From a virus: a DNA stretch of 64,000 nucleotides. This document shows, piece by piece, positions 1-64,000 of this stretch. A model generated the notes under the pieces. It had not been told where the DNA came from, ran no database searches, and was given only the letters and a program-made list of their open reading frames with translations. Each line of letters begins with the position of its first letter. Positions within the stretch are counted from its first letter, which is position 1. Made by a program: the position numbers and the translations under genes. Location of the stretch: positions 68,519 through 132,518 of IMG/VR virus record IMGVR_UViG_3300045988_117466; one strand, given 5' to 3'.

Positions 1-11
1 AATTTTCCTCC

Positions 12-3000
12 TTAATCTAAAGTAGTTGCTAATGTTTCTCCATCAACAACAAAAGAGCAACCAAAAGTCGCTCCATTCATAATATCTTGTCTATTTACAA
101 CAACACTTTTCATACCAGAGTGTTGTTCATTCCAATAAGTATCTCCGTCTGTATCAGATGATTTTCTACACCATTCAAAGTGATCTTCTGACCAATCGTT
201 TGTTACATCCGTACCATTTTTGGTGAGTGTGATGCTTAATGTAGATGTTCCGTCTACACCAAGTCTTGCTCCTGTAGAAGAAGTAAGAATGATGTTATAA
301 CCCATCTCAGTCATTTGAGAATCAAAATCATCCAGTGTGCTGTTCACACTTTCCTTAAAGGTCGTATACTCAACTCCCCACAAACCGCCTTTACCATCAT
401 AAATCTGTGTAATATCAATACCGCCTTGTGCGTTCGCCTCAACAGTAGAAAAGCTTAATTTATCTTTTGAAACCGATTTATCTCCAAGCATATTATTTAC
501 AATCAAACCATCAGCAATCGCATCTTTCGTAATACCTTGGCTTGTCATGATCGTTGCACCTTTATCGTCTTTGATAATAATGCTTGGATTTTTCTCTGTA
601 TCATAACCAATCTGGATGCCTACATTTCCTTCTTTATCTAAGAATTGCATAGCACTTCCATTCATAATGAAGTTGCCGTTCTCTGAAAGAATACGCATGG
701 TATCAGAGATTGTAATATCGCCTGCGGCTAAGTCACCGATAGTCATTTTGCCTGCAATACCATTAATGATCCATGCGGAGTCGAACTTTGCGTTTGCTGA
801 GGATAGATTGAATACAATACCTGTTTCTGTGGAAGAAGCACCGATGATTGCACTTTTAATGTTTGCTACTTCAGTTGTTAAATTCTTAAACTCACCAACA
901 TTAGCAATAACAACTCTTGCGTTAATATAATCGGCATCAATATACTTTGAAAAGAACTTCTCAAACTCAGCTTCAGTACCAACAATTTTCTTAACATTTG
1001 TTTGATTTGCTGTAATATTTAAAACACTGTTAGGTTGACTATTAATATACTCAACCATATTTCCAACAGCATTACCAAAACCAACAGATGTAGTTAATTG
1101 TCCCGTGATTGCTTTAAGAAGCTCTGGAGTAAGAATTGCATTGATACTTTCATCAACTCCAGTGTAAGCAGTAGAAGTGATAGAATTTCTGTTATTCTTT
1201 GTAGAAGAGTTTAATAAGAATACTTCATCATCTCGTTTTGCTTGAGATTTGATCATATTGGTAAATGAAATTTCAAACTTTTCAGATGGGTCTTTAGGAT
1301 TGAAACTAAAAGTGTACAATCTGAATTTCTCTAAATTACCATGACCACCGAATTCATTTCCATCGTCAATTTCTAACCAGATATAATCCCCAAGAACCAA
1401 TTGATCTAAATAAGGAGAGAAGTTCTCATCACACAATAAATTCTCAATCTGAGGAGAGTAGATATATTGTGGCTGGGCCTGTGAAGATAATTCCTTAACT
1501 GCAGCCTGATATAAATCTTCAGCTCGATCAACATAAGTTTCGATATCATCAAGAGTTGTGATCAAATAATTCTCATTTACATAATCAGTTGATACATATA
1601 ATTTGAGAATTGTCTGGCCCTCTGAGTTAAGATTTCCATCTTTGTCAATAAAATTAAAGTCTGGATTCTTCTTTAGGCTACAATCATCATGTGCTTCAGT
1701 TCGTTTATCTAAGTATCCCTGAACTTTATCACTTGCCTCTTTATATTCTTTTTCCCTTTCTTCAAGAGCGGCTTTTGCATCAGCTAATTTCTGAACATAC
1801 TCCTGATATTCTTTATAGTAATCTGTCTTATTATCAGAAACATCATATGGCTTGTCATATCCTTCTTTTACAAGAGTGTCAATAGAATTCTGATACATCT
1901 TGATACGAACTTTCAGCTCGTCAACACCAAACAATTCCCATGTAGTTTCCCACTTATCAATTGGCTTTATTTTGTCTTCATCTTGCTTAGGAATATTAGC
2001 TATTGCAATCTTAATATTTGGAATGACATTGTCCACATAAGCAGTATAAGAATACCAGCACATATCTTTGATCATTTGGGCTTTCAGATCATCTCCAGTT
2101 AAGATCGTTTCATATGTTCCATCTTCTTTCTTAATCGGCTCACCATTCTCATTCTTTTTAGCATATCCATACTCTAGTAAAATGAAATTAACAGCATCTA
2201 TATAGATGTCAAGTTGCTTCTGAAGTTCATCTTCCTTGAATGTATCCCAATCAGTTTTTAAACCATCATTAGGAACACGATTCTTAATTTCATCAGCAAC
2301 TTTCTTATATTTGCCCCACATTCTAGTGAGATAAGAATAATACTCTCTACGAGTCATTTCTTTTGAAGTTCCATCGTCAAGAGTATAAGTTACTTTTTCA
2401 TTCTTGGTGCTATCCCAATGTGTTCCTCTATATTTCAAATAAGCTTCATATTTGTCAATTAGATCCTTAGAAACCAATGGTTCTTTAAGAACGTATGATA
2501 AATTATCAATGGTAATTTCACCAAAGTTTACATATTTAATATCAAGATTCTCTCCACCGGCCACATTAAACTGTGTATAGACATCATTTGTTGCACCGGT
2601 TACACTTAAAGAATCAATATAGTTTGTTGTACTTAAAGAAATACCCGTGTCCTTACCAAGTTGACTGATATGATAACAATTGATCTTCCTATTTAATATG
2701 TCAAATGTGAACACGCATCTATAAGCCTGTGCTACTTTCTGAGTTAAGAAAGCATAAACATTAATAGACTCTTCTTCAAATGTACCTCTTACGAAAAACC
2801 ATTCATCTTCTCCGTTCTCATTTTGTCTCTTATAAGGAATAAGCCATTTGGTATTTCCCTCTTCATCAATATAAGATTCATCGACATGTCCAACAGACCA
2901 CCCCGGCAAGTTTTCAAGAACTAAATCTAATAAACTTAACTGACGATTATTGGGATCATATAAAGCAACATAGCGCTTTAAGATTTTATTACCTGTTAAT

Positions 3001-3437
3001 TTATCTTCGATAACATTCCCATCAGCAGTATATTCTTTACTTCCTGTTTTTCCTGTATTAACATAGAAAGTAACTAAATCTTTATTCTCGAGCTCAACAT
3101 CACAAGACTCAGCTTTGACAGTCTTCATCTCTGAATATCCATCAAACTGAACACTTGAGACCTCAGTGATCACAAAGTATCCGATACGATCTATATAAAT
3201 TTCCATTCCCTTATCTAAATATCCATATCCATTTGATAAGACAAAATTTGCATCATTATTAACATCAATATACTTTTCTACACTAAAACTCAATTCCCAT
3301 CTGTCATTAAGAGTAGCAGTGAGAGAAGTAGTAGAAGTGTCAATGCTATTCAAGGCGCAAATTGCCTTGCCTTCTGGATTCACCAGATAAAAATCATAGG
3401 GCTCTGTATGATTGAAAATGTCTTTTATAAATTCCAA
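12..3437 (-). CDS. tail-associated (Tal-like) minor structural protein, 1141 aa
   Basis: Complete ORF (ATG 3437, TAA 12-14) directly downstream of the Dit-like and tape-measure genes. N-terminal region resembles the siphovirus minor-structural-protein N-terminal module, with a long coiled-coil middle and beta-rich C-terminus. Argument from position, size and composition only. Confidence 0.65.
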   Translation of the reverse strand: MEFIKDIFNHTEPYDFYLVNPEGKAICALNSIDTSTTSLTATLNDRWELSFSVEKYIDVNNDANFVLSNGYGYLDKGMEIYIDRIGYFVITEVSSVQFDGYSEMKTVKAESCDVELENKDLVTFYVNTGKTGSKEYTADGNVIEDKLTGNKILKRYVALYDPNNRQLSLLDLVLENLPGWSVGHVDESYIDEEGNTKWLIPYKRQNENGEDEWFFVRGTFEEESINVYAFLTQKVAQAYRCVFTFDILNRKINCYHISQLGKDTGISLSTTNYIDSLSVTGATNDVYTQFNVAGGENLDIKYVNFGEITIDNLSYVLKEPLVSKDLIDKYEAYLKYRGTHWDSTKNEKVTYTLDDGTSKEMTRREYYSYLTRMWGKYKKVADEIKNRVPNDGLKTDWDTFKEDELQKQLDIYIDAVNFILLEYGYAKKNENGEPIKKEDGTYETILTGDDLKAQMIKDMCWYSYTAYVDNVIPNIKIAIANIPKQDEDKIKPIDKWETTWELFGVDELKVRIKMYQNSIDTLVKEGYDKPYDVSDNKTDYYKEYQEYVQKLADAKAALEEREKEYKEASDKVQGYLDKRTEAHDDCSLKKNPDFNFIDKDGNLNSEGQTILKLYVSTDYVNENYLITTLDDIETYVDRAEDLYQAAVKELSSQAQPQYIYSPQIENLLCDENFSPYLDQLVLGDYIWLEIDDGNEFGGHGNLEKFRLYTFSFNPKDPSEKFEISFTNMIKSQAKRDDEVFLLNSSTKNNRNSITSTAYTGVDESINAILTPELLKAITGQLTTSVGFGNAVGNMVEYINSQPNSVLNITANQTNVKKIVGTEAEFEKFFSKYIDADYINARVVIANVGEFKNLTTEVANIKSAIIGASSTETGIVFNLSSANAKFDSAWIINGIAGKMTIGDLAAGDITISDTMRILSENGNFIMNGSAMQFLDKEGNVGIQIGYDTEKNPSIIIKDDKGATIMTSQGITKDAIADGLIVNNMLGDKSVSKDKLSFSTVEANAQGGIDITQIYDGKGGLWGVEYTTFKESVNSTLDDFDSQMTEMGYNIILTSSTGARLGVDGTSTLSITLTKNGTDVTNDWSEDHFEWCRKSSDTDGDTYWNEQHSGMKSVVVNRQDIMNGATFGCSFVVDGETLATTLD

Positions 3438-3463
3438 TTCACTCTCACGCCTCCTTTCTGAAT

Positions 3464-4297
3464 TTAAAAAGCTCCAACCTTCTTAGGTTCGAGCCACTTG
3501 ATTTTTATTTTGCAACGACCTGTAATTTCAATCCGATTTTCTCCCGGGACAAGTCGTAGCCAATATAATTTTTGTACAGTGTCCATCTTGAACACATTTG
3601 ATAATACAATTCCTTTTCCATTCAGCTTAATAACTTGATGCTGACAATTGATCTCATAAGTACCTTTCGTATCCCATAAGTGCATTGTACTGTTATTGTC
3701 TGAATGATTTGTGATTTGAAGATCTGTCCAAAGCTCAGGGCTTTCAACTTCAATAATAGGATAAACATATTGTTCCAGCTCATCTGATCCACAATCAAGA
3801 ACTAAAGATCCATTATGATTAGGTGTTTCTAGTTTGTTTGTTAGGTCAAATAAATTACTTTCTTTTTCTACAAATCCATATGGTGCATTACACTCGAAGT
3901 CAACTTTTAAACCAGCAATTCCTCCAGCAAGAGCAGGAGTGACCTTAGTAACAATGGCATAATAAATGACATCATTCTTGCTACCATCACAACCATAGAA
4001 CTCTAATTTTCTATAGCTCTTAGGACTTGTTAACCACCTAGTAACTTCAGATACTTCATTTTCAGTAAATCGTTTCTGATCTTCATGAAGAAGAGTAATC
4101 TGGAATCCAAGTTTTCCTGAATATTTTGTATTATAGGCATGATAGATGTTACGATTCATAGTAGTTGAACCGTTTACGATCTCTCTATCAAGACTGAATG
4201 AATCTTCGGATTTGTCAAGATATCCAATGATCATTTTATGTGAAAAGTCCGATAGACTTTTATTGTTATAAGTAAAACTTACTGCATTTGAATACAT
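3464..4297 (-). CDS. distal tail protein (Dit-like), 277 aa
   Basis: ORF with SD (AAAGGAGAC) upstream. Canonical position between tape measure and Tal; size typical of Dit. Confidence 0.55.
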   Translation of the reverse strand: MYSNAVSFTYNNKSLSDFSHKMIIGYLDKSEDSFSLDREIVNGSTTMNRNIYHAYNTKYSGKLGFQITLLHEDQKRFTENEVSEVTRWLTSPKSYRKLEFYGCDGSKNDVIYYAIVTKVTPALAGGIAGLKVDFECNAPYGFVEKESNLFDLTNKLETPNHNGSLVLDCGSDELEQYVYPIIEVESPELWTDLQITNHSDNNSTMHLWDTKGTYEINCQHQVIKLNGKGIVLSNVFKMDTVQKLYWLRLVPGENRIEITGRCKIKIKWLEPKKVGAF

Positions 4298-4372
4298 AAA
4301 GTCTCCTTTCTAAAAAATTATCCTGTAAGATGTACAAACTTGTTTTTTAACCTTTACTTTTGGAAGTTATTG

Positions 4373-4579
4373 TCATATAATGACATTATTCGTATTTATA
4401 TACGATGCCTTGAAGGATATGTGGTAGGAAGGGGCATGTCGAGTGCTAAGAACATTACTTGTCGTGATTAGTGTGGCTGCGGATATTGCTAGCATAGCCT
4501 CACTCGTATTAACTGTACTCCAGTAACAAAAGATGATACATAGTTGTACGGAAGCAAAAGATTTTTGTATTTGACTCAT
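4373..4579 (-). CDS. hypothetical small hydrophobic protein, 68 aa (doubtful)
   Basis: ORF-track ORF with a weak SD. It lies in the non-coding island between the tape-measure end and Dit, enclosed by the 12-nt inverted repeat 4321-4332 / 4780-4791. Confidence 0.2.
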   Translation of the reverse strand: MSQIQKSFASVQLCIIFCYWSTVNTSEAMLAISAATLITTSNVLSTRHAPSYHISFKASYINTNNVII

Positions 4580-4686
4580 AATATCTACATACCTTTTTTG
4601 CCCAATTGGTGTGCCGGATACTAGAAAGAAAACCCACGTAATAGATTAGGCGAAGATAATACAAAACCTGCTGCTTTAAAAAATAA

Positions 4687-4715
4687 TTGAATCAATTCAC
4701 GATATGTGCTATGAT
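4687..4715 (+). promoter_or_regulatory. sigma-70/SigA-type promoter on the plus strand
   Basis: TTGAAT (4687-4692), 17-nt spacer, TGcTATGAT extended -10 (4707-4715). It points opposite to the surrounding structural operon. Confidence 0.55.
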
Positions 4716-4721
4716 GATATT

Positions 4722-4965
4722 GACAAGTAAAGTTAAGACATGAGCTTAGCCACTTCAAACCAAATTCAGTAAGAATGGGCATCTTACAGGAATTTGAATG
4801 ATGATTAAAGGATAGTAAAAGGAGGTTACAAGGAGATTAATACTTTGCACTTATCCCGATTGGGAATCTTCCCTTTAACGGGTTAATCCAATCATCACTG
4901 TGAATTTAATTAAACAAATTCACCCATGAGAGAAGACACTCACTATTTACAGTGGGTGTCTTTTT
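4722..4965 (+). ncRNA. candidate ~245-nt plus-strand transcript (sRNA or leader-peptide RNA)
   Basis: Bounded by the promoter at 4687-4715 and the intrinsic terminator at 4934-4965. Contains AAAGGAGG but only a 13-codon TTG-initiated ORF. Confidence 0.35.
4934..4965 (+). terminator. intrinsic terminator (plus strand)
   Basis: Stem AGACACTCACT / AGTGGGTGTCT with a 6-nt loop, followed by TTTTT. The U-run exists only on the plus strand. Confidence 0.6.
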
Positions 4966-4973
4966 CTTTACTT

Positions 4974-5192
4974 TTATAATAAATTTCCATCCCTCATAGA
5001 AGCAATTTCTTCCTTAATGTACATAGACTTCATTTTAGGAGTCAGCTCATCAAAAGGAGTTAATCCTTCATCATCCATATAGTTCATCAGAGCTCCCAGT
5101 GAAATTGAATACAGTCTATTCCTGTATTTCATTCGCATAACTCCGATTAATAAAATTCCAATAACAAGTAATAATAATAAATTAATTTCCAT
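4974..5192 (-). CDS. small single-pass membrane protein, 72 aa
   Basis: ATG at 5192 preceded by GGAGG. N-terminal LLLLLVIGILLIGV hydrophobic helix. Confidence 0.5.
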   Translation of the reverse strand: MEINLLLLLVIGILLIGVMRMKYRNRLYSISLGALMNYMDDEGLTPFDELTPKMKSMYIKEEIASMRDGNLL

Positions 5193-5206
5193 AATTTCCT
5201 CCAATT

Positions 5207-5237
5207 TTAAAAAGAGCCCATGCTTTCACATAGGCTC
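5207..5237 (-). terminator. intrinsic terminator after the tape-measure gene
   Basis: Minus-strand hairpin GAGCCUAUGU-GAAA-GCAUGGGCUC followed by UUUUU, 5 nt after the TAA at 5242-5244. Confidence 0.7.
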
Positions 5238-5241
5238 TACA

Positions 5242-8200
5242 TTATTTACCGATCGTAGGTTTACGACCAATTTTGTGATATTCTTTTAGTTTGTTAGCTT
5301 GCTCTTGATCATAAACCTGTTTTGCAACAACCTTAAGATCATTCAGAACACTCTTATCAACCATGCCTCCAGATTCTACTTTGATCAATGCATCATAATA
5401 AGAAGAGAAGTCTCCAGTACCAGTCATAATATCTTTTGTCTTAGAGGCTTTAACAACTGATTCAGAAATCTTAACAGCTTGTTTTAGCACATCAGATGTT
5501 TCTGGCTTCAGTAAGATTTCGTCTCTACGGACAGTAGCAATACCGTGATCATGATTACTTTGGATTACACCATTAAGTTTAGAAATTGGTATTACATCAT
5601 CAATGACACCACCGTTTCTTACACCTGCATTTTTCAGAGCTTTTAAGATTTTATTTGATTGAGCTTGAGTATATGTTTTCCCCTTAGCTAAATAAAATTC
5701 TTTACCCTTCTTAGAGTTTTTGCTAGTAATTACTCCGAGTTTTCTACCAAGGTCTCCCATTGGGCCTGGATTGTGTACAACATCATAACCCTTACTGGCT
5801 AAATAATTATTTAGAGGAGACCAGCTTTTAAGCTGAGCTTGAGTATAAGGAGTTCCTGTGTGGAATTTTAATCCTAATGACTTAGCTTTCTTTTGAGCAG
5901 GAGAAAGTTGAATTGTAACACTGAAACTTACTACAATTCCATTAGCCGATCTACACGTTGGAGTAATTGTTCCCTCATTGTCGCCTTTTGTGGCTGTAAT
6001 AGTACATGAACTACCAGAGCCTGACATTGTTACATATCCAAGGCTGTTAGGATACCAAGAAAATGATTGTCCAGCTCCATCTGGAGGAACAATATCAGAA
6101 ACAGTAACAGTCTTACTTTCTCCAGGGGCTAAAGTAATAGATGCTGGGCTAACACTGAAAGACATAAGATTATGTGCCTGTTGTTCGGGTGTTTTCATAG
6201 AACCACTAACACCACTAGCATTTCCAGTTTCAACTTTTGAAGAATCAACCTTAGAACCCGTAATACCAGTTGTACCAGTTACATTGGTATCAGGATTTGC
6301 AACATTATTAGTCACAGAGCTGTTCTTGTTCTGAGTATCTTTTGCGTTCTGTTCAGGTGTCTTGCCATTAGCAGAGCTATTGTATTCAGAATGATATAAC
6401 TCACTTAGACCATTAATAAGTCCAGAATTAATAGCAGTGTCATTAATCTTCTTAAAGACATCAGAATAAGAATCTCCAACCTGTTTTAAGAACTTGCTAA
6501 TAAGCTTAGATTGTTCATCCAGAGAACCGCTTAAAGATTTAAGCTGTTTATCCAAAGACTCTTGTAATTTTTCAGTCAGATCATCGTATCCTTGGGATTC
6601 CATAGAATATTGATGTTCTTTCTTAGTGTCATCCATCTGTTCCTGGGCATCAGCAATTTGAGCATCTAATTTAGCTCTTTGTGCTTTTGCAGCTTCTCCT
6701 TCGACACCCTCTAAAGCAGCACGCTGAGCTTCAAGTGCTTGCAAATCTTTTGTCTGACTCTTGATGTTTTTGTCGTAATCGTAGTATTCTTTCTTACGAC
6801 TCAATGCCTCTTTACGTTTATTAATGACTTTGACGAGAGCATCAACTTCAGCTTGCATCGTTGTCTTACCAAGTTCTACAATTTGATTCTTATAGTCATT
6901 GGTATTTGTTGCAGCCTCACGAAGTTGTTTGTTGATTTCAGCTAACTTACTTTCAAAAGTGGCATCGCCAACCATTCGTTTACCATTCTCGTCAAAAGTA
7001 TCATGTAATTTATAGAGAGCATTTCTTTGCTCCATAAGATCAGCCATGTTTTGTTGGCCTTGACGAACATTATCGCTCAAAAGAGCAATTTTAGCTTTAC
7101 CGTCTGTAGTCAACTTACCTGTGTCAGGATCGTTTAAGTAATCCTGATTCAGCATATTCATAAGATCGTTATTCTCATCGATACGAGTATTTCTCTTATC
7201 AATCTTACGACTGCTTTCATCAAGAGGGATCATAATAGCTTCTTGACGTAACTGTTCATTCTTTTCATCTAAAGAATAATTCTCTTCACGCCTTGAATAC
7301 CAATCATCATAAAGCTCTTTGTATCTTTCAGAATCCTTAGCAACCTTATTCATCAGTTCCTGATCAGTTTTCATGATCTCAGCATTGACAGCAGCTCTGT
7401 CATTATTTCTAGCAATCTGATCAGTTTTTGACTGTTTAGTAGCATAGTCGCCATGAGCTTCAGCCATAGAAGCAGTATGTTCTAAAGCAGTAGCAGCATG
7501 TTCAGCTTCATCTGCAAGTCTTGTCAATCTATCAATTTTGATCTGATCAATTTCTTTTCTCACATTTGCAATAGCAGTATCAGTATCAACAATATTATTC
7601 TTAAAAGTTTGAATCTGAGCTTCATATGTATTCTTTTGTTCATCTGTTAAGATTCCCTTTTTCTTAGCCTTATCATACTCTGCCTGATATTTATTCAATT
7701 CTTGTAGCTGAATATTTTTCTGATTCTGATATTGCTGAATCTGATTGTTTAAATTAGCTGTTTTATTATCAAAAGTATCTGTCCCTTGAGCAATATTAAG
7801 ATCATTGATCTTTTGATAGTTCTCTAGGATAGCAGACGTTTTAGATGCCATAGCATCATAATAACTAACAACCTTTTCAAGTTTGGTTTGTACCAGTTCT
7901 TGTTGTTGTTTCCTAAGCTCTTCAACTTGCTGTTTGCATTGTTTAGCTTTATCATACCAGTTCTTATATTCTTCAACAGCGCTACGAATCTTATCATTAC
8001 TAATAGTTTTGATATCAATAGACCCGTTACGTACTTTCTTGAAATAAGATTTTAAAGCTTTTTGGTTCTTAGCTTTTGAAGCTTTTTTTGTTTTAGGAGC
8101 TTTCTTAACTGCTTGTTTCTCAAAGCTTTCATAGAATTTCTTATATTTCTTATAGCCTTGATTATTAGCAGTGATAGAAGAACCAACACTCTTTAAAGCT

Positions 8201-8671
8201 TCATCGTAATCATTAACAGCAGAAGTAAGATCATGAACATTTTCTGCTTTAGCTGTCCAAAGATCAGTAGCAGCAGAAAGATTTTCAATCTTTACTTCAA
8301 TGAAATCAAAAGCTTTACCTATCTTATTAAGATAATTTTCAAGAGCTGATTTCTTAGATTTGGTTTTCTTCTTACCATTCCCAGAACCAGACTTACCAGA
8401 ACCGGTTTTAGATTTACTAGAAGAAGTAGTTTTCTTCTTTTTACCTACAGTAGTTTTACTACCATTAGATTTAATTTTAATTCCAGCAGAGTTAGCATGA
8501 GCAGATCCATGAGCAAATGCTCCTTCACCACCAACAATCTTAGCTCTACTTCCAGTTTTTCCTTTGTTTAGGAGTTCCTTTGTTTGTAGGTGATTAAATA
8601 CTATATCACCACGTTTGAGGTTCACAAATTCTGGGCCTTGAGACCCTACTGTAAACCATCTATTACCACGT
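5242..8671 (-). CDS. tail tape measure protein, exon 3 (about 1143 codons)
   Basis: The reading frame is open upstream of the ORF-track start back to 8670 (RGNRWFTVGSQGPEFVNLKRGDIVFNHLQT). No SD or ATG at its 5' end. Coiled-coil rich, with an Ig-like (Big_2-type) segment near the C-terminus. Joined to exon 2 by the intron at 8672-11024. Confidence 0.75.
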
Positions 8672-8862
8672 CAATTATGTTTTCATCGGTTCGCAACACC
8701 GACAAGAGTTTTCACTCCTCATGCTTTCACATGAGTTCAGACTATATCTTTTACCTGATTTTATTGTATGTATGTTTTGTTTGTTTTTTATTTGTGGGTA
8801 TTAAAAAAGAGCAGAAGTAAAATTACTTTTGCTCTTCGGTAGAGGTTAAATTAATTTGTTTA

Positions 8863-9750
8863 TTATGCTCCTATACTTCGCCATTTGCCTTTTGACCATT
8901 TGCAAATTTCTTCATCATCTATACAAAGGACATATTTTTTATTCCCGATTTTACAATTACAATGAATCTCTTCATCTCGGATATCCCACCATGTTAAAGA
9001 TCCTTTGATTTTAAAATTTACCTTAGTCCATGTGCCAGGTTTGAGATCGATGTATTTTTTATTCCCTGTTAGTTTTAAGTTTCTGTCATATTTTTTGTAA
9101 TCACAATCTAAAGAATAAGCACCTTTAGAATAAATACGAATTTTTTTATTACTTGCGTTAAAAAGCTTTGTTTTAAAAATATTTGATCGAGTATCGTATT
9201 TATGCAACCAGCCGTTCATATGAATGCTTTTATATGGTTTTACAATTACGGAAATTGTTTTTTTAAAAGTTGTTGTTTTGTCCCAGGCGTTTTTAATTAT
9301 ATGATTGTTTAAGTCATCATCATAGTTCCCATTTTCTCCATAGCGATAATCATCATATACAGCAAAATGGTCTTCATAACAATCAACACTTAATGTTATT
9401 TTGGATTTACCAAATTTCTTTGCATCAACATATGTATATAAATCTTCAACTCCAATTCCTTCATAAGAGTCTAAGGATATATTTTTATTAGATCTTGACC
9501 ATGAAATTGAATTAACATCCAAAGTGTATCCACCCTCTTCATCACCATAGTGCTTCCATAGCGTAGCATCATTTTTCATAAATTCCCCATTATAGTATAG
9601 CTTAGGAGTAATTTTTTTCATCTGTCCATAATACATTGTAATAGTTTTAGGGACAGAGATACTGAAACCTGCTTGAGCGCTTTTGGTGTTAATAATCCAT
9701 AAAAAACTAAACACTAATATAAAGGACATTAATTTTAAAAATTTTTTCAC
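8863..9750 (-). CDS. secreted protein (Sec signal peptide), intron cargo
   Basis: GTG at 9750 after AAGGAGGAGGG. N-terminus KKFLKLMSFILVFSFLWIINTKSAQA|G. Lies between the intron R and S elements. Confidence 0.6.
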   Translation of the reverse strand: MKKFLKLMSFILVFSFLWIINTKSAQAGFSISVPKTITMYYGQMKKITPKLYYNGEFMKNDATLWKHYGDEEGGYTLDVNSISWSRSNKNISLDSYEGIGVEDLYTYVDAKKFGKSKITLSVDCYEDHFAVYDDYRYGENGNYDDDLNNHIIKNAWDKTTTFKKTISVIVKPYKSIHMNGWLHKYDTRSNIFKTKLFNASNKKIRIYSKGAYSLDCDYKKYDRNLKLTGNKKYIDLKPGTWTKVNFKIKGSLTWWDIRDEEIHCNCKIGNKKYVLCIDDEEICKWSKGKWRSIGA

Positions 9751-9766
9751 AATAGCACCCTCCTCC

Positions 9767-10636
9767 TTAAAATTCCTTTGTAATCGGTTTTGTGAATGGT
9801 GTTTCACTTTCATAATAAGTATATTGCCCAGGGGATACCTTATCAGAATTTCCATAAGAAACTATTTCCATTTTGACAATCTTGTCCTTTGTTTCAAAAC
9901 TGCTTTCTTCCCACATAGATTGATATGCTTTTAAATTATAGTAGTATAGAGATTGATCGCTTACTACGGTTCCATTTTTATCATAAAAACGAATATCAAT
10001 ATTGGCCATATCATAATCATAGTCTGTTAGATTTTTGATTTTTATTCTATATGTCCGATATCCGTATGTAGATGCTTTGACTTCAATTTTTTCAATTTTA
10101 TACGTGTCATCTATAAGCGTGGCTCCTTTCGGACAATATCCATTCTCTTTTATAAGTTCGTCATATGATTTCTTATCCCCTTTGGTTGTAAAAGAAAGAT
10201 GTGTCTGATCAACTAACTTTTTTAGAATTTCCGCACGCTGGCTATTGTATACATAATAATTGTATTGTATCTTAGTCGGAGCACTGGTGTAATCATCAAA
10301 TAAATCATTTTGTGTATTTAAGGTTTTAATATATTCAGAAATTAAATTTTGTGTATTCTTGTTTTCGAATTGGATTTTAGTTTCTGAATATTTGTTTAGT
10401 GGTTTTAATTCAGTAGCGATATACTTTTGCATCATAGCTGCGTAGTCAGATTGAGATTGATTACTATCATCGGTCTTATCACTAATCTCCCATCTTTTTT
10501 CGAGCCCAGTTTTTAAATCATTTGCTACTTGTTTGTCTGTGATTTTGGCTTCTTTTTGAGGAGCATCTTTCCCACAAGCACAAAATAAACATAAACTTGT
10601 AAGAAGCATACATCCAATTAAAATTTTCTTTTTCAT
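9767..10636 (-). CDS. putative lipoprotein, intron cargo
   Basis: ATG at 10636 after GGAGGG. N-terminus MKKKILIGCMLLTSLCLFCAC|GKD (signal peptide with a lipobox-like Cys). Lies inside the intron. Confidence 0.6.
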   Translation of the reverse strand: MKKKILIGCMLLTSLCLFCACGKDAPQKEAKITDKQVANDLKTGLEKRWEISDKTDDSNQSQSDYAAMMQKYIATELKPLNKYSETKIQFENKNTQNLISEYIKTLNTQNDLFDDYTSAPTKIQYNYYVYNSQRAEILKKLVDQTHLSFTTKGDKKSYDELIKENGYCPKGATLIDDTYKIEKIEVKASTYGYRTYRIKIKNLTDYDYDMANIDIRFYDKNGTVVSDQSLYYYNLKAYQSMWEESSFETKDKIVKMEIVSYGNSDKVSPGQYTYYESETPFTKPITKEF

Positions 10637-10668
10637 ACATTTTCCCTCCATAATTTATTTATAAAGCA

Positions 10669-10705
10669 ATTATACATTATTTGACATGTTTTTCATAGAG
10701 AGAAT
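10669..10705 (-). promoter_or_regulatory. candidate SigA-type promoter inside the intron, upstream of the lipoprotein ORF
   Basis: Minus strand reads ...ATGAAAAACATGTCAAATAATGTATAATTGC. Perfect TATAAT at 10674-10669 preceded by TG; weak -35. Confidence 0.35.
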
Positions 10706-11024
10706 ATTTGTTTATCATATTTATCAGGTAATTTATCATTTCGATTTAAACATTACTGTACCGCCATTAGCTTGCGGCTCTACTCCTCATAAGAGGATAG
10801 TCGTTGAACCTTATCCTATTCGGATCTTGGCTGCTGATTGTCCATTGTAGCAGAAGCAGGGGATTTAACCTCGCTTCCATATAATTAATTCTTTTTACTT
10901 TCGTAGCGTTCACATCTAGGCATATTTCATCCTTCTGTTGTAGCTTAATTATCTTTAAGACTTTCCAGCAATTAGATAAATTTTCACATATGTATTACTA
11001 CATAAGGTCGCATATGTGGTTTAT

Positions 11025-14000
11025 ACGACAAGTTCGTCTCCTAATTCTCCTGTAAGAGCTCGTTCATCTTGTTTTAATCCCCAATCGCCACCATTAGCAT
11101 GAGCATCTCCAGCAGATGATTTGAGCTTATCCGTTTTCTCTTGTAAATATTTGTTCTTTTCAGCCTGCACAACAGGATTAATTTCTGATAAATCAGAGAT
11201 TTTTGTTGTTCCCATCGCAAGAGCACGGCTTCCAAGCTTCTTAATTGTTCCGTGAGCAAAAGCACCAAATTCTTCAATATCATCAAGCTCATTGTCGTAC
11301 CAGTCTGTTAAGTCATCAACAGTACCTTGAGCGAAAGCATTTGAATATGGAATGAAAGATCCGTGTGCATTTGCTGTACCATGGGCTTTGCCTTTCTTTT
11401 TTTTCTTTCCTGAGCTTTTCTTACCTCCTGAGGGCTCAGAAGGAGTACTACCAGTAACGAAATCAACAATTCGAGTGATATGTTTTGCTGCCCATCCTGC
11501 GATTGTTCCATCAGCAAGAGAGGTGTCCGCCTTAAGTTGTGCAGTGTTTGTAACTTTTTGGCTTTTCCATTCCTGAACTTTTTGATTCGCTTCAGTAATA
11601 TCTCCTTTAAGATGTCCGGTTTTATCAACCTCAATCCCAAGGTATTCTAAAAGCTTTTGATTAGCTTTAGAAGCATCTACGTCTAATTTTCCTTCTTTGT
11701 CAATTGGAATATTTAAAAAATCAGCTATTTCTTTGGTGGCTTTTTTAGTATCTGCATCAACTTTAACGGTTGTAGACTTCTTTCCGCCTTTGCCAAGATT
11801 ATCAATATCTTGTTTTGCCTTTTTGGTATTAGCCTTTACTTCAATAGTAACTTGACCTTTTTTCTTATGTTTATTGTATTCATCAACAAGACGTTTAATC
11901 TCTTTATCAATCTTATCATTGCCAGTTTTTTCTACGGTATTATCTTTGCCAACCTTAAGTCCAGATTTTAACTTATTAAGTTGAGTGTTTAATCCAGATT
12001 TTGTTTTGATTTGCTTTCTAAAAACACCATTATCACTTTTGCCACTGACCATATTGGCAGTTTCTTTTTCAAGTTTAGATACAGTTGTGTTTAAATTTTT
12101 GATTCTGCTTTTTAATTTACTTTGAGCTTCATTAAGTTTTTTCTTTGCACTTGCTTTATCATCGTCAGTTTTAGCATCTTTCCAAGTATCATAAGCATTG
12201 CTATAATCCTTTTGAGCTTTCTGTACAGAATCTCTAGCAGATTTAACTTTTTGATAAGAATTTTTCTTCCAGGATTCATATTTTTCGGTAGAATCTATAG
12301 CGTAATGGTTTTTGTCAGCTGTTGATTTAGCATTTGTAATAATTGAGTTACCATATTCAAACGCCTCTTCAGAATACTTATTACCATATTTGTTTACAAG
12401 CTTTTTATCATTGGAATCAACAGCTCCTTCAAATTTGCTTTCTGCATCTTTAAATTCAGCCTTATCCTGAGCAATCTCAATCTCAAACTTTAACTTCTTG
12501 ACCATCTCATCTGGGATATCTTCGCCAGCGTTTTTCAGTTTAAGAATCTGCTGTCTGTAATCCTCAATCTGTTCTCCTAATGCTGTTTTACCAGCACCAT
12601 CTTTCATATTTTTCCATTTATCAACCAGTTGGTCAACATAACTTTCAGCTTTTTCGTACTGTTCTGTAACAGATTTAAAATCAATCTTACCACCATAATC
12701 TTTTAAACGATTCAGTACAGCTTCGAAAGGTTCAATACCCATACCCATTGCTTTAGCGGCAGTAGCAGTATTAGTGATCTTTCCAGAATATGTACCTTCA
12801 GCAGTTTTCTTTAAAGTACCAAAATCAGTATTAGCTTTTTGGGATTTGGCAGATAAATCATCTAAGAATTTAACCAGACCGCTATCATCAGAAGTAAAAT
12901 ACTTAGTAGTCTTAGCCCATGTCTTATCAAAAGTAGCAGCATCAGTCTTACCAGATGAACTCATAACACTTGTCAATGTTTTGAAATCATCTGTTCCAAT
13001 AAGTCCTTTGTCACGTTCTTTCTTCTGAGCATTGAATGCTTCACGCATTGCTAAGTAAGTATCACCAGAGTCAGCTGTTTCTTTTGCTTGAAGATAATCA
13101 CTCCAAGTAGACTGAGAGTTTGCCTGATTGATTAATTTAAGACGCTCTTTCAACTGATCAAGACTACCTGTCCATTTCTCAGTTTTAGAATTTAAGATAT
13201 CAAAGGCTTGAGATGCTTCAGTAAGATTCAAACCATCAATGAAAGATTGAGTATCTTTATTATCACCAAGCTTTTCCTTGATATCTTCAATCATTGATTG
13301 AACATCTTTACCATCTTTTAAAAATCCTTCAAAATTTCCTTTATCGTCTAATTTGAAATCAACATTAAAAGAATCAGCCAAAGATTTGTTTAATTGCTCA
13401 ATACTAACCCCATCATCTGTGGCAGCCTCTTTAAGCTTATCATAAGCATCTTTGGTATTATTGAGCCAATTCTGAACACCCTTGTTACTAGATTTATCAT
13501 AGCTTTTAATAAACTTATCAAGAGCTCCTTGTGCTTTATCATCTTTAGCAAATTTCTTTGCTGCAGCAATAGTATTTTCTCGTTGTTCCTTGACCCAATC
13601 TTTATCTTTTAGATTATCTCTAGTCGCAGTATCTATGTTATAAGTATTAGATCCTAATCCTGTAAGGAAGCTTTGAGCACGACTACCCAATTTATTATAA
13701 TCAGTAATACTACCTGGCAATGAAGTGGCAATATCTTGATTGTATTGATCAAGAGCCTTTTGGGTTTTAGTAAGCCCAATTTTATATTTTTGAGCATAAC
13801 CTGAGATTTTAGCGATTTCTTCACTAAGATCAGTTCCCTTAGGTAAATAGTCTTCAGTTTTATCCAAGATCTGCTTATATGAACCAATAAATTTGTTCAT
13901 GTCAGCTTGTTTGTATAAATCGAAGGTTTGATCCTTTGGTAATTTCAACACATCTTTGGCAGCCTTGTTGAAAGCAGTAGTTAACTGGCTGGTTTTATCG

Positions 14001-15026
14001 CCTTGCAGACCGTTTCTTAACTGAGTAGTTAAGGTGTCCATGTCGTTGCCCCAGAACTTATCAACACCAGTTCCAGAAGCTTTCTTAACATTCTCTATGT
14101 TACCTTCAACTAACTTGTCCCAAGTTTCATCAGAAGCATATTTCTTTTGTGCGCTTTCTTGTTTCTTCTCCTGAGATTCAATCGCTTTGTCCATCAATCC
14201 AGATGTTTTAGCAATTGCATTTCCTTCTGCATCATATCCTGAAATAAGAGAAGGAGTAGTATCTAAAATTTCCTTGCGGATACTTAAGAATCTCTCATAA
14301 GAAGAAGTATCTAAACTGATGTTATTACCGTATTCGTCTACACCTTTGGATAAAGATTCAAATTCTACTTTATTCCCTTTGAGAGTGGAAATATTACTTT
14401 GGACATCAGACATTTTGTCCTGATAAGTGCTACGGGTTTTATCAGCTTTTTCTACCTTATCTTTGTCATAAGTAGCAGCTTTCTTAATGTTTTCAATTCC
14501 TTTAGAAAGAGCACTTCCTGCAAATTCCATGATTAGACTTGCACCTAATCCTAATAACACATTTGCGGCAAAAGCACCAGCCTTAGCAGCTATGCCAGAA
14601 GCTTTAACATTTTCCACGAAACCTGCTAATCCACCTGCGGCAGATTGAGCAATGCTACCAGATTTTTCAACCTCTTTGTTGAATTCTTCAAGACCTTTTC
14701 CATAACTATTTTTCTTATCACTAAGATCATAATTATTTTGCTTAGCTTGACCGTAAAGAGTACTAGCTGTATCACGACCTTTTTCAGTCTTCATTTCATC
14801 CTGAAGTCGCTTAAACATGTCCTCTTTTTCTTTGGTAGACTTATTACCAAAGATTTCAGGAACCATGCTGTTACTAAAGAAATCCTGCAATCTACTTTGA
14901 TCAGACTGCATATTCTCATAATTAGCCTTACGTCTTGTAGGACTAAGTGCATTCAGAATAGCACTACCAATTGGAAATTCATTTTTACCAGTTTCTTTAT
15001 TGTACTGTACAAGCAAACTGTTTACT
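11025..15026 (-). CDS. tail tape measure protein, exon 2 (about 1334 codons)
   Basis: Open frame begins right after a TGA at 15028-15026 with no SD or ATG. It ends ...LTGELGDELVV, which continues naturally into exon 3. Lys/Glu-rich coiled coil. Confidence 0.75.
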
Positions 15027-15383
15027 CAAGGGCAGGGAAATACCCTATTTTCACACTGGTAAAATATGTATTTGACAATCACTAATGCAATATTCTATAC
15101 TAATTATGTAACAAGAAATATGTATCATATCTCAAAGTAATAACACACATGGGGCTCACAATTCAGTGAGCCTTTTGTGTATCTGAAATTAAAGGAGAAG
15201 AGAGGTTCATAAAGATACCTCTTTTTCGCAATTAACCTTGCAATATTTGGAAACATAAGTTATAATTAGAAACATCATGGAATAATTAGTTCCCCAATTA
15301 ATTATTTTCATACTAAAGGCATTCCTAGGAGGTAGGGATGCCTTTTCTCCATTTATGGGGTAACGATTCGTTCACCCATCAAA

Positions 15384-16190
15384 TTAACTTTCTAACTGAT
15401 CTTCCAGATCCTTAATCTTAGAATCTCTAAATGCAATTTTCTTTCCAGTACTACGATGATTTGTTTCTATGTATCTACGTTTCAGATTGTTTAGTACATA
15501 CTCTGCAGTCATTCTGTACATTGGATTTAGAGAACCAGAAGTTTCAATAATCGATTCAAGTTTATCATCGATCATTGTTACGATTTTCTGCTTATACTCA
15601 GTTGCATTTAGTTTTCTATGATACTCATAGCGGTCTTTCTTTTTTAAATGAACGTGAACATCAATGATCTTATCAACAGTGGCTTCCAGATTTGTGTAAT
15701 CAGATTCTAAAAGAACACGATCAATGTTGCGTACAGAATATTTAATTTTATCTGCATCATACTGTCTCTGAAGCTGACATTCATCTGAAACTGCTACATC
15801 ATATAGATCGTTATTATCTTGCTGAAGTTGTGTGATCAGCTCAATCATTCTCTCAAAAGCATCTGTGTATCTAGCTGTAAAGATAAGAGCTTTGTTACCA
15901 GTAAACTTGTTTACCAGCATTGCAAATCCTTTACGATCAATATAATACATAGGACGCTCCTGGTTATTTAAATCAAGATAAGAGCCGAGGGAAAAATTTC
16001 CGGCGGCTAATTCAGGGATAACTTCTATAAAATGACGAATCTTTTTCATTACATCTGCATGGTCTTTCCCATAAGTCTCAGCCACATTGAGAGAAGTGGT
16101 GTACACATCACCATTGATCTCTTCAAGACCAAATTCCTCATTAATTTCTGCGATTTCACATTCAATAGCTTTCTTTGTTTCTTTTAACAT
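15384..16190 (-). CDS. Rha-family phage regulatory protein, intron cargo
   Basis: N-terminal TTSLNVAETYGKDHADVMKKIRHFI...YYIDRKGFAMLVNKFTGNKALIFTARYTDAFERM matches the Rha (Phage_pRha) pattern. SD AAAGGAGA. Confidence 0.75.
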   Translation of the reverse strand: MLKETKKAIECEIAEINEEFGLEEINGDVYTTSLNVAETYGKDHADVMKKIRHFIEVIPELAAGNFSLGSYLDLNNQERPMYYIDRKGFAMLVNKFTGNKALIFTARYTDAFERMIELITQLQQDNNDLYDVAVSDECQLQRQYDADKIKYSVRNIDRVLLESDYTNLEATVDKIIDVHVHLKKKDRYEYHRKLNATEYKQKIVTMIDDKLESIIETSGSLNPMYRMTAEYVLNNLKRRYIETNHRSTGKKIAFRDSKIKDLEDQLES

Positions 16191-16275
16191 AATTCAATTT
16201 CTCCTTTTAATATAAACTTAATTTCAAAAGGGGTCGCATTTCACGACCCCCTATCAACAACAATCTCACCAAACT

Positions 16276-17082
16276 TTAATCTTCAAGATCCCCAACAACT
16301 CTGTAAACAAGTTTCTGACCTTTACCAGTTACATAAGTCTGTGGAACAATCACATTGCAAATCACATGTTCACCAACTTCAAAACATCCGTTCTCAACGT
16401 ATCTCTGATATGGCATGTTGTCCCGCATCAGGATTCCATTACTTCTCAGAATCTCAAAAAGACGATTCCTTCCAATGTCATATCCATCATTCTGCAACAA
16501 TTTGGCCATTGTGTTCATGTCGATCGTATCAGAAGAAGCAGTAACACATCTTGCAAAATCTACATCTTCTTTGGAAGCTTCAAGTTCTCCACGAAGCTCT
16601 GCGATTGTAGCTTGCTGAATTTCTAATGCTTTGAGTACAAACTCAGCTTCAGACAGATTTTTATATGGAATGTATCCACCTGTACGTCTGATCTGTGGAA
16701 GAACTTCAGATGTTACCCATCTTTTGAAACGATGTAATTTTTCAATTCTCTCTTCAATAAGGGGGTCATTTTGTGACACCCCCTTTGCTTTAGCAGGTTG
16801 CATTAAGAATAATAATGAATATAGTCCTGATTCATTAAGAACTGTGATGTTTTGCATTCCTCCAGCGGTTTGAATTTTTGCCATTGTTTTGTCAGCTTTG
16901 TCAATTCTACGCAAGCTACGCTTGTGATTTGTATCTCCAAAAGCTATGCATACATCTTTTCCAACAAACCAAGGTTCATTGTCAATCTCAACGCATCTGA
17001 TTGATCCAAATTCGTCATTTACGAAGTTCATGATCTGATTGTTATTTCCTACTTCATTTTCTGCTTTTGTTAAATTTGCCAT
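16276..17082 (-). CDS. Bro-N / KilAC (Ant-like antirepressor) protein, intron cargo
   Basis: Bro-N pattern (IRCVEIDNEPWFVGKDVCIAFGD...ESGLYSLLF...FKRWVTSEVLPQIRRTGGY). KilAC-like C-terminus (MAKLLQNDGYDIGRNRLFEILRSNGIL). SD AAAGGAGA. Confidence 0.8.
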   Translation of the reverse strand: MANLTKAENEVGNNNQIMNFVNDEFGSIRCVEIDNEPWFVGKDVCIAFGDTNHKRSLRRIDKADKTMAKIQTAGGMQNITVLNESGLYSLLFLMQPAKAKGVSQNDPLIEERIEKLHRFKRWVTSEVLPQIRRTGGYIPYKNLSEAEFVLKALEIQQATIAELRGELEASKEDVDFARCVTASSDTIDMNTMAKLLQNDGYDIGRNRLFEILRSNGILMRDNMPYQRYVENGCFEVGEHVICNVIVPQTYVTGKGQKLVYRVVGDLED

Positions 17083-17162
17083 ATTAAATTCTCCTTTTCT
17101 TCAGAAAGGTGCACCAAATGGCATAGAACAGATGGTGCTGATGATTTGCTTATCCTTCTATG

Positions 17163-17245
17163 CATATATGGCTAATTTACTACCCCTTTAAAACACCAGG
17201 CTCTACCTAATGTTTTAAGACTCAATTAATGTGGTAAGTCTGCTA
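17163..17245 (-). promoter_or_regulatory. conserved ~80-nt structured element, copy 1 (upstream of the Bro-N ORF, inside intron 1)
   Basis: Minus strand: UUACCAC-AUUAAUUGA-[long stem]-AGGU-AGA-GCCU-[long stem]-GUAGUAA-...AUAUAUG. Homologous to 43548-43630 and 43733-43815, with compensatory changes in the stems. Confidence 0.6.
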
Positions 17246-17698
17246 GAGCAGTATAAAAAGAGTATTAAATTATGTTAATGAGTATTTATAATATATCATA
17301 TAAAATTCATTTCCCTATGTGCAAGCATGTTTCCATGCTGATAATTTTCTAGCGGCACATTCGCATACAGTTCTGATCATCCCTTTCTGATGTCACTCGT
17401 AAGGTGAGTTAACCAGATTCCCATTATGATCGATGGACGTTCCTCTAATATAGAGGCTTCGCTGCGGATTCTGTATAAATATTGATCTTATTACTATATC
17501 TTAGGAATTACCCCTTGCCCTTAATACATCACTGTACTAAGTTAGTAATCAATATCGTTTAACAGTTCCCGTACATAAATTATCAAAAAGTATTTCAGTT
17601 TCGGTTGTTTTCTAAGCAATCTCTTATTTGTATCACCATTTCGATACAAACTCGTTCTGTGTTACCACTAGATTGCTCTGGGCATTGTACATGAGGAC

Positions 17699-20600
17699 AA
17701 CTGATAATTTGCCCTACCCAGCTTTCCTTTCGCTCCTGCGACTCCTAAAGCACCCATAAAGGCTGTTCTAAGAAGCCCAGCTTTAGTTACTAAATTTGTT
17801 ATTTGAGTTCCAGCATCTACAAGTCCTTTGATAAAATCAGAAGAAATAGAAGTGTTCCACATTTCTTGGAAACTTGCTGTCAGCTGATCAACTTTACCTT
17901 GGATGGAATCAAGTTGAGTTTCGTTTTCACGAAGAGCTGATCCTTCTGAGTTTTGTGTTTCGTTGTAGACTTTTTCAAGCATCTCTGGCTTCTGTAAAAT
18001 ACTGGCAACAATATTAGCTCTATTTTTTCCTGCAATTTTCTCTAAAATAGAAGCTTGTTTAAGGTCACCACCATCGGTAGAACCAATTTCGCTCCAGATC
18101 TTACCCAATCCAAGTAAAAATTCATATGGATTTTTATAAGATCCATCATCTTTTAATAAATCAAAGCCTTTGTAGTCGTTTGATGCTACTTTAGTTTGAT
18201 TTTTAATGAGATCTCTCAACTGAGATGTGTTCTGAATGTAACCATCAACATCTTCACCTGCTTCTTGAAGCACATTCATATCAGTGCCTCGAATTCTTAA
18301 GGATACTGTTTTTAAACCAGCTCCAACGCTCTCAGGATTTTGCACGACGGAATTCCCAACTGTAGTAAGAGCAACTGACTGTTCATAGTTAGCACCTGCC
18401 GCCTGTAAAGCACTAGCAGATCTCTGTAATGAACTAGCAATCTCATCTGATGAAATAGGCTCTAAGTTACCGATATTATTCAAAACATCAACAACATTCT
18501 CTACATCATCAGCACCCTTATCGAATCCCTGCATAATAGAAATCAATGCATTAGTAGCATCATCTACCTGCTCAAATTCTGATACATTCATGAGAATACC
18601 TGTCCACTTAGACATCTTCTCAGAATCTTGTGTGTTATAACCTAATCTAGCCCAGTCAGCAGTAGATTTGGTTAATTCCACAGCATCTCTACCGATATCT
18701 TTACCAGTAGCATACATATCTTTTTCGACAGTAGCATAAACATCACTCGTATCACTTGTGACTTTCTTTAACTCTGTCATTGCAGCATCCATTTCTTTGA
18801 TGCTTTCAATTCCTTGTTGGAATCCTTGCCATACGACATCGATTCCACCCATTGAGATCAAGTACTTACTTAACTTAGTAACTTCTTGACCCATATCTCC
18901 AACAATTTGTCCGAACAAACTCTTATATTCAGAACGACTCTTAAGCTGTGATCTAGCAATACCAGTATCCTGATTAAAATTAATAGCATACTTTTCAAGC
19001 TTTCCATCATCTCTTGATCTTGCTTTGATATAAGCAGCCATTCCATTTCTACCCATACTGGTTTCAAGAATGTTACTGTTTACACCAGAAGCTCTAAATA
19101 ATTCTTCAGCTTTAGCTTCATTGAAATCATTTAAGGATAATCCTTCTCCGATAACAGTTCCCTGATTGTTCTGGAGCTTAAATTGGTTTCTAAGTCTACC
19201 ATGTTCAGTAAGCTCAGCGTTCAGTCTATTAAGCTCTCTAATATCTTCCTCAATTTCTTTATTGTCAAAGAAAACATCTCCACTATGTTTTTCTTTTAAA
19301 TCTCTAATTCGGTTAACTGTAGCTTCAACCTTAGTCGCAAATTCTGTTGTATATTGTTCAAGATCTTGACTAACAATGGTCTTTGATAAAGCTCTGTCAG
19401 CAGCATTTTTAACACGATCAGATTTAGGATTAGTATTCCCTAATGCTGTACCATCGTTTGCTCCACCAACATTTCCACCGGCTAAAACCTTGTTCATGTT
19501 CTTCAAGCCAGTAGCAATCTCACCAGTAAGATTAAATTTCTTATTTAAGTTATCAACCAGTCTTGTAACTTCACGAATTGAACTACCAATACCAGCAAAA
19601 GCACCTGCGATCTTAGCAGAATAAGCAGTAGACTTGTCAGCTAGATTAGCAATCTTATTTGTCATAGTCTCAATATCAGAAGCTTTCTTGTCTGTAAAAG
19701 ACTGTCCTGTATTGAATTTAACTTTTAAATCAAGATTCTTTTTCAGATCATTGATAATCTTCTCAACAGTAACTAAATCGTCTAATACAGCATCAGTATT
19801 GATACCAACTTTAATAGGCTCAGAAGCTTTTTCTCTTAAAGAAGTAAGCTTGCTTTCGGCTTGTGTTAACTCTTCATCATTAACATTGATGTCAATTTTT
19901 GTGTCTCCGCTGTTAGAATCCTCTTTAAATTTTTGAGTTGAAGTAATAGCTTTCTCAAGATCTTCAACATTGCCTTTAAAATTAACCGCAACGTCAATAG
20001 CATCCTTAGAGCGAAGTTCATTTACTTGTTGAAGAATGTTATCAATATTCTCTGTATTAGCTTTAAAATTAATAGTAATATCTATATTTTCTTTTGATCT
20101 TAGTTCATTAATTTCTTGTAAAATTGTATTGAACTCGGAATCGTTTGCTTTAAGATTAACAACGATATCTTTGCCTTCGTAAGAAGCAATCTTTTCATCA
20201 ACCTTAGCCAATGCAGATTCTAACTGAGAAGTGTCAGCAGTAACTTTTACAGAAGATTCTTTAGGGTGTTCACTTTCTGTAACACTGTTTGTCTTAGTTT
20301 CAGTAACATTTCTGCTTGGAAATTCACGAATTGCATCTTTGTTTTTGCTTAACCATTCACGGCTTTCTTGAGACCAAGGAGTTTCAATAGTAGCTCCTTT
20401 TTCAGCTTTAATAGATGTGTATGTATCAACAGTTTTAACAGCTTCTTGAAGACCTTTGGCTTCCTCGGCATAGATATTTTCTCCGTTCTTAATCTTTTCA
20501 TTGAATTTCTGGATATATTCTCTAGCGCTTTGGAAAGTACTGATCAGGTCTTTGTTACTCATGTCTTTCATGTCAGCAGGCATTTCAAAATCTTTATCAA

Positions 20601-21789
20601 CTTCCCTTTGATGGAGTTCTAATTTTTTAACTGCTTCAGATAAGAATTGTGTAATATTTTTATCAACAGCATGAGTAGTAGAACCTTCTTCTGGCTGATA
20701 ATTGCTTAGTATTTTACTGTAATACTCGGCTTTCTGTAATTCCTCATCGGTAAGAGTTTCACCTTTGGATTGTTTTTCCATCAGGTTCTTACTGCCGGCT
20801 TTTGCACCGTTGTATTGTTGAGGACTAATTGCTTGTCCTTCTTGAAATTTATATGGTTTACTAGAGTCAAACCCAGAAATCAAAATACCTTCTTGGGCTA
20901 AAATATCACTCCATTGTTTATTGAATTGGTTTTTAAGTTTATTGGTTACTCCTGTAGTCTTTTTGATATTTCTATCAGTGCTAGTCATAGCCTGAGTAAG
21001 AGCCTTATTAACCTGTTTAACAACATCCTCTTCGATCGGAGATAAAATATTTTTTAAGTCGATTCCCTGGGCTTGGAACAGGCTTTTATAACCTTCTGTA
21101 CCTGCAAAATCAGTTTGTCCTGTTAGCAATTCTTTTATAAACTTTTGCCTAGAAGTAATAGTATTTCTTAACTCACCAGCCTGTTTGAGCATTTCATCGT
21201 TCTTACTCCAATCAGAATTTGACATTAAACCATGCAGTTCTTCAAAAGCTTTTCCAATATCTTCTTGAGCTAGCATTCCAGCCATTGCATATTCTTTAAA
21301 ATCATTTAAAGAGATACCATTTTTAGAATTACCATGTAATTCGTTATATTGTGTTTTAGATTCGTTGTAAAAATCTTTATATTTATCTTGCTTATAAGTC
21401 TTTTTTTGTACTTCGTGTACCTTAGAAGCAGCTCTTGTGGCAAGATCACTGTCCTCGTAGCTACGTTTAGAAACCTTGCTTAAATTGTCGTTCTTAATTT
21501 TTTCAAGATCATTGTAAGTAGTTTTAAGATTCTTTAACTTCTTTTCTGCATCGGCCAAATCTTTAGATTCATATACAAATTGAAAATTTGTTAATCCAGT
21601 TTTATCAATATAACTTCTGATGCTTTTAGCAACTTTATCCATAGAGGATTTATTGATATTAGCACCAATAGGTACTTGGACTTGTTTAAAACCATTTACT
21701 ACTTCGCTTTTAGCTTTTTCTAAAGAGGCTTGATCAACGTCAACCCCCATAGAGGCAGTAAAAGAAATTACTTGTGTAGTTTCTGCCAT
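17699..21789 (-). CDS. tail tape measure protein, exon 1 (about 1363 codons)
   Basis: ATG at 21789 with SD GGGGGTGA. Contains a TP901-type tape-measure core-like segment (...ELTKSTADWARLGYN...DDATNALISIMQGF...SSLQRSASALQAAGANYEQSVALTTVGNSVVQNPESVGAGLKTVSLRIRG). The unspliced frame stops 10 codons into the intron (TAG 17668). Confidence 0.8.
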
Positions 21790-21792
21790 TTA

Positions 21793-22290
21793 TTATTTCA
21801 CCCCCTGTGATTTAAAGTCAGCTATCATTGCAGCTTTTAATTCGTTCATATATTGCCCTTGTACGATCGCCATAGCTTCTTGGGCACAACTAGCTTCCAA
21901 CTCAGCTCTTCGGCTGTTAACATCGTTCTCTATAGTCTGCATAGGACTAGGAGAAGAAGTAGGAGTTCCAACATTGTATCCACCATGTTCTCCACCAATA
22001 AAGTCCCATTCAAATACTGTTTCAGGACTCTGATTATAATGCCCACCTATAGAAGCAGAAGAGATAGTAATTCCACCTTCCGCTGTTCCAGGCCCACTGA
22101 TAGTTTTAACCAAAGGCTGACTAGCTTCATATAGTCCATAGCTTCGTCCATATTGCTTAGGACTGTAATCTCCATAAAAGCTGGCTGCAGCCAATTCACC
22201 AATTTCTTTCAATTTTTCTGATGCTAATTGAGCAGCCAAATTAGCTGCAGCAACATTCATTTTCGTTAACACTTCCTGTGCTTTGCTCAT
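21793..22290 (-). CDS. hypothetical protein directly upstream of the tape measure (chaperone position)
   Basis: 165-aa ORF whose stop lies 1 nt before the tape-measure start. Function inferred from position only. Confidence 0.4.
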   Translation of the reverse strand: MSKAQEVLTKMNVAAANLAAQLASEKLKEIGELAAASFYGDYSPKQYGRSYGLYEASQPLVKTISGPGTAEGGITISSASIGGHYNQSPETVFEWDFIGGEHGGYNVGTPTSSPSPMQTIENDVNSRRAELEASCAQEAMAIVQGQYMNELKAAMIADFKSQGVK

Positions 22291-22307
22291 GTAATTCTCC
22301 TTCCACT

Positions 22308-22332
22308 AAAAAAGAGCCTCACATGAGACTCT
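22308..22332 (-). terminator. intrinsic terminator
   Basis: Minus-strand hairpin AGAGUCUCA-UGU-GAGGCUCU followed by UUUUUU, just after ORF 22340-22876. Confidence 0.6.
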
Positions 22333-22339
22333 TTTAAAA

Positions 22340-22876
22340 TTATTCTACTTTTAATTTTTCAATCATTGTTTTCATAACTTCAGTACTATCAATTCCTTTA
22401 GCACCTTCTACAATAGCTTCCTGAATGCTTAGATTAATAAATCTTAATTCCCTTGAAACAATGGCTTCTAAAGAATTATGATTTCTCATATGGTCTTCCC
22501 AAGCTAATTTATATAGCTTTTTAAATTCTTCAAAATCCTTTCCAATTTCCTCTAAGATTCTGTCAATCAATCCAGCTTTAGCAAGAGAATCTAATACCTC
22601 GTAAGTGCTTTCTCCTTCAAACTCAATATTTGTATAAAGCTGTAGAGCAGTAGTGATCAATACATGATAAGCACTGATTGAATTTACAGTAACTGTATAG
22701 CTTTCGCTTTCTTTCCCCAACGCCTTAACGATTTCTTCAATTGCAGTAATTTTTATTGCAATTGGAACATAATGACCAATTTTTAAGCTTGGGATAGCAT
22801 GTTCTAATGTAGCTCCCTCTACAGAGTTATTAAATTCCTCAATAATAGTGTCTAAATTTACTGTATTTTCTCCCAT
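22340..22876 (-). CDS. hypothetical acidic helical protein (tail assembly chaperone position)
   Basis: 178-aa ORF between the tail tube region and the tape measure. Position-based call only. Confidence 0.4.
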   Translation of the reverse strand: MGENTVNLDTIIEEFNNSVEGATLEHAIPSLKIGHYVPIAIKITAIEEIVKALGKESESYTVTVNSISAYHVLITTALQLYTNIEFEGESTYEVLDSLAKAGLIDRILEEIGKDFEEFKKLYKLAWEDHMRNHNSLEAIVSRELRFINLSIQEAIVEGAKGIDSTEVMKTMIEKLKVE

Positions 22877-22878
22877 AG

Positions 22879-23349
22879 TTATTTCTCCTTTTCTTTTTTC
22901 TGTTTCTCTTTTTCTTTGCGTCTCTTTCTTCTTTGAGACTGAATATATTCATAAGTTTTCCATCCACCATCAATCTTTGAGTATGCTACCCAATAAAAGT
23001 TGATATGAGGATATTTATATAGAAGTAATTTTCTTTTCATAGGTGCCACATGATCTGGCATACCTTTTACATCAATGACATCTTCATGTCCGTCTTTATA
23101 TGTAAGTACAAAATCTGCCACATATTTAATAGGAAGATATTTTTTATCTTGATGTTCAAATCCTTCCTGTAATAAATATTCTTTCTGCCGTTCACAATAG
23201 GTGATTTCCCCTGAAAGAATACCCGGAAGAACAGCATCTCTGTAAAATCTCATCTCAAGAGCAGAGTCAAATACGATTCCATCACACATACGATTATCAG
23301 TTCGCTTACTAACATTGTACTTACTGTCTCTTTGTTTCTTTTCGCTCAT
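22879..23349 (-). CDS. DUF1064-family protein (predicted PD-(D/E)xK-like nuclease)
   Basis: KYNVSKRT...DGIVFDSALEMRFYRDAV...GEI...Q...Y.L........KYVADFVLTYKDGHEDVIDVKG....APMKRKLLLYKYP follows the DUF1064 pattern. Lys/Glu-rich tail. Confidence 0.7.
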   Translation of the reverse strand: MSEKKQRDSKYNVSKRTDNRMCDGIVFDSALEMRFYRDAVLPGILSGEITYCERQKEYLLQEGFEHQDKKYLPIKYVADFVLTYKDGHEDVIDVKGMPDHVAPMKRKLLLYKYPHINFYWVAYSKIDGGWKTYEYIQSQRRKRRKEKEKQKKEKEK

Positions 23350-23408
23350 AGTCCTCCTTATAAAATCCGTATACTAAAAACAGCAGAAGTACCTGCTGCC
23401 ATAATGTT

Positions 23409-23627
23409 CTAAATTAATTCATGTTTACACCAAGCATCATACAGGTGCTTAGTGTCTTCTCTGTTCCAAACAAATAAAATTTTATTCTGATCGAATCTAT
23501 TGTCTGGAATGATATCCAAAAGTTCAGCTCCATAACTTAAGTATTTAAAATTCTGAAGCATATTTGGAATAAATACACACTCATCCGGTTCATAAGTCTT
23601 CCCGGTAATTCCACTTGTAGTTTTCAT
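23409..23627 (-). CDS. hypothetical protein, 72 aa
   Basis: ORF with SD (CAGGAGGAAC) and a downstream terminator hairpin (CAGCAG...CTGCTG, about 23378-23398). Confidence 0.5.
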   Translation of the reverse strand: MKTTSGITGKTYEPDECVFIPNMLQNFKYLSYGAELLDIIPDNRFDQNKILFVWNREDTKHLYDAWCKHELI

Positions 23628-23646
23628 AGTTCCTCCTGTTTATAAT

Positions 23647-23690
23647 TAAAAAAAGAGAGACACATAAAACCTAATGGCTATGTGTCTCTC
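23647..23690 (-). terminator. intrinsic terminator
   Basis: 12-bp stem GAGAGACACAUA/UAUGUGUCUCUC followed by UUUUUUU on the minus strand. Confidence 0.7.
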
Positions 23691-23725
23691 AGTGATCATT
23701 TCTTTTCACTAAGAGATCCGCAAAC

Positions 23726-24064
23726 CTATCTCCATTTCTTCTTACTTCGAGAGTAAGAAGAAGGAGAAGAGGAAGGGGATTGAGCCGTTTTGTTGGTCTC
23801 AGCGAAAACTTTCTCAATAACGCCTAAAACGTCAGGGAGAAAGTCAGATTTGTTAGTTAAATCACACTTGTCCAGTTTTTGTCTTGTTTGTTCAGCATTG
23901 CATTCGCCTGTAGAATATCTCTGACAAGCATCAAATACTTTTCTACAATTGTCTGAATCAAAGATAAAATACCAAGATGGTTTATCTCTATCGACATCAC
24001 AATGAGGACAGTAGTGATATGCCTTCCCACAACAAAAACAGGTTCTCTGTTTCGTTTCTCCCAT
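23726..24064 (-). CDS. zinc-ribbon protein, 112 aa
   Basis: CFCCGKAYHYCPHCD (CxxC...CxxC) near the N-terminus; Ser-rich basic C-terminus. Confidence 0.5.
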   Translation of the reverse strand: MGETKQRTCFCCGKAYHYCPHCDVDRDKPSWYFIFDSDNCRKVFDACQRYSTGECNAEQTRQKLDKCDLTNKSDFLPDVLGVIEKVFAETNKTAQSPSSSPSSYSRSKKKWR

Positions 24065-24139
24065 GATATTCCTCCATTTCTAAATCGTTTCCAATCAAAT
24101 AGCTGCCTTATCATTTGACAAGACAGCTTTTAAATTTGA

Positions 24140-24943
24140 TTATTCTGTAGGCATTTTTGGTACGATGATATCGAAAAGTTTCTTTTCTTTATCACAGTAC
24201 TGTTGCATACACTGGATTTCAAATGGATGTTTACCATCAGTAGAGAATGTTAAGTCTACATTAGAGCTTAACTTAGCCTGTGGGAATACAAGATAAGCAT
24301 TGTACAGTGTACTTACGTTACATACGTCAGCACCTAAAATCTGTACAATCAGTTTTCCAGCTTTAGGGAATTTTGTAGCACTGTTAGTTACTTTAACAGC
24401 TTCATCTGTCTCATATTCGTATTCAACGAATAACTGAGAACCTTTAGATAAACCAGTTGGTAATGTTACACTATCTGTTCCTTTAGCATGAACAAATTTA
24501 TCATCACTAGCAGCTGCACCATTAGTGTATTTCTTTCCTAATGTGCTATCACCTTTTAATTCATAGATGTATTTAATCTGCTCTGTAGGTGTGTGTTTTA
24601 ATGTAACAGCAGTACCAGCTGTAATATCAATTGTTTCGAAAGCTGTAGCAATTACTTTAGACTCAGCATCAGCAACTTGTTTCTTTGTACCAAACTGAGC
24701 AGCAGCTAATCCTAAATCGAATAAAGAGTTAGTTGCAGAGAAAGTAGCTTTCTTAGCTCTATCGAATTCCATAATAGGAACTTCAAGAGCATCAGTAGCC
24801 TGAGTTGTGTCAGACTCGCATTTGATAGATGGCTCTGTAATCTGATTAATAGACCATAAGATTTCTCCTGTGTCTGTATCTACCATGATTGCACGTAAGC
24901 ATCTATCGATGACAAAGTTATTAATGTCGAATGTACTTGCCAT
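24140..24943 (-). CDS. major tail (tube) protein, putative
   Basis: 267-aa beta-rich ORF with a strong SD (AAGGAGGATT). It is bracketed by strong terminators, suggesting a highly expressed unit, and lies upstream of the chaperone and tape-measure genes. Confidence 0.55.
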   Translation of the reverse strand: MASTFDINNFVIDRCLRAIMVDTDTGEILWSINQITEPSIKCESDTTQATDALEVPIMEFDRAKKATFSATNSLFDLGLAAAQFGTKKQVADAESKVIATAFETIDITAGTAVTLKHTPTEQIKYIYELKGDSTLGKKYTNGAAASDDKFVHAKGTDSVTLPTGLSKGSQLFVEYEYETDEAVKVTNSATKFPKAGKLIVQILGADVCNVSTLYNAYLVFPQAKLSSNVDLTFSTDGKHPFEIQCMQQYCDKEKKLFDIIVPKMPTE

Positions 24944-24977
24944 GTTTAATCCTCCTTGAAATATTTAAAAATTTGTA

Positions 24978-25005
24978 TAAAAAAAAGCAGCTCCATAAGA
25001 GCTAC
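24978..25005 (-). terminator. intrinsic terminator
   Basis: Hairpin GUAGCUC-UUAUG-GAGCUGC followed by UUUUUUUU on the minus strand. Overlaps the stop of 25002-25718. Confidence 0.65.
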
Positions 25006-25718
25006 TTAATCCAATTAAGGTCTTCGGTTTTAATTTTTGAGGTATCTATCATACCTGAATAGCATCCTTGTAAAAGTGCAACAGCTTGTTTCTTTTTCTG
25101 AATCTGTTCAACGCTAGACATAAAAGCTGAGATATTTAAATCTTGAACAGATTGATAATCATACTTGAACTCTTCAGTATTTACCATTGAGATAACAAGA
25201 GGAAGAAGTATTGGTTCAAACTCTTTGTTTTGGTTCATTTCATATTTCATCTTGTCTTCTTCAATAAGGATTTTTTTAGTTTCTTCGTTACCAGCGATTT
25301 CTACTTTAGGTTTGAGGCCGTGCAAAGATCTAAAATAATCACATATTTTGATATAGGCTAGCTTGTCAATCATGATGTCGTCTTCCATATCAACAAGAAC
25401 AAGGTCTCCATTTACTTGATTTTGAGCCATCTCAAATTTACTGAGATCAACTCCCATGAATAATCGTTGAGATATGTCAGTTTCAAGAGTTGGAGCCATG
25501 AGCATAAATAAATCAAAGTCTTCAACTTCTTCGTAGTCTAATCCCAATTTAAAAAGCCTGTATTTCATATCACTAGGAATACAGGTTAATGTAAATACAG
25601 CTTGAAAGTATTTGTCTTCACCCATCTCTTTTATGTCTCTAAGAGTAGGCTGATGAATACTTATTGCATCATTGATATAATAATCATCTCCGAAAATGAT
25701 AGACAGGTCTTTATCCAT
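25002..25718 (-). CDS. hypothetical neck/tail protein, 238 aa
   Basis: ORF translationally coupled to its upstream neighbour (8-nt overlap). Lies in the head-tail joining region. Confidence 0.4.
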   Translation of the reverse strand: MDKDLSIIFGDDYYINDAISIHQPTLRDIKEMGEDKYFQAVFTLTCIPSDMKYRLFKLGLDYEEVEDFDLFMLMAPTLETDISQRLFMGVDLSKFEMAQNQVNGDLVLVDMEDDIMIDKLAYIKICDYFRSLHGLKPKVEIAGNEETKKILIEEDKMKYEMNQNKEFEPILLPLVISMVNTEEFKYDYQSVQDLNISAFMSSVEQIQKKKQAVALLQGCYSGMIDTSKIKTEDLNWIK

Positions 25719-26274
25719 GGTCTACCGTATTGTTAGGAATTTCCTCATGTGAGACATTGTTATGGGCATTATTTCTATTGTCCATTCGTCCCTGATAAGG
25801 ATTACTTGGAGTGATCACTCGGAATTTCAATGTCCTGCAAACATATCTGGTATCAGTAGTTCCTGACACATCGTATGTAAGTTTCATTTGAAATCCTAAA
25901 TTGTTACTCCACTGAAAATTATCTCTGATGCAATATCCTAAAAGATCATGTCTTTCAGCTCCATAAGGAGTAGCGAGATTATCTTCGTGGCAAAATACTC
26001 TAAAAGTACATACCTGTTCTTTCATCATCCCATTTCTGTCATTGATATCTACATCATCAATGTCGAAACAAATGAAATTCTGGACTTCAGATTGTACTGG
26101 TTCAATATGAACTGCGGGGAATATGTTTACTCCCAAATATTCATCTGGAGAGTTTGAATCAAGTTTTGGGTTATCCAAAAGCTCGATAATATCAGAATCA
26201 TTGTAAAGAATTTCTTTAATAATCCTTTTCTTGTAGATAATATCATCATCTATGTTCTGAAAATCTCTTATCAT
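25711..26274 (-). CDS. hypothetical neck/tail protein, 187 aa
   Basis: ORF overlapping the stop of the upstream gene by 4 nt (ATGA). Position-based call. Confidence 0.4.
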   Translation of the reverse strand: MIRDFQNIDDDIIYKKRIIKEILYNDSDIIELLDNPKLDSNSPDEYLGVNIFPAVHIEPVQSEVQNFICFDIDDVDINDRNGMMKEQVCTFRVFCHEDNLATPYGAERHDLLGYCIRDNFQWSNNLGFQMKLTYDVSGTTDTRYVCRTLKFRVITPSNPYQGRMDNRNNAHNNVSHEEIPNNTVDHG

Positions 26275-26894
26275 AATCCAATCACCTCCGTCTGAAATTC
26301 AGCTGTTAAATCATGTACAAATGCTTGGATGGTGATCGTCTCACCAATTAGAGAGTACACCTTATGACATTTGATATTCACTGTTGTGTCATCACAAACA
26401 ATGTCAAAGTCATCTAAGTGACCCTGTGGTACTATAACATTCCACTCCACTTTTTCAGGAGAAGAAGTAGTACCATCTCCACGTTTAATAATAGTAGAGA
26501 ATTTTTTAGCACTACCGCCACATTTAATCTGTGGTTTAGCACCAGCAAAGTTGATCACCAATTTATCATCTGGAAGATCAGGCAACGTAGGCTTGTCTTC
26601 ATCAGTTTCAATAGTTGGTGGAACTTCGGTTTTATAATAGTCAGCAATCAACTCGTCCACATTGTCTGTGTGACCATTGAAAGCATCTTGTTTTAATGTA
26701 ATTTTTGTAATCCCAAGAGGAACTGCATCCTCTCGTTTTGTAACTTTCCATGCCACTGGATGTAATGGATTACGTGTAATTAAGAATCGTGTATCGTAGT
26801 CTATGGTGTTAACCGTGTCATTGGTTGGAACCCAAAACTGTATCTGATTTTCCACAGAAGTCACGAGATAATCAGTCCAAGTTCCTTGATTGTT
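26271..26894 (-). CDS. split structural gene, exon 2 (5' boundary approximate)
   Basis: The frame is open upstream of the ORF-track GTG back to about 26950 with no SD or ATG (...KNNQGTWTDYLVTSVENQIQFWVPTND...). It follows the LAGLIDADG intron. The exact 3' splice site is unresolved; candidate G positions are 26895, 26909 and 26916. Confidence 0.55.
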   Translation of the reverse strand, partial: NNQGTWTDYLVTSVENQIQFWVPTNDTVNTIDYDTRFLITRNPLHPVAWKVTKREDAVPLGITKITLKQDAFNGHTDNVDELIADYYKTEVPPTIETDEDKPTLPDLPDDKLVINFAGAKPQIKCGGSAKKFSTIIKRGDGTTSSPEKVEWNVIVPQGHLDDFDIVCDDTTVNIKCHKVYSLIGETITIQAFVHDLTAEFQTEVIGL

Positions 26895-28257
26895 CTTTGA
26901 TTTTTTGTCTAGTCTCGTAAGGACTAGGCGATTTTGTTTACAAAAGAAGATAAGTATTTATCATATTTACGCTGTAAATAAATAGTTGCGTCATTGTACA
27001 TCCAATGCGCCATATATGTAGCATTTTTACCAGAGAAGTTTATAACTCCAGTAAAATCATTTCCTTTTTTGGCATTTCGAATATTGTATTTAACATCAGT
27101 AAAATTCTGGGTAAAATAGTTAATAAATCCCTCACAAAATGTTTTTGTTGATACAATTGAAAGATAATGGCCATGCGCCATAGTCCCATTTCCGTCAAAA
27201 TAACCTCTAATAAAATGAGAATGTAAATCTTTTCTAAGCCATGTTGGGTATTCTAAGCAATAACTTTTTCTTGGGACCATCCCAAGTGATTGTAATTGGC
27301 GACACATGTGAGCACTAAAAATTAACATTCTATATTGATTTTGATAAGAATATCCAAAATCATGCTTATTTGAATAATCTATAAATTCCAATGGATGTTC
27401 ATTATCCATCTCCTTACAAATTCTTTCAAGGATAGGGCGATCTCCTTCTTGCAAAGACATGGAGATAGTTTATTTAGGCATATAATTACAACCATCTGCA
27501 TCTAAAAAGCCTAAAATATAAGCTTTTTCTGGGGTATCAATCTCATCAAAATAATGTTCATTTACACTATAAGATCTTCGACCATTACCAATTCTTGCAA
27601 TTCCATAGGTGTCCAGAATTCTTCCAACTAATTTGTGACTTATACCATATTTTTTACCAATTGCAACAGAAGAGGCTCCATCTTTATACATTTGAGCCAT
27701 ATCATCTTTATGTTTTTGTGAAATGTCTTTATGGGTAAAACGTCCACCCTTTAAATCTTTTATAATTTTATGAATTTCAGGATATCCATCTCCTGTAATG
27801 TCTACAATTTCTGATAAAGTTTTTCCTTCTTTAAATAAATTTCTATAATAATCTGTTTCGTATTTCATTGAATTTCCTCCTAAAAATTTCAATATAAAAA
27901 AGACAGTAATTGTTGTGTTAGGAGCACAACAAAAGAGGAGCTACCTCCTGTCCTGTCTTAATTAACTATTTATGTAAACTAAAATCCTTATGCTTTCACA
28001 TAAGAGAAGAGCACATCAACACCATATTGTGAATACAACTTAGGTGGCTCCCGTTTTCAGGCACTTGCCTTACTTTGCTCGTTGAAGGTTTCTCTGTTCG
28101 AGACTTCCCGGCTGATTGTCCAATTTATTTTTTTTCAAACATTCACGCTCGCCCATATTTCATGACCACGTTGTAGTAAAATAACTTTAAGGAGTTTCCA
28201 GCAAAAAGAGAGCTTTTTCACTAACAAGTTTCCCTGATAGTGCGCACAAATTTACGA
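26895..28257 (-). mobile_element. group I intron with LAGLIDADG ORF (boundaries approximate)
   Basis: Minus-strand P TTTGCTGGAAACTCC (28191-28205), Q AATCAGCCGG (28108-28117), R-like CTTCAACGAGCAA, and a GAAA-tetraloop hairpin (about 27988-28005). The 5' core is about 70% identical by eye to tape-measure intron 2 (10921-10975 versus 28154-28206). Confidence 0.7.
26924..27868 (-). pseudogene. LAGLIDADG homing endonuclease gene split by one in-frame TAA (27470-27472)
   Basis: First motif ILGFLDADG lies at the end of ORF 27470-27868. Second motif IRGYFDGNGT lies in ORF 26924-27460. The two ORFs share a frame and are separated only by TAA plus 3 codons. The N-terminal part has an HTH-like segment (SVAIGKKYGISHKLVGRIL). 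Confidence 0.7.
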
Positions 28258-28680
28258 ATTTCGGCTGCGGATTGCACCAAGACATGAATACACTTTCCCA
28301 TTTGCAACCCACTTAAAAGTCCAATTGCAAAGAAGAATATTGTACCGATAGAAAAGAGGATGATTATCATGATCAACAATTAACCAAGTACTAAATTCCT
28401 CATCATCATTGACAGGAATATCTACATAAGTTCCTAAAGGATACTTAACCCCTGGTCTAAACTGCAGATGATAATCAATCGCATCTTTACTGATACTGTT
28501 TTTTGTATACGCTAAAAACTTTGCGTCAACATCTTCACCTAATATCCTACATTCCCGAAAGGCGGGGTCCTTTGTGAATGTGACATCCATAGCTTTCAGC
28601 GAATGGGCTCTGTACTTTTTAGAAGCAGCAGTACTATGAGCACCATTATTTAACCTATTTCTATAACTCTCTAGACTCAT
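28258..28680 (-). CDS. split structural gene, exon 1 (3' boundary approximate)
   Basis: ATG at 28680. Ends ...VYSCLGAIRSRN(S)*, with the stop just inside intron-type sequence. Confidence 0.55.
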
Positions 28681-28996
28681 CTACATCATCCTCCTTGATA
28701 TGGTCAACAAGTGATGTAGCATCGAGAATAGCTTTTCTATAAGCTGCATGATCGTAATCTTCTTTTAATGCTTCATCTCTAGCCTGAGCTAAGATAGCAA
28801 GAAGATCTAATACGACTGTCTGATTAGAAAAGATTTTATTGTATCCAGATAATTTCCATAATAATCCTGCAAAGTATCTATCCAAATTAGGATCTTTTTC
28901 TTCACGCATATATAACAGCTTGAAGATGGAATTCTGAATAGTTTTTTTATGAGCATGGATCTGCTCCTTTGGAAAATTTCCATATTTGCTATTCAT
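28661..28996 (-). CDS. hypothetical head-tail joining protein, 111 aa
   Basis: ORF in the connector region; overlaps the downstream gene by 20 nt. Confidence 0.4.
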   Translation of the reverse strand: MNSKYGNFPKEQIHAHKKTIQNSIFKLLYMREEKDPNLDRYFAGLLWKLSGYNKIFSNQTVVLDLLAILAQARDEALKEDYDHAAYRKAILDATSLVDHIKEDDVDESREL

Positions 28997-29005
28997 ACAT
29001 TTCTC

Positions 29006-29428
29006 CTAACTATTGTTCTGTCTAAATTTTTCTGTTTGATAATCTCTGTAAGCTTTTTGTTTTTCTACTCTGATCTGATCTCTCAAGGCCATTACCTTAT
29101 CTAATTGATTTGATTGAGCATAAAATTTTTCTTCAGCTCCACCAAAAATCTGTTTAGTAAGAAGAGTAGAGTTCACCTGAGGGCGAATCCATTCTTCTAC
29201 CATAGACAAGGCTAAGATTTCAATTTCAATATCTGAAAGATCATCTTCAAAGACCCCTTCAGTATCATCTCTCTTGGAAAGATCAGAAGTACATTTGCTA
29301 AACTTAGAAATGCTTGCAATTAAATAACCTAACATCATTTCATTAGCATCTTTATCAGATAGATCAGCAAAATTATAATCTTCGATCTTTAATAAGAAAA
29401 CAGAGTAGATGCGTTCGTAAGAGGTCAT
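29006..29428 (-). CDS. head-tail connector/adaptor protein, putative
   Basis: 140-aa acidic helical ORF directly after the capsid genes. Position-based call. Confidence 0.4.
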   Translation of the reverse strand: MTSYERIYSVFLLKIEDYNFADLSDKDANEMMLGYLIASISKFSKCTSDLSKRDDTEGVFEDDLSDIEIEILALSMVEEWIRPQVNSTLLTKQIFGGAEEKFYAQSNQLDKVMALRDQIRVEKQKAYRDYQTEKFRQNNS

Positions 29429-29438
29429 AATACACCTC

Positions 29439-30014
29439 CTAGAGCACTAACTTAGCAAACTCAGTTCCCAGTGATTTGTCGATTGTTTTCACAATACGAA
29501 TACTATCCAGCTGTCCATCTTTAATAAGTTTTGCAGCAGCTGTTCTAGCAGCATCTTTTACTCCTTCTGGAGCATTGTTTAAGAATGACTCTAAGGCATC
29601 TGGTGTCTTATCAAAGAAGCTTCTAGGATCATCTAATCCATAGAACTGATTTGTAATTTCCTGTAACTGAGGGTTTTCTTTTAAGAAATCTTCATCCATA
29701 ACAATAAAATAAGGATAAAACAGGTAATCGGATTTTCTGGCTAACATTGCTTTTAAGTCCTGATACTCAACATCAGTAATTTCTCCATACTGGAGCCACT
29801 CATATCGAGTACGAGATTTTGCGAATGTTTCGTGATAAATTAATTCTCCTGTTGTTACTGACATACAAGGAATTAATTCCTCCTTGTCAAACACACGAGC
29901 TTTTGGCTCTGGTTTAGGAGTAGCTTTTTTTGTTCTAGTTCTTTTCGCTGTGGACTTAGCAGCAGCTTTTTCCTCGACTGCATTTTCTGTGTTAGTTTTA
30001 TTAGTTTCTGGCAT
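29439..30014 (-). CDS. hypothetical protein, 191 aa
   Basis: ATG at 30014 after AAAAGGAGAT (the ORF-track start at 30050 lies inside the terminator). Basic Ala/Lys-rich N-terminus. Confidence 0.45.
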   Translation of the reverse strand: MPETNKTNTENAVEEKAAAKSTAKRTRTKKATPKPEPKARVFDKEELIPCMSVTTGELIYHETFAKSRTRYEWLQYGEITDVEYQDLKAMLARKSDYLFYPYFIVMDEDFLKENPQLQEITNQFYGLDDPRSFFDKTPDALESFLNNAPEGVKDAARTAAAKLIKDGQLDSIRIVKTIDKSLGTEFAKLVL

Positions 30015-30035
30015 TTTATATCTCCTTTTTAATAT

Positions 30036-30061
30036 CAAAAGAGCCAGCATTTAACTGGCTC
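30036..30061 (-). terminator. intrinsic terminator after the capsid gene
   Basis: GAGCCAG-UUAAAUG-CUGGCUC followed by UUUUG on the minus strand. Confidence 0.6.
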
Positions 30062-30066
30062 AGATT

Positions 30067-31176
30067 TTATCCTACTGTAAATTTGTAAGTTCCGAATAAC
30101 TGGTTGATAACAACATTGATACCAAGTTTCTGCATTAACTCGTACTCATATGTCATATCCTGGTTTGTTGCGCCATCATTGACCTGTTTAACGATAGCTT
30201 CACCTTCGTTAACAAGTTTGATAGGTTTGTTATCAGCATCAATAGGCATTAACAGTAATTTCTTATTGTCAAGCTTTTTGTTTCTTGTTCCCTGTTCATT
30301 AACCTGAGGGATAGCCATTAATCTGATTCCTTCAAACTGCCCTAATGTACCAGTTGTATGTCTTTCATTTCTCATATCATCTGAAATCCAAGCAGAAGGA
30401 GAAAGAGCGATAACTTGAGAAATAGCAGATCTTGTACCACAGATAACAACTTCTTTACCTGTATCTGTTTCAAGATTCTGAACAGCTTCAATTAATTTAT
30501 CAGCCTCTAATTTACCTGTGATTTTTAAGTCTGTAGGTAATTTTTCATCAGCTCCCATGAAAGCTTCATAGATCATGTCATTGATCTTTCTGTCAAAAGC
30601 TTCATATACTTTTGTGATCATAGCAGCAAAGTCACGTCTACCAGCCATGAAAAGTTCAAACTCTTCATAGATCTTAATTCCATACCAGTCTGTAGTAACA
30701 GAGAAGCTTTCTCCGATTCCTAATTTCTGGCGGATTAAGTTGTGATGATTACCAGAGAATCTACTAACTGTTAATACAGCCTGCTCTTCAACATAGAATA
30801 CATTCTGATCTCCATCAGCTAAGTTTCTCTGATCAACCCATTCCATGAAGAAAGGATTGTCTCCCCAACCGCTTACAAGTAAGTTCTCTAATGTTTCCTC
30901 TAACAGTTCGAAAACTTCTGTCTGATGTCTACGGATAGCTTTTCTAAGGACTTTACGATTCTTTTCATCTTCAGCAACTCCAAGAACCTGGGCAAATTTC
31001 TTTCTGATAACAGTATTAGCAGCACCTTTAGCATCTGCAACACCGTCAATTTTCTTCATTTTATCGTTAGCTGTGTCTAACATTAAAGCAGAGAAGTCCA
31101 TATATTCCTGCTCACCTTGTTCAAAAACAGCCTGAACTGTTTCAGCCAGTTCGCTAAATTTCATAAGTCTTAACAT
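30067..31176 (-). CDS. major capsid protein, putative
   Basis: 369-aa ORF with SD (GAGGAGGGGAG), followed by a terminator, downstream of the scaffold-like gene. Position and size argument. Confidence 0.6.
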   Translation of the reverse strand: MLRLMKFSELAETVQAVFEQGEQEYMDFSALMLDTANDKMKKIDGVADAKGAANTVIRKKFAQVLGVAEDEKNRKVLRKAIRRHQTEVFELLEETLENLLVSGWGDNPFFMEWVDQRNLADGDQNVFYVEEQAVLTVSRFSGNHHNLIRQKLGIGESFSVTTDWYGIKIYEEFELFMAGRRDFAAMITKVYEAFDRKINDMIYEAFMGADEKLPTDLKITGKLEADKLIEAVQNLETDTGKEVVICGTRSAISQVIALSPSAWISDDMRNERHTTGTLGQFEGIRLMAIPQVNEQGTRNKKLDNKKLLLMPIDADNKPIKLVNEGEAIVKQVNDGATNQDMTYEYELMQKLGINVVINQLFGTYKFTVG

Positions 31177-31194
31177 ATATTTCTCCCCTCCTCA

Positions 31195-31728
31195 TTACGC
31201 ACTAACTTCTGTGTTTTTCATTACTTCAAGCATGACCATAGTTACACCAGATTTGATGTATGTATAACGAATTTTCGCTACAAATCCATAATCTGTAACA
31301 GCTGTTGCCTTAGCAATTTCCTGATATTTACGATCTTTTGCAACAACTAAGTTACCAACTGTAACTTTTTCTCCAGTAGCTTTTGTGATCAGATAATCAG
31401 AAATTCCATACATATCTCTTGGGACAAGAGTATAAGCACGAGCACCTTTACCTGCTTCGATCACATAGTTGTATTCAGCCTGTCCAACTGTTGTAGACTG
31501 ATCATAAATTAATGCTGGATTAGCAATTAAAACAACCTGACTACCTTTTGTAGGTGTAGCCACTTTGTATTCTTCATTCCCACTTGTTTCTACTGGATCA
31601 CCCAGAGCAACAATCATTCCGTTTTCCATAGCAGCAGCATCGTCAACTACAGAAAAAATGTGTCCACCACCGAGATAAGTAGCATTGATTTTACTTGTCT
31701 CGACAACACCGTATTTTGTATTTGCCAT
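31195..31728 (-). CDS. hypothetical head protein (decoration/auxiliary), 177 aa
   Basis: ATG at 31728 after AAGGAGGAAAA. Lies between the scaffold-like and capsid genes. Confidence 0.4.
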   Translation of the reverse strand: MANTKYGVVETSKINATYLGGGHIFSVVDDAAAMENGMIVALGDPVETSGNEEYKVATPTKGSQVVLIANPALIYDQSTTVGQAEYNYVIEAGKGARAYTLVPRDMYGISDYLITKATGEKVTVGNLVVAKDRKYQEIAKATAVTDYGFVAKIRYTYIKSGVTMVMLEVMKNTEVSA

Positions 31729-31796
31729 TAAATTTTCCTCCTTGTTTTTAGACATTAAAAAAAGACACCACATAGGCATCCTTTAAAATTCATGTA

Positions 31797-33332
31797 TTAT
31801 TTTTCGAAATCATCAAATAATGAACCATATGGTTTATTTGCTGTAGATTCAGGTGATTTTCCGCCAACGCTCATACCAAACTTATGTTTAGCAGGGTTTT
31901 TGTAAGCAAATTCACCACTGATAGCAGCTTTTCCAATGATTTTTAAACATTCGTTTTCTAATTCTCCAACAGAGAATTTTTCGATCTGTTCATATAGAGC
32001 AGAATATTCTTCAGAACCTTTTAATTTTTCTTGGAAAGAATCTAACATGGCTGTCTTTTCTTTCTTATCAGCCTCTTTCTTAAACTCTCTAAGAGTTTCT
32101 AATTCAGGTTCCATTGCTTCATAATCAGCAACCTTTGATGTTAATTCACCAATTTTAGCTGTATATTTTTCTTCAACTGTCTTTTCAGTTGCTTTTTCAG
32201 CTTCATATTTAGCTTTATCAATCTCAGGTTGTACAATATCAGCAAGAGAGAAGTCTTCAGCTGGTTCCTCAGAACCTTCGAAATCTACAATTGTATATTT
32301 CTTTCTTTTCTTAGAGTCAAAATCAATTTTAACTTCATCGCCTGCAACATCAAAGCTGAATCCAAATAATTTGTATCCATCTTCTCTGTCGTAAGCATAA
32401 ACTTCTCTGCTGTCTAGATCATAGTCCACTACAAAATATTTAGAATAGCTTCCCCAGTCAGTTTCAATTTTCTGATCAGCAAAAGCTTCACTCATAGCTT
32501 CTCCGAGATTACTAGACAGTAAGAATTCTTTTGTCTCTTTCATCTGTGTTAATTTTTCAGTCAGGGCTTTTTCGTCCATGTCTGCATATTCAAAATCAAG
32601 AGACTCTGGATCAAATCCAAAAGATTTGATAAGTTCTTTCTTATTCAAGTCATGTTCCTCCTTTTTCTTTGTGATTTCTGTGTTTTTCATTTCAAAACAG
32701 TACTGTTTAAAGTCTTCAAACATTTCATTCATTGATTCTTTGAAAGTATCTGCACTATATGTTTCTAAACATGCTGATTCAAAACATGGTGGAGCACTCT
32801 CTAACAATGTGAACGCCTGAAATTCAAAATCAGTAACATGACACACACCATCAACCATTTCATATGAATTAACACCAATCTCCATGGATTGATCTGTAAT
32901 GCCATTTTCTTTGATGTGGTCATAAACTGCCTGACGTTTCCACAGAAGGACCTCACAACAAAAATAAGTCTTCACACGGCCATCATCTTCAGTAACATTT
33001 TCCCAATACCACTGTGGAGATTCAGGAATTACACCTAATGGATCAGTCAGATTGTATTCTTTCAAAACCCCGTTCTTATCTTTTCTAAATGTCGAGTCGT
33101 GAGAACCAATCTTGTCTTCATCAATTGAATAATTTGCTACAAGAGGTACGTAAGCAAGAGAAGAAGTAGCTTTTTCAAATGATTTTGTACTAATATAGCT
33201 ACCATTTCTGTTTTTGCCCTCATAAGCAATGTGTAACATTCCTTTATCAAAAGTGCTATTTGCAGACACAATGTCCTCAATATAGGCACTGTATTTTAAA
33301 CTCATTTTTGTTTTTTGTTTGTTTTTAGCCAA
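31797..33332 (-). CDS. capsid scaffolding / maturation protein, putative
   Basis: 511-aa ORF after the portal. C-terminal half is an acidic coiled coil (EKATEKTVEEKYTAKIGELTSKVADYEAMEPELETLREFKKEADKKEK), typical of scaffolds. Confidence 0.45.
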   Translation of the reverse strand: MAKNKQKTKMSLKYSAYIEDIVSANSTFDKGMLHIAYEGKNRNGSYISTKSFEKATSSLAYVPLVANYSIDEDKIGSHDSTFRKDKNGVLKEYNLTDPLGVIPESPQWYWENVTEDDGRVKTYFCCEVLLWKRQAVYDHIKENGITDQSMEIGVNSYEMVDGVCHVTDFEFQAFTLLESAPPCFESACLETYSADTFKESMNEMFEDFKQYCFEMKNTEITKKKEEHDLNKKELIKSFGFDPESLDFEYADMDEKALTEKLTQMKETKEFLLSSNLGEAMSEAFADQKIETDWGSYSKYFVVDYDLDSREVYAYDREDGYKLFGFSFDVAGDEVKIDFDSKKRKKYTIVDFEGSEEPAEDFSLADIVQPEIDKAKYEAEKATEKTVEEKYTAKIGELTSKVADYEAMEPELETLREFKKEADKKEKTAMLDSFQEKLKGSEEYSALYEQIEKFSVGELENECLKIIGKAAISGEFAYKNPAKHKFGMSVGGKSPESTANKPYGSLFDDFEK

Positions 33333-33390
33333 ATTTCATCTTCACCGCCTTTCTTTTTGTTTTTTACAACTAAAAAAAGACCTCAGCGGT

Positions 33391-33588
33391 CTAGAATGTC
33401 ATTTTATTTGTGAAAACCATCTTCATACGGTCATCCAGCGAAAATTCCATATCTACGGCTTCCAATTTATTTTCAAAAATATAAACCGTATGATCTTTAC
33501 ATTTTTCAACTTTTAACAGCTTACATTTTTGTTCTAATTTTTCTTTTAGTTGCTCATCTATACAAAAGATGAATGGTTTATTCTCCAT
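33391..33588 (-). CDS. hypothetical protein, 65 aa
   Basis: ATG at 33588 after GAGAGGAGAA. Overlaps the portal stop by 11 nt and is followed by a terminator hairpin (AGACC..GGTCT plus U-run). Confidence 0.45.
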   Translation of the reverse strand: MENKPFIFCIDEQLKEKLEQKCKLLKVEKCKDHTVYIFENKLEAVDMEFSLDDRMKMVFTNKMTF

Positions 33589-35125
33589 TTTTATTCTCCT
33601 CTCTGGTTGCAATACCTTCCTCAGTCATATCATCAAGATTCTTTTCTTCAGCACCGCCTTTAGAGTCAGTTGTACCTGTATTAGATGTATAAGAAGAGTT
33701 AAGAGGCTTCCATAATTCATCTAATCCCAGTGCATTTTCCAAACCAGTATTCTGCATAACTTCATAAGGCGTATAACCCAAAGAAGTAGCAAGTTCCATT
33801 TTTACTGGAACACCTAAGGCAGCAGCATCTTTTCTCACGTTGATATAATCTTCTTGTGTGAAATATGTATATCTGTGGAACTTGATAATATAATTTTCAT
33901 CAATATTGTTTTTGATGTACATCTGAGCCCATCTCTCAATCTTAACTAAGAAATCTATGGCTACAGTTTCATCAACTTCTATAGAATGTTTCAATCCAAC
34001 AGATCCACCTTTGTCAGAATTGAATAACATTTCAGATACACCAACTTTGCTCATTAAATTAGATAAAGAATTAGCAAAGATATCGGTGTCAGACGTGTCA
34101 TTTGTTTTAAAAGGAACGACTTCAAGATCACATGGGCTGTAAGCAGTTGCAACCAAAGAAGGAACAGCTTCACTTAAAAGTCCATCCATAGCTTGTACAA
34201 GATCTAAATCAACAGCAAAATCATTGATTTCTTTTGTACCAGATAATAATGGGATTTTTTGAAGTAATAAGACACTTGCTTCCAACTCTGTCTTAGCTTT
34301 GATTAAATTTTCATAGTCTAAAAGATCAATCAAAGACACAAAGAGTGGAAGTAGATATGGAAGCGGAAGAAGTGGATCGTTTCCAGAAATGATACAAATA
34401 GAGGTTTCCATAGGAATTTGAAACCATTTGTAATCCTGACCATTACTTTTGTAAGCATTGTAGCCAGTGCTAAATATAGAATCCCACTCTTCAAGATAAA
34501 TACTATTATTTCCCTGATCAAAGAAGCTTGCATCAAAGTCAAATCCATAAACACCATTGTCTACCTGAGTAACTTTGCAGTATTTAGCTTCTAACTGGTA
34601 TAAAAAGCATTCATCATCTCCATTGTCATAAACAAATCCAAAATAAGCACCATCTCTAAGTGCTGCTGCAATAACACCGGGCATATCGGCTTTAAAATTA
34701 ATTCGTTGAACACCTTTCACAGCTTCTGTATAAGAAGTAATGAAATCAGTCTGTCCACTACTCAATAGGTCCTCTTTGGGGACTAGCTGATAGTTATATA
34801 ACAACATAGAAGAGTAGTATTCGATCAGTTTCCGATATGGCATACTTACTCTGTATAACCATTCAGAAACAGCTCTGATATTGTTAATGTTCGATTGTGG
34901 ATTCTGAATATATTGTTGTAGTTTTGCTTTTGTGTAACGAGTATAACTACGACTCGTTTCTTTATTAGCTTTTTGTAAAATTAAACTATTGACCTGGCTT
35001 TGACTGAAAGTAGAAGCAAAAGGTCTTGAATAATTTCCTGATTGCATTTGTGTAACTTTACGTTTTATGGGTTGATTCTTACGCACGGGTTTCCCAGTAT
35101 TTTGTTTTTTCGCCACATTATCCAA
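33578..35125 (-). CDS. portal protein
   Basis: 515-aa ORF immediately downstream of terL exon 2 (SD AGGAGGTGAAAG). Size and position typical of SPP1-type portals. Confidence 0.7.
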   Translation of the reverse strand: MDNVAKKQNTGKPVRKNQPIKRKVTQMQSGNYSRPFASTFSQSQVNSLILQKANKETSRSYTRYTKAKLQQYIQNPQSNINNIRAVSEWLYRVSMPYRKLIEYYSSMLLYNYQLVPKEDLLSSGQTDFITSYTEAVKGVQRINFKADMPGVIAAALRDGAYFGFVYDNGDDECFLYQLEAKYCKVTQVDNGVYGFDFDASFFDQGNNSIYLEEWDSIFSTGYNAYKSNGQDYKWFQIPMETSICIISGNDPLLPLPYLLPLFVSLIDLLDYENLIKAKTELEASVLLLQKIPLLSGTKEINDFAVDLDLVQAMDGLLSEAVPSLVATAYSPCDLEVVPFKTNDTSDTDIFANSLSNLMSKVGVSEMLFNSDKGGSVGLKHSIEVDETVAIDFLVKIERWAQMYIKNNIDENYIIKFHRYTYFTQEDYINVRKDAAALGVPVKMELATSLGYTPYEVMQNTGLENALGLDELWKPLNSSYTSNTGTTDSKGGAEEKNLDDMTEEGIATREENKNGE

Positions 35126-35138
35126 GTTCTTTCACCTC

Positions 35139-35272
35139 CTAGTATTGCTTCCAGTTAAATTTGGCCGGACGAATATTAATAAATTGTTGTGTATAATCAG
35201 TTTTCTTTGGTTTACGCTTAGTAATATGCTCACGTCTTCTCTGAGCTAACTCCCAAGCGAGCATGGCGATTA
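35139..35272 (-). CDS. terL: terminase large subunit, exon 2 (44 codons)
   Basis: Short frame with no start codon: (L)IAMLAWELAQRRREHITKRKPKKTDYTQQFINIRPAKFNWKQY*. It completes the HDDRALIAMLAW nuclease-domain end of TerL. Confidence 0.8.
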
Positions 35273-36518
35273 CATCGTTCTGTTACTTTTTTTGACCTGT
35301 ATATCAAACACTATATTTCCAAATAAAACCTCCTGATGTTTTACAATGACCAGAACAGCAATATTGAATATTTTCTTTTTTAATTCCAGTTTGCTTTTCA
35401 GCAATAAGGGCAGATTCGAACTGACGTAAGAAATCACCTTTTTTTGAATATTGCAAAACACTTTTCCGTTTTATTGAAGTGGTTTTAGAATGTTTAAAAT
35501 CAGTCAACAGATCTTCTTGATGATCGGAGACTGAGTATTTGTCTACATATCTAAAAATAAATCCTTTACAAGTTTTTCTTTTTTTGTTACATACGGAAGA
35601 AATTTGTCCACCAGTAGCATTAATGCTTTCCCCCGCTTCTGTGGCACTTTTATATATACCAAGTAGATTAAAATCTAAATCATATTTGACGACCATTTTT
35701 GGCATTTGAGATACTTTGAGATAAGAAAAGTCAAAATCAGGTGAGTTATAATCATTTTCATATACCCAAAAAAACCCACCAATAGTTTTTTGATAATTTT
35801 GGCGTTCACAACATGATCGTATCCCTCGAATGTACAATCCTAAAGTTTTACCAGCATGTGAACAGCTATCCCATTTATGTACTATTTGTAAATCTTTATC
35901 TAATTGCAATACAGATTTGGGATTTTGAATATGTCGCATTTTAAATATCTCATTTTCTGAATGCTCGTACCCAACGATCCCTTTGCCTCCAATACATTGA
36001 TTGTAAACATGATTTTTTGAGCTAAAAAATTTAATCCATTTTTGCTCTCTGTCATCAAGTGTTGCTACATCACAAGTTTCAACAGATTTAAACTCAAAAT
36101 TATCTTCACCATATTTATTCCAGTCTCTTTGAAGTAGACAATTATGATGGCGGTTATTGTTTAAATCTGACTTATGGTGACGCCATCTTTTGTTTAATTG
36201 GGAGGTTTGTCCAATATAATAAGTGTCATTAATTTTATTTTTTATGTAGTATATATTTCCATTCATTTTCCATTTACTTCTTGGTATCTATACAGGCGAA
36301 TAAGACGTTAATCTTATTTCTCATATTTCATTTGTTATAGTATGAGTCCAGACTATCGCATCTCCATATAATTGCCGATGGAGTTCTTTCACTTAGTCGT
36401 TGCAGCTGCACGGTTTTCCTGCTTGCTGTGGGTTATCCTCTACAGGACTTTCCCAAATTGATCAGAAAGAATTGAAAATACAGTTTATGGATTATGCTGT
36501 ATTTGCCCTATGCGATTA
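35273..36518 (-). mobile_element. group I intron in terL (1246 nt) carrying a GIY-YIG endonuclease
   Basis: Minus-strand P AATTTGGGAAAGTCC, R GCAACGACTAAG (36392-36403), S GCGATAGTCTGG (36348-36359). U at 36519 precedes the 5' splice site and G at 35273 is the last intron base. A 7-nt block TAATCGC is shared by the intron start and the exon-2 start. Confidence 0.85.
35304..36266 (-). CDS. GIY-YIG homing endonuclease with three intron-encoded-nuclease (IENR/NUMOD-like) repeats
   Basis: N-terminus IYYIKNKINDTYYIGQT...R...H...N...G..NFEF...E..WI (GIY-YIG). C-terminal repeats ...GGFFWVYE / KGFIFRYV / GGFIWKYS. Confidence 0.85.
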   Translation of the reverse strand: MNGNIYYIKNKINDTYYIGQTSQLNKRWRHHKSDLNNNRHHNCLLQRDWNKYGEDNFEFKSVETCDVATLDDREQKWIKFFSSKNHVYNQCIGGKGIVGYEHSENEIFKMRHIQNPKSVLQLDKDLQIVHKWDSCSHAGKTLGLYIRGIRSCCERQNYQKTIGGFFWVYENDYNSPDFDFSYLKVSQMPKMVVKYDLDFNLLGIYKSATEAGESINATGGQISSVCNKKRKTCKGFIFRYVDKYSVSDHQEDLLTDFKHSKTTSIKRKSVLQYSKKGDFLRQFESALIAEKQTGIKKENIQYCCSGHCKTSGGFIWKYSV

Positions 36519-38370
36519 AGGCTCTATCGTCATGCATTTTATTAGCTTTCTGGGGATCAAGATCAAATCTGTCCTTGCCAGAAGCCTGTTTGAATCGATA
36601 AATATTAACCAATTCAGTTTTTGCGTGATCAATTTGTTTCAAAGCAATCTCTTCATAAGTGGTTAACTTGTGAATTTGAGTATCAACAGTGATTTCTTTT
36701 TTGCTTAATATTTTTTCCTCGTCCTCGGATGGGAAATAATCACGCAGAGTACGATTACCATTTTTATCAATCTCATAAATTAAGTTGATGAATCCCTTTC
36801 CGTCATACTCATTCGGAAATTCAATCAGACCTAAATCCATCATTTGAATCAAAGATTCAAACATTTCAGACTTATATTTCAATGGGGACATCAGTTTTAC
36901 GATGTCTGGGATAGCATTAGGGAAGTTTCTAGCTTCCTCGGCAGAATATTCCTTATCAATCAATCCTCGATGCATTAATCCGTCTGAATCTTCCCAATCC
37001 TCCAGAAAGAAGTCAGTAATAGGTACGCCAGCTCCACCAGAACCTGCATCAACTAAAAATCTCTTGATATTTTGGTAATCAGCAACGCCATCACCGTTAT
37101 AATCTAATAGTAATTGTTTGATTGCTTTAATCTGATTTGGGGTATTCATAGGAGTTTTATTAGCTTTGAAATAATCTTGAAGACATACAAGATTGACAAT
37201 TTTCATTTTTAATCCCTGTGTAGGATCTTCATAAAGTTCTCCTATGGCAAGAGCAGAATTATCGTGTGATCTAGCAGGGTCATATGCAAAAACATACTTT
37301 CTGCGACCATCTGGATTCTTAAGAACTGGAATTCTGTTGTAAGAGTTCTTAATGATCCTTGCTCTTTTAATGATCTGACCATCTCCACCTTCATTTGTGA
37401 AGATGTTATAATATTCACGCAATGCGGCTTCCTTATCTGTTCGCATAGCACTGTCTACAGTACTTTGACTTAACAGAGGTTTAGGTAGTCCAATGCCTCT
37501 TTTTGTTGCTTTAATAATGACATCACAGCTAATATCAGCACAAAAATAGTTTTTATCTCCTGCATCCATTCGTAGGCTACATTCTCTGTACTTTTTATAA
37601 AAATACTGGTCAGTACGACCTGCAGAAGAGCAGTAGAGTAACTGATTTTCGAACATAGGTGGTTTCATAAGCATTTCAGAACCATCTCCATTTGTTCCTA
37701 ATGCAAAATCAGCGTTCTGAGTTGTAAATGGTTCAGAAGTATCAAATAATTCATCTGGACTGTTCATTGCTTCATCATATACATTGCAATTGCTACGCTT
37801 GGAGCGGTTGTTGTTATATGCACCGTTCAAAGTAAAAATCTGTGCATCATTGTACAATTGATGATGATATGAAGCAGGATTGTGAACAAATCCATCTTTA
37901 TTTGCATGAGATTTAATAATTTCACTTGCATAAACACTTGTAAGTGTTGTAAATGAAGGAACTTCATTCTTTGTGATCTTTTCAAGCTTTGAATACATTT
38001 CAATAGACTGTGATCCAACACCGCATAGAATATAAGCGGTGAAGTTTGGTACTAACAGCGATTTAGTCATCAAATAGATAGATGCCAATGCACTTTTACC
38101 ACCATTTCGACTCATAGCCCATACTGCAACCTTAGAAGTCCAAGTATTCATGAATATATAGGTCTGATAGTCCATTAATTCAACACCGAATATCTCTGAT
38201 GCGAATCTGGTAGGATTCCTTCGGCCCCATTGAATGAACTCAGCAGTCTCTTTGTATTGCTCATACTGACGATTTGTAATGTCATATAGACTAGGTTTTT
38301 TGAAGATTTGATAATTCTTTGGGAGATATACACCAGATTCGTGTAATTCGTATTTCTTACTTTCTCTCAA
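36519..38370 (-). CDS. terL: terminase large subunit, exon 1
   Basis: Walker A-like AMSRNGGKSALAS. Typical TerL length. C-terminal ...KMHDDRA then intron. Overlaps the upstream gene by 4 nt. Confidence 0.85.
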
Positions 38371-39545
38371 TAATCAATCACCTCACCATCTTCAGTCATG
38401 AGGCGCTTTTCAATTAGAAAATCTTTAAGATCTCTGTTTTCTACGAGAAGGATTCTTGCCCTTTCAAGAGCTTCATCACGTTCTCTACTATATTGTTCAA
38501 CTAACTCAACTTTAATATCTTTGATTTCTGATGCAATGTTCTCATCATAGCCAATCTGTTTATGACGAGCTTCTTCTGAAATCTCTGCAACCTGGCGCAT
38601 TCCTTCACAAGTACCAATATCAAAGGTGTTAATTTCTGCCTCTCGGAACCCAATATCTCGTAAATGCTTTTCTTTCCCGGACAGAGTGAATGCACCTTTG
38701 GATTTATTATTGTTATTTGTGATAGAAATACCATTTTCTTTAGCTAATGAGTTAATATTATTGACCAGTTTTGAAACTGTTTCAGATAAGTTTTTGACAA
38801 CAGCATTGTTCTGTACAGCAGTTGTAACATCAATCGTGTACGCATCAATAGCTGCGTTAAGATTTGTGATCTGAGCTTGTGACTTAACAATTTGGATTGC
38901 AGCAATCATCTTCATTGCATCATTTTTAGTTTCTTCATCCAAAAAGTTAACAAGCTGAGAGTAGAGTAGAGGCATGTCTTTTTCACTTGGGTATTCATCA
39001 AATGGATCATACCCAATGATTTTAATGACATCCTTCCTATTTTGTTCATATGCTTCTTTAAGAGCTTCAGCATCAGTATAAATGGATTCTGTTTTTACTT
39101 TGGATACATGAGTCATATCTTTAAAAATATCACTATCACGCCAACGCTTACCATGATACTGATTCAAACCAAGACTTGTTAGATAAACACCCCATATAGT
39201 TTTATTTTCTTTCTTTTTACCTCTTTCTGGAGGCTTGTTTGCACTGAATACAGCAGTTTCCCATAAATCTTCATAGAATGGCTTATCTAAATACTCTAAA
39301 GCATCTTGAACGCTTTCTCTTGTCTCTCCAAGAAATTCTCCAGCATCAGTTTTTCTACGAGCAACAGCAGTAGAACAATCTTTACAGATTCTTGTAATAC
39401 CTGTTAAAACTCTAGGATCTGAACTACTATAGAATTTTGTCTTTGGAAGATCTTTGTTGCAAAAAGGACAGCGAAATGTTTCTTCTTTTTGCGCTTGTAC
39501 CTTTTTAGCAGAGGATTGTGTACGGCGCATTGCAGTTTTCGCCAT
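38367..39545 (-). CDS. zinc-ribbon protein, possible terminase small subunit
   Basis: 392-aa ORF directly upstream of and overlapping terL. N-terminal CPFC...CKDC zinc ribbon. Position-based call. Confidence 0.35.
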   Translation of the reverse strand: MAKTAMRRTQSSAKKVQAQKEETFRCPFCNKDLPKTKFYSSSDPRVLTGITRICKDCSTAVARRKTDAGEFLGETRESVQDALEYLDKPFYEDLWETAVFSANKPPERGKKKENKTIWGVYLTSLGLNQYHGKRWRDSDIFKDMTHVSKVKTESIYTDAEALKEAYEQNRKDVIKIIGYDPFDEYPSEKDMPLLYSQLVNFLDEETKNDAMKMIAAIQIVKSQAQITNLNAAIDAYTIDVTTAVQNNAVVKNLSETVSKLVNNINSLAKENGISITNNNNKSKGAFTLSGKEKHLRDIGFREAEINTFDIGTCEGMRQVAEISEEARHKQIGYDENIASEIKDIKVELVEQYSRERDEALERARILLVENRDLKDFLIEKRLMTEDGEVIDY

Positions 39546-39554
39546 ATCTTACTC

Positions 39555-40757
39555 CTAACTTAAATATATTTTTTCAGAAGCGGTTCTACCCTTACCTTCT
39601 TCAAAGATCGTAAAGTAGGCAGCAGAATCGCTTGATTGTAAAATTTTCTCAGCGAATGGATCAACACCCATTACACTTGGAACATTAATAACTTCAGCAT
39701 GACGACCAACATCAGAGCTTTCTAGATGATGTATGTGACCTGCAACCAAGTAGTCTAACTTTACACCATAGAAGTTCTGAAATTTACCATACGCATCTTT
39801 AATGTTCTTTTTATCACCATGAAAAGCCAGAACATTGAAACCACAGATGTTTTCATAGATCAATCCAGTGGGATTCTCAATTACCTCAATGTTCGGGTTA
39901 TTCTCTAATAATATTTTTAACATTGCTCTTACTACGATACCAAGATTTTCATGACTGAAAGTACCCTTAGGCTGTCCAAGCATTCTCAATTCACTATGGT
40001 TACCATCAGTCATGTGGAATTTGATTCGTACGTATTGAGACAATTCATTTAACCAATTTGCAAGAAAATATCCATATCTTACAGAGCTATCAATAACTCC
40101 ATATCGCAATATGAATAATTGTCCAACTCTCAGAAGACCATCAATAAAGTCTCCAAGAGAGAAGATGTGTAGCTCTGATAGATTATGTTCATCAATCAGG
40201 CCAATTGTGTAGCTTAAAAGTTTATACATTCGATTTTCAAAGATTTCTGGATTATATGAATTGATAATCTCACCTGAAAGGCCTTTAATTTCAAATTCAA
40301 CACCATAGTGCTCATCTCCGAAGAACAAACAACCAGCTTCTCGATTATGAGTTACCGGCAATAAATCTGGAATTATAAAAGGTTCAAGATCTTTCATTGC
40401 CGATCCAATCTTTTCAAAGATCAGATCATCTCGACCAATCTCACGTTTCCATCTGTTTAATTCAAGTTTTTCTGTTTGAACCTGTGTCTTCAAAAGCTCT
40501 AACTCTCTAGTTTTAGCTTTCACGGCAATAAGTTCACTGCTCTGAGTCATATCAGAAAATACATTTTCATAATATTTCTGAGCGTTTTGATATTCTTTAC
40601 GATACTTAGACTCCCCATAGTTGTAACCAAGTTCTTTATTAAGATGTTTGGCTAATTCTTCCCAACTATTGCCTATAATACCGTTACTCTTCATGTCACA
40701 CAGTCTCCATATGTACTGTTTTTCGTTTTCGTTTTCCTGTCTGCTTAAATCTACCAA
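39555..40757 (-). CDS. calcineurin-like metallophosphoesterase
   Basis: Motifs LGDFIDG, DGNHSE, FHGD, VAGHIHH in canonical order. Extra N-terminal helical domain of about 130 aa. Confidence 0.75.
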   Translation of the reverse strand: MVDLSRQENENEKQYIWRLCDMKSNGIIGNSWEELAKHLNKELGYNYGESKYRKEYQNAQKYYENVFSDMTQSSELIAVKAKTRELELLKTQVQTEKLELNRWKREIGRDDLIFEKIGSAMKDLEPFIIPDLLPVTHNREAGCLFFGDEHYGVEFEIKGLSGEIINSYNPEIFENRMYKLLSYTIGLIDEHNLSELHIFSLGDFIDGLLRVGQLFILRYGVIDSSVRYGYFLANWLNELSQYVRIKFHMTDGNHSELRMLGQPKGTFSHENLGIVVRAMLKILLENNPNIEVIENPTGLIYENICGFNVLAFHGDKKNIKDAYGKFQNFYGVKLDYLVAGHIHHLESSDVGRHAEVINVPSVMGVDPFAEKILQSSDSAAYFTIFEEGKGRTASEKIYLS

Positions 40758-40763
40758 TGTGTC

Positions 40764-41174
40764 TTAACCCTCCCAATCTTCGTTTACCAGTTCCTTAAAT
40801 CTATCAGTGAATTTACCATATGGTTGTAGTTTTGCAGGAACTGTAATAGGTTCTCTGTTCCTTGGATCAACCAATTCCTTTTCAGGAATATACCGAGATC
40901 CCAGTACAATACCAGAAGCGAGAGAAATCTCAGTGTCTTCAGCATCATTAGTTTCTTTCATAATCTTCATAACACAATCAGGAATAGCATCTAACACGAT
41001 TTTACAATCACCCTTAGTGAAACCTGTTGCATCAGAAACCATTGAAACAAGATCACGTTGTTTGTGTTTAAAATAATCTCTTTTTTTCTTTTTCAATTTT
41101 CCAGCACCATCCTTTTTATCATTTCTCCGAGTTACAGTCCGTGCTTGCTGCTCATAAAGAGTCAGCGTACACAT
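40764..41174 (-). CDS. HU/IHF-family DNA-binding protein with basic N-terminal extension
   Basis: LVSMVSDATGFTKGDCKIVLDAIPDCVMKIM...GSRYIPEKELVDPRNREPITVPAKLQPYGKF fits the HU fold pattern (beta-arm R-N-P...P). Confidence 0.7.
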   Translation of the reverse strand: MCTLTLYEQQARTVTRRNDKKDGAGKLKKKKRDYFKHKQRDLVSMVSDATGFTKGDCKIVLDAIPDCVMKIMKETNDAEDTEISLASGIVLGSRYIPEKELVDPRNREPITVPAKLQPYGKFTDRFKELVNEDWEG

Positions 41175-41184
41175 TTGGACATAG

Positions 41185-41257
<73 letters not shown>

Positions 41258-41258
41258 A

Positions 41259-41294
41259 CAAAAAGAGTACATTGTAACTACCAACAATGTACTC
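41259..41294 (-). terminator. hairpin plus U-run immediately 5' of tRNA-Thr
   Basis: 10-bp stem GAGUACAUUG/CAAUGUACUC followed by UUUUU on the minus strand. Could be a terminator or an RNA-processing hairpin. Confidence 0.45.
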
Positions 41295-41441
41295 AAATTT
41301 AGAAAAGAGGTATAAATTATGATTCCTACAAGAAATCTTAATAGCTTTGTAAATCTTTCTGAGGTATGAAACAACAATAGAAAAGCGCAATAATCAAAAC
41401 TTCACAAGAAAGGAGATAATATGATTCCTCAGAAAGATTAA

Positions 41442-41513
41442 CAGGGATAACTGGATTTGAACCAGTGAATACAGCAGTCAAAGTGCTGTGCCTTACCGCT
41501 TGGCGATATCCCT
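41442..41513 (-). tRNA. tRNA-Gln: tRNA-Gln (anticodon UUG)
   Basis: Acceptor AGGGAUA/UAUCCCU, anticodon stem CAGCA/UGCUG with loop CUUUGAC, T-arm ACUGG-UUCAAAU-CCAGU; 72 nt. Confidence 0.85.
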
Positions 41514-42126
41514 ATATGTATTTTAATTTTAAAGCAGGTCTTCACCTTACAGTCATTTGTGGAATAGTTTGTTCTGCAACATAGTAGATAAGTCTGAGCT
41601 TTGAGGAGCGACCTCTAACTTCTTACCTAAGTCTAAAAGACCAGTTCTATGACATGATCAATACATGCAATGTCAACCCGCCATTCAGAATTAAGTTTTA
41701 TTGTTATATACTCTATTAGCATATATATTCATTTTGAATTTGAACTTACCCTTAACTGACTTGAGCGACATACCAGCGACTTTTCTTATACACTGTCTTT
41801 TGAACAGCTTCACATCAAACTACATTATTTGGCTTTTCCACCTTTTACGTACCTGCCAGAGTACGCATTGAAGTGGATTATTCTCCACAGGAGCGTCTAT
41901 TGTTGTAGCGAAAAGTTCTGTGCGTTAACCAGACCAAAATGCTGCACAATATCCATTTGCTTGAGAGTTTCTCTCTTGTCCATATCAAATCACTCCGACA
42001 TAAAAAGAGACACAAAGAACGTATCCGTACAATGTATCTCTCCAATTCGACATATGTGCCTAGAATATTTCTCGGACTCATGGCATTGAGTTTTATAACC
42101 GAGTTGCTTATGTTTTAAAATACAAA

Positions 42127-42198
42127 CACCCTAAGCTGGATTTGAACCAGCACGAACGGTTTTGGAGACCGTCATTCTACCAACTAAATTATTAGGGC
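42127..42198 (-). tRNA. tRNA-Trp: tRNA-Trp (anticodon CCA)
   Basis: Acceptor GCCCUAA/UUAGGGU, anticodon stem ACGGU/ACCGU with loop CUCCAAA, T-arm GCUGG-UUCAAAU-CCAGC. Confidence 0.85.
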
Positions 42199-42205
42199 GA
42201 TATTA

Positions 42206-42279
42206 CTGACATGACAGGACTCGAACCTGCAACACCAACGTCCGTAGCGTTGTGCTCTGTCCAGTTGAGCTACATGTCA
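42206..42279 (-). tRNA. tRNA-Arg: tRNA-Arg (anticodon ACG)
   Basis: Acceptor UGACAUG/CAUGUCA, D-arm GCUC-AACUGGACA-GAGC, anticodon loop CUACGGA, T-loop UUCGAGU. Confidence 0.85.
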
Positions 42280-42322
42280 TTAAAATTCGACCTCAATCCA
42301 CATAGGATTTTGAGGTACTTTC

Positions 42323-42408
42323 GTCCCTGTTGAGGGAATCGAACCCACTCGTGACCGAAGCCATCTGATTTACAGTCAGATCCGCCTCCTTAGCGGGATA
42401 AACAGGGA
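42323..42408 (-). tRNA. tRNA-Tyr: tRNA-Tyr (anticodon GUA), class II
   Basis: Acceptor UCCCUGU/ACAGGGA, anticodon loop CUGUAAA, long variable arm, T-loop UUCGAUU; 86 nt. Confidence 0.8.
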
Positions 42409-42450
42409 TATAAGCCCGTGAGCTCGAAAGACATCACAGGACAACCTAAA

Positions 42451-42536
42451 CGCTGCGACAAGGATTCGAACCTTGAGGTCACTAGGACACAATAGTTTTC
42501 AAGACTACGCCGTTATAACCATTTCGGTACCGCAGC
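42451..42536 (-). tRNA. tRNA-Ser: tRNA-Ser (anticodon UGA), class II
   Basis: Acceptor GCUGCGG/UCGCAGC, anticodon loop CUUGAAA, long variable arm, T-loop UUCGAAU; 86 nt. Confidence 0.8.
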
Positions 42537-42541
42537 AAAAG

Positions 42542-42633
42542 CGTACAGAGTGGGCTACGACCCCACGTTACATGTATTCGCATGTAAACCCAATTAGCAG
42601 TCGGGCGCCTTAAACCAACTCAGCCATCTGTAC
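42542..42633 (-). tRNA. tRNA-Ser: tRNA-Ser (anticodon GCU), class II
   Basis: Acceptor GUACAGA/UCUGUAC, anticodon stem CCCGA/UUGGG with loop CUGCUAA, long variable arm, atypical T-loop GUCGUAG; 92 nt. Confidence 0.7.
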
Positions 42634-42817
42634 ATAATTTTTGTAGACCACTTGAAGTAAAGATTCACAAATCACATTGAACCAAGTTATCGAAAGCTTC
42701 TACATGTCTTCGTCCGTGCGCATCAGACTAATCATTTTACGATGTGTGATTTATTTATACTGCCTTAGCAGTTGGTTCACCAAAATCTGTTCGCAAACAG
42801 TCTGGATCTCTCGTCAA

Positions 42818-43201
42818 TTACTTGACTAAGTATACTTTTCGGTATTTCTTCCCAAATTTTCTAACTTGGCTGTGAGAAGAGAAGTACATGTCGATGTGTT
42901 TTCCTTTTACGCCGCCTCCGACATCTTCGGCTACCAGTGTCTTACCACCAATTCTCACTTTGCTACCGAGTTTAATTTTTCTTCGATCGACTGAGATAGT
43001 TCTACCGGCTTTTGCTCTGCGTCCAGAAGCAGTACGATTTCCCCATCCACCAGAACAACTACGACAACCACAGTAAGCTGTGATTTTGTATGTTCCTAAA
43101 CATTTGACTTTTTTGCTCTTTGCTGGAACAGAAGAAGTAAGTCCTCTAACTGTGATCAACAAGGCCATTAACAGTGCGATCATTGAAATTCTCTTTTTCA
43201 T
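42818..43201 (-). CDS. secreted 3D-domain protein (MltA/RlpA-like double-psi beta-barrel, cell-wall active)
   Basis: Signal peptide MKKRISMIALLMALLITVRG. 3D-domain pattern YKITAYC...GNRTASG..AKAGRTISVD...LGSKVRIGG.TLVAEDVGGGVKGKHIDMYF. Confidence 0.75.
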   Translation of the reverse strand: MKKRISMIALLMALLITVRGLTSSVPAKSKKVKCLGTYKITAYCGCRSCSGGWGNRTASGRRAKAGRTISVDRRKIKLGSKVRIGGKTLVAEDVGGGVKGKHIDMYFSSHSQVRKFGKKYRKVYLVK

Positions 43202-43406
43202 GTTTGTCTCCTTTGGTTGCTTTTACAAGTTTCCTCTGGAGGTCTATATATGTTATGGACAGTTGCAAGTCTCGGATGTCATCTCTGATTTTTTGTTTTT
43301 AGCATAGACCTCGGAACCTACGAAGCGAATATTCTTTGTTGAAACAGCGTAGGCGTGAATCTTTGATCCACTGACATTTTGAGATTTTATCTGCCCTAAT
43401 AACCAA

Positions 43407-43529
43407 TTATTTACTCTTGGAATCTTTTTTGATCTGCTGGCGTTTCTTGAATGGAACTGGTTTCAATCCCCATGCAGTTCTTAAATCTTCCAGTGAGTTG
43501 TAATGTTCAGTTACTGTATTCCTTTTCAT
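43407..43529 (-). CDS. mini-ORF, 40 aa, basic (below the ORF-track cutoff)
   Basis: ATG at 43529 preceded by GAAAGGAAGGA, immediately downstream of structured-element copy 2. MKRNTVTEHYNSLEDLRTAWGLKPVPFKKRQQIKKDSKSK. Confidence 0.3.
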   Translation of the reverse strand: MKRNTVTEHYNSLEDLRTAWGLKPVPFKKRQQIKKDSKSK

Positions 43530-43547
43530 TGTCTATATCCTTCCTTT

Positions 43548-43630
43548 CATATATCACTATTTTACCACCCCTTCAAAACACTAGGTTTTACCTGGGTTTC
43601 TGAGGGGTATTTAATGTGGTAATTCTGCTC
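43548..43630 (-). promoter_or_regulatory. conserved ~80-nt structured element, copy 2
   Basis: UUACCAC...CCCCUCAGAAAC-CCAGGU-AAA-ACCUAG-GUUUUGAAGGGG...GUGGUAA, then AAAUAGUGAUAUAUG and an SD. Confidence 0.6.
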
Positions 43631-43732
43631 ACCACTCAAAAATTTGTCTTAAAATACACTTTTTAGTATATATAATTAACTTTATTTTCTTTTTGAAAAT
43701 CTGATCTTTTGAGCATTTCCTTATCCTTCCTT

Positions 43733-43815
43733 CCATATATCACTATTTTACCACCCCCTGAAAAACGTAGGTAGAACCTAGCGTTTTCAGGGTCAATTAA
43801 TGTGGTAATTCTTTT
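43733..43815 (-). promoter_or_regulatory. conserved ~80-nt structured element, copy 3
   Basis: UUACCAC-AUUAAUUGA-CCCUGAAAACG-CUAGGU-UCU-ACCUAC-GUUUUUCAGGG-G-GUGGUAA, then AAAUAGUGAUAUAUGG, an SD and a 17-codon mini-ORF (43663-43716). Confidence 0.6.
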
Positions 43816-43823
43816 TGCTGGCC

Positions 43824-44678
43824 TTATTTTTTGTCAGAATTATAGTATTTAGTATATCTATTTAACTGCATTTCATTCTTACAAGAAATACAATACTGTC
43901 TAAGCCGTCCTTTACGATGCTTTTTCTTTTTTGAGATGTCTCTAAAAGGTTCTCCACAACAAGAGCATACAGAAATCTCAGGATATCCAATAAAGTGAAG
44001 ATATCTGTTCCCAAGATTCTTGAAGTCTGTAATTTCAAGAGCGACATCTCCTGAATCAGCAAGAATATCTACAGAGAAGTTTAAGCTATTAACTTTCTTG
44101 CTCATTGTTATACAATCGCTTCTGAACAGTCTGCCGATTATTTGGCATCTACGTTCTCTTGTACCTACTGTATTACCCAATGAGAATAAATCTTTGTAGT
44201 CTGTATTCACCCAGCTGTTATTTTGAGGATTCAGAGCATTATAATACTTGGCCAAACAAAGAGCAGTGAAGAGGATCTTTTGATCTCTAAGATTCTCTAA
44301 CCCATTTATAGTTTCCATTTCAGATTCATAGATCGGCAGTGAATCAATTTCTACAAGAGGATACTTTTTAGCTTTATGAATTATCTCATCAATGCATGAA
44401 TACCATTTGGCTTCTCTGTAGCTCTCACAGGACTCTTTTAAGAACTCATTGATAGTTTTATATACCTCTGCAGGTTCTAAGCCTTCCTCGTGGATATAAT
44501 ACTTTGCAAGCAGGGTAGCAGTATATGGGATACTGCCTTCCAGCTCTTTTGTTTCTAAAATTTTTTCTACCAGTTTTTTTTCATTTAGTACGATATTAAT
44601 AACAATCAGCCTCCTCAAACATAGATGATTCAATTTGTTTAATAGTTTCAATGACGAAAGAATCTCCGTCATATTCAA
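43824..44678 (-). CDS. hypothetical protein with C-terminal zinc ribbon
   Basis: C-terminus CSCCGEPF...CISCKNE. The ORF-track start overlaps the RNA polymerase 3' end by 83 nt, so the true start is probably internal. Confidence 0.45.
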   Translation of the reverse strand: MNMTEILSSLKLLNKLNHLCLRRLIVINIVLNEKKLVEKILETKELEGSIPYTATLLAKYYIHEEGLEPAEVYKTINEFLKESCESYREAKWYSCIDEIIHKAKKYPLVEIDSLPIYESEMETINGLENLRDQKILFTALCLAKYYNALNPQNNSWVNTDYKDLFSLGNTVGTRERRCQIIGRLFRSDCITMSKKVNSLNFSVDILADSGDVALEITDFKNLGNRYLHFIGYPEISVCSCCGEPFRDISKKKKHRKGRLRQYCISCKNEMQLNRYTKYYNSDKK

Positions 44679-45738
44679 AATCTCCTGATTCAGCTCTTAC
44701 AGGATAAGAGATCTGGTGATAGTTTCTCTCTAAGAGTCTTTGGACAAGAATGTCTCCAAACATGTCCCATACAAACTGCTTACTCTTACCATTGGTGTAG
44801 CAGAGATCAAGAAGAATGTCACAAGCTTTCTCAGGATCAGGAACAGCAGTAGCAACAGCTTCTCTGAACAACATGACTCGATTATTGATAATGTCTGTTA
44901 CATTTAGACCAAAACCACCCTTACCGTTGATCAGAGCATTTAAGGTTTTCATTTTCTTTGAATATTCACTGTACAGCTTCTTAAGAGCATAATAATCATT
45001 CTTGTTGTACTCATGATCTCTTTTGAGAATGGAGTAATCAAAATCTGTTTGTGTGTTCAACTTCTTTAAGTATCCATCAAACTCATCCTCAAAGAGCTTA
45101 CAGATTCGATTCATTACACAAGGCCCTGTACCTACAGGCAAGAACTTATAGTAGTGGTCTAAGAATTCCGCTTCATCCTCTGTGATAGGTTCTGTATCAG
45201 CTTTCTTGAGCAATTCATCAATCGTACACCCAAACCAGATGATGCATTTGTCATTTGAAGCTTTCACATAATTTGTATAATCCTTTCTCAGATGAGAGTA
45301 GATGTAGATCATGAAGTATGGCTTCTTGTCAGCTACGATTCTCTGGTTGAATTCTTTCCGCTTACGATCCTTTGGTGAGTCTTCAGGATGGATGTTATTT
45401 TCCTTGCGATTGTACCAGTAAGATGGTATTGGTTTACACACGATGCCTTTTAGACGATCAATACTTCCTTGTTGATATAGCTGACCACAAATGATTCTGT
45501 AATCTAGTTCTTTAAACTCATCACTGTCAGGGGAGTAATGAGACTGTACTTCAAACTGAGAAGTGATGATGTTTGTTGTGAAGCCAATTTCGTCTCCAAA
45601 GGCATCCTTGTAAGCTTTTAGGATGTCTTTCTTTTTGGGAACAATCTTATTAGCCTTACGCTGCACACAAATGATTGATGGAAGAGGACGATTGTTCTCA
45701 ACAAGTATTCTGTTGTTAGTTGTGAAGAAGAGGTCTCC
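44596..45738 (-). CDS. single-subunit two-barrel RNA polymerase (YonO/RdRP-like), exon 2 (380 aa)
   Basis: The frame is open 72 nt upstream of the ORF-track GTG and begins GDLFFTTNNRILVENN..., with no SD or ATG. It supplies the GD of the DFDGD motif. Confidence 0.65.
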   Translation of the reverse strand, partial: GDLFFTTNNRILVENNRPLPSIICVQRKANKIVPKKKDILKAYKDAFGDEIGFTTNIITSQFEVQSHYSPDSDEFKELDYRIICGQLYQQGSIDRLKGIVCKPIPSYWYNRKENNIHPEDSPKDRKRKEFNQRIVADKKPYFMIYIYSHLRKDYTNYVKASNDKCIIWFGCTIDELLKKADTEPITEDEAEFLDHYYKFLPVGTGPCVMNRICKLFEDEFDGYLKKLNTQTDFDYSILKRDHEYNKNDYYALKKLYSEYSKKMKTLNALINGKGGFGLNVTDIINNRVMLFREAVATAVPDPEKACDILLDLCYTNGKSKQFVWDMFGDILVQRLLERNYHQISYPVRAESGDFEYDGDSFVIETIKQIESSMFEEADCY

Positions 45739-46081
45739 CGATGTACCCTCGGTTTCCCGATATTTATGGAGAAAGGGGACTAGACTATATCATTACACAG
45801 CATAGGTCTTACACTGTGATGCTCGGCACTTCCCTTGGGGAGTTTCACCCTTTTGGTACTCTACTTGCTACCGATACCGTATTCCTCGAATATCAGTGCT
45901 TTGGTTAGTCGTTTAACTTTCAATTTCTTGCTTAGCACAGGATTACCACCGACTCTACTCGCTGAGGCTTCCCTGTTAGCACATGTGTTAACTTCCATTT
46001 CCTGAAGCTACTGTATGTCACATGTACACCTTACATTTGTAAGTTCACCGAGTTTTACTTCGACAAATGGTATGCTCAGAT
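45739..46081 (-). mobile_element. ORF-less group I intron (343 nt) in the RNA polymerase gene
   Basis: Minus-strand R GTTAAACGACTAACC (45903-45917), S ATGATATAGTCTAG (45780-45793), Q-like AATCCTGTGC, P-like CTAACAGGGAAGCC. U at 46082 precedes the 5' splice site and G at 45739 is the last intron base. Confidence 0.8.
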
Positions 46082-47731
46082 ATCGAAGTCGCAGCCGTTA
46101 AGTGATTCACATGTATTGTCCCAATTGTTGATCACACAAATGGATGGGAGATACTGGAACCAATATGAAAGCTGCTCATTGTTCTTCACTTTAAGATTGA
46201 CGATATTGTAATGGCTTGTCATTGGAGCTCTGAAACAAGCTACTTCATCAACCTGTCTATCAACCCAATGCTTGTGATACATTTCTCCTGCTTTAAGTAA
46301 TCCTGTGACTTCAAGCCCAAACATAGACTGCATGAGAGCATATGGATCACCAGCAACGATTGAATAATTACCTTTCACTTTGATGCGTCCAATCTTAGCA
46401 TCTTGGATTCGTTTCTTAATGAGCGAATGAATCTTAGATCGAATGAAAGGATCTTTGATCATCTCAGGTTCAGCTATGAGTGCCTGGATGTATGTAAAAG
46501 CATCTGACTGTAAGATGTTCTTCTCAGTCATATTCTTACCTCGTAGGAAGAGCAGAGTCTTTCTGTAATCCATTCCAAGAATGTCTTTGATCTCTTTTAT
46601 GGTTGGCTCACAAAGCTCTCTTATTTGGGCGTCTGTGAGGTGATAGCTCTGTAAGAACTGATAGTTAAGATTTCTTTCAGTATCACATTCTTGTTCAGCT
46701 GTCTTGGCAAGAGCAAAGTGATAATCATACTTCTCAATGTTCTCTAAGTAGTCTTCCATGGAATCATATGCGTCCCAGAGTTTAAACATAGATGTTGTAA
46801 GTATCACCTGAGCGTCTCTAACGTCCCTAGGATGGCCCCAAGCATCAATAATGGTATAAGTGTTGGCTACGTTCTCTGCAAAGGCTCTAAAGTCCATACA
46901 GTGAAGCATACCTTTACAGAATGGCCAACCTCTCATGTTGCCAGATGGAAGAGGAGTATCATAATCTCCATTCAGTTCACCATTCCATTGCTTTGCAAGT
47001 TCTGGAAGAACTAATCCTTCTCCATCAGATCCATTGTGCACAAACTCTTGGTTATCAAGAAGAGTTACTTCTGGTTCATCTGAGTTTGTATCATCCACAT
47101 AAAGAGCTTGTCCCTTAAAGACCGTCTCACAATCTTGTACAACAATCACTCCTGATGGTGGAGTAACAACTGTAGAAGAAGAGCAGAAGAGTGCTTTGTA
47201 TGCTCCAAGCTTGTGAGTTATGATCGGAACCTCTTTGTTCCTTCCTGCATCTACTTTCTCACAGAGAGTATCGTACACGTTGTCACTGACAAAGATTACA
47301 ACACTGTTCTTTAATCCTCCTGTAGTTCCTAAGAAGAGATTGTAGTGAAGATCGTTTACAATGAATCCATGCTTGCTACAGTAGTCATAATCTTTCTTTG
47401 TGTCGAAGACCACTGTGAGGTAGTCTGTTTGGAATCGACATTTGTACAAGTCATTGTAGAGTAGTGAGATAAGTTCTTTGCTTCCTCTGTTGGCTGAAAG
47501 CTCTTTGATCTTCTTTCGGATTCTTTTTGCTCTTATGTCTGAATCATAGTCATGGATTAATGAGTCGATTGTTCTTAATGCTTCAGAGCTTGAAAGAGTA
47601 ATAATGTCATCTCCATTCTCCCTCGCTTCATTGAGTGGTAGAGAAAGTTTCCACTTCGCCTTTCTTAACCGGCTGCTGTGTAGTTTGTAAATATATTTCT
47701 GACTCGTCTTTTGCTTAGAAATAATGATCAC
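46082..47731 (-). CDS. single-subunit two-barrel RNA polymerase (YonO/RdRP-like), exon 1 (550 aa)
   Basis: Probable GTG start at 47731 after AAAAAGGAG. Ends ...EVACFRAPMTSHYNIVNLKV...VINNWDNTCESLNGCDFD|, resembling the R-x-P...G-x-D-x-D-G-D region of YonO / cellular RdRPs / beta-prime NADFDGD. Confidence 0.65.
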
Positions 47732-47936
47732 TCCTTTTTTGATTTTTGTGTATGTTTTTACAGTAAATTGGAAAAATATGGAAAGCGAGTATATTTTCAT
47801 ATAAATACTCATTGTTACTACGTAACAACAAGTATTTTATAAAAATAGGATAATTAAATATTATATAATACTTAATTTTAGTAATGTATTAATAGTTTCA
47901 GACTTATCTTGAAACAAATGTCGATTTTATGCGGGT

Positions 47937-49067
47937 TTAAGAACCTATTCGAGGTTTACAGCCGGCCATCATTGTCCAATGATTTTGGCCCCCTTTGTAA
48001 AGAAAATCGACAACCTTTCGAACATCCGTTCCATACCTTGAAAATTTCTTTTTCCAGTAATCTATGGTAGATAAAGTATATACATGAACTAATTCTTCAT
48101 CGATTTCAAGTTCTGTTGACTGAGGAAGAAATTGATGAAATTTGAATTTCATTGACATATCGTTGATTAATTTATCCTTCCTGGACTGAGCAAGTTTGAG
48201 AACTTTTGGTTTCAAATTGTGCTGCAGTCTTTTTTGATACATATAAAAATCAAACTCTTTTAGGTATGAATGTTCATCTGGATAAAGATATTCTGGCTCG
48301 ATCACAAACCTATAATATAAACCTTGGAACTCAGGATAAGATGTAAGTATTTCCCGAAACTTTGGATATACTTCTGGATAAATCTTAGCCGTTTCGATCT
48401 CAATGGAGCGTGCCGTATTAAAGGTTTTTCGTAAAGCCTGTTCATACAAGTACCGTTCTCGTTTGGTAAATTCTCTTAGAGGTTCATCTATAGTTCTTCT
48501 ACACACAATACGTGTTCTTCTTTTAATGATTCCTCTTTTTTCCATATTTACCAAAGTGTCATGCAATCTTGTATGTGCGATTTGTTTCATACAGTCATAT
48601 GCCACCTCAAAATAAGATGGAGAATATTTAAATTCACTCAGATCATAATCTTTTCTGTTTGCCACCAAGAGACCAAGTACTTCACACCATTTGTTTTTAT
48701 CCCAGTTTTCATTGATGTGATTATCTAAGATATGAATGATCATCATTTCCAACATATATCCTGTACTCATAAATGGCTTCCTAAGTTCCCAAGAGAATGG
48801 GTTCTCAACCAACTCACCTTTGACCTTTGTGATTTTAATTTGTCCATCTTTTTGTTTCTGAGTGCATAAGAAGTAATCGAGCTTTTCTTTATAATACGCA
48901 TATTTGTTTTTCCTTGCTTCTTTACTAATGCCAGCCATTTGAAGAATTTCGCCGTAATTTTTGTACTTTGTACCCTTTTTAAATCCTGACATATCGAACA
49001 AGTGCTGTCTTTCTTGCTGGAACCATGATTGTTCTGTTAGATATTCGTTTCTTTCTTGTATCGTCAT
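47937..49067 (-). CDS. hypothetical protein, 376 aa (first gene of the minus-strand block)
   Basis: ATG at 49067 after AAGGAGGTCAA. No recognisable motif. Confidence 0.5.
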   Translation of the reverse strand: MTIQERNEYLTEQSWFQQERQHLFDMSGFKKGTKYKNYGEILQMAGISKEARKNKYAYYKEKLDYFLCTQKQKDGQIKITKVKGELVENPFSWELRKPFMSTGYMLEMMIIHILDNHINENWDKNKWCEVLGLLVANRKDYDLSEFKYSPSYFEVAYDCMKQIAHTRLHDTLVNMEKRGIIKRRTRIVCRRTIDEPLREFTKRERYLYEQALRKTFNTARSIEIETAKIYPEVYPKFREILTSYPEFQGLYYRFVIEPEYLYPDEHSYLKEFDFYMYQKRLQHNLKPKVLKLAQSRKDKLINDMSMKFKFHQFLPQSTELEIDEELVHVYTLSTIDYWKKKFSRYGTDVRKVVDFLYKGGQNHWTMMAGCKPRIGS

Positions 49068-49121
49068 TTTTTGACCTCCTTTGTGTTGTTTGCTTTTGTT
49101 AATTCAATGAAAAAGTGCATT

Positions 49122-49231
49122 TGTCTGAGCAATGACACTTTTCTTTCGATGAATTCACATTACCATAGATGTAGAGTAAAATCAATAGTTTTTTGAAGAA
49201 AAAATAAAATTGTGTGAGTAATGACACTTTT
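49122..49231 (+). repeat. direct repeat pair TGT(C/G)TGAG(C/T)AATGACACTTTT
   Basis: Copies at 49122-49142 and 49211-49231, 19/21 identical, in the non-coding switch region. Confidence 0.7.
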
Positions 49232-49279
49232 TATTTCATTTAAGTACGTTTAAGGAGGCTTAGACTAGGATTTTTGTGT

Positions 49280-49474
49280 CAAGTGTTTTTTGAAAATTTC
49301 TTAAAATAATGTTTTCTTTGGCTGTTTTACTGGGCTTGTTCTGGATTTTTCTTTAACTCATTGTACTTATATAGGTAGAAATATGGCTGTTTTATGCGAT
49401 TGTACAAAAATAAAATAAATTAATTTTTTATACGCTAAAGTATTGACTTTTGAAAAATCAAGTGTTTTTTGAAA
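49280..49474 (+). repeat. direct repeat pair CAAGTGTTTTTTGAAA
   Basis: Identical 16-mers at 49280-49295 and 49459-49474. Related TTTTTGAAAA strings lie at about 49545 and about 49925. Confidence 0.7.
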
Positions 49475-50428
49475 GAAATTTAAAAAAATTTTTACCGTGT
49501 GGATTTCTCAGAGAGGGTGTTTGCATTTATATAAGAAGAGCCTGGTTTTTGAAAAAATTTCAGAAAAGTGGGTTTAAAGCAGAACAGGTGTTCTATATTT
49601 TAGAGTGTGTTAAGAGGTGCGTTTCTGGGGAAAGTTTTTATGAGGGGGGAGGGGTGTATGTGTGGTGTTCGGAAAGAAATGTGGAGGATGTTTTTAGAGG
49701 GTTTTGAGGGGTTAAGTGGCGTAGATGTGGGGTGGAGAAACGTCTGGCTGAACTTGTGGTATAGAATTACCAGCTATACGAATATCAGCAAAACTGCGAT
49801 TTAAAAATAGTTTTAAGTAGCCCCCTAAACACTTTTAAAAGTCTGTAAATAACTATTTACTTGCGTTTTTGATCAGAAATAGATAGTCAAAAAAGCACGT
49901 ATTTATGCGGGTTTGAGACCGTTTGAAAAGATTTTTAAAAATATTTTTTTTAGGGTATTGCAAAATTTTGGTGGGCATGGTCTTATACAGTTGTTCCAAG
50001 GGACAAGGAACTAAAACAAAAGTTCAAAAATTTAAAAAGAAAGAAGATGATAAAAGCCCAGTGCGTGGGCAGAACGCACGAACAAACGAAAAATTGAAAA
50101 TCTTTCCTAAAGTAGGCGTTCCCTACCACTAAGAAAGTAGTCATAGGTACAGCGACTATAAACCAGTACCCGCACTTTGACAAAATAATACTCTTTTCAA
50201 GTCTTTGGCGGTTAGTCCGTCAATCACATGGTTAGTCCATGCCCCAAAAGACCTGAATCGTTAGGTATCGACATACGCAAAAACTCTACTTTGCTACAAG
50301 TGGACTTTGCCAAAAAATCGGTTTTGATTCTATATCGGGAAAATACAGTAGCAGGAAATTTGCCCTTTGACGTTGGAACGTATTACGTCCAACTCATAAA
50401 CAATTATTTTAGTTTGTTGAGTCTTGAA

Positions 50429-50516
50429 CTCAATTAGCCAACAGGTGGCAATCCTACGCAATAACTCTATCCTTTTTTAGAGTTTGGGTTAATCGGTTCG
50501 ACTCCGATAGTTGAGA
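50429..50516 (+). ncRNA. tRNA-like element (acceptor plus T-arm, non-canonical middle)
   Basis: CTCAATT...ATCGG-TTCGACT-CCGAT-AGTTGAG-A: a 7-bp acceptor-like stem, a perfect T-arm and a D-like hairpin GCC-AACAGGT-GGC. No canonical anticodon arm; instead a hairpin CTCTA-TCCTTTTT-TAGAG with an 8-nt loop. Confidence 0.4.
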
Positions 50517-50574
50517 TTTAACCAATAACAATGTTTTTAGCTGACACACTTAGTCAGCAGATAGGAGAATTATT

Positions 50575-51450
50575 ATGTTAAATATCAAAACTTACAACAA
50601 AACAACAGCTTCTTTTGACAGCACAATCAACATGGTTGAACCTAAGAACCTTATCAAAGAAGAGTCAGACAACTTTGCTACAGCTGTACAGGTACAGGCT
50701 ATGCACTGGACTTTTTGCAACGCTCGCAACAAGTGTGATGATATTCGTAAAGAATACCCACAGTTTGATACTTTAAAAGATGATGATATTTCTAAGTTAT
50801 CAGCAGAAGAAGTATCTGCTTACAGTAAATATCTTGAGAATAAAGCTGTTGTCACAGCTTATGAAAACTATAGCTTCACAGAAGAAGAACAGGAACTACT
50901 CAAAAGACACGACAAACTGCCAACCATGGTAAGATTTTACGCAAGCTTTCTGTCTAGTGACGAGGGTATTTGTATGAATGGATTCGACAGCATTTACAAG
51001 AAATGCCGTAGTTTATTCAATGATTACATTCTTACAGACACAACAGACGCTATGAATTCTGACGAGAGCTTCAAAGCTCTGCGTAAAGAAATTGTTACAT
51101 GGTATAACAATCTGTTCAAACTCGCAGAAGACAACGAGTATCTTACAGCACGTGGTTCATCTATCAGCAAAGTGTCAGCTTCTTTTGTAAAGCTCTTAGT
51201 ATCTGACTTTAAAGTCCCTGCTAAGCTCAATAGAAAAACTGGAAAAGCTGAGATTGGTTCATACAGACAGATGAAAACTTGCAAGAAAATTTTCCGTACA
51301 TACATTCTTGCAAAAGTACAGAATCTGTCTTTAGACGAAGCAAAGAAAGCTATTCAGGACGCAATCAGCAAAGAAACAAACAAAGTGGAATCAGAGTCTA
51401 AAAAAGACGAAGTAGTTAAAGATGCAGACACAACAGAAGAAACAAAATAG
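50575..51450 (+). CDS. hypothetical protein, 291 aa (first plus-strand gene)
   Basis: ATG after TAGGAGAAT. Acidic C-terminus. Confidence 0.55.
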   Translation: MLNIKTYNKTTASFDSTINMVEPKNLIKEESDNFATAVQVQAMHWTFCNARNKCDDIRKEYPQFDTLKDDDISKLSAEEVSAYSKYLENKAVVTAYENYSFTEEEQELLKRHDKLPTMVRFYASFLSSDEGICMNGFDSIYKKCRSLFNDYILTDTTDAMNSDESFKALRKEIVTWYNNLFKLAEDNEYLTARGSSISKVSASFVKLLVSDFKVPAKLNRKTGKAEIGSYRQMKTCKKIFRTYILAKVQNLSLDEAKKAIQDAISKETNKVESESKKDEVVKDADTTEETK

Positions 51451-51473
51451 ATACCTCCAAAATTGTAATAGAC

Positions 51474-51522
51474 AGCACGACCGATAGGCGGTATAGGCAG
51501 AGTTCGACTCTCTGCCCGTGCT
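51474..51522 (+). ncRNA. 49-nt tRNA-like minihelix
   Basis: AGCACG-[ACCG-ATAGG-CGGT]-ATA-[GGCAGAG-TTCGACT-CTCTGCC]-CGTGCT: acceptor-like stem, D-like hairpin, and a T-arm with the canonical UUCGA loop. No anticodon arm. Confidence 0.4.
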
Positions 51523-51579
51523 TTGAAACCAACAAACTACTATCCTACGACCGTAGGACTAAAGAACAGGAGTGAAATT

Positions 51580-52008
51580 ATGAGACAATTTAGAACTGTC
51601 AAGTCATTCAATGAACAACTCCACGGACGAAAACTCCCAAAAGGTGCAGTCTGTGGATGTTACAAGGGTACAACATACTATTGTACTAACCTTAGCACCT
51701 ATTGGCTTTATGTACACGTCCGTATCTGGAATGATGATTTTCAGATGTGGGAAGAACTCGACAACAAAGACAATGAATCTATTTGTAAGTTCATAGCATC
51801 TAAAATCAGACGCTTCCACTTATCAAACAGTGACATTGAGTATCCTTTAGAGTATAAGTCTGCAGACGTATTGCCACGTCAGAAGATGCCACAAACTTAT
51901 AGTGGTTATCAATTTAGAGCTGGCAATATGCACAATCGCACCATGACCGACTCAGACGCCATGAGACCGTACCGTTTTAATGACGAATACGGTATCAAAC
52001 CAACATAG
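51580..52008 (+). CDS. hypothetical protein, 142 aa
   Basis: ATG at 51580 after ACAGGAGTGA. The ORF-track TTG start at 51523 overlaps the minihelix and is unlikely. Confidence 0.5.
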   Translation: MRQFRTVKSFNEQLHGRKLPKGAVCGCYKGTTYYCTNLSTYWLYVHVRIWNDDFQMWEELDNKDNESICKFIASKIRRFHLSNSDIEYPLEYKSADVLPRQKMPQTYSGYQFRAGNMHNRTMTDSDAMRPYRFNDEYGIKPT

Positions 52009-52081
52009 ACACCTCCAAACTCACACTCCTGTGCGTATTCTATGCACATAGTATAGTTGTAAATCGGACAGGAGTGTGATT

Positions 52082-52285
52082 ATGACTATATACTACTTGA
52101 CCTATACGATGGGTATTGACATGACTCCGTTGTCAAACCAGTATACAGTGTATTTTAATTCCAAAGATGCACTGGACACGTTTATTAATGGGTTTATGAA
52201 AAATACCTATCAAGAGGGTTACAACGAGATAATCAGCAAGGGAAAAGCCCACTGGAACTCTTATGGAATCCTCATACCAAAGTAG
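52082..52285 (+). CDS. hypothetical protein, 67 aa
   Basis: ATG at 52082. Its SD (GGAGTG) is sequestered in the stem CACACTCCTGT/ACAGGAGTGTG (52022-52079). Confidence 0.45.
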   Translation: MTIYYLTYTMGIDMTPLSNQYTVYFNSKDALDTFINGFMKNTYQEGYNEIISKGKAHWNSYGILIPK

Positions 52286-52380
52286 TACTTAGACAGGATG
52301 GGATAGTATATCTATCTCATTCTGTGTGAGCAACAAAGGAAATCAATTCTCTGTGACCACAGGGAGAAAGGAAATGAAAC

Positions 52381-52686
52381 ATGAAAACGAAAAGAGATAA
52401 CACGTCAACAATACTAGGAATGGTAGCAATGGTGTTTTTGAGTATAGTTCTAATATTAACATTAGTATTTCCATATGTAAGAAATAAGACAGCTAAGGTA
52501 AACACTCGCACAATCAATGGAACTTACAACAACGGAACTATTGTAACTACAGACAACAACGTCTGGAAAGTAACCAACTACAATGGAATCAACACAAAAG
52601 GAAATCATAAGGTATCTGTCAAGTTTGATACAAAAGGAACTGACAGCGTACTTGATGACGAAATTGTAGAAATTAAAGAGAAATAG
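52381..52686 (+). CDS. small membrane protein, 101 aa
   Basis: N-terminal TM helix ILGMVAMVFLSIVLILTLVF. SD GGAAATGAAAC. Confidence 0.5.
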   Translation: MKTKRDNTSTILGMVAMVFLSIVLILTLVFPYVRNKTAKVNTRTINGTYNNGTIVTTDNNVWKVTNYNGINTKGNHKVSVKFDTKGTDSVLDDEIVEIKEK

Positions 52687-52702
52687 AAAGGAAATCAAAG
52701 CC

Positions 52703-52888
52703 ATGATGAGCCAAAGATGTAAACAAGAACACTATAAACATATGAAAGGAAGAAAGCGTAAACATAAATACTATATTGTGGATACTGGGTGTGAAGCTGG
52801 ATTCTTTAGGAAGTATAAAGATGCACGCAGATATGCAAGAAAAAACAGAATAGGAATACTTGTACCTAAAATATACAAAGACAGATAA
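52703..52888 (+). CDS. small basic protein, 61 aa
   Basis: SD GAAAGGAAATCAAAGCC-ATG. Lys/Arg-rich. Confidence 0.45.
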   Translation: MMSQRCKQEHYKHMKGRKRKHKYYIVDTGCEAGFFRKYKDARRYARKNRIGILVPKIYKDR

Positions 52889-52905
52889 GAAAGGAAACTA
52901 AAACC

Positions 52906-53628
52906 ATGACAAAACAGGAAATAGAAATTATCAAAGCAAAAGCAATCACAACTCTTGCAACTTCACTAAATCGAGTTGAACTAAAAGATAGCCACAAAAC
53001 AGTTACAAGATGTGAACATAAATGGAAATTTAAATGTAAATCAGATACAGAACACTTCTATGTAGAAAGTATCTTTGATGCTGTAGATTGGCTGTATGAA
53101 GATTTAATTGCGGATGACGAAGAAGAGAAATGGAAACTCAGATTCACAACAAGGGTAGAGCCAAAGATTGTAAGAGATATTTTGGAGAGTCTAAGTGAAT
53201 ACAGTGAGATTCTTACAGATATGTCAGACACGGCTTGGGGTCTATATCGAGAAAATGGAAATGAAATCCATCTCGGAGAAAATAGTGCATATATAGCTGG
53301 AGCAGATTTGTTTGACCAGATGCGAGAGAACCTAGAAAATGACTTAAAAGAACAGAGCACTGAAAAGAAAGATAGAATTCAGGAATCACAGGCAAAAAGC
53401 GATATAGGACAATCAGTGCTTACGCAGACTATAGAAGAAGCGAAAAGAGAAGGGGAATATGATGCACTAAGAGAGGTGAATGGTTTTTGTGCTGTAAAGT
53501 TGGCATTCGAAACCAGTTCAGATGCTCAATTAGCATACTTGTATGTGCAAAAACATATTGAAGAGCTAAAAACAAAAAATAGAAGACAATCAATAAGTCA
53601 ATACATAGAAAGGAAACTAAGACCATGA
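52906..53628 (+). CDS. hypothetical protein, 240 aa
   Basis: SD GAAAGGAAACTAAAACC-ATG. Acidic. Confidence 0.5.
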   Translation: MTKQEIEIIKAKAITTLATSLNRVELKDSHKTVTRCEHKWKFKCKSDTEHFYVESIFDAVDWLYEDLIADDEEEKWKLRFTTRVEPKIVRDILESLSEYSEILTDMSDTAWGLYRENGNEIHLGENSAYIAGADLFDQMRENLENDLKEQSTEKKDRIQESQAKSDIGQSVLTQTIEEAKREGEYDALREVNGFCAVKLAFETSSDAQLAYLYVQKHIEELKTKNRRQSISQYIERKLRP

Positions 53629-54176
53629 GAACAAAAAGAGAATTAATGACAGAAATTTTAGAAACAGCTGTAATCGAATCTGTAAAATCAGATTGTGAAG
53701 TTGTCCATTACGATGTAGAAGTACACGGGGAGATGCACAGATTACAAGTAATTACAGGTCAATTTTTTGTTGAGTTTCATCATCTGGAAGATGGAGAGTA
53801 TGACTACAATTGTCCACACTTAGTCTATACTTTCGATCCATGGGAAATCGAAGAAGCGTTGGATACTTTCTTTATGATGGATGGAGAAACAGGAGAACTT
53901 CATGTTGACGAAAGCAAAATCGAACTTGGTATTGACTCTGATTTTACACCAGAAGCGAAACCAGAAATCACACGAGAAGATATCGAGGAAGCGAAAAGAG
54001 AAGCACAGATTGAGATGCTTCATCGTATTAAAACCTATAGCCTTTCTGTAAGTTTTGAAAACGCAAAAAACCTCAACAAAACAGGGAACTGCTTTTATGA
54101 TGGTAAAATAGAAGCATATAAAGACATTAATGAAACGTGTGAAGCTTTGCTATACCGATTAGGAGAAGAAGACTAA
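53625..54176 (+). CDS. hypothetical protein, 183 aa
   Basis: ATGA overlap with the upstream gene. Acidic. Confidence 0.5.
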   Translation: MRTKRELMTEILETAVIESVKSDCEVVHYDVEVHGEMHRLQVITGQFFVEFHHLEDGEYDYNCPHLVYTFDPWEIEEALDTFFMMDGETGELHVDESKIELGIDSDFTPEAKPEITREDIEEAKREAQIEMLHRIKTYSLSVSFENAKNLNKTGNCFYDGKIEAYKDINETCEALLYRLGEED

Positions 54177-54252
54177 AGCAAATCAATACATAGAGGGGTA
54201 GTGATTTGATATATATCTAGTACAAACTGTATATATTTGTAGCTAGAAAATC

Positions 54253-54292
54253 AGCCTTAGATAGCCAGTAAAGGAAATCTAAGGCTCTTTTT
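54253..54292 (+). terminator. intrinsic terminator
   Basis: 10-bp stem AGCCTTAGAT/ATCTAAGGCT followed by CTTTTTG. Confidence 0.7.
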
Positions 54293-54344
54293 GTATCTAT
54301 AAATATATTAATTCTTGTGGATGCACAAGAGAAAGGAAGAGCTT

Positions 54345-54617
54345 ATGGGATTAACAAAAAAAGAAATCTGCGAACGCTCAGAAACCATTGCATATTACAG
54401 TGGTTTATGTGGCGTAGAAGTGAAACAAATTACCTATGGAATAGAAGACTACATGTACTGTGAGTCTGGAGCTTGGGGTGGTGGCAAGAGCTATCACAAA
54501 CTAAAAATCCAGACAGACAACAAAGGAAATATGTTCGTGAAATTACACGGATATAGACTATTCTTAGATGAATTCATTCGCACAGGAAAGGAACAGACAG
54601 AGCTATGGGAACAATAA
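54345..54617 (+). CDS. hypothetical protein, 90 aa
   Basis: ATG at 54345 after GAAAGGAAGAG. Confidence 0.5.
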   Translation: MGLTKKEICERSETIAYYSGLCGVEVKQITYGIEDYMYCESGAWGGGKSYHKLKIQTDNKGNMFVKLHGYRLFLDEFIRTGKEQTELWEQ

Positions 54618-54892
54618 CATCTTTAACATTGTTTGAACAACAATGCATGGAACAAAAGACATTCAAACTGAAAACACTAAAAGATTTTGGTCATGCAACT
54701 TACAAAGGATTTACACTTCGCAATGGATACAGATATGGAGTCACAGAGGAAGACGGAATCCATGTTGCGACTTCAAACTGGCAGCAAGGGAACTTCATTT
54801 ATATGTACTTCTACAATGAATTAACAAGCCAGTGGGAAGGATTATGGATTGACTTAGAAGACGTAGAGATTGTGGAAGAGAAAGGAAATTAA
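54605..54892 (+). CDS. hypothetical protein, 95 aa
   Basis: Overlaps the upstream gene by 13 nt. Confidence 0.5.
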   Translation: MGTITSLTLFEQQCMEQKTFKLKTLKDFGHATYKGFTLRNGYRYGVTEEDGIHVATSNWQQGNFIYMYFYNELTSQWEGLWIDLEDVEIVEEKGN

Positions 54893-54893
54893 G

Positions 54894-55301
54894 ATGGAAA
54901 TTATACAATCTGTAATGTATATGGTAGCTGTGTGGTTTGGAATGTGGATGGAAAGATTTTTACTCAAAAAGCAAGGTAAAACCTATGAAAAAGTAAAAGA
55001 AGAAAATCTTGAATTAAAAGATATGTTATATTCTATTGAGGAAAATAGAAACTATTATAAAATGTTAAGTGATAATTATTATGATCTAAATACAAGATTA
55101 AAAAGACTAAATTATATACTAGAAGAGGAAGTTAAGATACTAAAAACTCAACCAGAGGCAACAACACAGCACATAAACCCAGCAGACCAAGAAATCATAG
55201 AAGCTGTCAAGTATGCTATGAAAATGTCTCATCCAGACAACAATGGAAACGCAGAAGACTTTATGAAGTTCAGAAAGCTTTATAAAGAAATAACAGAATA
55301 G
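54894..55301 (+). CDS. membrane-anchored protein with J-domain-like HPD segment
   Basis: N-terminal TM helix (IIQSVMYMVAVWFGMWM), a coiled coil, then ...AVKYAMKMSHPDNNGNAEDFMKFRKLYKEI, which resembles J-domain helix II-HPD-helix III. Confidence 0.45.
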   Translation: MEIIQSVMYMVAVWFGMWMERFLLKKQGKTYEKVKEENLELKDMLYSIEENRNYYKMLSDNYYDLNTRLKRLNYILEEEVKILKTQPEATTQHINPADQEIIEAVKYAMKMSHPDNNGNAEDFMKFRKLYKEITE

Positions 55302-55313
55302 GAAGTGAAACAT

Positions 55314-55604
55314 ATGTGGAAAATTGGAGATAGAGTAATTGTTGTTGAGGCTCCAGAAGAAAAGAATATTTGGAGATTAAATATTTCAGCAGGCGACAAG
55401 GGAACCATTATAGCCAAAAGAGATGGTCAGTATTTAATCCAATTTGATAAGGATATTGGTGGGCATGATGGAGCTTTTGAAAAACCACTAGGTAAAGATG
55501 GTCATTGTTGGTGGTTGTATGAAGAACATTCTTACCTTGTAAGTTGTGCCTTAGAGCTTAAGTGTAAGTGGATTCCAAAGAAAAGAAACAACAACTTCTA
55601 CTAA
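55314..55604 (+). CDS. KNNYY-tail family, class a (MWKIGDRV...GHCWW), ends KKRNNNFY
   Basis: ATG at 55314 after AGGAAGTG. C-terminal tail motif directly before the stop. Confidence 0.6.
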   Translation: MWKIGDRVIVVEAPEEKNIWRLNISAGDKGTIIAKRDGQYLIQFDKDIGGHDGAFEKPLGKDGHCWWLYEEHSYLVSCALELKCKWIPKKRNNNFY

Positions 55605-55622
55605 AAGAAAGGCAAGGTAAAC

Positions 55623-55922
55623 ATGAGAGAACTTAAACTTGAAGATTGTAAGGTTGGGATGACTCTTAAGCTAAAGGAAGATTGTCCTTTTAGAGAGTAT
55701 TGGGAAATAGATCCTAAGGAACCGGTAAAGTGCATTGTCCTAGAGGTGATCGGGAGTCAAATAGATAGCATTTTTGTAGATATCTACTATAAAAATGGGC
55801 GAAAATGTGTCCCGAGGAATTGGTATTTCTATACAGAAGATTCAATAATAGAGGCTAACGGTTATGAACTAATCTCAAAGAACTTAGAGTATCCGAACAA
55901 GCGAAAGAACAATTACTATTGA
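55623..55922 (+). CDS. KNNYY-tail family, class b (EDCKVG...DCPF), ends KRKNNYY
   Basis: ORF with SD. The tail and stop are fused to the next SD (TGAGAGGTG). Confidence 0.6.
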   Translation: MRELKLEDCKVGMTLKLKEDCPFREYWEIDPKEPVKCIVLEVIGSQIDSIFVDIYYKNGRKCVPRNWYFYTEDSIIEANGYELISKNLEYPNKRKNNYY

Positions 55923-55933
55923 GAGGTGCAAAT

Positions 55934-56239
55934 ATGCAAAAAGAAAAGGGAATTCGATTCGAAGATTGCCATGTTGGAGATGTATTTAGGTTAAAAACAA
56001 GGTGTCCTTTTGTGTACTATTACCTTATATCTGAGGGGATTGCTGTAGCAATAGAAGATAAAGTTACTGCAAGAGTAGTTCATAAAGAAAGAGATACTCT
56101 TGATGTAATGGTATATGTAAATGGGAAAAGATGTGCAACAGATTGGGATTGTTGGCTTGCAAGCAGTTCGATCTATCGTGAACATAGTTTTTACCTTAAT
56201 GTCGATTCAAAGATTAATCGAAAGAACAACTATTATTAG
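55934..56239 (+). CDS. KNNYY-tail family, class b, ends NRKNNYY
   Basis: ATG at 55934 after GAGAGGTG. FEDCHVGDVFRLKTRCPF. Confidence 0.6.
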   Translation: MQKEKGIRFEDCHVGDVFRLKTRCPFVYYYLISEGIAVAIEDKVTARVVHKERDTLDVMVYVNGKRCATDWDCWLASSSIYREHSFYLNVDSKINRKNNYY

Positions 56240-56264
56240 ATATAAGAGAAAGGAAAATAAGGCT

Positions 56265-56780
56265 ATGGGATATTTTAAAGTAGGAGATAGAGTAGAAGTA
56301 ATAGGCATCTATGGGCAACTTCCTGCCTATTATGAAGAACAAATAGAGATAGGTTCAAAGGGAACTATAATTACTGTAGATTGGTATGGTATTGACGTAA
56401 TATTTGACGATCTTAAACCTTATAAAGAGCCATCAAAGAACTCTTTGAATTTTGCTCCAATGTGGGATGATGATAAGGATAGTGAAGAATTTATTGATTC
56501 TGATATCCAAGGGACTGTTATTTTGGGCAAGGAAAACGCACCAAAAGCAGAGGTTCAAGTGAAATCTATTAAAATCAAAGATCGGACTGTTATAAGAGAC
56601 AATAACGGAGACCGCTTAGATGTAGAAATTATTACAGATCAGGGAAAGATTTTGGGAAGCACTTGTAGATGCTACAAAGGTTGCCACAATACTTGGGACA
56701 TAACCAATTTAATAGGCAGAAAATTTCAAGGTATGAATGGTTTACTTCGTTATTTAATTGTGGAACAGAAAGGAAAATAA
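56265..56780 (+). CDS. class a-like paralogue without the tail, 171 aa
   Basis: ATG at 56265 after AGAAAGGAAAATAAGGCT. MGYFKVGDRVEVIG...GSKGTIITVD..GIDVIFDD. Ends ...LIVEQKGK. Confidence 0.55.
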   Translation: MGYFKVGDRVEVIGIYGQLPAYYEEQIEIGSKGTIITVDWYGIDVIFDDLKPYKEPSKNSLNFAPMWDDDKDSEEFIDSDIQGTVILGKENAPKAEVQVKSIKIKDRTVIRDNNGDRLDVEIITDQGKILGSTCRCYKGCHNTWDITNLIGRKFQGMNGLLRYLIVEQKGK

Positions 56781-56782
56781 AA

Positions 56783-57082
56783 GTGAAAGATAGAGAAATT
56801 CGGACAGGAGATAGAGTAGAAGTTATTAAAAGTCATAACGAGGATTCATGTATTGATCACTATGCTCCTGTAGGGCTTAAAGGAACTGTAGTTTATGCAG
56901 AACCGAGACATTTGACAAAGCAAATAGCTGTTGAGTTTGATAAGTCTTTTAAAGAAGGACACGGTTGTAGTGGAAAAGTAAGAGGTAAGCGAGGGCAGTG
57001 GTATGAATATGATCCACATTCCAATATATATTGGAAAAATTGCTTAAAAATCTTATCCAAAAAGAAAAACAACTATTACTAA
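56783..57082 (+). CDS. KNNYY-tail family, class a, ends KKKNNYY
   Basis: GTG at 56783 after GAAAGGAAAATAAAA. TGDRVEVIK...GLKGTVVY...VEFD...GHGC. Confidence 0.55.
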   Translation: MKDREIRTGDRVEVIKSHNEDSCIDHYAPVGLKGTVVYAEPRHLTKQIAVEFDKSFKEGHGCSGKVRGKRGQWYEYDPHSNIYWKNCLKILSKKKNNYY

Positions 57083-57129
57083 AGGTATTTCAAAATCAGT
57101 GGAGTGATTTTTGTTAATACATGAAGAAA

Positions 57130-57156
57130 GGCGGGATTTATTCCCGTCTTTTTTTA
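57130..57156 (+). terminator. intrinsic terminator
   Basis: GGCGGGA-TTTA-TTCCCGTC followed by TTTTTTT. Confidence 0.65.
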
Positions 57157-57175
57157 AAACAGAAAGGAAATTAAG

Positions 57176-57556
57176 ATGAGTAAATTTAGATATTTAAATG
57201 AAGAAGAAACAAAAGTGTTATTACAGGTAACAGAATGGTTAGATAATCATTTCTTTAATCCAGAAAATAAATTCGATGAAGAATATTTTGAGAAATACAT
57301 GAGAGCAATCATTGACAACACAAGGGAAATGTACGAAGCGGTATACATCTGTGTGAACACAAAACCTGTAACTGTAATGATTTATGACTATGTACTTGAC
57401 ATTATTATTACCGATGCACGAGTTGACAAAGAAGCTAGAGAGATTGTAGAGATTGCTTTTACAACTTGGTTAATAAACATGACAGATAAACCATTTGAAA
57501 AGATTTTTGAATGGATGATTAGGCTCGCAATCCAATCACGTAAAGCTGATGAGTAA
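57176..57556 (+). CDS. hypothetical protein, 126 aa
   Basis: SD GAAAGGAAATTAAG-ATG. Confidence 0.5.
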   Translation: MSKFRYLNEEETKVLLQVTEWLDNHFFNPENKFDEEYFEKYMRAIIDNTREMYEAVYICVNTKPVTVMIYDYVLDIIITDARVDKEAREIVEIAFTTWLINMTDKPFEKIFEWMIRLAIQSRKADE

Positions 57557-57606
57557 AGAGTCATACAAAACAGAGAATATACAAATAAAAGTGAGGCGAT
57601 AAATAA

Positions 57607-58716
57607 ATGTTAAAAGCCTATAAATATAGATTATATCCAAACAGACAACAAATAAAACAAATTCAAAAAACTTTTGGGTGTTGTAGATTTGTATATAATC
57701 AAACTCTCGCATATAGGAAAGCAATGTATGAAACGAAAAAAGAATCTATGAATAAAACTTCTTGTAACAACTATGTTAATCAAGTTCTAAAAAAAAAATA
57801 CGAATGGTTAAAGGAAGTGGATAAATTTGCTCTTACGAATGCAATTTATGATATGGATTTCGCATATCAGAAATTTTTCAAAGAGCATACAGGTTTTCCA
57901 AAGTTCAAATCTAAACGAGATAATAAAAAGTCATATTCTACTAATTTTACAAACAACAATATCGGAGTATCGTTTGAGAATAATAGGATTAAACTTCCGA
58001 AACTTAAATGGATTAAAGCAAAGATTCATAGAGAATTTATAGGGAAGATAAAATCCGCAACAATTTCACAAGTACCGTCTGGCAAATATTTTGTATCAAT
58101 TCTTGTAGAAACAGAGCATATTCCAATGGAGTCTACCGGTTGTATGATTGGTATTGACTTAGGTGTTAAAGATTTACTTATCACTTCCGATGGAGCAAAA
58201 TTTGATAATATTCGCACCACTAAAAAATATGAAGATAAACTAGCAAAAGAACAAAGAAAATTGTCTCATAAAGTAAAAGGTAGTATGAATTGGAATAAAC
58301 AGAGAATAAAAGTAGCAAGAATACATGAAAAGATTCACAATACCAGAATTGATAACTTACATAAAATTTCTCATAAACTTGTCAGCGAAAACCAAGTGAT
58401 AGTTTCTGAGGACTTATCTGTAAGTAATATGGTGAAGAATCGTAATCTTGCGAAGGCGATTTTAGATTGTGGATGGTATGAATTAACAAGACAGATAAGT
58501 TATAAGTCTGATTGGAATAATCGTCAGTATATCAAGATTGGAAGATTTACAAAATCAAGCCAACCTTGTAATATATGTGGTTACATTAATAAAAACACAA
58601 AAGATTTATCTGTTAGAGAATGGATATGTCCTCAATGTGGAACTATCCATGATAGAGATATCAATGCTGCAATTAATATTCTTAATGAAGGATTGAGATT
58701 ATTAGATGTAGTATAA
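57607..58716 (+). CDS. tnpB: TnpB (IS200/IS605-family OrfB, RuvC-type RNA-guided nuclease)
   Basis: N-terminal YKYRLYPN..Q...I...FG.CRFVYN. RuvC residues intact (IGIDLG, VSEDL, DRDINAAINI). Zinc finger CNICG...CPQCG. No tnpA anywhere in the window. Confidence 0.9.
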   Translation: MLKAYKYRLYPNRQQIKQIQKTFGCCRFVYNQTLAYRKAMYETKKESMNKTSCNNYVNQVLKKKYEWLKEVDKFALTNAIYDMDFAYQKFFKEHTGFPKFKSKRDNKKSYSTNFTNNNIGVSFENNRIKLPKLKWIKAKIHREFIGKIKSATISQVPSGKYFVSILVETEHIPMESTGCMIGIDLGVKDLLITSDGAKFDNIRTTKKYEDKLAKEQRKLSHKVKGSMNWNKQRIKVARIHEKIHNTRIDNLHKISHKLVSENQVIVSEDLSVSNMVKNRNLAKAILDCGWYELTRQISYKSDWNNRQYIKIGRFTKSSQPCNICGYINKNTKDLSVREWICPQCGTIHDRDINAAINILNEGLRLLDVV

Positions 58717-58830
58717 ATAATACTTAGTACGACAGGGACTGTCGGAATTTACGCTTGTGGAGTTAGTAGGTTACGAGGACGATGAAACAAGAAGCCCAAC
58801 GAGCTTTAGCTCGTGGGTAGTTCAAGAAAG
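58717..58830 (+). ncRNA. putative TnpB guide-RNA (omega/reRNA) scaffold and element right end
   Basis: Directly 3' of tnpB. Hairpins CGACAG-GGA-CTGTCG (58730-58744) and CCCAACGAGC-TTTA-GCTCGTGGG (58795-58817). Extent is not determinable by eye. Confidence 0.45.
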
Positions 58831-58865
58831 TTACAGGATAAGACAAAGAAGAGAGGATGAAGACG

Positions 58866-59009
58866 ATGAATAGATTTGAAACAGTAATGAAGTTAATTTG
58901 TTGGATTGCAGCAGTGACATTGGCATGGATGCACGTTTCAATTGTTGCAGTGATTGCACTTGCATTGGTTGGAACTTTTGGAAGTGAGGTTGATTTGGGT
59001 GCAAAGTAG
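58866..59009 (+). CDS. small membrane protein, 47 aa (below the ORF-track cutoff)
   Basis: ATG at 58866 after AGAGAGGATGAAG. MNRFETVMKLICWIAAVTLAWMHVSIVAVIALALVGTFGSEVDLGAK, with two hydrophobic segments. Confidence 0.4.
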   Translation: MNRFETVMKLICWIAAVTLAWMHVSIVAVIALALVGTFGSEVDLGAK

Positions 59010-59349
59010 ACAATTAGGAAGGCAAGTATGTTTTAAAGATTGTCATGTTGGAGATGTTTTTGGAATAGATAAAGACAGTCCTTATATGCGTAGAAGTAGA
59101 AGCAGATTGGTTGTAGATAATTTATACGATCTTGAACCATCAGACATATTAAAAGCAAAAGTTATATCTGTAGAGGAAGAAGATTCTACCATTTGCATAG
59201 ATGTTTATGTAAATAATGAAGAGTATCCAAGGGTTTCAGGCTGGCTTTACTCCTGGATATACAATTCAGAAACACCACTGCATGGTTCAGATTTGTGGAT
59301 TGAGAATAATCTCAGATTCTTGTCAAAGAGAAAGAATAACTACTGGTAA
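58999..59349 (+). CDS. KNNYY-tail family, class b, ends KRKNNYW
   Basis: Probable GTG at 58999 after GAAGTGAGG. CFKDCHVGDVFGIDKDSPY. Confidence 0.5.
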   Translation: MQSRQLGRQVCFKDCHVGDVFGIDKDSPYMRRSRSRLVVDNLYDLEPSDILKAKVISVEEEDSTICIDVYVNNEEYPRVSGWLYSWIYNSETPLHGSDLWIENNLRFLSKRKNNYW

Positions 59350-59363
59350 AGAGAGGTGTGAGA

Positions 59364-59570
59364 ATGGAGTTAAAAGTTGGGATGAAACTCTACGACAAAA
59401 AACACAATATTGTATTAGTAATTGTGGATTTAGACATAGACAAAATATGTGTTTATAGTAAATCTTTTACCGGCAATAGAAAGTTATCTTTAAGTGTGAA
59501 TTTTATACAACATAGTTTAAAAGATGGACGGTTCCGTATTATAAGAAACAGGAAAAATAATTTTTGGTAA
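59364..59570 (+). CDS. KNNYY-tail family, class c, ends NRKNNFW
   Basis: ATG at 59364 after AGAGAGGTGTG. MELKVGMKLYD... Confidence 0.55.
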   Translation: MELKVGMKLYDKKHNIVLVIVDLDIDKICVYSKSFTGNRKLSLSVNFIQHSLKDGRFRIIRNRKNNFW

Positions 59571-59586
59571 GGGAAGGGGTAAGTAA

Positions 59587-60174
59587 ATGTTAATAATTCC
59601 TAAAGTAGGGCAAAGGTTTGTTCATGGTTTTAAGGCCTACCTCGTTACAGAAGTTAGGTTAGTAAAAAGAACAAGTCCGTTTAAAGAAAATTCGTTTGAA
59701 ATAGCTAACAAATATAATGAATTTAGATCAAGAGTCTATTGCATGGACAAGCAAACCAAACAAATTACATGTATTACATTACATGGATATTCAAGTTTGG
59801 TACAAAATGGATATATTGTATTAACCAAAAGTAGACAAGAAGATGAGCAAATGTTAATAGAAGCAGGTGTAGATATGAAAAGAAAAGTATATTTCAAAGA
59901 CTGTCATGTAAACGATGTTTTTAGGATGGATGTAAATTGTCCATGGATATCTGAAATTCATGAATCTTATATAGTAGATAGCTTAAATCCCTTGGATAGA
60001 CTAAGAGCGAAAGTTGTGTATATAGATGAAAACGATCATAGCATTCTTATACAAATTTACATAAACGAAGAGAAGAGTTCTAGTATTAGTGGTTGGGTTT
60101 ATGAAGAACTTGGTGATTTATCTATTGAAGATAATCTTGAATTCATACCTAAAAAGAAAAATAACTACTGGTAA
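59587..60174 (+). CDS. KNNYY-tail family, class c plus class b fusion, ends KKKNNYW
   Basis: The N-terminal half (IPKVGQRFVHG...) resembles class c. The second half begins MKRKVYFKDCHVNDVFRMDVNCPW, a full class b unit. Confidence 0.6.
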   Translation: MLIIPKVGQRFVHGFKAYLVTEVRLVKRTSPFKENSFEIANKYNEFRSRVYCMDKQTKQITCITLHGYSSLVQNGYIVLTKSRQEDEQMLIEAGVDMKRKVYFKDCHVNDVFRMDVNCPWISEIHESYIVDSLNPLDRLRAKVVYIDENDHSILIQIYINEEKSSSISGWVYEELGDLSIEDNLEFIPKKKNNYW

Positions 60175-60188
60175 AGAGAGGCAAGCAA

Positions 60189-60506
60189 ATGGAAGAGAAA
60201 AGAGAAGTATGCTTCGATGATTGCGAAGTTGGCATGTTTTTTAGGATTGATAAAGACTGTTCATGGATGTGTTGCAATGAGTGGATGGATGGTTTTGATA
60301 CATTGAGAAATGCAGATGAGTTAAAAGTTAAAATTATTGATAAAGACGCTGATGATACCAGTGTTAGGATAGAATTTTGGGCAGATGGTCAAAAGACAGA
60401 TATAACAGATTGGCTCTATCAATATGAATGTGAAGACGATCCAGAAGACAGAATTGGAAATAACCTTGAGTTCCTACGAAAAAGGAAAAATAACTACTAT
60501 TGGTGA
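60189..60506 (+). CDS. KNNYY-tail family, class b, ends KRKNNYYW
   Basis: CFDDCEVGMFFRIDKDCSW. SD AGAGAGGCAAGC. Confidence 0.6.
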   Translation: MEEKREVCFDDCEVGMFFRIDKDCSWMCCNEWMDGFDTLRNADELKVKIIDKDADDTSVRIEFWADGQKTDITDWLYQYECEDDPEDRIGNNLEFLRKRKNNYYW

Positions 60507-60515
60507 GGTAAGCAA

Positions 60516-60776
60516 ATGGAAAATGAATTAAGAATTGGAATGCAGTTCTTAGAATTAAAAACGGGAACTGTCTGGAAGCTTGTAGATATGAAATTTATAC
60601 AAGAAGGGTTTTATATAACAGACATATCATTGTGGTTTCAAGCTGTACATGTAAATACAGACGAGGACAATGTATGGAAAAGTACATCGTCAATGATGCC
60701 TAAGGCGATGCTCGAAAGAAGATTGAAAAAAGGCGTATGGAAACAAATAAACAATAGAAAAAACAATTACTATTGA
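60516..60776 (+). CDS. KNNYY-tail family, class c, ends NRKNNYY
   Basis: MENELRIGMQFLELKTG... Confidence 0.6.
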   Translation: MENELRIGMQFLELKTGTVWKLVDMKFIQEGFYITDISLWFQAVHVNTDEDNVWKSTSSMMPKAMLERRLKKGVWKQINNRKNNYY

Positions 60777-60798
60777 TTAATAGTAGAAAGGACATATT

Positions 60799-61932
60799 AT
60801 GGAGGATTTAAGATTAGTAACAACAGAAGAATTTAATGGAGTTGATTGCAACTTTTACAAGGCAGATAGTAACATGTGGATGACTAGAGGACAGATCGGT
60901 AAAGCTTTAGGGTATCACAACCCAAGGATTGCAATCGGGAAAATACATACTGTACATAGAGATAGACTTGATCCACTTTCAGTTGATACCAATTTAGTGT
61001 CTACTGATGGAAAAGAATATTCTACCTATATATATAATGAAAGAGGCATCTTTGAAATCTGTAGATGGTCGAGACAGCCAAAAGCAAATGAATTTATGGA
61101 TTGGGTATGGGACATTATAGAAGCTTACAGACATGGAGAATTCCAGAGAAAGCCTAGGGAAACAGCCATTACACCTGTTGAAAAATTCTTAGATGGAATG
61201 CAGAATATGTTCTTAGAAATGAGAGAAGAGAACAGAGTATTCAAAGATACTGTGTTGCAAATTTTAGAATCTCAGCAAGGACAGGTAGTACAAAAACCTG
61301 TTGAAAAAGTTGAAGTTCAAGAGAAAACTGTTAATCAATTAAAATCAAAACCAGTTGTTAAGCCAGTTGTTAAGATTGAAAATCCTAGATTAGATACTTG
61401 GAAGTTCGAAATTAATACTAAAGCAGCCTATATTGTTTTTAATGGAAATGAATATAAAACAAAAGGGAAAGTATTCTCAGCATGTTATTCAAAGATGAAG
61501 AACGTGTATGGAGTTTGTTGGCCACAGGAAAATAAAGAATACAGAAGAGCTTTTGGATTAGAATCTCAGAGAGGCAGACTAAGCACTTTAGATGTTGTAT
61601 TCAATGACGAAAACTTGAAAGACCTGTTTGACAGTATTCTTGATGGAATATATGAAAACACAAAAAGAAAAGTTATAAAGAAAAATACAGAAATCAATCC
61701 AGAAAAAGATTGGCAGTATTATAAAGAAAAGATTCAAAAACTTTGTGAGCAGACAGGCAACAAAAGTGTAGGCGGAAGCTCTATTTACTCAGGAATCATT
61801 AGAATGATGAATGTAGACTGGAGCAAGTATGAAACAAACAAAAAGAAAACTGAATTAGTTAGAAAGTATCCAGAGTTATTTGTAGAGTTCTCTAAGACAG
61901 CGGATAAATATTTAGAGGAGAAGTTAAAATGA
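60799..61932 (+). CDS. Bro-N domain protein, 377 aa
   Basis: N-terminal ...FNGVDCNFYK...MWMTRGQIGKALGY...ERGIFEICRWSRQPKANEFMDWVWDIIEAYRHGE fits the Bro-N pattern. C-terminal half unknown. Confidence 0.65.
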   Translation: MEDLRLVTTEEFNGVDCNFYKADSNMWMTRGQIGKALGYHNPRIAIGKIHTVHRDRLDPLSVDTNLVSTDGKEYSTYIYNERGIFEICRWSRQPKANEFMDWVWDIIEAYRHGEFQRKPRETAITPVEKFLDGMQNMFLEMREENRVFKDTVLQILESQQGQVVQKPVEKVEVQEKTVNQLKSKPVVKPVVKIENPRLDTWKFEINTKAAYIVFNGNEYKTKGKVFSACYSKMKNVYGVCWPQENKEYRRAFGLESQRGRLSTLDVVFNDENLKDLFDSILDGIYENTKRKVIKKNTEINPEKDWQYYKEKIQKLCEQTGNKSVGGSSIYSGIIRMMNVDWSKYETNKKKTELVRKYPELFVEFSKTADKYLEEKLK

Positions 61933-62048
61933 GTATTAAAATTTTAGGGCTTCGTCAAGATTGCTACAAAGTAATCATTGATGGAGTCCTTTTTAAATTC
62001 CCAACAGAACAAGAGTTTTTGGAATTCCTAGAGGAGATTGAGATATGA
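61929..62048 (+). CDS. mini-ORF, 39 aa
   Basis: ATGA overlaps at both ends (61929 and 62045), indicating translational coupling. MSIKILGLRQDCYKVIIDGVLFKFPTEQEFLEFLEEIEI. Confidence 0.4.
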   Translation: MSIKILGLRQDCYKVIIDGVLFKFPTEQEFLEFLEEIEI

Positions 62049-62323
62049 GTTTTAGATTTGAAGTAGGTCAAGAGTTGGAATTACACAATAACTTGACGGA
62101 TATGAAAGTTTACATGAGATCGGGAACGGTTGTTCGTATCTTAAGTAGAAAAACAAGAATGGATCATACACAAGAGGTTGAGAGAAATCGTTACAAGATT
62201 GCATATGAATTTCATACAAACTTTTTGAAAATTGGAGATGGTTGTTGCCACTCTGGAAAAGACTTTGTCTGGGAAGAAGATTTAATTAGAGCTGTCGGTC
62301 AACGGAAAAATAATTATTATTGA
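62045..62323 (+). CDS. KNNYY-tail family, class c-like, ends QRKNNYY
   Basis: MSFRFEVGQELELHN... Confidence 0.55.
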   Translation: MSFRFEVGQELELHNNLTDMKVYMRSGTVVRILSRKTRMDHTQEVERNRYKIAYEFHTNFLKIGDGCCHSGKDFVWEEDLIRAVGQRKNNYY

Positions 62324-62335
62324 GAGGTGATTAAA

Positions 62336-62605
62336 ATGTGGAAAGTTGGAGATAGAGTCGTAATTATTCAAGATACTAGGAGACCTTTAAAATCCTTTGT
62401 AGGCTTTAAAGGAACTGTTAACTTTGTAGATGGAGATGACATAAATGTTGTTTTTGACAAATATGTAAACGGTCATGAGTTAGGAGGGAGTTGCCAAGAC
62501 GGTCATGGATGGTATTTGTCCACAAGGGGAGAGAACGAAAACGAAGCCGAATCAAATGGAATGAGAGTCAAGAAAATTAGCAATAGAAAAAATAATTATT
62601 GGTAG
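62336..62605 (+). CDS. KNNYY-tail family, class a, ends NRKNNYW
   Basis: ATG at 62336 after TGAGAGGTGATTAAA. MWKVGDRVVII...GFKGTV...VVFD...GHGWY. Confidence 0.6.
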   Translation: MWKVGDRVVIIQDTRRPLKSFVGFKGTVNFVDGDDINVVFDKYVNGHELGGSCQDGHGWYLSTRGENENEAESNGMRVKKISNRKNNYW

Positions 62606-62614
62606 GTGATTAAA

Positions 62615-62887
62615 ATGTGGAAGATTGGAACTAGAGTTAGGATTATAAAATCAAATAGATCTACAACACCAGTTGGCATTACGGGTACTGTGGTTTACAT
62701 TCGTAAGGATAAAAACGATCGTTTTATAGTAGAGTTTGACGAACCTATGGATGGGAATATTATGACTACTCTTTATGATTGCAAACCGAACTGTTGGTGG
62801 TGGTTTGATAATGTTCCAGGGAGAATTGTTAAAACAGATGGTATAACGATTGAAAAAATAGGGAAAAGAAAAAACAATTATTACTAA
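62615..62887 (+). CDS. KNNYY-tail family, class a, ends KRKNNYY
   Basis: ATG at 62615 after TAGGTGATTAAA. MWKIGTRVRII...GITGTVVY...VEFDEPMDG...NCWWW. Confidence 0.6.
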   Translation: MWKIGTRVRIIKSNRSTTPVGITGTVVYIRKDKNDRFIVEFDEPMDGNIMTTLYDCKPNCWWWFDNVPGRIVKTDGITIEKIGKRKNNYY

Positions 62888-62899
62888 GGTGGTGAGAAC

Positions 62900-63247
62900 A
62901 TGTGGAAGATTGGAGATAGAGTTGTAGTTACAGACTTGGGTAAAGCTTCACAAGATGATTTTGGGGTTGAAATAAAGATTGGATACAAGGGAACTATTAT
63001 CAACTTTTTAAAGGTTGATGTTCCATGGAATCCTGATGAGATAATTAAATTCTTAGTAGAGTTTGACGAACCCATGGATGGACATGATGGAAATGATTTC
63101 GGTAAAATAAGTGGGAAACCGGGACACTGTTGGTGGATGCGTGGAAACCAAGATAGTAATTTAATCAAATGGCGAGATAACCGGGATTGTGAAGCACCAT
63201 TAATATGTAAGAAAATTATGAAGAAAAGGAAAAACAATTTTTACTAA
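62900..63247 (+). CDS. KNNYY-tail family, class a, ends KRKNNFY
   Basis: MWKIGDRVVV...GYKGTII...VEFDEPMDGHDG...GHCWW. Confidence 0.6.
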   Translation: MWKIGDRVVVTDLGKASQDDFGVEIKIGYKGTIINFLKVDVPWNPDEIIKFLVEFDEPMDGHDGNDFGKISGKPGHCWWMRGNQDSNLIKWRDNRDCEAPLICKKIMKKRKNNFY

Positions 63248-63274
63248 AAGCACAGGTTCTACTTGTGCTTTTTA
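63248..63274 (+). terminator. intrinsic terminator closing the tail-family array
   Basis: AAGCACA-GGTTCTACT-TGTGCTT followed by TTT. Confidence 0.6.
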
Positions 63275-63434
63275 CATTGTATAGGATGACCAAATATTGG
63301 TCGTCTTATAGAGTGTAAAAGCTCTAAATTACATATCTAAAATACATAACACTGCAAATTAATGGCTAGGGCAGGATCGTGTGTAAAAGATACATAGCTA
63401 CAATAATATTTTATAAAAGAAAAGGAGAAACAAA

Positions 63435-63800
63435 ATGAAAGTAGTAATCGCAGAAAACAGATTAGAGGTAGTAACAGGAATCAAAAAGGCAGACTTCGAC
63501 AAACAGGTAACAGACATGACTGTTAGAGACGACAAAGGAAATGTGACATTCAAGTTAAAAGTTGGAGAACAGCCTAACATTTCAGTACTAGGATTAACTT
63601 GCAACACAACTGTTGACAAAGAGTTAGCGGTAACAATGATTCTTCCAATGGAAACAGATGTTGAAGAAATCAAAATCAAGTATGGTAAGGCTTTAGTAGC
63701 AGCTGAAAAGAATCTGAAAGTAATTGCCGACAGAATTGTAGCAGATACAGAAGCAATTGATGGAATCTTTGCAGACACAGAAGAAGCAACAGAAGCCTAG
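63435..63800 (+). CDS. hypothetical acidic protein, 121 aa
   Basis: ATG after AAAAGGAGAAAC. Followed by the terminator at 63857-63884. Confidence 0.55.
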   Translation: MKVVIAENRLEVVTGIKKADFDKQVTDMTVRDDKGNVTFKLKVGEQPNISVLGLTCNTTVDKELAVTMILPMETDVEEIKIKYGKALVAAEKNLKVIADRIVADTEAIDGIFADTEEATEA

Positions 63801-63856
63801 GAACAGCCTTGAGTAAAGGTAAAACAATATAATCTAATATTAATTCATTCACTTAT

Positions 63857-63884
63857 AGGACGTCTCCCAAGGGCGTCCTTTTTA
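63857..63884 (+). terminator. intrinsic terminator
   Basis: AGGACG-TCTCCCAAGGG-CGTCCT followed by TTTTT. Confidence 0.65.
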
Positions 63885-63928
63885 GTTACACATTTACATA
63901 TTCAGGAGATTAAAAGGAGAACAAAATT

Positions 63929-64000
63929 ATGATGATCAATGTAACATTAGCAACAACAGCAGGTAAAAGTTATGTAACAGCAGAAGGAAATCAGACTCCA
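63929..64000 (+). CDS. hypothetical protein, 5' fragment (runs off the window)
   Basis: ATG at 63929 after AAAAGGAGAAC. MMINVTLATTAGKSYVTAEGNQT... Confidence 0.4.
   Translation, partial: MMINVTLATTAGKSYVTAEGNQTP

What the first reader, a model, noticed from the sequence alone, without database searches (positions are those of the whole stretch)
8672..11024. Second tape-measure intron: group I core with a lipoprotein and a secreted protein (moron-like cargo) in the P8 region, plus an internal promoter
Seen in sequence:
- All four classical core elements are present on the minus strand: P AATTGCTGGAAAGTC, Q AATCAGCAGC, R GGTTCAACGACTATCC, S AAGATATAGTCT.
- S is followed by a GAAA-tetraloop hairpin (8718-8735).
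- The 5' exon ends in U (11025) and the intron ends in G (8672).
- Splicing joins ...LTGELGDELVV to RGNRWFTVGSQGPEFVNLKRGDIVFNHLQT. This reads as one continuous GE.G.E..V...G.V tape-measure C-terminal motif.
- Between R and S sit two ORFs with export signals: MKKKILIGCMLLTSLCLFCAC|G (lipoprotein-like) and KKFLKLMSFILVFSFLWIINTKSAQA|G (Sec-type).
- A perfect TATAAT (10674-10669) lies 30 nt upstream of the first SD.

Inference: envelope-targeted moron genes (candidates for superinfection exclusion or host-surface modification) are hitch-hiking inside a self-splicing intron of an essential late gene. They may be expressed from their own promoter independently of late transcription. I am not aware of group I introns described with this kind of cargo.
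Basis: partly seen in the sequence, partly recalled or inferred. Interest (0 to 1): 0.75.

Follow-up and report, generated by a model that had tools for sequence, protein, structure and literature searches.

The report
Self-splicing intron carrying swappable surface genes
A self-splicing (group I) intron interrupts the tail tape-measure gene of a gut phage, and instead of the usual homing nuclease it carries a slot with promoter-like and terminator-like ends that holds different cell-surface protein genes in different relatives, so the intron acts as a safe parking place for accessory genes inside an essential gene.

Summary
Window 11024..8672 (minus strand, 2353 nt) is a subgroup IA2-like group I intron in the tape-measure (TMP) gene.

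- **Intron identity:** the two ribozyme halves match Rfam RF00028 when searched separately (44.3 and 26.4 bits). With relatives the core shows strong covariation (34 of 66 pairs compensatory).
- **Junction:** the predicted splice restores a motif that is uninterrupted, with no gap, in TMPs without the intron.
- **Cargo:** two genes, a lipobox lipoprotein and a secreted protein with tandem Ig-like domains, sit in the terminal loop of helix P8. Neither is a homing endonuclease.
- **New, the slot:** 29 complete copies of this intron at the same site share a conserved frame of ribozyme, promoter-like site, ribosome-binding site and ATG, then a terminator hairpin and the rest of the ribozyme. The coding content between falls into eight unrelated protein families in about eight combinations.
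- **New, chromosomal copy:** a 5'-truncated intron plus cargo, still carrying 14 nt of TMP exon, lies in chromosomes attributed to Anaerostipes hadrus. Its lipoprotein gene is under purifying selection (dN/dS about 0.1).

The moron-in-an-intron reading is supported. Splicing, promoter activity and the proposed superinfection-exclusion role remain untested. I found no published description of such cargo.

The parts
11025..15016 (-). Upstream TMP exon (ORF part B, 1331 codons). It ends GTC GT|, and if unspliced a TAA stop follows at once.
8672..11024 (-). Group I intron, 2353 nt, subgroup IA2-like
11007..11029 (-). P1: exon GUCGU (11029-11025, U.G wobble at the splice site) paired with the internal guide GCGAC (11011-11007)
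   Evidence: read from the sequence
10989..11004 (-). P2 hairpin UAUGUA-GUAA-UACAUA (GNRA loop)
10975..10981 (-). P3 5' strand AUUUAUC; it pairs with GAUAAAU at 10737-10731
10959..10973 (-). Element P (P4 5' strand, J3/4)
10830..10839 (-). Element Q (P4 3' strand)
10811..10827 (-). P6 hairpin (AUCC/GGAU; GCCC/GGGC in L013)
10795..10810 (-). Element R (J6/7 and P7 5' strand GACUAU)
10760..10796 (-). P7.1 (CCUC-UUAU-GAGG) and P7.2 (GCCGC...GCGGU), the extra helices of subgroup IA
10731..10737 (-). P3 3' strand GAUAAAU
10723..10730 (-). P8 5' strand UACCUGAU
10669..10696 (-). Promoter-like site ATGAAA-16 nt-TATAAT, invariant in all cargo variants and kept in the chromosomal copies
10644..10649 (-). 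Ribosome-binding site GGAGGG of the first cargo gene. The conserved frame ends at ATG AAA (10636-10631).
9767..10636 (-). Cargo gene 1: lipoprotein, 289 aa. Lipobox Cys21, helical bundle plus Ig-like beta-sandwich.
8863..9750 (-). Cargo gene 2: secreted protein, 295 aa, GTG start after GGAGGAGGG. Signal peptide ...SAQA|G, tandem Ig-like domains.
8803..8836 (-). Intrinsic-terminator-like hairpin (dG -13.9 kcal/mol) followed by a U run, conserved in all variants
8752..8759 (-). P8 3' strand AUCAGGUA
8739..8750 (-). Element S (J8/7 and P7 3' strand AUAGUC)
8686..8735 (-). P9 (GAAA loop, 8735-8718), P9.1 (GAGU-GAAA-ACUC, 8717-8706) and P9.2 (8702-8686)
8672..8672 (-). Terminal G of the intron (omega G)
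5242..8671 (-). Downstream TMP exon (part C, 1142 codons), with no start codon plus ribosome-binding site of its own at its 5' end

Best explanation
Window 11024..8672 (minus strand) is a subgroup IA2-like group I intron in the tape-measure gene of a large phage of human-gut Clostridia. The host is probably Anaerostipes hadrus. Splicing removes 2353 nt and joins ...GDELVV to RGNRWFTVG..., restoring a conserved TMP motif.

The terminal loop of helix P8 holds no homing-endonuclease gene. It holds a moron-type expression slot made of these parts, in order:
1. a sigma-70-like promoter,
2. a ribosome-binding site and an ATG,
3. one or two genes for envelope-targeted proteins (here a lipoprotein and a secreted Ig-like protein),
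4. an intrinsic-terminator-like hairpin.

The ribozyme halves, together with the promoter and the terminator, form a conserved frame. The coding content between them is exchanged among related phages, and with a copy in the host chromosome. The most likely mechanism is homologous recombination through the conserved frame.

Because the RNA removes itself, the essential gene tolerates a 2-kb accessory cassette in its middle. The cargo can be made from its own promoter independently of late transcription, and probably also from the late pre-mRNA or the excised intron.

Shown: intron identity and structure, the junction, the position of the cargo, its signal sequences, the conserved frame with variable cargo, and the chromosomal copy. 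Inferred: splicing in vivo, promoter and terminator activity, the recombination mechanism, and the function. The function I think most likely is to block or bias infection at the cell envelope, that is, superinfection exclusion (about 0.3).
For: Intron identity:
- The two halves match RF00028 at 44.3 bits (E=2.5e-10) and 26.4 bits (E=2e-5).
- A compact relative with 78% core identity scores 61.9 bits against a gathering score of 50.
- RNAalifold run on the window core plus 7 relatives recovers P4, P5, P5a, P6, P7, P7.1, P7.2, P8 and P9.
- Covariation: 97.1% of cells form standard pairs, against 81.7% in shuffles and 33-41% in slid registers. 34 of 66 pairs have compensatory changes, and 0 of 500 shuffles reach the observed values.

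Junction:
- The spliced peptide aligns without a gap across the junction to uninterrupted TMPs. These are Lactococcus phage BK5-T (50% over 58 aa), the fecal phage MT835469 (41% over 79 aa) and L029 (59% over 92 aa...LTGELGPEMIVRGNRWFTVG...).
- About 24 such uninterrupted relatives were found.

Cargo and frame:
- No Pfam homing-endonuclease domain occurs in the window's two cargo genes or in seven representatives covering the other cargo families.
- A lipobox or signal peptide is present.
- 29 complete intron copies have identical splice-site flanks. The 5' frame has a median pairwise identity of 97.4%. The cargo falls into 8 protein families and about 8 combinations. Conservation stops right after ATG AAA and resumes at the terminator hairpin.
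- A TMP only 62% identical (L069) has the same 3' frame with yet another cargo, and compensatory changes in P9.2.

Chromosomal copy:
- L009-12 and L034-37 hold the equivalent of window 10940..8658. That includes Q, R, P8, the promoter, the cargo, the terminator, S, P9 and 14 nt of TMP exon 3. The copy lies next to a mannitol PTS operon.
- ORF1 dN/dS is 0.08-0.14 between phage and chromosomal copies.
- One cluster member is named as from an Anaerostipes hadrus MAG and also from a Caudoviricetes contig.
Against: - No RNA data: neither splicing nor a transcription start near 10660 has been seen.
- RF00028 does not reach its gathering score on the native sequence, and each half alone is below 50 bits.
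- The promoter-like site is not statistically distinguishable from the AT-rich background on its own.
- The tool's terminator scan reports none, because the stem has one A.C mismatch.
- A working terminator inside the intron would cut late transcripts before the 3' half of the ribozyme and exon 3. The model therefore needs partial read-through, antitermination or a terminator-insensitive polymerase, none of which is shown.
- The cargo proteins have no informative homologues by Pfam, NCBIfam, PADLOC or Foldseek, so the function is a guess.
- The close relatives are about 95% identical overall, so conservation of the frame among them is partly shared ancestry. L013, L069 and the chromosomal copies carry most of the weight.
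Confidence: 0.8

Rival explanations
1. The ribozyme is a dead relic. The tape-measure protein is made as separate polypeptides, or only as the truncated product ending ...ELVV*, and the two ORFs are an ordinary moron between genes.
For: The native region does not reach the Rfam gathering score. An in-frame TAA follows the 5' splice site. A terminator-like hairpin lies upstream of the 3' ribozyme half.
Against: - All core helices are intact, and they vary only by compensatory or loop changes over 29 copies plus L069.
- Exon 3 stays open for 1142 codons in phase with exon 2, with no ribosome-binding site or start at its 5' end.
- The junction rebuilds a motif that is continuous in intron-less homologues.
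Confidence: 0.07
2. The cargo has no promoter of its own. It is translated only late, from the pre-mRNA or the excised intron RNA, as intron-encoded homing genes can be. The TATAAT is AT-rich background, and the hairpin only stabilises the RNA or extends P8.
For: Promoter-like sites are barely enriched: 20 found against 14.1 expected. The terminator scan is negative. The excised intron would carry both ribosome-binding sites.
Against: - The -35-like and -10 motifs, the ribosome-binding site and the ATG are invariant, while the sequence right after ATG AAA diverges completely.
- The same segment is retained upstream of the gene in the chromosomal copies, where no late phage operon can drive it, and there the gene is under purifying selection.
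- A promoter plus a terminator is the classic moron layout (established knowledge: Juhala et al. 2000, from memory).
Confidence: 0.2
3. The cargo is a cassette of host-derived surface genes whose role is not exclusion of phages. It might, for example, alter adhesion or cell-wall properties of the infected or lysogenic cell, or assist release. In that case the bacterium is the original source and the phage the borrower.
For: - Homologues at 85-92% identity lie in bacterial chromosomes.
- The C-terminal part of ORF1 is weakly similar to peptidoglycan-binding proteins of Clostridia and to the FxLYD domain.
- The folds are generic Ig-like surface modules.
Against: The chromosomal copies are flanked by intron fragments and 14 nt of TMP exon, so for that locus the transfer went from phage to chromosome. 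None of this excludes a role other than exclusion. The function is simply open.
Confidence: 0.4
4. The gene is expressed by trans-splicing. One transcript ends at the internal terminator, and a second starts between the terminator and P8' and supplies the 3' ribozyme half and exon 3.
For: The break would fall in a terminal loop, where split group I introns can reassemble (general knowledge of trans-spliced organellar group I introns, from memory). The terminator-like hairpin is conserved.
Against: The spacer between the terminator and P8' is short (about 20-50 nt), A-rich, variable in length and not conserved. No promoter-like site is reported there.
Confidence: 0.03

Closest known systems
Subgroup IA2 group I introns of phages, including those in tape-measure genes of Bacillus cereus-group prophages (Tourasse and Kolsto 2008, PMC2504315) and T4 td (from memory)
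   Same: - Same ribozyme class, with P7.1 and P7.2.
- U.G wobble at the 5' splice site and a terminal G, with a 3' end ...ACAUAAUUG resembling td (from memory).
- Insertion in a highly conserved stretch of an essential structural gene.
- 70-78% core identity to introns in Staphylococcus, Bacillus, Clostridium and Enterocloster phages.
   Different: Those introns are ORF-less or carry homing endonucleases or their remnants. For example, the Enterocloster phage relative has an I-TevI-like gene downstream of S. Here the ORFs are exported proteins with promoter-like and terminator-like ends, in the P8 loop, and they differ between otherwise near-identical copies.
IStrons (group I intron fused to an IS200/IS605 element with TnpB; bioRxiv 10.1101/2023.11.20.567912)
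   Same: A group I intron of Clostridia that carries a cargo other than a homing endonuclease and masks its own insertion by splicing. The closest core match by DNA, Clostridium phage D-1873/c-st at 78%, is followed by a TnpB gene and a RAGATH-18 RNA.
   Different: In L001 the TnpB gene and RAGATH-18 RNA lie 3' of the ribozyme. The window intron holds no transposase, TnpB or guide-RNA, and its cargo sits inside P8 and encodes envelope proteins. That IS cargo mobilises an IStron is general knowledge of the family, not tested here.
Phage morons (promoter, gene and terminator units in late operons of lambdoid phages; Juhala et al. 2000, from memory)
   Same: A self-contained unit with promoter-like and terminator-like ends, in the same orientation as the late operon. 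It is present, absent or different among close relatives, and it often encodes envelope proteins.
   Different: Morons sit between genes. This one sits inside a coding sequence, which is made tolerable by a ribozyme that also supplies conserved flanks.
Superinfection-exclusion lipoproteins: Ltp of S. thermophilus phage TP-J34, whose target is the incoming phage's tape-measure protein (Bebeacua et al. 2013, cited in PMC3952083), and Llp of T5 (from memory)
   Same: A phage-encoded lipoprotein with a lipobox. It is physically linked to tail genes, here to the very gene that is Ltp's known target.
   Different: No sequence or fold similarity was found. Foldseek against the PDB returns only generic beta-sandwich lipoproteins. 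The function was not tested.
rps3 inside the mitochondrial large-rRNA group I intron of fungi (from memory)
   Same: A functional gene that is not a homing endonuclease, housed in a loop of a group I intron.
   Different: That is a single fixed housekeeping gene in an organelle. It is not a variable cassette with its own promoter and terminator.

Membership tests
Group I intron (Rfam RF00028) | Match to the family covariance model at or above the gathering score (50 bits) | tested here: inconclusive
   There is no match on the native sequence. The two halves, searched separately, score 44.3 bits (model 1-200) and 26.4 bits (model 209-253), each with a significant E-value but each below 50. The 1.95-kb insert in P8 explains the failure on the whole region.
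Group I intron | Conserved core helices P3-P9, with P4 formed by P and Q and P7 formed by R and S | tested here: met
   P/Q/R/S are in the canonical order. RNAalifold recovers P4, P5, P6, P7, P8 and P9. 34 of 66 pairs are compensatory, 97.1% of cells are paired, and 0 of 500 shuffles reach that. P3 (AUUUAUC/GAUAAAU) was read from the sequence; by eye it covaries in relatives.
Group I intron | 5' exon ending in U paired with G in P1, and intron ending in G | tested here: met
   GUCGU|...GCGAC and ...AAUUG|, identical in all 29 copies.
Group I intron | Removal restores a continuous, conserved host gene | tested here: met
   Gap-free alignments across the junction to uninterrupted TMPs.
Group I intron | Guanosine-dependent self-splicing | not testable with these tools
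   This needs in vitro transcription and splicing, or RNA-seq.
Subgroup IA2 | Extra helices P7.1 and P7.2 between P7 and P3' | tested here: met
   CCUC-UUAU-GAGG and GCCGC...GCGGU, with covariation (UCAC/GUGA and UUAC/GUAA in L015 and L013). No subgroup-specific model was available.
Mobile group I intron with a homing endonuclease | Intron ORF with a LAGLIDADG, GIY-YIG, HNH, His-Cys or PD-(D/E)xK domain | tested here: not met
   Pfam finds none in the two window ORFs or in seven other cargo proteins tested. A GIY-YIG gene does exist elsewhere in the window.
IStron | IS200/IS605 transposase or TnpB and transposon ends joined to the intron | tested here: not met
   There is no such domain in the cargo. 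The D-1873 relative has one.
Moron | Own promoter | tested here: inconclusive
   ATGAAA-16-TATAAT matches 10 of 12 positions but is not enriched over background. It is invariant across cargo types and kept in the chromosomal copies. Activity was not measured.
Moron | Own factor-independent terminator | tested here: inconclusive
   A hairpin of -13.9 kcal/mol followed by a U run, conserved in all copies. The simple scan missed it because of one mismatch in the stem. Activity was not measured.
Moron | Present, absent or different among otherwise similar phages | tested here: met
   8 cargo families in about 8 combinations, within frames about 97% identical.
Bacterial lipoprotein (ORF1) | Signal peptide ending in a lipobox [LVI][ASTVI][GAS]C | tested here: met
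   MKKKILIGCMLLTSLCLFCAC|G fits PROSITE PS51257. The homologues have LIGC, FIGC and LIAC. SignalP and LipoP were not available.
Ltp-type superinfection-exclusion lipoprotein | Sequence or fold similarity to Ltp, and blocking of DNA entry | tested here: not met
   No Ltp-like match by Pfam, PHROGs or Foldseek against the PDB. The phenotype cannot be tested here.

The most novel reading that the evidence does not exclude
The P8 loop of this intron is a dedicated gene-exchange slot, working somewhat like a one-position integron.

- The ribozyme halves, promoter and terminator act both as the expression frame and as homology arms.
- Phages of this lineage, and the chromosome of their Anaerostipes host, trade envelope-protein cassettes through these arms.
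- The cassettes are exclusion or counter-exclusion factors acting on tape-measure-mediated genome entry.
- They are kept genetically linked to the tape-measure allele they spare. The bacterium has captured one copy as a defence gene.
Probability: 0.3. Interest if true: 0.85.

Novelty: new variant of a known kind. Interest (0 to 1): 0.7.

Why it matters
Group I introns in phages are seen as selfish elements that carry homing endonucleases or nothing at all. Here the ribozyme has a different role. It makes the middle of an essential structural gene a harmless site for accessory genes, and it provides conserved flanks for swapping them.

If confirmed, this would matter in four ways:
- It adds a new kind of hotspot for phage accessory genes.
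- It gives a natural design for inserting payloads into essential genes without inactivating them.
- It points to a set of uncharacterised surface proteins likely to act in phage-phage or phage-host conflict in an abundant butyrate-producing gut bacterium.
- It is a practical warning for annotation. Such introns are invisible to standard Rfam scans, so the gene is reported as three fragments.

Tried and rejected
**Searches that found nothing**
- Rfam on the whole window at gathering, and on the region at E<=10, found no group I match. Searching the two halves separately solved this.
- The word-indexed protein search with the spliced junction peptide returned only half-length near-identical hits. 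tblastn and the locus scans were needed to find uninterrupted homologues.
- Two scans of genome contigs found nothing: one with the ORF1 protein, one with a 37-nt 3' intron pattern. The host assignment therefore rests on one source name.

**Function of the cargo: nothing informative**
- Pfam, NCBIfam (only a sub-threshold FxLYD match), PHROGs (families of unknown function) and PADLOC.
- AlphaFold models with Foldseek against the PDB and BFVD gave only generic helical-bundle and Ig-like matches.

**Ideas considered and rejected**
- Trans-splicing: no conserved promoter lies between the terminator and P8'.
- Degenerate homing endonuclease or maturase: no such domains, and clear export signals.
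- Capture of a chromosomal gene by the phage as the origin of the chromosomal locus: that locus carries intron debris and TMP exon nucleotides.

**Other**
- The first TMP gap (15017-17667) was tested as a second group I intron, whole and cut off at one end, with no RF00028 match.
Full report
**1. What is in the window**

All genes near the finding lie on the minus strand. There are three long ORFs:
- 21789..17668 (1373 aa, Pfam PhageMin_Tail),
- 15016..11021 (1331 aa),
- 8625..5242, open from 8670 (1142 codons).

They are separated by two gaps of 2.3-2.6 kb, and each gap holds two ORFs. The finding concerns the second gap, 11024..8672.

**2. Check of the observation**

The four classical elements P, Q, R and S are at the stated coordinates, in the canonical order, and each occurs once in the window. 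The GAAA hairpin after S, the U that ends the 5' exon, the terminal G and the in-frame junction are all as described. The only correction is the promoter to ribosome-binding-site distance: 19 nt lie between the motifs.

**3. Is it a group I intron?**

*The Rfam model.* Rfam's model did not match the region as it stands. That is the expected behaviour when one hairpin loop holds about 1.95 kb. I therefore searched the two halves as separate stretches, so that matches cut off at an end are allowed.
- The 5' half (11034..10723) matched RF00028 positions 1-200 at 44.3 bits, E=2.5e-10. P1 and P2 aligned as I had drawn them by eye.
- The 3' half (8762..8718) matched positions 209-253 at 26.4 bits, E=2e-5.

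*Relatives.* blastn finds the P3-P7 core at 70-78% identity in about 270 phage records. One is the intron annotated in Clostridium phage D-1873, which scores 61.9 bits against RF00028.

*Covariation.* I aligned the window's core, with the cargo replaced by a GAAA loop, together with two divergent copies of the same intron and five compact relatives.
- RNAalifold recovered P4, P5, P5a, P6, P7, P7.1, P7.2, P8 and P9 on its own.
- 97.1% of cells form standard pairs, against 81.7% in shuffles and 33-41% when partners are slid. 34 of 66 pairs show compensatory changes, and 0 of 500 shuffles reach the observed values.

P7.1 and P7.2 place the intron in subgroup IA, most like IA2.

*Position of the cargo.* The strands of P8, UACCUGAU (10730-10723) and AUCAGGUA (8759-8752), bracket the cargo. 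They align with the compact P8 hairpins of the relatives, and 4 of the 5 P8 pairs covary.

**4. Is the junction real?**
- The spliced peptide aligns in one piece, with no gap at the junction, to uninterrupted tape-measure proteins. These are Lactococcus phage BK5-T and its relatives (GEEGFELAHHPNHGIFAVGQQGPE...) and a 2722-aa ORF of fecal phage MT835469 (ESIVRDGQW against ELVV|RGNRW).
- It also aligns to metagenomic relatives, the closest being L029 at 59% (ALTGELGPEMIVRGNRWFTVG).
- Every relative with at least 94% TMP identity carries the intron at exactly this position, with identical flanks.
- If unspliced, a TAA follows the splice site at once. Exon 3 has no ribosome-binding site or start of its own.

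Splicing itself could not be observed with these tools.

**5. The cargo**

ORF1 (289 aa):
- It has a lipobox with Cys21.
- The AlphaFold model (pLDDT 76) shows a five-helix bundle followed by a six-stranded Ig-like sandwich.
- Only generic structural matches were found, plus a sub-threshold FxLYD match.

ORF2 (295 aa, GTG start after GGAGGAGGG):
- It has a signal peptide ending AQA|G and tandem Ig-like domains.

Neither ORF, nor any other cargo protein tested from the relatives, has a homing-endonuclease domain or a hit in PADLOC.

**6. The main new result: a conserved frame with exchangeable content**

From viral and metagenome contigs I collected 29 complete copies of this intron at this site, 1798-2496 nt long. 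Alignment shows three zones.
- Upstream zone: the sequence from the 5' splice site through P8, the -35-like and TATAAT motifs, GGAGGG and ATG AAA is conserved (median pairwise identity 97.4%, minimum 90.1%).
- Middle zone: similarity stops immediately after ATG AAA.
- Downstream zone: similarity resumes at the hairpin AGAGCAAAAGUA...UACUUCUGCUCUUUUUU. It continues, after a short variable spacer, through P8', S, P9, P9.1 and P9.2 to the terminal G.

The coding content between falls into eight unrelated families:
- three kinds of lipoprotein,
- a DUF4177 protein,
- a secreted Ig-like protein,
- two zinc-ribbon proteins with a hydrophobic segment after the ribbon, so likely membrane-anchored,
- a 446-aa protein.

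These occur in about eight combinations, and the first and second genes assort independently. The window's own combination occurs once in the set.

L013 is a more divergent phage. It keeps the frame at about 84%, but its lipoprotein is only 39-40% identical and its second gene is different. L069 has a TMP only 62% identical. It has the same terminator, P8' and S, compensatory changes in P9.2, and yet another cargo.

The layout of promoter-like site, genes and terminator-like hairpin is that of a moron, but placed inside a ribozyme loop.

**7. A copy in bacterial chromosomes**

*Where it lies.* Proteins 85-92% identical to ORF1 are encoded between a mannitol PTS operon and sulfate-assimilation genes. 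In other contigs they lie beside different housekeeping genes.

*What it contains.* At the DNA level these loci hold the equivalent of window 10940..8658. That is the intron from P5 onward with Q, R, P7.1, P7.2, P3' and P8, then the promoter segment, ORF1, ORF2 (complete, or with an internal deletion), the terminator, P8', S, P9 and the 3' splice site. It ends with 14 nt of TMP exon 3, identical to the exon in the relatives.

*Direction of transfer.* The first 84 nt of the intron are missing, so the ribozyme cannot work there. The exon nucleotides show that this locus came from a phage.

*Selection.* ORF1 is under purifying selection in both settings: dN/dS 0.08-0.14 with dS up to 1.0. Each chromosomal allele is closer to a different phage allele than to the other chromosomal allele. 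That pattern fits continuing exchange through the shared flanks.

*Host.* One member of the cluster is named both as from an Anaerostipes hadrus MAG and as from a Caudoviricetes contig. This is the only host evidence, and two scans of species-representative genomes found nothing.

**8. How it most likely works**

*Shown.* A structurally intact IA2-like intron sits at a conserved TMP site. A cassette with promoter-like and terminator-like ends, encoding exported proteins, sits in the P8 loop. The cassette has been replaced among relatives, and a copy was transferred to the host chromosome.

*Inferred.*
- The intron splices, so the TMP is made whole.
- The cassette is transcribed from its own promoter, independently of late transcription. 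The chromosomal copies, which have no late operon upstream, argue for this. It is probably also translated from the late pre-mRNA or the excised intron.
- Late transcription must pass the internal hairpin, whether by incomplete termination, antitermination as for lambdoid morons, or a polymerase that ignores it. This is the weakest link of the model.
- Exchange occurs by homologous recombination in the frame.

*Function.* It is unknown. Envelope location, rapid turnover, linkage to tail genes and capture by the host all fit superinfection exclusion or a related conflict role. The precedent of Ltp, a phage lipoprotein whose target is the tape-measure protein (Bebeacua et al. 2013, cited in PMC3952083), makes the linkage suggestive. 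No similarity to Ltp was found.

**9. Comparison with what is known**

- Group I introns in tape-measure genes are known, at three sites in Bacillus cereus-group prophages, of classes IA1 and IA2, with or without remnants of homing genes (PMC2504315).
- IStrons are group I introns of Clostridia that carry transposon genes (bioRxiv 10.1101/2023.11.20.567912). The nearest core relative, D-1873/c-st, appears to be one.
- Morons and exclusion lipoproteins are well known.

I found no description of a phage group I intron carrying exported accessory proteins or a variable cassette. That rests on four full-text searches and a look at the 2025 intron database paper. The absence is limited to the open-access library searched. 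I therefore rate the finding as a new variant of a known kind.

**10. Verdict**

The finding is more interesting than stated, because the cargo is one state of a recurrent exchangeable slot. Interest 0.7.

Noticed in passing
window 15017-17667 (minus strand): The first gap in the tape-measure gene holds a Rha-family gene (16190..15384) and a Bro-N/KilAC antirepressor gene (17082..16276), with 585 nt and 367 nt of non-coding flanks. RF00028 does not match it, whole or cut off at one end. There is a canonical Q-like AATCCGCAGC, and weak blastn hits to junction regions in Vibrio and Bacillus phages. Its cargo also varies among relatives: the Rha gene is missing or replaced in L015, L021 and L028. 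It may be a second cargo-bearing intron of another class, but this is unverified.
   Followed up: partly
L009-L012 and L034-L037 (bacterial contigs), e.g. L009 5560-7560: The phage-derived intron-plus-cargo fragment in the chromosome is flanked by imperfect direct repeats of about 70 nt (...GGTCAATGAAATTTATAAACACCAATTT... / ...AGTCAATGGAATCTATAACCACCGATTT...) and by long palindromes. The same ends occur next to different neighbouring genes in different contigs (L034 against L037). It may therefore be part of a larger mobile or recombining element.
   Followed up: partly
window ~28220-27985 (minus strand): A compact sequence resembles this intron's core: 74% over P3-P5, 73% over Q-R, and 90% over the P9 region. 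It lies in the ORF-free stretch between ORFs 26864..26271 and 30050..29439 and is probably another group I intron. The Rfam gathering scan did not report it.
   Followed up: partly
window ~46075-45667 (minus strand): R-like (TAAACGACTAACC) and S-like (TGATATAGTCT) motifs lie in the 409-nt gap between ORFs 47812..46076 and 45666..44596. This is possibly a third group I intron.
   Followed up: no
window 36266..35304 (minus strand): A GIY-YIG / NUMOD homing-endonuclease gene lies between two large ORFs with no Pfam match (38370..36508 and 35125..33578). So this phage does carry classical homing genes elsewhere.
   Followed up: no
window 41185-42633 (minus strand): A ROOL RNA (303.7 bits) lies among seven tRNA genes.
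   Followed up: no
window 57607-58716 (plus strand): An IS605-type TnpB gene (OrfB_IS605 and Cas12f1-like TNB domains).
   Followed up: no
window 5242-21789 (minus strand): If both gaps are removed, the tape-measure protein would be about 3846 aa (1373 + 1331 + 1142). That is unusually long and implies a very long tail, or extra domains. Most proteins of the window have no Pfam match at all.
   Followed up: no
L001 2946-4868 (Clostridium phage D-1873): The nearest core relative is a group I intron followed by a TnpB gene and a RAGATH-18 RNA, an IStron-like unit. The Rfam gathering scan with default filters missed this annotated intron, while the laxer scan found it at 61.9 bits. Default scans therefore under-report such introns.
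   Followed up: partly

Follow-up and report, generated by a model that had tools for sequence, protein, structure and literature searches.

Within the 64-kb stretch of phage DNA analysed here (the window), the tape-measure gene on the minus strand is broken into two long open reading frames by an insert that carries two further genes. The features of the locus are listed below, all on the minus strand, with exon and intron limits as predicted from RNA pairing.

17716..21789, minus: tape-measure exon 1, 1358 codons, PhageMin_Tail Pfam match; exon end set by P1
15014..17715, minus: predicted group I intron with revised boundaries, 2702 nt; P1, P10, P9.0, terminal G and in-frame junction
17250..17278, minus: sigma-70-like promoter match TTAACA-17-TATACT upstream of the cargo, 10/12 positions, a bare consensus match
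17139..17241, minus: D1, repeated stem-loop leader preceding the first cargo gene, one of three copies in the window
16276..17082, minus: cargo gene 1, Bro-N + KilAC (ANT), 268 aa; Pfam 9e-17 and 4.1e-21
16226..16250, minus: terminator-like hairpin GGGGUCG-UGAAAUG-CGACCCC + UUUU between the cargo genes, on the tape-measure strand, read from the sequence
15384..16190, minus: cargo gene 2, Rha family, 268 aa; Pfam Phage_pRha 6.6e-22
11021..15013, minus: tape-measure exon 2, 1330 codons + stop, in the frame of ORF2

An interrupted tape-measure gene and its cargo

ORF1 (21789..17668) encodes 1373 aa with a PhageMin_Tail match and runs 16 codons into the predicted intron before it ends at TAG 17670-17668. 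The ORF2 frame opens directly after TGA 15028-15026. The first-pass annotation had described a tape-measure frame that stops and resumes in this way, and the description is correct. Gene callers report two separate tape-measure proteins in every relative, starting exon 2 at TTG 15016. No purine-rich Shine-Dalgarno-like stretch lies upstream of this TTG, which is merely part of the conserved CAGUUUG end of the intron. The predicted spliced product is instead one tape measure of 2688 aa, in which the terminus of exon 1 (...GGA AAG CUG GGU, GKLG) meets the beginning of exon 2 (CUU GUA CAG UAC, LVQY) to read ...GAKGKLG-LVQYNKETG, joined at codon boundaries. A megablast search of the region against the phage collection returned no match, and tblastn found only tape-measure proteins of at most 35% identity in phages of Brevibacillus, Enterocloster, Clostridioides and Thomasclavelia.

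Both cargo genes lie 3' of the ribozyme. The product of the first matches PF02498 (61.9 bits, cut-off 25.6) and PF03374 (75.8 bits, cut-off 25.3), as well as the anti-repressor Ant family PHROG 130 (8.9e-65). The second matches PF09669 (78.3 bits, cut-off 29.9), and its PHROGs matches are to anti-repressor or Rha-like regulators. All three Pfam matches exceed the gathering score, in agreement with the earlier assignment of the cargo to Bro-N/KilAC and Rha. A homing endonuclease had been reported as missing, and Pfam and PHROGs indeed recover only Bro-N, ANT and Rha here. The same searches detected no known homing endonuclease family (LAGLIDADG, GIY-YIG, HNH, His-Cys box, PD-(D/E)XK) in any member of the intron family examined; the cargo of other members gave Zn ribbon, HEPN or nothing. 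No paralogue of Bro or Rha was found elsewhere in the window.

The structured element ahead of the Bro gene, said to recur twice elsewhere, does occur in three copies (17139-17241, 43524-43626 and 43710-43812) with 69-75% identity and a conserved 22-pair stem-loop. In all introns of the window's clade D1 occupies the same position ahead of the first cargo gene, whichever gene that is, and D1-type leaders also stand upstream of other phage genes. This leader, together with the promoter-like site, suggests that the cargo is probably expressed on its own schedule and not via splicing, although sigma-70-like sites are no more numerous in the region than in shuffled sequences. The hairpin between the cargo genes escaped the terminator scan because it is followed by only four U. 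We count this hairpin (16250-16226) and the other stem-loops on the tape-measure strand against the intron, since they require read-through.

Predicted ribozyme core and splice sites

The start and the far end of the insert contain the following putative RNA elements, all on the minus strand.

17678..17721: P1 region; exon strand CUGGGU 17721-17716, internal guide GCCCAG 17683-17678
17715-17711 / 17698-17694: P1a hairpin AGGGC/GUCCU, within the P1 region
17690-17685: P10 guide GUACAA, pairing with exon-2 UUGUAC 15012-15007
17615..17677: P2, AGCAAUCU 17677-17670 / AGAUUGCU 17622-17615, a perfect 8-bp helix enclosing P2a
17650-17643 / 17634-17627: P2a hairpin, a perfect 8-bp helix
17462..17598: P4-P5 domain; split P4 5' strand CUG 17598-17596 + CGGG 17571-17568, partner Q UCCGCAG 17468-17462
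17456-17451 / 17447-17442: P6, in the core block 17368..17456
17431-17426 / 17380-17375: P7, GAUCAU/AUGAUC, in the core block
17422-17418: P3' strand GGGAA, in the core block
17417-17411 / 17392-17386: P8, in the core block
17372-17368: P9.0 5' strand AACUG, directly 3' of P7; partner CAGUU 15020-15016
17324..17339: P9-type hairpin AGCAUG-GAAA-CAUGCU, GNRA-looped, where the ribozyme block ends (sequence and stem-loop scan)
15007..15020: 3' splice region; P9.0 3' strand CAGUU 15020-15016, U, terminal G15014, exon 2 with the P10 strand

The Q, R and S strings lie where the first-pass annotation had seen them and form P4', P7 and P7'. With these strings, P4, P6, P7 and P8 follow the canonical group I order. 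One of two odd features of the core is an inserted sequence that interrupts the 5' strand of P4, with a P5 extension of ~100 nt between the P4 strands. P4 varies in a compensatory manner (CGGG/UCCG, CAGG/UCUG and, in L183, CAAG/UUUG). In the family alignment 96.7% of cells in P6, P7 and P8 are paired, against 36-52% in slid controls, and changes on both sides occur in 10 of 19 pairs. The covariation score of these helices is 0.420, compared with 0.158 in shuffles, and none of 500 shuffles reaches it. The sequence of the P2/P2a region differs clade by clade with complementarity retained. Helices of the 5' region were checked by explicit strand tables, because the MAFFT alignment of this region had register shifts.

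P3, the other odd feature, is non-canonical: CAACC, placed by homology, forms only two Watson-Crick pairs with GGGAA. Five pairs form at the same positions in the relatives L226, L193, L140 and L003. Among all segments 5' of Q able to pair with P3', we found no alternative partner of the right topology. The best candidate, the 7-bp AUUCCUA, was rejected because it is part of the P5 extension and because the corresponding segments of other clades fall in local hairpins or P5. P7.1 and P7.2 are absent between P7, P3' and P8.

From the comparative pairing of P1, P10 and P9.0, the predicted cuts fall directly 3' of U17716 (5' splice site) and of G15014 (3' splice site). The last base of the 5' exon, U, forms a U.G pair with the internal guide, as expected of a group I intron, and the 3' end combines a terminal G with P9.0 (AACUG/CAGUU) and P10 (GUACAA/UUGUAC). 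Across clades P1 tracks the exon (CUGGGU/GCCCAG, GUGGGU/GCCCAC, UGGGGU/GCCCCA, GCGGGU/GCCCGC), P10 tracks exon 2 (GUACAA/UUGUAC, GAAAAY/GUUUUC, GAAUAU/AUAUUC), and P9.0 shows compensatory variants (AACUG/CAGUU, GGACU/AGUUC, GAGCU/AGCUC). The 3' ends vary as CAGUU-C-G, CAGUU-AAC-G, AGUUC-C-G and AGCUC-U-G, and each fits the P9.0 5' strand and the P10 guide of the same intron. Wherever both sites of a clade can be placed, the junction falls at a codon boundary, in frame with the large downstream ORF. The predicted RNA junction in the window is ...GGAAAGCUGGGU joined to CUUGUACAGUAC.

Failure of the Rfam group I covariance model had been named in advance as evidence against an intron, and the model does fail here: RF00028 gave no match in the window, either at the gathering score or at E<=10, nor on a 511-nt slice. 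The Lachnospiraceae genome copies of the intron were missed as well. The model does recover the homologues L003 (37.3 bits, E 7e-8) and L139 (28.9 bits, E 1.3e-3), both below its gathering score of 50. Among introns with the same Q-P6-R signature, those with a contiguous P4 score 64-93 bits and those with a split P4 only 24-38 bits. The miss therefore reflects insensitivity of the model.

Conservation of the site and exchange of the cargo

More than 50 contigs of related phages and of Lachnospiraceae show the same architecture at the homologous site. The insertion point is shared by all 14 close IMG/VR relatives, by the more distant relatives L139, L140 and L003, by the L142 clade (41 pattern matches) and by the Lachnospiraceae genome copies; wherever a copy was examined, it occupied the corresponding position in a tape-measure-type gene. 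Lientehia hominis NSJ-141, a Lachnospiraceae lysogen, has a copy of its own. An initial DNA pattern, GGTAAC..AACGAGTT, was dropped as unspecific, nearly all of its matches being due to chance. Relatives of the phage have two additional introns within exon 1. Members of ~480 nt that lack an ORF also exist (L186), and in these the ribozyme block alone spans the exons. Neither homologue search found an intron-less allele: a query with the junction chimera gave 796 matches, all ending or starting at the junction, and one with the N-terminus of exon 2 gave 11, all fragments. We count this result against the intron, as we do the silence of RF00028, the irregular P3 and the interrupted P4.

Among introns with differing cargo, the ribozyme region (the first ~560 nt) is 98-99.8% identical. 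Near-identical introns hold two Bro variants of 252 and 268 aa (~75% identical), and in such introns Rha occurs at full length or as a short form belonging to a separate Rha type, sometimes split into two ORFs. The L017 intron is without Bro. The cargo of other clades includes ORFs of the Zn-ribbon, HEPN and membrane types, and several of these run antisense; the window's intron contains no remnant of the antisense Zn-ribbon gene. Outside these introns, the nearest homologues found for Bro (59% identity) are ordinary free-standing genes on other phage contigs. At the sequence level, the cargo behaves as a swappable module. The first-pass annotation offered two roles for the intron, and they fare differently: a vehicle for regulatory genes fits the variable cargo of the family, whereas recruitment of the cargo proteins for intron mobility is without support, given that the cargo is swapped or lost among near-identical introns, that unrelated genes take its place in other clades and that Bro homologues stand free.

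A probably spliced tape-measure gene and the alternatives

The comparative helices and their covariation support the earlier proposal of a group I intron in the tape-measure gene, with revised boundaries. We estimate a probability of about 0.78 that 17715..15014 on the minus strand is a group I intron and that the tape-measure gene it interrupts belongs to an SPbeta-like Lachnospiraceae phage. The first ~390 nt of the intron would constitute the ribozyme. Its guide GCCCAG would pair with the exon end CUGGGU to set a U.G at the splice site, the guanosine cofactor would attack after U17716, and the 3' splice site, 2.3 kb downstream, would be recruited by P9.0, the terminal G15014 and P10. Ligation of the exons at two codon boundaries would then give the single 2688-aa protein. 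The stretch between P9 and the 3' end would serve as a cargo bay, occupied here by the Ant-like Bro-N/KilAC and Rha genes. We infer that the intron tolerates accessory genes because splicing excises them from a length-critical gene.

A more speculative proposal, to which we give rather low odds, is that the lineage is a 'safe harbour' for accessory genes and, in a stronger version, that a cargo protein is a new mobility or splicing factor. Anything inserted in the stretch from P9 to the 3' end would be erased by splicing, so that genes of anti-repressor, HEPN/defence-like and membrane type, as well as antisense Zn-ribbon genes, could accumulate and be exchanged there, inside a gene whose length sets tail length. 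In the stronger version the non-canonical P3 would need a helper factor, the candidates being Bro-N/KilAC, Rha and the antisense Zn-ribbon protein that recurs in other clades.

The placement of the splice sites and the activity of the ribozyme can both be disputed. The first-pass annotation joined 17699 to 15026, cutting after U17699 and G15027, which would give ...GRANYQ-L-VNSLLVQYNK... with the peptide ANYQLVNSLLVQYNK and the RNA junction ...UAUCAGUU joined to AGUAAACAG. The U and the G are present, the frame is kept, and 'R(A/I)NYQL' also occurs at the end of P0021. Yet no guide with a U.G pair fits AUCAGUU, and AGGGCAAAUUAUCAGUUGUCCU corresponds to the P1a hairpin, which is conserved at the RNA level; the sequence at this place is different in L140 and L003 (AGGACUAAAACGUUUGUCCU; UGACCCAAAACGUAGGGUGA), and these still retain the exon GUGGGU and the guide GCCCAC. 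The conserved ...CAGUUUG end and the P10 pairing set the 3' site 13 nt downstream, and pairing moves the 5' site by 17 nt. Both 'RANYQL' and 'VNSL' are consequently translated intron, the junction peptide predicted from them is wrong, and the original boundaries are scarcely credible. A decayed ribozyme in a split gene, with a tape measure made of two cooperating polypeptides of 1373 aa and ~1331 aa (from TTG 15016), appears unlikely. It would account for the silence of RF00028 in the window, the two Watson-Crick pairs of P3, the terminator-like hairpins within the intron, the two proteins annotated in every relative and the searches that gave no continuous homologue. What speaks against a dead intron is that P1, P10 and P9.0 still change compensatorily in clades sharing the odd P3, as expected only if splicing is still selected; in addition, the junction has phase 0 in every clade and exon 2 has no Shine-Dalgarno sequence, its 'TTG start' being the conserved intron end.

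Two further alternatives concern what the intron carries. Bro-N/KilAC and/or Rha might be the mobility or splicing factor of the intron, as a new type of homing protein or a maturase: both have predicted DNA-binding domains, a classical homing endonuclease is absent from the intron and its family, and the weak P3 could require a protein helper. We consider this quite improbable, as near-identical ribozymes hold Bro and Rha, Rha alone or a different short Rha, sometimes in two ORFs, and other clades and ORF-less members keep the odd P3 with neither protein. Moreover, the closest other Bro genes are free-standing, and Pfam and PHROGs detect no nuclease domain in the cargo proteins. The insert might also be, or derive from, a fusion of a group I intron with a transposon, the cargo bay being what remains of the transposon. 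Such IStrons share the layout of a 5' ribozyme, genes in the middle and a 3' splice site at the far end (PMC10690162), the 5' exon end (U/G)GGGU recalls the TGGG target motif of IS607-type IStrons (PMC10690162), and one recurrent antisense cargo protein matches a transposase-type Zn ribbon (Zn_ribbon_IS1595, 1e-5). This origin is very improbable: no TnpA, TnpB or transposase was found in any cargo examined, all copies examined sit at the homologous tape-measure point instead of being scattered through genomes, and P1 pairing accounts for the GGGU.

If the tape-measure gene is spliced as proposed, phages of this group have been annotated with two tape-measure proteins and 'morons' where the correct product would be one 2688-aa protein. 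A widespread lineage of gut-phage introns escapes the standard Rfam model, so counts of group I introns in phages of Lachnospiraceae are probably too low. Introns are usually regarded as carriers of their own homing genes; the 3' loop of this family holds exchangeable accessory genes, anti-repressors here and defence-like genes elsewhere. The family would show how phages add genes within essential structural genes at no cost, and it offers a natural test case for a ribozyme with a non-canonical P3 that would have to splice over 0.1-3.4 kb of foreign sequence.

The nrdD (sunY) intron of phage T4 has its ORF in a 3' peripheral loop, behind the catalytic core; its active fold is complete only once a distant segment at the 3' terminus has paired back. 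The intron described here resembles it in having the core 5' of the ORFs and a distant 3' segment predicted to pair back. The T4 ORF encodes the homing endonuclease I-TevII, whereas the present intron has a pair of regulator-type genes preceded by a leader of their own. In domain content the cargo matches the Ant (Bro-N/KilAC) and Rha genes that stand free in phages; it differs from them in lying within an intron, and this intron interrupts a late structural gene.

Tape-measure genes with introns are already known, and it is the Ant-like and Rha-like cargo that is new. In prophages of the B. cereus group, group I introns occur at three sites of tape-measure genes (Tourasse and Kolsto 2008, PMC2504315). 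Like the present one, they are of the self-splicing type, interrupt the very long tape-measure gene of a phage of Firmicutes and have P1 and P10 adapted to the site, and both those prophages and the relatives of this phage have several insertion sites per tape-measure gene. The B. cereus-group introns differ in belonging to IA1/IA2 and in carrying a homing endonuclease gene or its remnants, or no ORF (PMC2504315); the present intron is missed by the Rfam model and has a split P4, a mismatched P3 and anti-repressor-type genes. The IStrons of Clostridia combine a group I intron with an IS605/IS607 transposon whose insertion is silenced by splicing (PMC10690162). Both they and the present intron have the ribozyme wholly at the 5' side, kilobases of coding cargo and a 3' splice site at the far end. 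IStrons carry TnpA/TnpB and a guide RNA in dispersed copies, whereas the present intron, in which no transposase was found, keeps to a fixed site and holds accessory phage genes.

Predicted splice sites and exon junction

The tape-measure gene is split between two open reading frames, and the intervening DNA carries two regulator genes:

21789..17668, minus strand: ORF1, 1373 aa, with a PhageMin_Tail domain
17278..17250, minus strand: promoter-like match downstream of the ribozyme block
17241..17139, minus strand: D1, a repeated stem-loop, after the promoter-like match
17082..16276, minus strand: Bro-N + KilAC/ANT ORF (Pfam), 268 aa (Bro)
16250-16226, coding strand: terminator-like hairpin between the Bro and Rha genes
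16190..15384, minus strand: Phage_pRha ORF (Pfam), 268 aa (Rha)
15016..11021, minus strand: ORF2, 1331 aa counted from TTG, 2.65 kb downstream of ORF1

The interval 17715..15014 appears to be a real group I-type intron with boundaries that correct those of the first-pass annotation. The Q, R and S core strings lie where that annotation placed them, and the ORF2 frame does open directly after a TGA (15028-15026). However, the pairing in P1, P10 and P9.0 puts the splice sites 17 and 13 nt away from the junction it proposed (17699|15026). In each clade, P1 is formed by the last six bases of the exon and a guide ∼32 nt inside the intron, with a U.G pair at the junction. P10 joins the hexamer 5' of this guide to the beginning of exon 2; in P9.0, bases just after P7 pair with those just before the terminal G.

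Splice-site pairings in the window and at loci of related phages and Lachnospiraceae contigs
P1, window: CUGGGU/GCCCAG
P1, L139 and L140: GUGGGU/GCCCAC
P1, L142 clade: UGGGGU/GCCCCA
P1, L183/L186: GCGGGU/GCCCGC
P10, window: GUACAA/UUGUAC
P10, L139 and L142 clade: GAAAAY/GUUUUC
P10, L140: GAAUAU/AUAUUC
P9.0, window: AACUG/CAGUU
P9.0, L140: GGACU/AGUUC
P9.0, L186: GAGCU/AGCUC

Because of the P1 pairing with U.G at the junction, the 5' splice site in the window is placed after U17716. The intron ends in ...AAACAGUUUG with terminal G15014, and exon 2 begins CUUGUAC at 15013. Both junctions fall on codon boundaries, so the predicted product reads ...GAKGKLG|LVQYNKETG and has 1358 + 1330 = 2688 aa; the junction is also in frame and in phase 0 in L139, the L142 clade, L140 and L186. 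The TTG taken as the start of ORF2 is the end of a conserved CAGUUUG. The peptide RANYQL, first read as protein, is a translation of the P1a hairpin (AGGGC...GUCCU); this hairpin shows conservation at the RNA level, and L140 and L003 have other sequence in its place.

Ribozyme core and the Rfam model

The ribozyme block ends near 17320. Across ten distinct sequences, 96.7% of cells in P6, P7 and P8 are paired, and 10 of the 19 pairs change on both sides. Covariation scores 0.420, versus 0.158 in shuffles (0/500 reach 0.420), and slid-partner controls pair at only 36-52%. The P7 of the window (GAUCAU/AUGAUC) is two compensated swaps apart from that of the family (GACUAU/AUAGUC). Each clade has its own sequence for P2 and the hairpin inside it, and both helices are perfect. 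In P4, UCYGCAG pairs with YUG and CRGG in three compensated variants. The halves of the P4 5' strand are kept apart by inserted sequence, which forms one or two clear hairpins in relatives and is a weak 24-nt insert in the window; a split P4 5' strand is also present in unrelated environmental introns.

P3 is non-canonical and is the weak point of the core. The strands found by position in the window, CAACC and GGGAA, form two Watson-Crick pairs; P3 has five pairs in L226, L193, L140 and L003. Several clades conserve this odd strand pair, and because covariation persists in them at P1, P10 and P9.0, the pair is tolerated and not a sign of decay. Confined to the clades with the odd P3 is a P1a loop CAGUU (window 17703-17699), the same five bases as the P9.0 3' strand located 2.7 kb downstream (15020-15016); before transcription reaches the 3' end, this CAGUU could keep the P9.0 partner occupied.

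The Rfam group I model RF00028, a check suggested by the first-pass annotation, gives no match in the window at the gathering score; a 3.3-kb scan at E<=10 and one of a 511-nt slice were negative too. This failure is not decisive, because homologues are matched and the model weakens on split P4. The DNA after the stop of P0005, a relative whose exon 1 is 59% identical, contains a textbook core (AAUCCGCAGCC, a P6 hairpin, GUUCAGAGACUAUAA, GGGAUAGUCC). This locus, L003, is matched at 37.3 bits (E 7e-8) and L139 at 28.9 bits (E 1.3e-3), and both align block by block with the window intron. Among environmental introns with the same Q-P6-R signature, used for calibration, those with contiguous P4 score 64-93 bits, versus 24-38 bits where, as in the window, the P4 5' strand is split, there by inserted hairpins. 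The ∼100-nt P5 extension and mismatched P3 of the window are enough to lose the match. The lineage to which the window intron belongs is widespread in gut phages and is missed by the Rfam model.

Cargo genes and their leader

The Bro-N, KilAC/ANT and Phage_pRha matches are all well above gathering scores, and in PHROGs both proteins are assigned to anti-repressors or Rha-like regulators, in agreement with the first description of the cargo. Neither gene has a paralogue within the window. The nearest Bro homologues outside the window's clade (59% identity) are free-standing: no intron core, tape-measure exon or D1 lies near these genes. A Shine-Dalgarno sequence lies between D1 and the Bro gene, and the 370 nt after the Rha gene hold no convincing ORF.

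The structured element noted before the Bro gene does recur twice in the window: further D1 copies lie at 43524-43626 and 43710-43812 on the minus strand. The D1 stem has 22 pairs, one of which occurs as U-A, C-G and G-C, and no Rfam family matches it. In the window's clade, the first cargo gene always has D1 in front of it, and the introns of other clades lack this element. The two further copies, each followed by AAGGAAGGA and a 35-40-aa ORF, occupy the gap between ORFs 43824..44678 and 42818..43201. A ROOL RNA (RF03087, 303.7 bits) is found at 41516-42127, inside a cluster of seven tRNA genes (41185-42633), both on the minus strand.

Among introns 98-99.8% identical in the ribozyme region (first ∼560 nt), the cargo is Bro (268 aa) with Rha; a 75%-identical Bro (252 aa) with Rha; Bro with a short protein that has a Rha domain of a different type and is in some introns broken into two ORFs; or Rha alone. 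Other clades carry an antisense 130-168-aa double Zn-ribbon ORF adjoining the 3' splice site (L139 8346-8843, L182, L184, the L142 clade); the window lacks this ORF, and Zn ribbons are its only family match. They also carry an antisense HEPN (pEK499_p136) protein (L179), a small membrane protein, and ORFs of 154 and 305 aa; some members, such as L186 (∼480 nt), are without cargo. No LAGLIDADG, GIY-YIG, HNH or other known homing endonuclease family was found in any member: the cargo is exchangeable and non-endonuclease. Directly 3' of the L226 core, an abiF RNA motif match (3461-3497) scores 32.4 bits against a gathering score of 37; with the HEPN protein, it suggests that some members may carry defence-type genes.

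Distribution, proposed splicing and known systems

In 14/14 close IMG/VR relatives of exon 2 the match begins at the same residue, with an insertion of 1.9-3.2 kb. A pattern derived from the conserved P4'-P6-P7 segment recovered 41 stretches in IMG/VR and 7 in Lachnospiraceae genomes and MAGs, including Lientehia hominis NSJ-141 and MGYG-HGUT-00118. At loci with flanking sequence, the insertion follows ...(C/G/U)(U/G/C)GGGU ending a tape-measure exon, and neighbouring genes belong to the SPbeta-type Pfam families YonD, YonB, YomW and YomU. Relatives have two further introns in exon 1 (L009 1600-2205, L014 2304-3154, L017 2908-3486, L005 1152-2696), at site A (...GUAGGU|AAAUAC...UUUUUG|AACUCAG) and site B (...CCGUGGGU|GAAUAUAG...GGCCG|GUCUAAAAAC); the window reads straight through both. 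The L005 intron contains a 382-aa ORF with CapR/treble-clef Zn fingers and a weak RAP match, and those of L009 and L017 a gene remnant.

In a related phage, a different group I intron (L140 284-654; RF00028 81.6 bits, above gathering score) is found in another gene, directly upstream of a YonB-like ORF. In L141 (10190-10930), a different group I-like core (GUUCACAGACUGUAAAU), then two forward ORFs, follows the homologous end of tape-measure exon 1; unrelated introns may use this site. L182, a Lachnospiraceae MAG contig, has two family copies separated by 2.8 kb, and their 5' exon sequences are nearly identical; this could reflect duplication or an assembly artefact.

The sequence anatomy and the compensatory changes are observed; the course of splicing is inferred. 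Late tape-measure transcription would yield a precursor with a ribozyme folded from the first ∼390 bases of the intron. P9.0, the terminal G and P10 would recruit the distant 3' end, and splicing would restore a single 2688-aa tape measure. Inserted genes would be tolerated between P9 and the 3' end because this space is removed from the mRNA. The window's clade would have acquired the Ant-like and Rha-like genes under a leader common to other phage genes, which suggests that their expression is probably independent of splicing. This reading has to reckon with terminator-like hairpins in the coding strand and with a P3 that is non-canonical; in addition, searches with the junction chimera and for exon-2 N-terminus homologues found no intron-less allele of the window's site.

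Tape-measure genes of B. cereus-group prophages have group I introns at three sites (PMC2504315); the window phage's relatives similarly have two more, in exon 1. A full-text literature search found no paper on Bro-N, Ant or Rha genes within a group I intron, which is weak negative evidence. The T4 nrdD intron places the ribozyme first, then genes, then a distant 3' splice site. IStrons have the same layout, with kilobases of genes before the 3' splice site (PMC10690162). The window intron shares this layout with both, but unlike them has neither an endonuclease nor a transposase.

Follow-up and report, generated by a model that had tools for sequence, protein, structure and literature searches.

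In bacteriophage T7, the early terminator TE and the RNase III R sites are located near the first promoters for the phage polymerase behind gene 1, and in the T7 promoter a terminal TATA precedes a G-rich purine start. The promoters of the N4 virion RNA polymerase, a T7-like enzyme, are template-strand hairpins whose stems consist of 5-7 perfect base pairs and whose loop and stem bases are conserved. T7, with its R sites, and SP82, with its Bs-RNase III sites, both have repeated, sequence-conserved hairpins between cistrons. Regarding the two-barrel enzymes, the late genes of SPbeta are transcribed by YonO as one operon (Forrest et al. 2017, PMC5467207). Investigations on this system revealed that YonO starts just downstream of yonO/yonN, that the long late transcript begins with a non-coding RNA, and that the YonO-dependent start is a primary, 5′-PPP-enriched end at position 2225998 of the B. 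subtilis 168 genome (PMC5467207). YonO has no sigma-binding domains, and its promoter sequence was left undefined (PMC5467207); no later definition of a YonO-family promoter was found in the searchable literature. For the related P23-45 polymerases, short AT- or GC-rich motifs have been reported in a paper that does not mention hairpins.

The DNA analyzed here, a window of 64 kb, is from a gut phage of a Firmicutes host and carries terminase, portal and tail genes as well as a cluster of seven tRNAs with a ROOL RNA inside it. The window encodes a YonO-like two-barrel RNA polymerase (Table 1), which in tblastn comparisons is 28% identical to SPbeta yonO (E 1e-17), 40% identical to its counterpart in Clostridium phage c-st and 39-44% identical to those of Enterocloster phages. 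A group I intron in the polymerase gene, which is also backed by short matches to Herelleviridae and AR9 phages that bear introns, divides the catalytic motif into DFD and GD. The split layout of the polymerase matches that of c-st. The module closes with ORF284, whose c-st counterpart is annotated as YonO C-terminal-like. The element under study occurs in three copies, here called A, B and C. With copy B starting 9 nt past the stop codon of ORF284, copies B and C separate the polymerase module from the tRNA/ROOL and structural genes; both are co-oriented with the late genes and stand at the front of the late region. Copy A is located behind the first part of the tape-measure protein, ahead of the inserted ANT and Rha genes.

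Table 1. Coordinates of the three element copies, the polymerase module and the neighboring reading frames in the window
Feature	Position	Strand	Remarks
YonO-like two-barrel RNA polymerase	44596-47812	-	exon 1 46076-47812; exon 2 ORF 44596-45666
Group I intron in polymerase gene	~45745-46078	-	Rfam match 45760-46051, 26.8 bits, E 1e-4
ORF284 (284 aa)	43824-44678	-	last gene of polymerase module; counterpart of c-st CST177
Copy B, whole element	43710-43815	-	outer arms TTACCAC 43808-43802, GTGGTAA 43754-43748
Copy B, inner hairpin	43792-43756	-	
Copy B, TATATG	43739-43734	-	purine block GAAGGAAGGATA 43733-43722
Mini-ORF 1 (MLKRSDFQKENKVNYIY)	43663-43716	-	chimeric by-product of 186-nt tandem duplication
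Copy C, whole element	43524-43630	-	outer arms 43622-43616, 43568-43562
Copy C, inner hairpin	~43607-43568	-	
Copy C, TATATG	43553-43548	-	purine block 43547-43536
40-aa ORF	43407-43529	-	immediately behind copy C; first coding sequence past the element
Copy A, whole element	17139-17245	-	outer arms 17237-17231 and GTAGTAA 17183-17177
Copy A, inner hairpin	17221-17185	-	three U.G pairs
Copy A, TATATG	17168-17163	-	purine block 17162-17151, then no start codon
Conserved ATG of element	43736 (B), 43550 (C), 17165 (A)	-	

A repeat finder groups the copies as one family of three direct repeats of 103 nt on the minus strand (17139-17241, 43524-43626 and 43710-43812), the members of which are 69-75% identical and can be aligned without indels. 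The 5′ flank AGAMTTACCACATTAA and the 3′ flank GGGGTRGTAAAWTAGYSATATATG-N-A-NRGAAGGATA are almost invariant across the three copies, whereas the 40 nt separating them are far more divergent. The 22-nt pattern of the 3′ flank has exactly three matches in the window, with 0.00 expected by chance; together with the repeat finder, this search confirmed the three minus-strand copies that an earlier note on this DNA had listed. Pattern searches allowing up to three mismatches revealed no fourth copy in the 64-kb window, and a combined search of the window for the motif and an upstream hairpin added none. Rfam (4227 families) gave no match at any copy with gathering thresholds, and with permissive thresholds only chance-level matches at the copies (E of 1 or more). 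The presence of only three copies in 64 kb fits late transcription as a single SPbeta-like operon and speaks against a general signal between cistrons.

The earlier note had also described the element as always lying just upstream of a Shine-Dalgarno sequence (SD). This holds for copies B and C, behind which start codons follow at 7-8 nt, but it fails for copy A, where the conserved GAAGGATAAG is followed by no start codon; the Bro-N/KilAC (ANT) ORF at 16276-17082 has its own AAAGGAG approximately 60 nt beyond the purine block of copy A. As copy A lacks a start codon, the purine block belongs to the element and is more than an SD, and the same follows from several related lineages, in which tRNAs or non-coding sequence stand behind the block.

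Each copy folds on the minus strand into the nested hairpin that had been proposed for it, with energies of -26 to -30 kcal/mol and z-scores of -2.3 to -4.4, and in none of the three does the plus strand fold as well. Pairing was evaluated on 19 distinct sequences, comprising the three paralogues and the orthologues from approximately 14 near-identical IMG/VR contigs. In a consensus structure of 21 pairs, 92.7% of the cells are paired, compared with at most 58.6% in controls with slid partners. The covariation claimed earlier is thereby borne out as far as the maintenance of pairing is concerned, but not as full compensation, which is seen in one of the 21 pairs (columns 27-55, with G-C, C-G and U-A); elsewhere, the changes either affect one side and remain G-U-compatible or produce mismatches, and the A/U tracts of the stem (A4/U4 core) show conservation instead of covariation. 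The pairing register of the lower stem differs among copies A, B and C, and the outer stem TTACCAC/GTAGTAA of copy A contains one C.A mismatch. An apical stem of 4-5 bp with a 3-nt loop is present, as had been noted, but the loops are not conserved (TCT, AAA and AGA), and the stem is continued by a bulged helix of at least 20 bp. The hairpin is therefore real and maintained, while its covariation inside this genome is modest, and stronger structural evidence is supplied by distant relatives. Exact-pattern scans of IMG/VR returned only the orthologous copies in the ~14 near-identical phage contigs, and a covariance model built from the 19 sequences, in which the flanks carry most of the weight and the effective sequence number is 1.28, recovered the orthologues and, beyond them, only weak hits in a sister clade (E 0.8-10). 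A scan of IMG/VR with a 15-mer pattern was swamped by chance matches, and one pattern match (L029) was set aside as a chance occurrence within coding sequence.

Relatives were instead approached through the polymerase. From 475 confirmed relatives, 80 IMG/VR loci were fetched by alignment of the N-terminal part of the polymerase, over which they are 43-50% identical, near-identical orthologous contigs aside. A homologue of ORF284 lies directly behind the polymerase in 82 of the 82 related loci tested, and the DNA past its stop codon was taken and de-duplicated to 45 lineages. Within the first 135 nt, a single hairpin with an energy of -20 kcal/mol or lower was found in 56% of the 45 lineages and in 11% of 141 random windows drawn from the same loci (p = 6e-4, Mann-Whitney). 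Unsupervised expectation maximization (EM) on these regions revealed a first motif, GGGTTTgaGGGGtGTTTGA, which corresponds to the 3′ hairpin arm (log-likelihood 186 versus at most 81 for shuffled sequences) and scores 18.7 bits in this window. A second motif found by EM behind the first, tTwTkATGgAg.G.A.wA (143 versus at most 77 when shuffled), is represented in relatives by TTCTTATTATGTAATAGATATATA, CAGTATTATGGAGGGAATAGTAAC and CCCTATTATGGAAGGAAAGAAC and in this window by GTGATATATGGAAGGAAGGATA. In the sister clade, the polymerase of which is 50% identical, GAGTATATATGAAAGGGAAGGTATAAGG is kept behind a hairpin of unrelated sequence. Judged by eye, the ATG stands 17-23 nt past the inner stem in ~30 of ~38 lineages; a minority show spacings of 2, 5, 28-35 or ~55 nt, and some carry a small A/T hairpin in place of the strong one. 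Since the weight matrix of the motif (ATG plus purines) also matches ordinary start codons, genome-wide scans with it are uninformative. One match in Enterocloster phage CB473P3 (L122 4863) was discarded as a chance occurrence inside the coding sequence of the ORF284 homologue.

The hairpins of the relatives also bear on which nucleic acid is under selection. When the best single hairpin was sought independently on each strand, that of the coding-sense strand was the stronger in 24 of 31 lineages, and the difference between the strands averaged -4.1 kcal/mol (p = 2.4e-4, Wilcoxon), with 62 G.U pairs on the sense strand and 25 on the antisense strand. This bias implies selection as RNA or on the non-template strand and argues against a DNA hairpin of the template strand. 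RNAalifold on 14 diverged hairpins showed compensatory changes in six of eight predicted pairs, with a weak consensus energy because of register shifts. A T-run follows the hairpin in several lineages (L174, L193, L143 and L200), and many others have only TGTTTGATG at this place.

Comparison with SPbeta places similar units near the mapped YonO start. The published primer-extension primers map to the minus strand of the AF020713 locus (L121) at 3574-3551 and ~3358-3332, and GGATAATAGTCATTTATGAGGGTGCG (L121 3452-3435), the ATGAGGG of which corresponds to position ~60440 of AF020713, sits in the middle of the amplicon. The proposed link between the element and the mapped start is drawn from these primer positions. 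SPbeta AATAGTCATTTATG and AATAGTGATATATG of this window are identical at 12 of 14 positions, a match that was made post hoc and by inspection. A second SPbeta unit, CTAATGTTCATTTATGAAGGTAAAG, is located 157 nt upstream, and the sequence of this upstream unit reads …GTTCATTTATGAAGG. In both units the hairpin ends 19 nt before the ATG and is enclosed by an outer stem; the hairpins are ACTGATAT-TTGG-GATATCAGT and AACTGC-11 nt-GCAGTT, the second of which shows a compensatory change from G-C to A-U in a relative whose YonO is 86% identical. The two phages have the polymerase family in common, and their tandem units occupy the same place behind the polymerase gene, where in SPbeta the long late transcript starts; each of the two SPbeta units carries a hairpin and, 19 nt further on, (T)CATTTATGA(A/G)GG. 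They differ in that SPbeta has shorter hairpins (6-8 bp and the outer stem), that an HU gene separates the SPbeta polymerase from its units, and that the SPbeta polymerase is a single chain of 839 aa, whereas that of this phage is laid out as three ORFs and an intron. This window offers the setting of a YonO-type late promoter, with an encoded YonO-family polymerase recognizable by its divided motif and with co-oriented copies behind it. In a search of 72 YonO prophage loci with a simple form of the motif (regular expression), no conserved site was found beyond close relatives of SPbeta. An initial SPbeta candidate at L121 ~3130 was dropped, being downstream of the reverse primer.

Based on sequence comparison, the element is best explained, tentatively and with a little less than even confidence, as an RNA hairpin joined to a candidate promoter or initiation site of the YonO-type polymerase of the phage. 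It would form a two-part junction between transcription units. The first part, the nested hairpin of ~60 nt, would act at the RNA level, where transcripts arriving from upstream have their 3′ ends, which for copies B and C would be the host-transcribed messages of the polymerase genes, and it may be derived from an intrinsic terminator, which the hairpins of relatives still resemble. With the U-tract lost here, this hairpin is more likely an insulator, a 3′-end stabilizer or a processing hairpin. The second part, GTRGTAAAWTAGYSATATATG-N-A-NRGAAGGATA, adjoins the hairpin, and we infer that it serves as the promoter and initiation region of the sigma-independent polymerase. Initiation would occur at or beside the conserved ATG/G and be followed by a purine-rich initially transcribed stretch, which in copies B and C would double as an SD. 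In this arrangement, B and C may constitute a tandem late promoter ahead of the tRNA/ROOL and structural genes, and copy A, a duplicate of the unit, may drive or re-boost the distal tail genes as well as the inserted ANT and Rha genes. The suggestion of the earlier note, made next to an RNA-processing site and a translational operator, that the element is a promoter for the phage RNA polymerase is accordingly strengthened by the position behind the polymerase, the family-wide 3′ block and the resemblance to SPbeta, but the N4-like hairpin that it had pictured is not supported.

The two known systems with phage-encoded polymerases resemble the junction in different respects. T7 follows the same logic, in which the host polymerase makes the phage polymerase and a boundary then precedes phage-specific promoters; an AT-rich melting stretch with a purine-rich start behind it and intercistronic hairpins without U-tracts are also shared. 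The folds of the enzymes are, however, unrelated (a single T7-like subunit versus the two-barrel enzyme), there is no sequence similarity, and in this phage the hairpin and the candidate promoter are fused at a fixed distance. N4 shares a phage-encoded polymerase and a hairpin with a 3-nt loop close upstream of the presumed start. In contrast to the N4 promoters, the copies have no short perfect stem, their irregular helix of 20 bp or more bears a variable loop and is more stable on the sense strand, no template-strand hairpin is indicated, and the polymerase is YonO-like rather than T7-like, all of which speaks against a DNA hairpin of the N4 kind.

It is rather unlikely that the element is a composite promoter of YonO-type polymerases, shared from SPbeta to gut Clostridia phages, in which a hairpin ~19 nt upstream of the T-rich/ATG/purine initiator is required; the hairpin would then be needed for loading or melting, or as a signal in the nascent RNA or the non-template strand, and would not be a mere neighboring terminator. 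Similarly unlikely is a hairpin-dependent promoter, which was the foremost idea of the earlier note; in it, a hairpin extruded from supercoiled DNA or formed by one strand would be the device by which the sigma-less polymerase recognizes or melts the DNA, and transcription would start ~20 nt downstream at the AT-rich/ATG junction. The tight spacing of 17-23 nt in most lineages, in the three copies here and in both SPbeta units would be accounted for, as would the retention of the hairpin by copy A, inside the late region, despite ~30% divergence, and the upkeep of the stem while its sequence differs among lineages. The absence of sigma-binding domains from YonO and its undefined promoter (PMC5467207) leave room for such a mechanism. 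Bulges, internal loops and many G.U pairs, however, make for poor cruciform extrusion; the more stable strand is the sense (non-template) one, the wrong one in comparison with N4; and some lineages have other spacings (2, 5, 34, 35 or ~55 nt) or the small A/T hairpin. A constant spacing could also arise if a promoter of ~20 bp merely abuts a terminator.

The earlier note had ruled out a terminator for want of a U-run, which is correct for this phage but too quick, given the T-runs behind the equivalent hairpins of several lineages. Like intrinsic terminators, the element has a G+C-rich base and a stable hairpin on the transcribed strand, as folding energies and sense bias show, directly past a stop codon, and the same-position hairpins of relatives bring T-runs as well as upstream A-runs. 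It differs in that the bases after the stems are GGTGGTAAAATAG or GTAGTAAATTAG, without a U-tract in any of the three copies, and in that A and C do not end an obvious host-transcribed unit. As the U-tract is lacking and a site scan revealed no terminator-like site at copy B or C, a terminator role for this phage is one that we infer solely from its relatives. A signal for RNA processing and translation initiation, in which RNase III or a different double-strand-specific nuclease cuts polycistronic read-through RNA, separates off the upstream message and creates a new 5′ end before a purine-rich ribosome-binding stretch, has a low probability. The intercistronic, sense-biased helix of ~22-28 bp, with 21 consensus pairs and an asymmetric internal loop, spans the approximately two helical turns of dsRNA of an RNase III site; the missing U-tract and the start codons close behind B and C would also agree. 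Judged from descriptions, the Bs-RNase III sites of SP82/SPO1 and the R sites of T7 are likewise repeated, conserved intercistronic hairpins of ~60-80 nt with internal loops before ribosome-binding sites, although the element here has a very low copy number and an extra conserved single-stranded block. This T-rich-ATG block is not needed by RNase III, three copies are few for a late region of >40 kb with dozens of gene junctions, and copy A and the tRNA-preceding lineages offer no ORF to activate. Processing would also leave the primary, 5′-PPP-enriched YonO-dependent start of SPbeta (PMC5467207) unexplained.

A host sigma-A promoter laid over a terminator, in which the 3′ hairpin arm would supply the -35 element (TTGAAG, TTCAGG or TTAAAG) and the -10 element TATATG/TATTAT would lie 17 bp further on, is very unlikely: a 16-19 bp spacer geometry does fit many lineages and a few come near the consensus, such as TTTACA-19-TATAAT in L144, but a scan showed no sigma-70-type site at the copies, and the best manual fit reaches four of six bases in each element with a -10 element that ends in G (-7). 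In addition, the equivalent of -11A is A in 41% of the lineages, while the next G is 87% conserved, and the SPbeta late start depends on YonO (PMC5467207). It is also quite unlikely that the element is a protein operator, an antitermination-type site (nut/put-like) or a functionless duplicated remnant. The three copies came from duplication, and the T-rich half of the motif forms a dyad with downstream sequence in both SPbeta units, c-st and some gut lineages, which would fit a protein operator, or an RNA starting further upstream. Invariant flanks, a stem that drifts but stays paired and family-wide conservation argue against junk, and an antitermination site is disfavored by the Rfam searches, which showed no similarity to boxA/boxB or put.

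Phage-specific promoters and terminator-promoter junctions are already known kinds of element; a candidate promoter for YonO-family polymerases with an adjoining hairpin, extending from SPbeta to gut Clostridia phages, has not been described before in the searchable literature. Members of the YonO family are minimal relatives of the cellular multi-subunit RNA polymerases, and a family-wide candidate promoter for them is now at hand. If the promoter is true, recognition by a sigma-less two-barrel polymerase would become directly approachable, the early-to-late switch could be annotated better in hundreds of uncultured Firmicutes phages, and a possible orthogonal expression signal would be gained. 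If the block is just a ribosome-binding context beside a terminator relic, the finding would be an ordinary one.

Regarding the surroundings of the copies, a tandem duplication of 186 nt gave rise to B and C, and the upstream gene had its 3′ end copied with them (repeat family D15). The mini-ORF that had been noted behind copy B is a by-product of this event and is missing from a related contig (L016/L130) with a single hybrid B/C copy; it is probably not a gene. None of the copies shows the signature of a group I intron, as the only intron signal of the window is that at 45760-46051 in the polymerase gene, and Rfam gave no intron signature around copy A (15000-17800), where the earlier note had placed a tape-measure intron. 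Alignment of the first part of the tape-measure protein to a 1510-aa Enterocloster tape measure covers residues 72-438 of the latter and goes no further, and the tape-measure gene appears to be split near copy A.

Copies B and C of the element, a hairpin followed by a T-rich-ATG-purine block proposed as the start signal of the phage YonO-type RNA polymerase, arose by a 186-nt tandem duplication (43630-43890 versus 43444-43704, minus strand), and the duplicated unit took in the last ~40 nt of the gene for the 284-aa ORF that ends the polymerase module. A related contig, IMGVR_UViG_3300029021_000016 (loci L016/L130), carries one recombinant copy, in which the hairpin comes from B and the downstream part from C. 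In the minimum-free-energy fold of copy C, an upstream GTGGTGA (43630-43645, minus strand) can pair with the TTACCAC arm, and this pairing competes with the outer stem formed by TTACCAC and GTGGTAA; copies A and B lack such an upstream partner, which is confined to C. One large group of relatives has the hairpin 3' arm itself tandemly repeated in the region after the stop of the 284-aa ORF, for example as GGTTTGAGGGGT GTTTGATGGGGT (observed in L158, L165, L169, L172, L175, L179, L187, and L188), and the hairpin 5' arm therefore has two alternative partners there. The second of these partners gives an 11-bp perfect outer stem in L165, L175, and L183.

The three-ORF layout of the polymerase in the window is the same as that of CST179/178/177 in phage c-st, whereas the polymerase is encoded as 924 + 278 aa in Bacillus phage BUCT082 and as one 839-aa chain in SPbeta. 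The catalytic metal-binding motif of the window gene is interrupted by a group I intron, with exon 1 ending in ...NGCDFD and exon 2 starting with GDLFF.... Two short segments, 45711-45791 and 45856-45920, share 80-86% identity with regions of Herelleviridae, AR9, and PBS1 phages that are either introns or without annotation.

Coordinates of the features in the window and in the SPbeta locus
Feature	Position	Strand	Remarks
1331-aa ORF	11021-15016	-	after antirepressor and Rha genes
Rha gene	15384-16190	-	after tape-measure part 1
KilAC/Bro-N antirepressor gene	16276-17082	-	after tape-measure part 1
Tape-measure part 1	17668-21789	-	aligned to Enterocloster phage tape measure
tRNA cluster	41184-42633	-	seven genes: Thr, Gln, Trp, Arg, Tyr, Ser, Ser
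ROOL RNA, full-length	41516-42127	-	RF03087, 303.7 bits
YonO-like polymerase	43824-47812	-	three ORFs: 578, 356, 284 aa
Group I intron	about 45745-46078	-	Rfam match 45760-46051, 26.8 bits, E 1e-4, below gathering score
TCAAGTGTTTTTTGAAA... (two copies)	49279-49314, 49458-49493	+	179 nt apart
DUF3800-VIII RNA match	SPbeta L121, 2410-2475		within yonN-yonK gap; RF03075, 47.5 bits, above gathering score

The ROOL RNA, surrounded by the tRNA genes, would head the presumed late transcript, because the element and the 3D-domain gene lie directly upstream of it. SPbeta likewise has a large non-coding stretch straight after the YonO start site. Its yonN-yonK gap (L121, AF020713 57000-65000; minus strand about 2153-3835) spans 1.7 kb without an annotated gene; the candidate promoter motif recurs there in inverted orientation, reading GATAATAGCCATTTAT on the other strand, about 75 nt away from the first copy.

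Around copy A, the tape-measure protein looks split (15017-17668, minus strand), and the alignment of its first part covers residues 72-438 of the 1510-aa Enterocloster phage protein and stops there. The gene may be interrupted by an intron or a moron insertion, or it may be a split gene; none of the intron models matched the split region.

Many small paralogous ORFs begin with MWK(I/V)GDRV... (55300-63250, plus strand), and each has a conserved sequence of the type AAAGAAAAACAA(C/T)TATTACTAAAG ahead of it (repeat families D2-D5 and D8-D12). The arrangement resembles a repeated cassette of early genes that carries an upstream signal of its own. Both copies of TCAAGTGTTTTTTGAAA... are located in the intergenic region from which the polymerase operon runs leftward and the early genes run rightward, and this pair could serve as operators or early promoters.

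Follow-up and report, generated by a model that had tools for sequence, protein, structure and literature searches.

Evidence for an ORF-less group I intron within the catalytic Asp codons of a YonO-like RNA polymerase gene from an uncultured tailed phage

In the stretch of DNA analysed here (64,000 nucleotides, referred to as the window), a reading frame for a putative RNA polymerase ends within the codons for the catalytic DFDGD motif, and the remainder of the motif is found further downstream. This raises the question of whether both parts belong to one gene, and how a complete enzyme could be produced from it. Positions 47731-44596 of the minus strand very probably represent a single YonO-like RNA polymerase gene of an uncultured tailed phage, split between D-F-D and G-D by a group I intron without an ORF.

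The ORF 46076-47812 on the minus strand ends with ...CESLNGCDFD, followed by ATC TGA, coding for Ile and a stop. After a gap of exactly 343 nt (46081-45739), the reading frame is restored at 45738 with GGA GAC CTC..., coding for GDLFFTTNNRILVENN, and continues to the stop at 44596; both features had been part of the original prediction and were verified on the minus strand. Base 46082 is the expected T, the final base of GAT, and base 45739 the expected G. Joining 46082 to 45738 is in frame and gives a protein of 930 amino acids from GTG 47731, or of 957 amino acids from the upstream in-frame ATG 47812, which includes G-C-D-F-D-G-D as proposed. The position of GTG 47731 corresponds to the start of the orthologs P0001, P0002, and P0007, by which the upstream ATG is not used. 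The unspliced product had been proposed to lack two of the three catalytic Asp residues. This has to be corrected, since a product ending with ...DFD-I keeps two of them and lacks the third Asp and the C-terminal 380 residues. The features of the locus are listed in Table 1.

Table 1. Coordinates of the polymerase gene, the putative intron and neighbouring features in the window.
Feature	Position	Strand	Description
First-barrel active-site residues	46913..47026	(-)	Asp GAT 47026-47024, Arg AGA 46933-46931, Lys AAA 46915-46913
Exon 1, YonO-like RNA polymerase	46082..47731	(-)	550 codons from GTG 47731; end ...NGCDFD
R-A-P motif, AGA GCT CCA	46223..46231	(-)	Arg and Pro of the Asp-triad barrel, 47 residues ahead of the first Asp
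Asp-Phe-Asp codons GAC TTC GAT	46082..46090	(-)	First two triad Asp, extreme end of exon 1; aligns with YonO D-N-D and QDE-1-type D-x-D
P1 5'-exon strand ACUUCGAU	46082..46089	(-)	U46082 is the putative 5' splice-site U of the U-G wobble
Raised-divergence exon tract versus intron-less allele	45439..46111	(-)	Intron included; ~30 nt 5' and ~300 nt 3' of the insertion
Intron	45739..46081	(-)	Putative group I, 343 nt, without ORF
In-frame TGA stop	46076..46078	(-)	Two codons past the 5' splice site; on unspliced RNA, translation would stop here, after ...DFD-I
Internal guide sequence GUCGAAGU, P1 intron strand	46057..46064	(-)	Complementary to ACUUCGAU; 8-bp P1
P6 region, minimal tip GCUAAGCAAGAAAUUGAAAGU	45916..45936	(-)	Site of P6a stem and HNH_3 ORF in relatives L012 and L014
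Element R GUUAAACGACUAACC	45903..45917	(-)	Includes P7 5' strand GACUA, 45910-45906
Element S AUGAUAUAGUCUAG	45780..45793	(-)	Includes P7 3' strand UAGUC, 45787-45783
P9 hairpin and 3' tail	45739..45760	(-)	UCGG-GAAA-CCGA 45760-45749, GAAA tetraloop; tail ends in terminal G 45739
Exon 2	44596..45738	(-)	380 codons and stop; opens GDLFFTTNN
Gly-Asp codons GGA GAC	45733..45738	(-)	Third catalytic Asp; first two codons of exon 2
Partner ORF, ~255-270 aa	43824..44620	(-)	Overlaps the polymerase stop codon; C-terminal CxxC...CxxC ribbon

The identification of the predicted spliced protein as a YonO/RdRP-type two-barrel (double-psi beta-barrel) RNA polymerase, as originally proposed, is supported by sequence and by a structural model. 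In a BLASTP search, SPbeta YonO was matched with an E-value of 3.7e-28 over residues 149-636 at ~28% identity (tblastn, E 2e-18). The Pfam family RdRP (PF05183) matches 28 of 54 close family members, with a best E-value of 4.3e-17. The Pfam search with the window protein itself gave no match, and PDB sequence searches with the polymerase gave no match either, also on the profile level to any PDB chain. All eight invariant active-site residues of two-barrel polymerases, as defined in PMC2919709, were found in the spliced protein. For the first barrel, 90% or more of 54 homologs retain D236, and R267 and K273 are invariant; the context ...SDGEG...MRGWPFCKG... aligns with TDGCG...VRLPWVKG of YonO, and the spacing is that of QDE-1 D709, R738, and K743 (PMC2919709). 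In the Asp-triad barrel, the columns of R501 and P503 are invariant in the 54 homologs and align with LRSP of YonO, these residues being equivalent to QDE-1 R962 and P964 (PMC2919709). The Asp triad of YonO was shown to be essential for catalysis (PMC5467207). The 97%-identical ortholog was modelled with AlphaFold (pLDDT 89.7, pTM 0.85), and with this model Foldseek identified RDR2 of maize (E 1.4e-17) and QDE-1 (E 5.9e-16) at a TM of about 0.46, and gp62 of Thermus phage P74 (E 2e-6).

The ORF following the polymerase gene is matched by phrog_30716 (E 1.8e-17), and its homologs follow the polymerase gene also in the phages c-st (CST177), PMBT24, and BUCT082. Its C-terminal zinc ribbon resembles the C-terminus of YonO (residues 777-820), with an E-value of 4e-5 when the BUCT082 homolog is compared and of 0.016 in the case of the window ORF. 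A role as accessory subunit or factor is conceivable for its product. Since this partner ORF is conserved and translationally coupled, the term "single-subunit" used in the original prediction is uncertain. The window is phage DNA, with genes for terminase, portal, and tape measure downstream on the same strand as the polymerase. In SPbeta, the late cluster is transcribed by YonO (PMC8270828), and by analogy, the probable targets of the window enzyme are the late/structural genes (terminase, portal, tail) located downstream on the same strand.

An enzyme with the same anatomy which is not the DNA-dependent transcriptase of the phage, but works on RNA templates or catalyses a different nucleotidyl transfer, in the manner of its eukaryotic RdRP structural relatives, is rather improbable. 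It would agree with the RNA-dependent nature of the top structural matches RDR2 and QDE-1, with the name of the Pfam family, and with the low identity to YonO; however, DNA templates are also used by QDE-1 (entries 7y7r and 7y7s), YonO as the sole characterised phage member is a processive DNA-dependent RNAP of late genes (PMC5467207, PMC8270828), and the position of the polymerase gene at the head of a block of structural genes on its own strand parallels that of yonO. DNA-dependent RNA synthesis with a role in late-gene transcription is what we infer for the window enzyme.

The junction of the exons was further characterized by comparison to the intron-less ortholog P0001 (930 amino acids, 97% identical), in which ...CESLNGADHDGDLFFTTSNK... 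spans the junction; no residue is gained or lost, no indel is present, and the predicted splice product is colinear with it. In a blastn comparison to L011, the contig of P0001, the alignment breaks at 46103 and restarts at 45738. The 21 exon-1 nt between these points (46102-46082) are diverged but match L011 7630-7650 one-for-one, and the codon alignment is colinear over the junction; L011 therefore lacks exactly the 343 nt, and the intron is polymorphic for presence and absence. The 930 codons of the two exons form an intact frame, with dN/dS values of 0.08 and 0.06 versus the intron-less allele. No start codon is present at the junction of exon 2, and the first in-frame GTG (45666) is located 24 codons in. 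Exon 2 is also intact between intron-bearing lineages (dN 0.16-0.27, synonymous sites saturated) and, judged from these values, is under purifying selection there, though it lacks a start codon of its own.

In public annotations, the halves are kept apart, as CST179 and CST178 in c-st, and as phrog_25339 (a 558-aa "exon-1 only" family matching exon 1, E 1.2e-174) and phrog_35857 (a 354-aa "exon-2 only" family matching exon 2, E 1e-62). This, together with the split RNAP subunits of jumbo phages, would be in line with two separate polypeptides made without RNA splicing, the ...DFD-I product and a protein from GTG 45666, assembling in trans like the split beta' of jumbo phages. Such an arrangement is very unlikely, since the conservation of exon 2 begins exactly at the junction, ahead of the first possible start, and covers the Gly-Asp of the metal loop, so that the trans product would be devoid of the third catalytic Asp; in addition, the polymerase is an intact single chain in orthologs of 97% identity, and the spacer shows group I structure and covariation.

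The reading of the 343-nt gap as a group I intron, inserted after the codon for the second Asp and before that for the Gly in DFDGD, is supported by P1 with its U-G pair, P7, covariation, a core shared with annotated introns, HNH-bearing relatives, and the absence from the 97%-identical allele, in agreement with the original reading. The GC content of the intron is 43%, compared to 35% for the window. The elements R and S were located as predicted, with GTTAAACGACTAACC at 45917-45903 and ATGATATAGTCTAG at 45793-45780 (minus strand), and P7 is invariant in 4/4 aligned introns. The single-sequence MFE fold of the window intron yields P1, P2, P2.1, P4, P5, P7.1, and P8. In phage c-st, the exon sequence GGAU pairs with GUCC in P1, which is a compensatory change, and the P9 hairpin is retained with other sequences in c-st (CAUG/CAUG) and CB473P3 (UUGG/CCAG). 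In all seven introns at this site, the exons read ...GAU before and GGNGAY after the intron, with a terminal G preceding GGN GAY. Across four related introns, pairing is complete (100%) for 53 base pairs distributed over 10 helices, and 20 of them are compensatory, with changes on both sides; none of 500 shuffles equalled this number, and slid controls gave 1-4. In this alignment, P3, P4, P7, and P9 of the core show no sequence variation, and covariation is therefore uninformative on them, either way. P3 as drawn comprises 3 bp only, the folding z-score of the intron is only -1.8, and a search for P10 in the intron found no convincing pairing. A check against Rfam RF00028 gave a local match in a 601-nt search (26.8 bits, E 8.7e-5), which falls below the gathering score of 50 bits; the sister intron in L013 reached 37.8 bits, and whole-window scans at gathering or E<=1 gave no match.

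The loss of the homing endonuclease ORF carried by relatives and the sub-threshold Rfam score would fit a decayed, non-splicing remnant, with the polymerase gene being a pseudogene in the window phage, but this is highly improbable in view of the intact exons with their low dN/dS values, the fully paired helices with compensatory changes in ORF-less and ORF-bearing copies alike, and the intact P1, terminal G, and P7. Group I introns without an ORF are commonly still splicing-competent.

For a self-splicing intron at this site, the primary transcript would fold such that the final 8 exon bases ACUUCGAU and the guide GUCGAAGU form P1, with the U-G wobble at the splice site. An external guanosine, held in P7, would attack after U46082; the terminal G45739 would next take the same P7 site, and the exons would be ligated. 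The ligated mRNA alone would encode the 930-aa enzyme with all three Asp of the triad and the C-terminal 380 residues, while on unspliced RNA ribosomes would halt two codons inside the intron.

Relatives of the intron were identified at the same site. The L012 intron corresponds to the window intron (89-90% identity) with a 573-nt insert between nt 151 and 162 of the latter. In L012 and L014, ORFs for HNH_3 homing endonucleases of 171 or 157 amino acids (Pfam HNH_3 on intron ORFs) are located in the P6 loop, and a long P6a stem is also present at P6. Insertion at the same DxD/GD site is also seen in Clostridium phage c-st, in Enterocloster phage CB473P3, and in about 9% of the family representatives. 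Identity between the window and L011 is 96% outside the tract 45439..46111 and 57-90% (mean 83%) within it, which looks like co-conversion. The HNH relatives at the same site, the near-identical intron-less phage, and the co-converted-looking exons together argue for the window intron being a homing element or a descendant of one.

YonO, the single-chain two-barrel DNA-dependent RNA polymerase of the Bacillus prophage SPbeta (Forrest et al. 2017, PMC5467207), shares homology over ~490 residues and the eight active-site residues in the same order with the window enzyme, and both genes are located upstream of a same-strand late/structural block. In contrast to the window gene, yonO is uninterrupted and encodes D-N-D-G-D, and YonO is one 839-aa chain ending in a CxxC zinc ribbon, whereas the ribbon is encoded by a separate overlapping downstream ORF for the 930-aa window protein. 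In structure, QDE-1 and RDR2 (PF05183) match best, and nearly from end to end; DxDGD, R-x-P, and the first-barrel D...R...K are present in them as well, but they are cellular silencing enzymes with 11-14% sequence identity. The YonO-like genes of c-st (CST179/CST178) and of the Enterocloster phages CB473P3/PMBT24 are 37-38% identical, fall into the subfamily of the window gene, and are likewise followed by the partner ORF. Like the window gene, those of c-st and CB473P3 contain an intron at the exact DxD/GD position, with a sequence diverged from the window intron except for the core; in GenBank, the c-st halves are given as separate proteins, "YonO-homolog N-ter only" and hypothetical. Unlike the window gene, the PMBT24 gene is intron-less, and CB473P1 and CB473P3 contain an extra intron about 94 codons downstream.

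Phage group I introns insert in active-site codons of essential genes (review PMC12908238), as in the window, which represents a fresh, clear case of this well-known habit and no new kind of system. Over 55-80 nt, the intron core shows 80-86% identity to introns annotated in the DNA polymerase genes of SPO1 and other Bacillus Herelleviridae, in Twort-like terminase genes, and in the AR9 RNAP beta' gene, with P7, P7.1, and P3' being shared. The window intron lacks an endonuclease ORF, unlike the HNH-bearing introns of Firmicute phages, and the HNH_3 proteins of its relatives are homologous to AR9 g271 (E 1e-13 to 1e-18). In AR9, the intron of the non-virion RNAP beta' gene is also located within the G-D-Y-D-G-D codons, apparently up to 3 nt downstream compared to the window, around the Gly codon, with the AR9 junction being approximate; the host gene codes for a multisubunit beta' in AR9 and for a YonO-like single-chain polymerase in the window.

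On the minus strand, the open reading frame 47812-46076 was found to end with ...CESLNGCDFD, followed by ATC TGA, and the protein frame reopens 343 nt further on, at position 45738, with GGA GAC, read as GDLFFTTNNRILVENN..., and continues to a stop at 44596. Position 46082 holds the T of GAT, and position 45739 holds a G. Joined across 46082/45738, the exons read ...GACTTCGAT followed by GGAGACCTC..., the frame is kept, and a protein of 930 amino acids is obtained from the GTG at 47731, a position which is also the start in the orthologs P0001, P0002 and P0007. Minus-strand translation and the 930-aa join confirmed every coordinate of the original prediction. The motif G-C-D-F-D-G-D is formed only by this joining. 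With the spliced protein as the query, a database search identified the ortholog P0001, an uninterrupted protein of 930 amino acids with 97% identity, which reads ...CESLNGADHDGDLFFTTSNK... and shows neither a gap nor an added residue at the junction. The unspliced product had been described as lacking two of the three catalytic aspartates; this has to be corrected, since it ends with ...D-F-D-I and retains two of them, the third Asp and 380 residues being missing. In the intron-bearing lineages, exon 2 is an intact frame, of about 380 codons where the contig extends far enough, and has no start codon at the junction, which would be hard to explain if the exons were not joined. In a comparison of four intron-bearing lineages, synonymous sites were saturated and dN was 0.13-0.27, showing that exon 2 is under purifying selection.

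The gene for P0001 is located on a Logan contig (ERR12256861, designated L011), which is 96-98% identical to the window on the DNA level outside a tract around the insertion site. The blastn alignment of the two breaks at 46103 and restarts at 45738. Since the 21 diverged exon bases 46102-46082 pair one-for-one with positions 7630-7650 of L011, exactly the 343 nt of the intron are missing from this contig. The intron-less allele reads ...GGCGCCGATCACGATGGCGACCTT... at the insertion site, and its metal loop is ADHDGD, compared to CDFDGD in the window. In phage PMBT24, too, no intron is present between DxD and GD.

Features of the polymerase locus and additional elements of the window
Feature	Coordinates	Strand	Remarks
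Polymerase exon 1	47731-46082	-	
Intron	46081-45739	-	343 nt
Polymerase exon 2	45738-44596	-	
Tract diverged from L011	45439-46111		about 330 nt; identity 57-90% (mean 83%)
Conserved partner ORF, phrog_30716	43824-~44620	-	directly downstream, overlaps the polymerase stop codon
tRNA gene cluster	41184-42633	-	Thr, Gln, Trp, Arg, Tyr, Ser, Ser; just downstream of the polymerase operon
ROOL RNA	41516-42127	-	full length, RF03087, 303.7 bits
Terminase large subunit	36508-38370		
Free-standing homing-endonuclease ORF	35304-36266	-	PHROGs: GIY-YIG N-terminal part, HNH C-terminal match
Portal	33578-35125		
ORF, tail-gene region	8863-9855		
Partial RF00028 match	8718-8817	-	20.8 bits, E 0.006 (701-nt scan)
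ORF, tail-gene region	5242-8625		
IS-type transposase	57607-58716	+	phrog_506, E 1e-131

Judged from its sequence and from a structure model, the spliced protein is a YonO-like two-barrel (DPBB) polymerase, with RNA synthesis as its predicted activity. BLASTP aligned it to YonO over 506 columns (residues 149-636, E 3.7e-28, 27.7% identity), and tblastn detected yonO of SPBc2 (SPbeta) with E 2e-18. Eight residues were reported by Ruprich-Robert and Thuriaux to be invariant in all two-barrel polymerases (PMC2919709), which in QDE-1 are D709, R738, K743, R962, P964, D1007, D1009 and D1011, with R446/P448 as the Rpb1 counterparts of the R-x-P that lies about 45 residues ahead of the Asp triad. In P0001 numbering (to which 27 is added for the 957-aa numbering), their counterparts are D236, R267, K273, R501, P503, D548, D550 and D552. 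Across 54 homologs, all eight show no or hardly any variation, and they align with YonO. The triad D548, D550 and D552 is invariant throughout these homologs and corresponds to the D-N-D-G-D of YonO, and the F-R-A-P encoded at 46231-46223, which precedes the first Asp by 47 residues, is invariant as well. In the first barrel, SDGEG...MRGWPFCKG, the residues D236, R267 and K273 were assigned by alignment and spacing (31 and 6 residues, compared to 29 and 5 in QDE-1), and their conservation extends across the family and to YonO.

For structure comparison, an AlphaFold model of the 97% identical P0001 was used (pLDDT 89.7, pTM 0.85). Foldseek against the PDB matched it with a probability of 1.00 over nearly its whole length to maize RDR2 (7w82, E 1.4e-17) and QDE-1 (2j7n, E 5.9e-16), at TM values of 0.44-0.50; Arabidopsis RDR2 was also matched, as were gp62 of Thermus phage P74 (E 2e-6) and, weakly, beta' subunits. 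In BFVD, phage entries named 'RNA-dependent RNA polymerase' were found with E 3e-41 and 7e-34. QDE-1, named in the original prediction, was recovered with the model of P0001, and the YonO/RdRP-type identity was supported by BLASTP, by the eight invariant residues and by Foldseek. Phmmer and profile searches against PDB sequences gave nothing relevant, so that QDE-1 and RDR2 were reached only by structure comparison. With Pfam at E<=1, neither the window protein nor P0001 was matched by any family, the RdRP family PF05183 included; this family matches 28 of the 54 homologs (44-59% identity), with a best E of 4.3e-17. PHROGs returned three families without an assigned function: a 558-aa family covering only exon 1, a 354-aa family covering only exon 2, and one that corresponds to the full-length protein. 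A weak 'RNA-dependent RNA polymerase' match over the DFDGD region was obtained in addition.

The spacer between the exons is, by its sequence features, a group I intron, and self-splicing is predicted. P1 is formed by the last eight exon bases, ACUUCGAU (46089-46082), which pair with GUCGAAGU (46064-46057) and place U46082 opposite a G, giving the U-G wobble at the 5' splice site. In Clostridium phage c-st, P1 shows a compensatory change, with GGAU in the exon and GUCC in the guide. The terminal (omega) G is G45739, directly before the 3' splice site. The strings quoted in the original prediction for the R and S elements are present at 45917-45903 and 45793-45780, and within them GACUA (45910-45906) pairs with UAGUC (45787-45783) to form P7. 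Upstream of the intron 3' end, a GAAA-capped hairpin was assigned to P9. This local hairpin was preferred because it covaries in c-st and in Enterocloster phage CB473P3, and a long-range pairing of CUCGGU (5') with ACCGAG (3') suggested by RNAalifold was rejected, as it is not kept in the fecal contig MT835481. The P3 proposed by Rfam contains non-canonical pairs and was replaced by GCU/AGC flanking P7, so that P3 as drawn has only 3 bp. No convincing P10 pairing was found in the window intron.

Covariation was tested on the four closest introns, with a hand-drawn layout (P2, P2.1, P2.1a, P3, P4, P5/5a, P7, P7.1, P8 and P9) derived from those same sequences, in which all 210 cells are paired. 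Changes on both sides were counted in 20 of the 53 pairs, a number reached by none of 500 shuffles, with slid controls giving 1-4. As expected, covariation in these four introns is seen in peripheral helices, the core helices being without change. The Rfam model RF00028 matches end to end at 46051-45760, but with 26.8 bits (a search of 601 nt, E 8.7e-5) it stays below the gathering score of 50; in scans of the whole window the match is absent, both at gathering and at E<=1. The low score is attributed to a low sensitivity of RF00028 for this intron type, because a sister intron on metagenomic contig L013 scores only 37.8 bits and the annotated intron of Bacillus phage AR9 is missed altogether. 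The group I assignment itself was upheld by P1 with its U-G pair, the terminal G, P7, the covariation and the exact absence of the intron from L011.

Introns with the same boundaries were identified in seven independent cases: the window, c-st, CB473P3, MT835481 and the metagenomic contigs L012, L013 and L014. All seven follow ...GAU, precede GGNGAY and have G as their last base. The L012 intron corresponds to the window intron (89-90% identity) with a 573-nt insert in the P6 loop coding for an HNH_3 endonuclease; the L014 and L015 introns likewise carry an HNH_3 ORF in P6, and a homologous ORF of 195 aa is present in the MT835481 intron. These HNH_3 proteins are homologous to g271, the HNH endonuclease of the AR9 intron. 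In the 343-nt window intron no homing endonuclease was found, its longest ORF having 45 aa and not being conserved. From this comparison the window intron is a minimal, ORF-less derivative; if it is mobile at all, it would need help in trans.

Among the best 150 of 1,850 representatives at 50% identity, 13 end at query residues 548-553 and another nine at about 640-650, judged from protein lengths only. The latter endings match, by residue offset, a second intron in the Enterocloster phages CB473P1 and CB473P3 (positions 2027-3151 of the CB473P1 locus, L004), which lies between PMBT24 residues 594/595, at about residues 643-645 of P0001, again by residue offset. This site falls in the conserved QQNxID...KG motif, and the CB473P1 copy carries a 250-aa ORF. 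Elsewhere in the window, a weak partial RF00028 match, comprising AAGAUAUAGUCUG and a hairpin, was identified in a 237-nt gap between two ORFs of the tail-gene region; it may represent the 3' part or a remnant of a second group I intron. A free-standing homing-endonuclease ORF lies between the genes for the terminase large subunit and the portal.

The tract diverged from L011 extends from about 30 nt 5' to about 300 nt 3' of the insertion point, and is thus asymmetric into the 3' exon; beyond it, identity returns to 96-100%. Such a co-conversion-like tract is the sequence pattern that flanking-exon co-conversion would leave if recombination with a diverged allele led to the gain or loss of a homing intron. 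Among the intron-bearing relatives sampled, L012-L014, no clear donor was identified, the window being only 1-2 percentage points closer to them than L011 is.

The polymerase gene heads a same-strand block of exonuclease, terminase, portal and tape-measure genes. YonO has been characterized as a processive DNA-dependent RNA polymerase with an essential Asp triad (PMC5467207), by which the late gene cluster of SPbeta is transcribed (PMC8270828). Since YonO transcribes a late cluster and the gene described here heads the structural block, a role of the polymerase in late transcription is a reasonable inference by analogy. A promoter and terminator scan around the gene gave no enrichment over shuffles. 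A Megablast comparison of 22 kb with 50,697 phage records gave tRNA matches only, and the phage is therefore not a described isolate. Seven tRNA genes are clustered in the window, with a ROOL RNA inside the cluster, and an IS-type transposase is encoded on the plus-strand arm of the phage genome.

In c-st (CST177), PMBT24 and phage BUCT082, too, the polymerase gene is followed by a homolog of the conserved partner ORF. The ORF ends in a CxxC...CxxC ribbon similar to the C-terminus of YonO; the E value was 4e-5 with the BUCT082 homolog and 0.016 with the ORF of the window. Pfam gave weak zinc-ribbon hints only, and Foldseek with an AlphaFold model (pLDDT 79) gave no PDB match below E 0.2, with hints to Fur/ORC winged-helix proteins only. 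A conserved fusion to the polymerase by frameshifting was rejected, as the offset between the two frames is not the same in all homologs; for the same reason the ORF codes for a separate protein, which is probably translationally coupled. With a conserved, overlapping partner ORF carrying a YonO-like ribbon, the designation of the enzyme as single-subunit comes into question, and the partner may be an accessory subunit or a promoter factor.

Two independent readings going beyond these results, a DxDGD-codon homing lineage shared by YonO-like genes and AR9 beta' and an obligatory zinc-ribbon partner, are considered unlikely. In the latter, with low to moderate probability, the partner would be an obligatory subunit or promoter-specificity factor, and YonO-type enzymes of this clade would be two-component. 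In the former, likewise of low to moderate probability, the universal D-x-D-G-D codons would be the common homing target of one intron and HNH lineage, with hosts in YonO-like genes (window, c-st, Enterocloster phages and about 9% of the family representatives) and in AR9 g270, the beta' N-terminal gene of a multisubunit jumbo-phage RNA polymerase. If this were true, a mobile intron would have jumped between polymerase families which diverged before LUCA. 

At the AR9 locus (KU878088.1 223155-228220; locus positions 1830-2830), the metal-loop codons G-D-Y-D-G-D are split by the annotated g270 intron; the reading of exon 1 is ...SGDYDG, and the alignment of intact homologs goes on through the D that follows. 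The placement of this junction is ambiguous, since a U at -1 and a 6-bp P1 favour a splice site after GGU, yet the last intron base is then an A. With the intron region, blastn matched 161 phage records via the P7-P3'-P7.1 core at 80-86% identity, and the matches which were opened lie inside annotated or evident introns, in AR9 beta' (with its HNH endonuclease), a DNA polymerase gene of one Bacillus Herelleviridae phage and a Twort-like terminase gene. A special relationship between the AR9 and window introns could not be established, the shared core being common to many Firmicute phage introns.

YonO-like polymerase genes of Clostridia phages are repeatedly filed as two unrelated proteins, for example as CST179/CST178 of c-st, as two PHROG families or as 563-aa 'RdRP' entries, and recognition of the intron leads to the true catalytic chain of 900-930 aa. 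The sparsely studied YonO family, for which promoter recognition is still an open question (PMC5467207), is extended by an enzyme with a good structure model (pLDDT about 90), together with a candidate for a partner protein. As an example of a mobile intron that occupies the codons under the strongest constraint in an essential enzyme, the site is a textbook one. As a presence/absence polymorphism at 97% identity, a co-conversion-like tract, and both ORF-bearing and ORF-less versions are present in public data, homing and the loss of endonucleases in gut phages can readily be studied on it as a natural system. The find is solid and useful, both for annotation and as such a homing system, and unsurprising to a specialist.

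YonO-like genes in c-st were already known, and the truncated exon-1 product has been cited as the enzyme in comparative studies (PMC7824862). In the literature searched for YonO and intron, no report of an intron in a YonO-like gene was found. For essential phage genes, group I introns that interrupt active-site codons are a classic finding (PMC12908238), and introns have been documented in genes of multisubunit jumbo-phage RNA polymerases. The AR9 beta' intron likewise lies in the metal-loop codons, G-D-Y-D-G-D; there, however, the host gene codes for the beta' subunit of a multisubunit enzyme.
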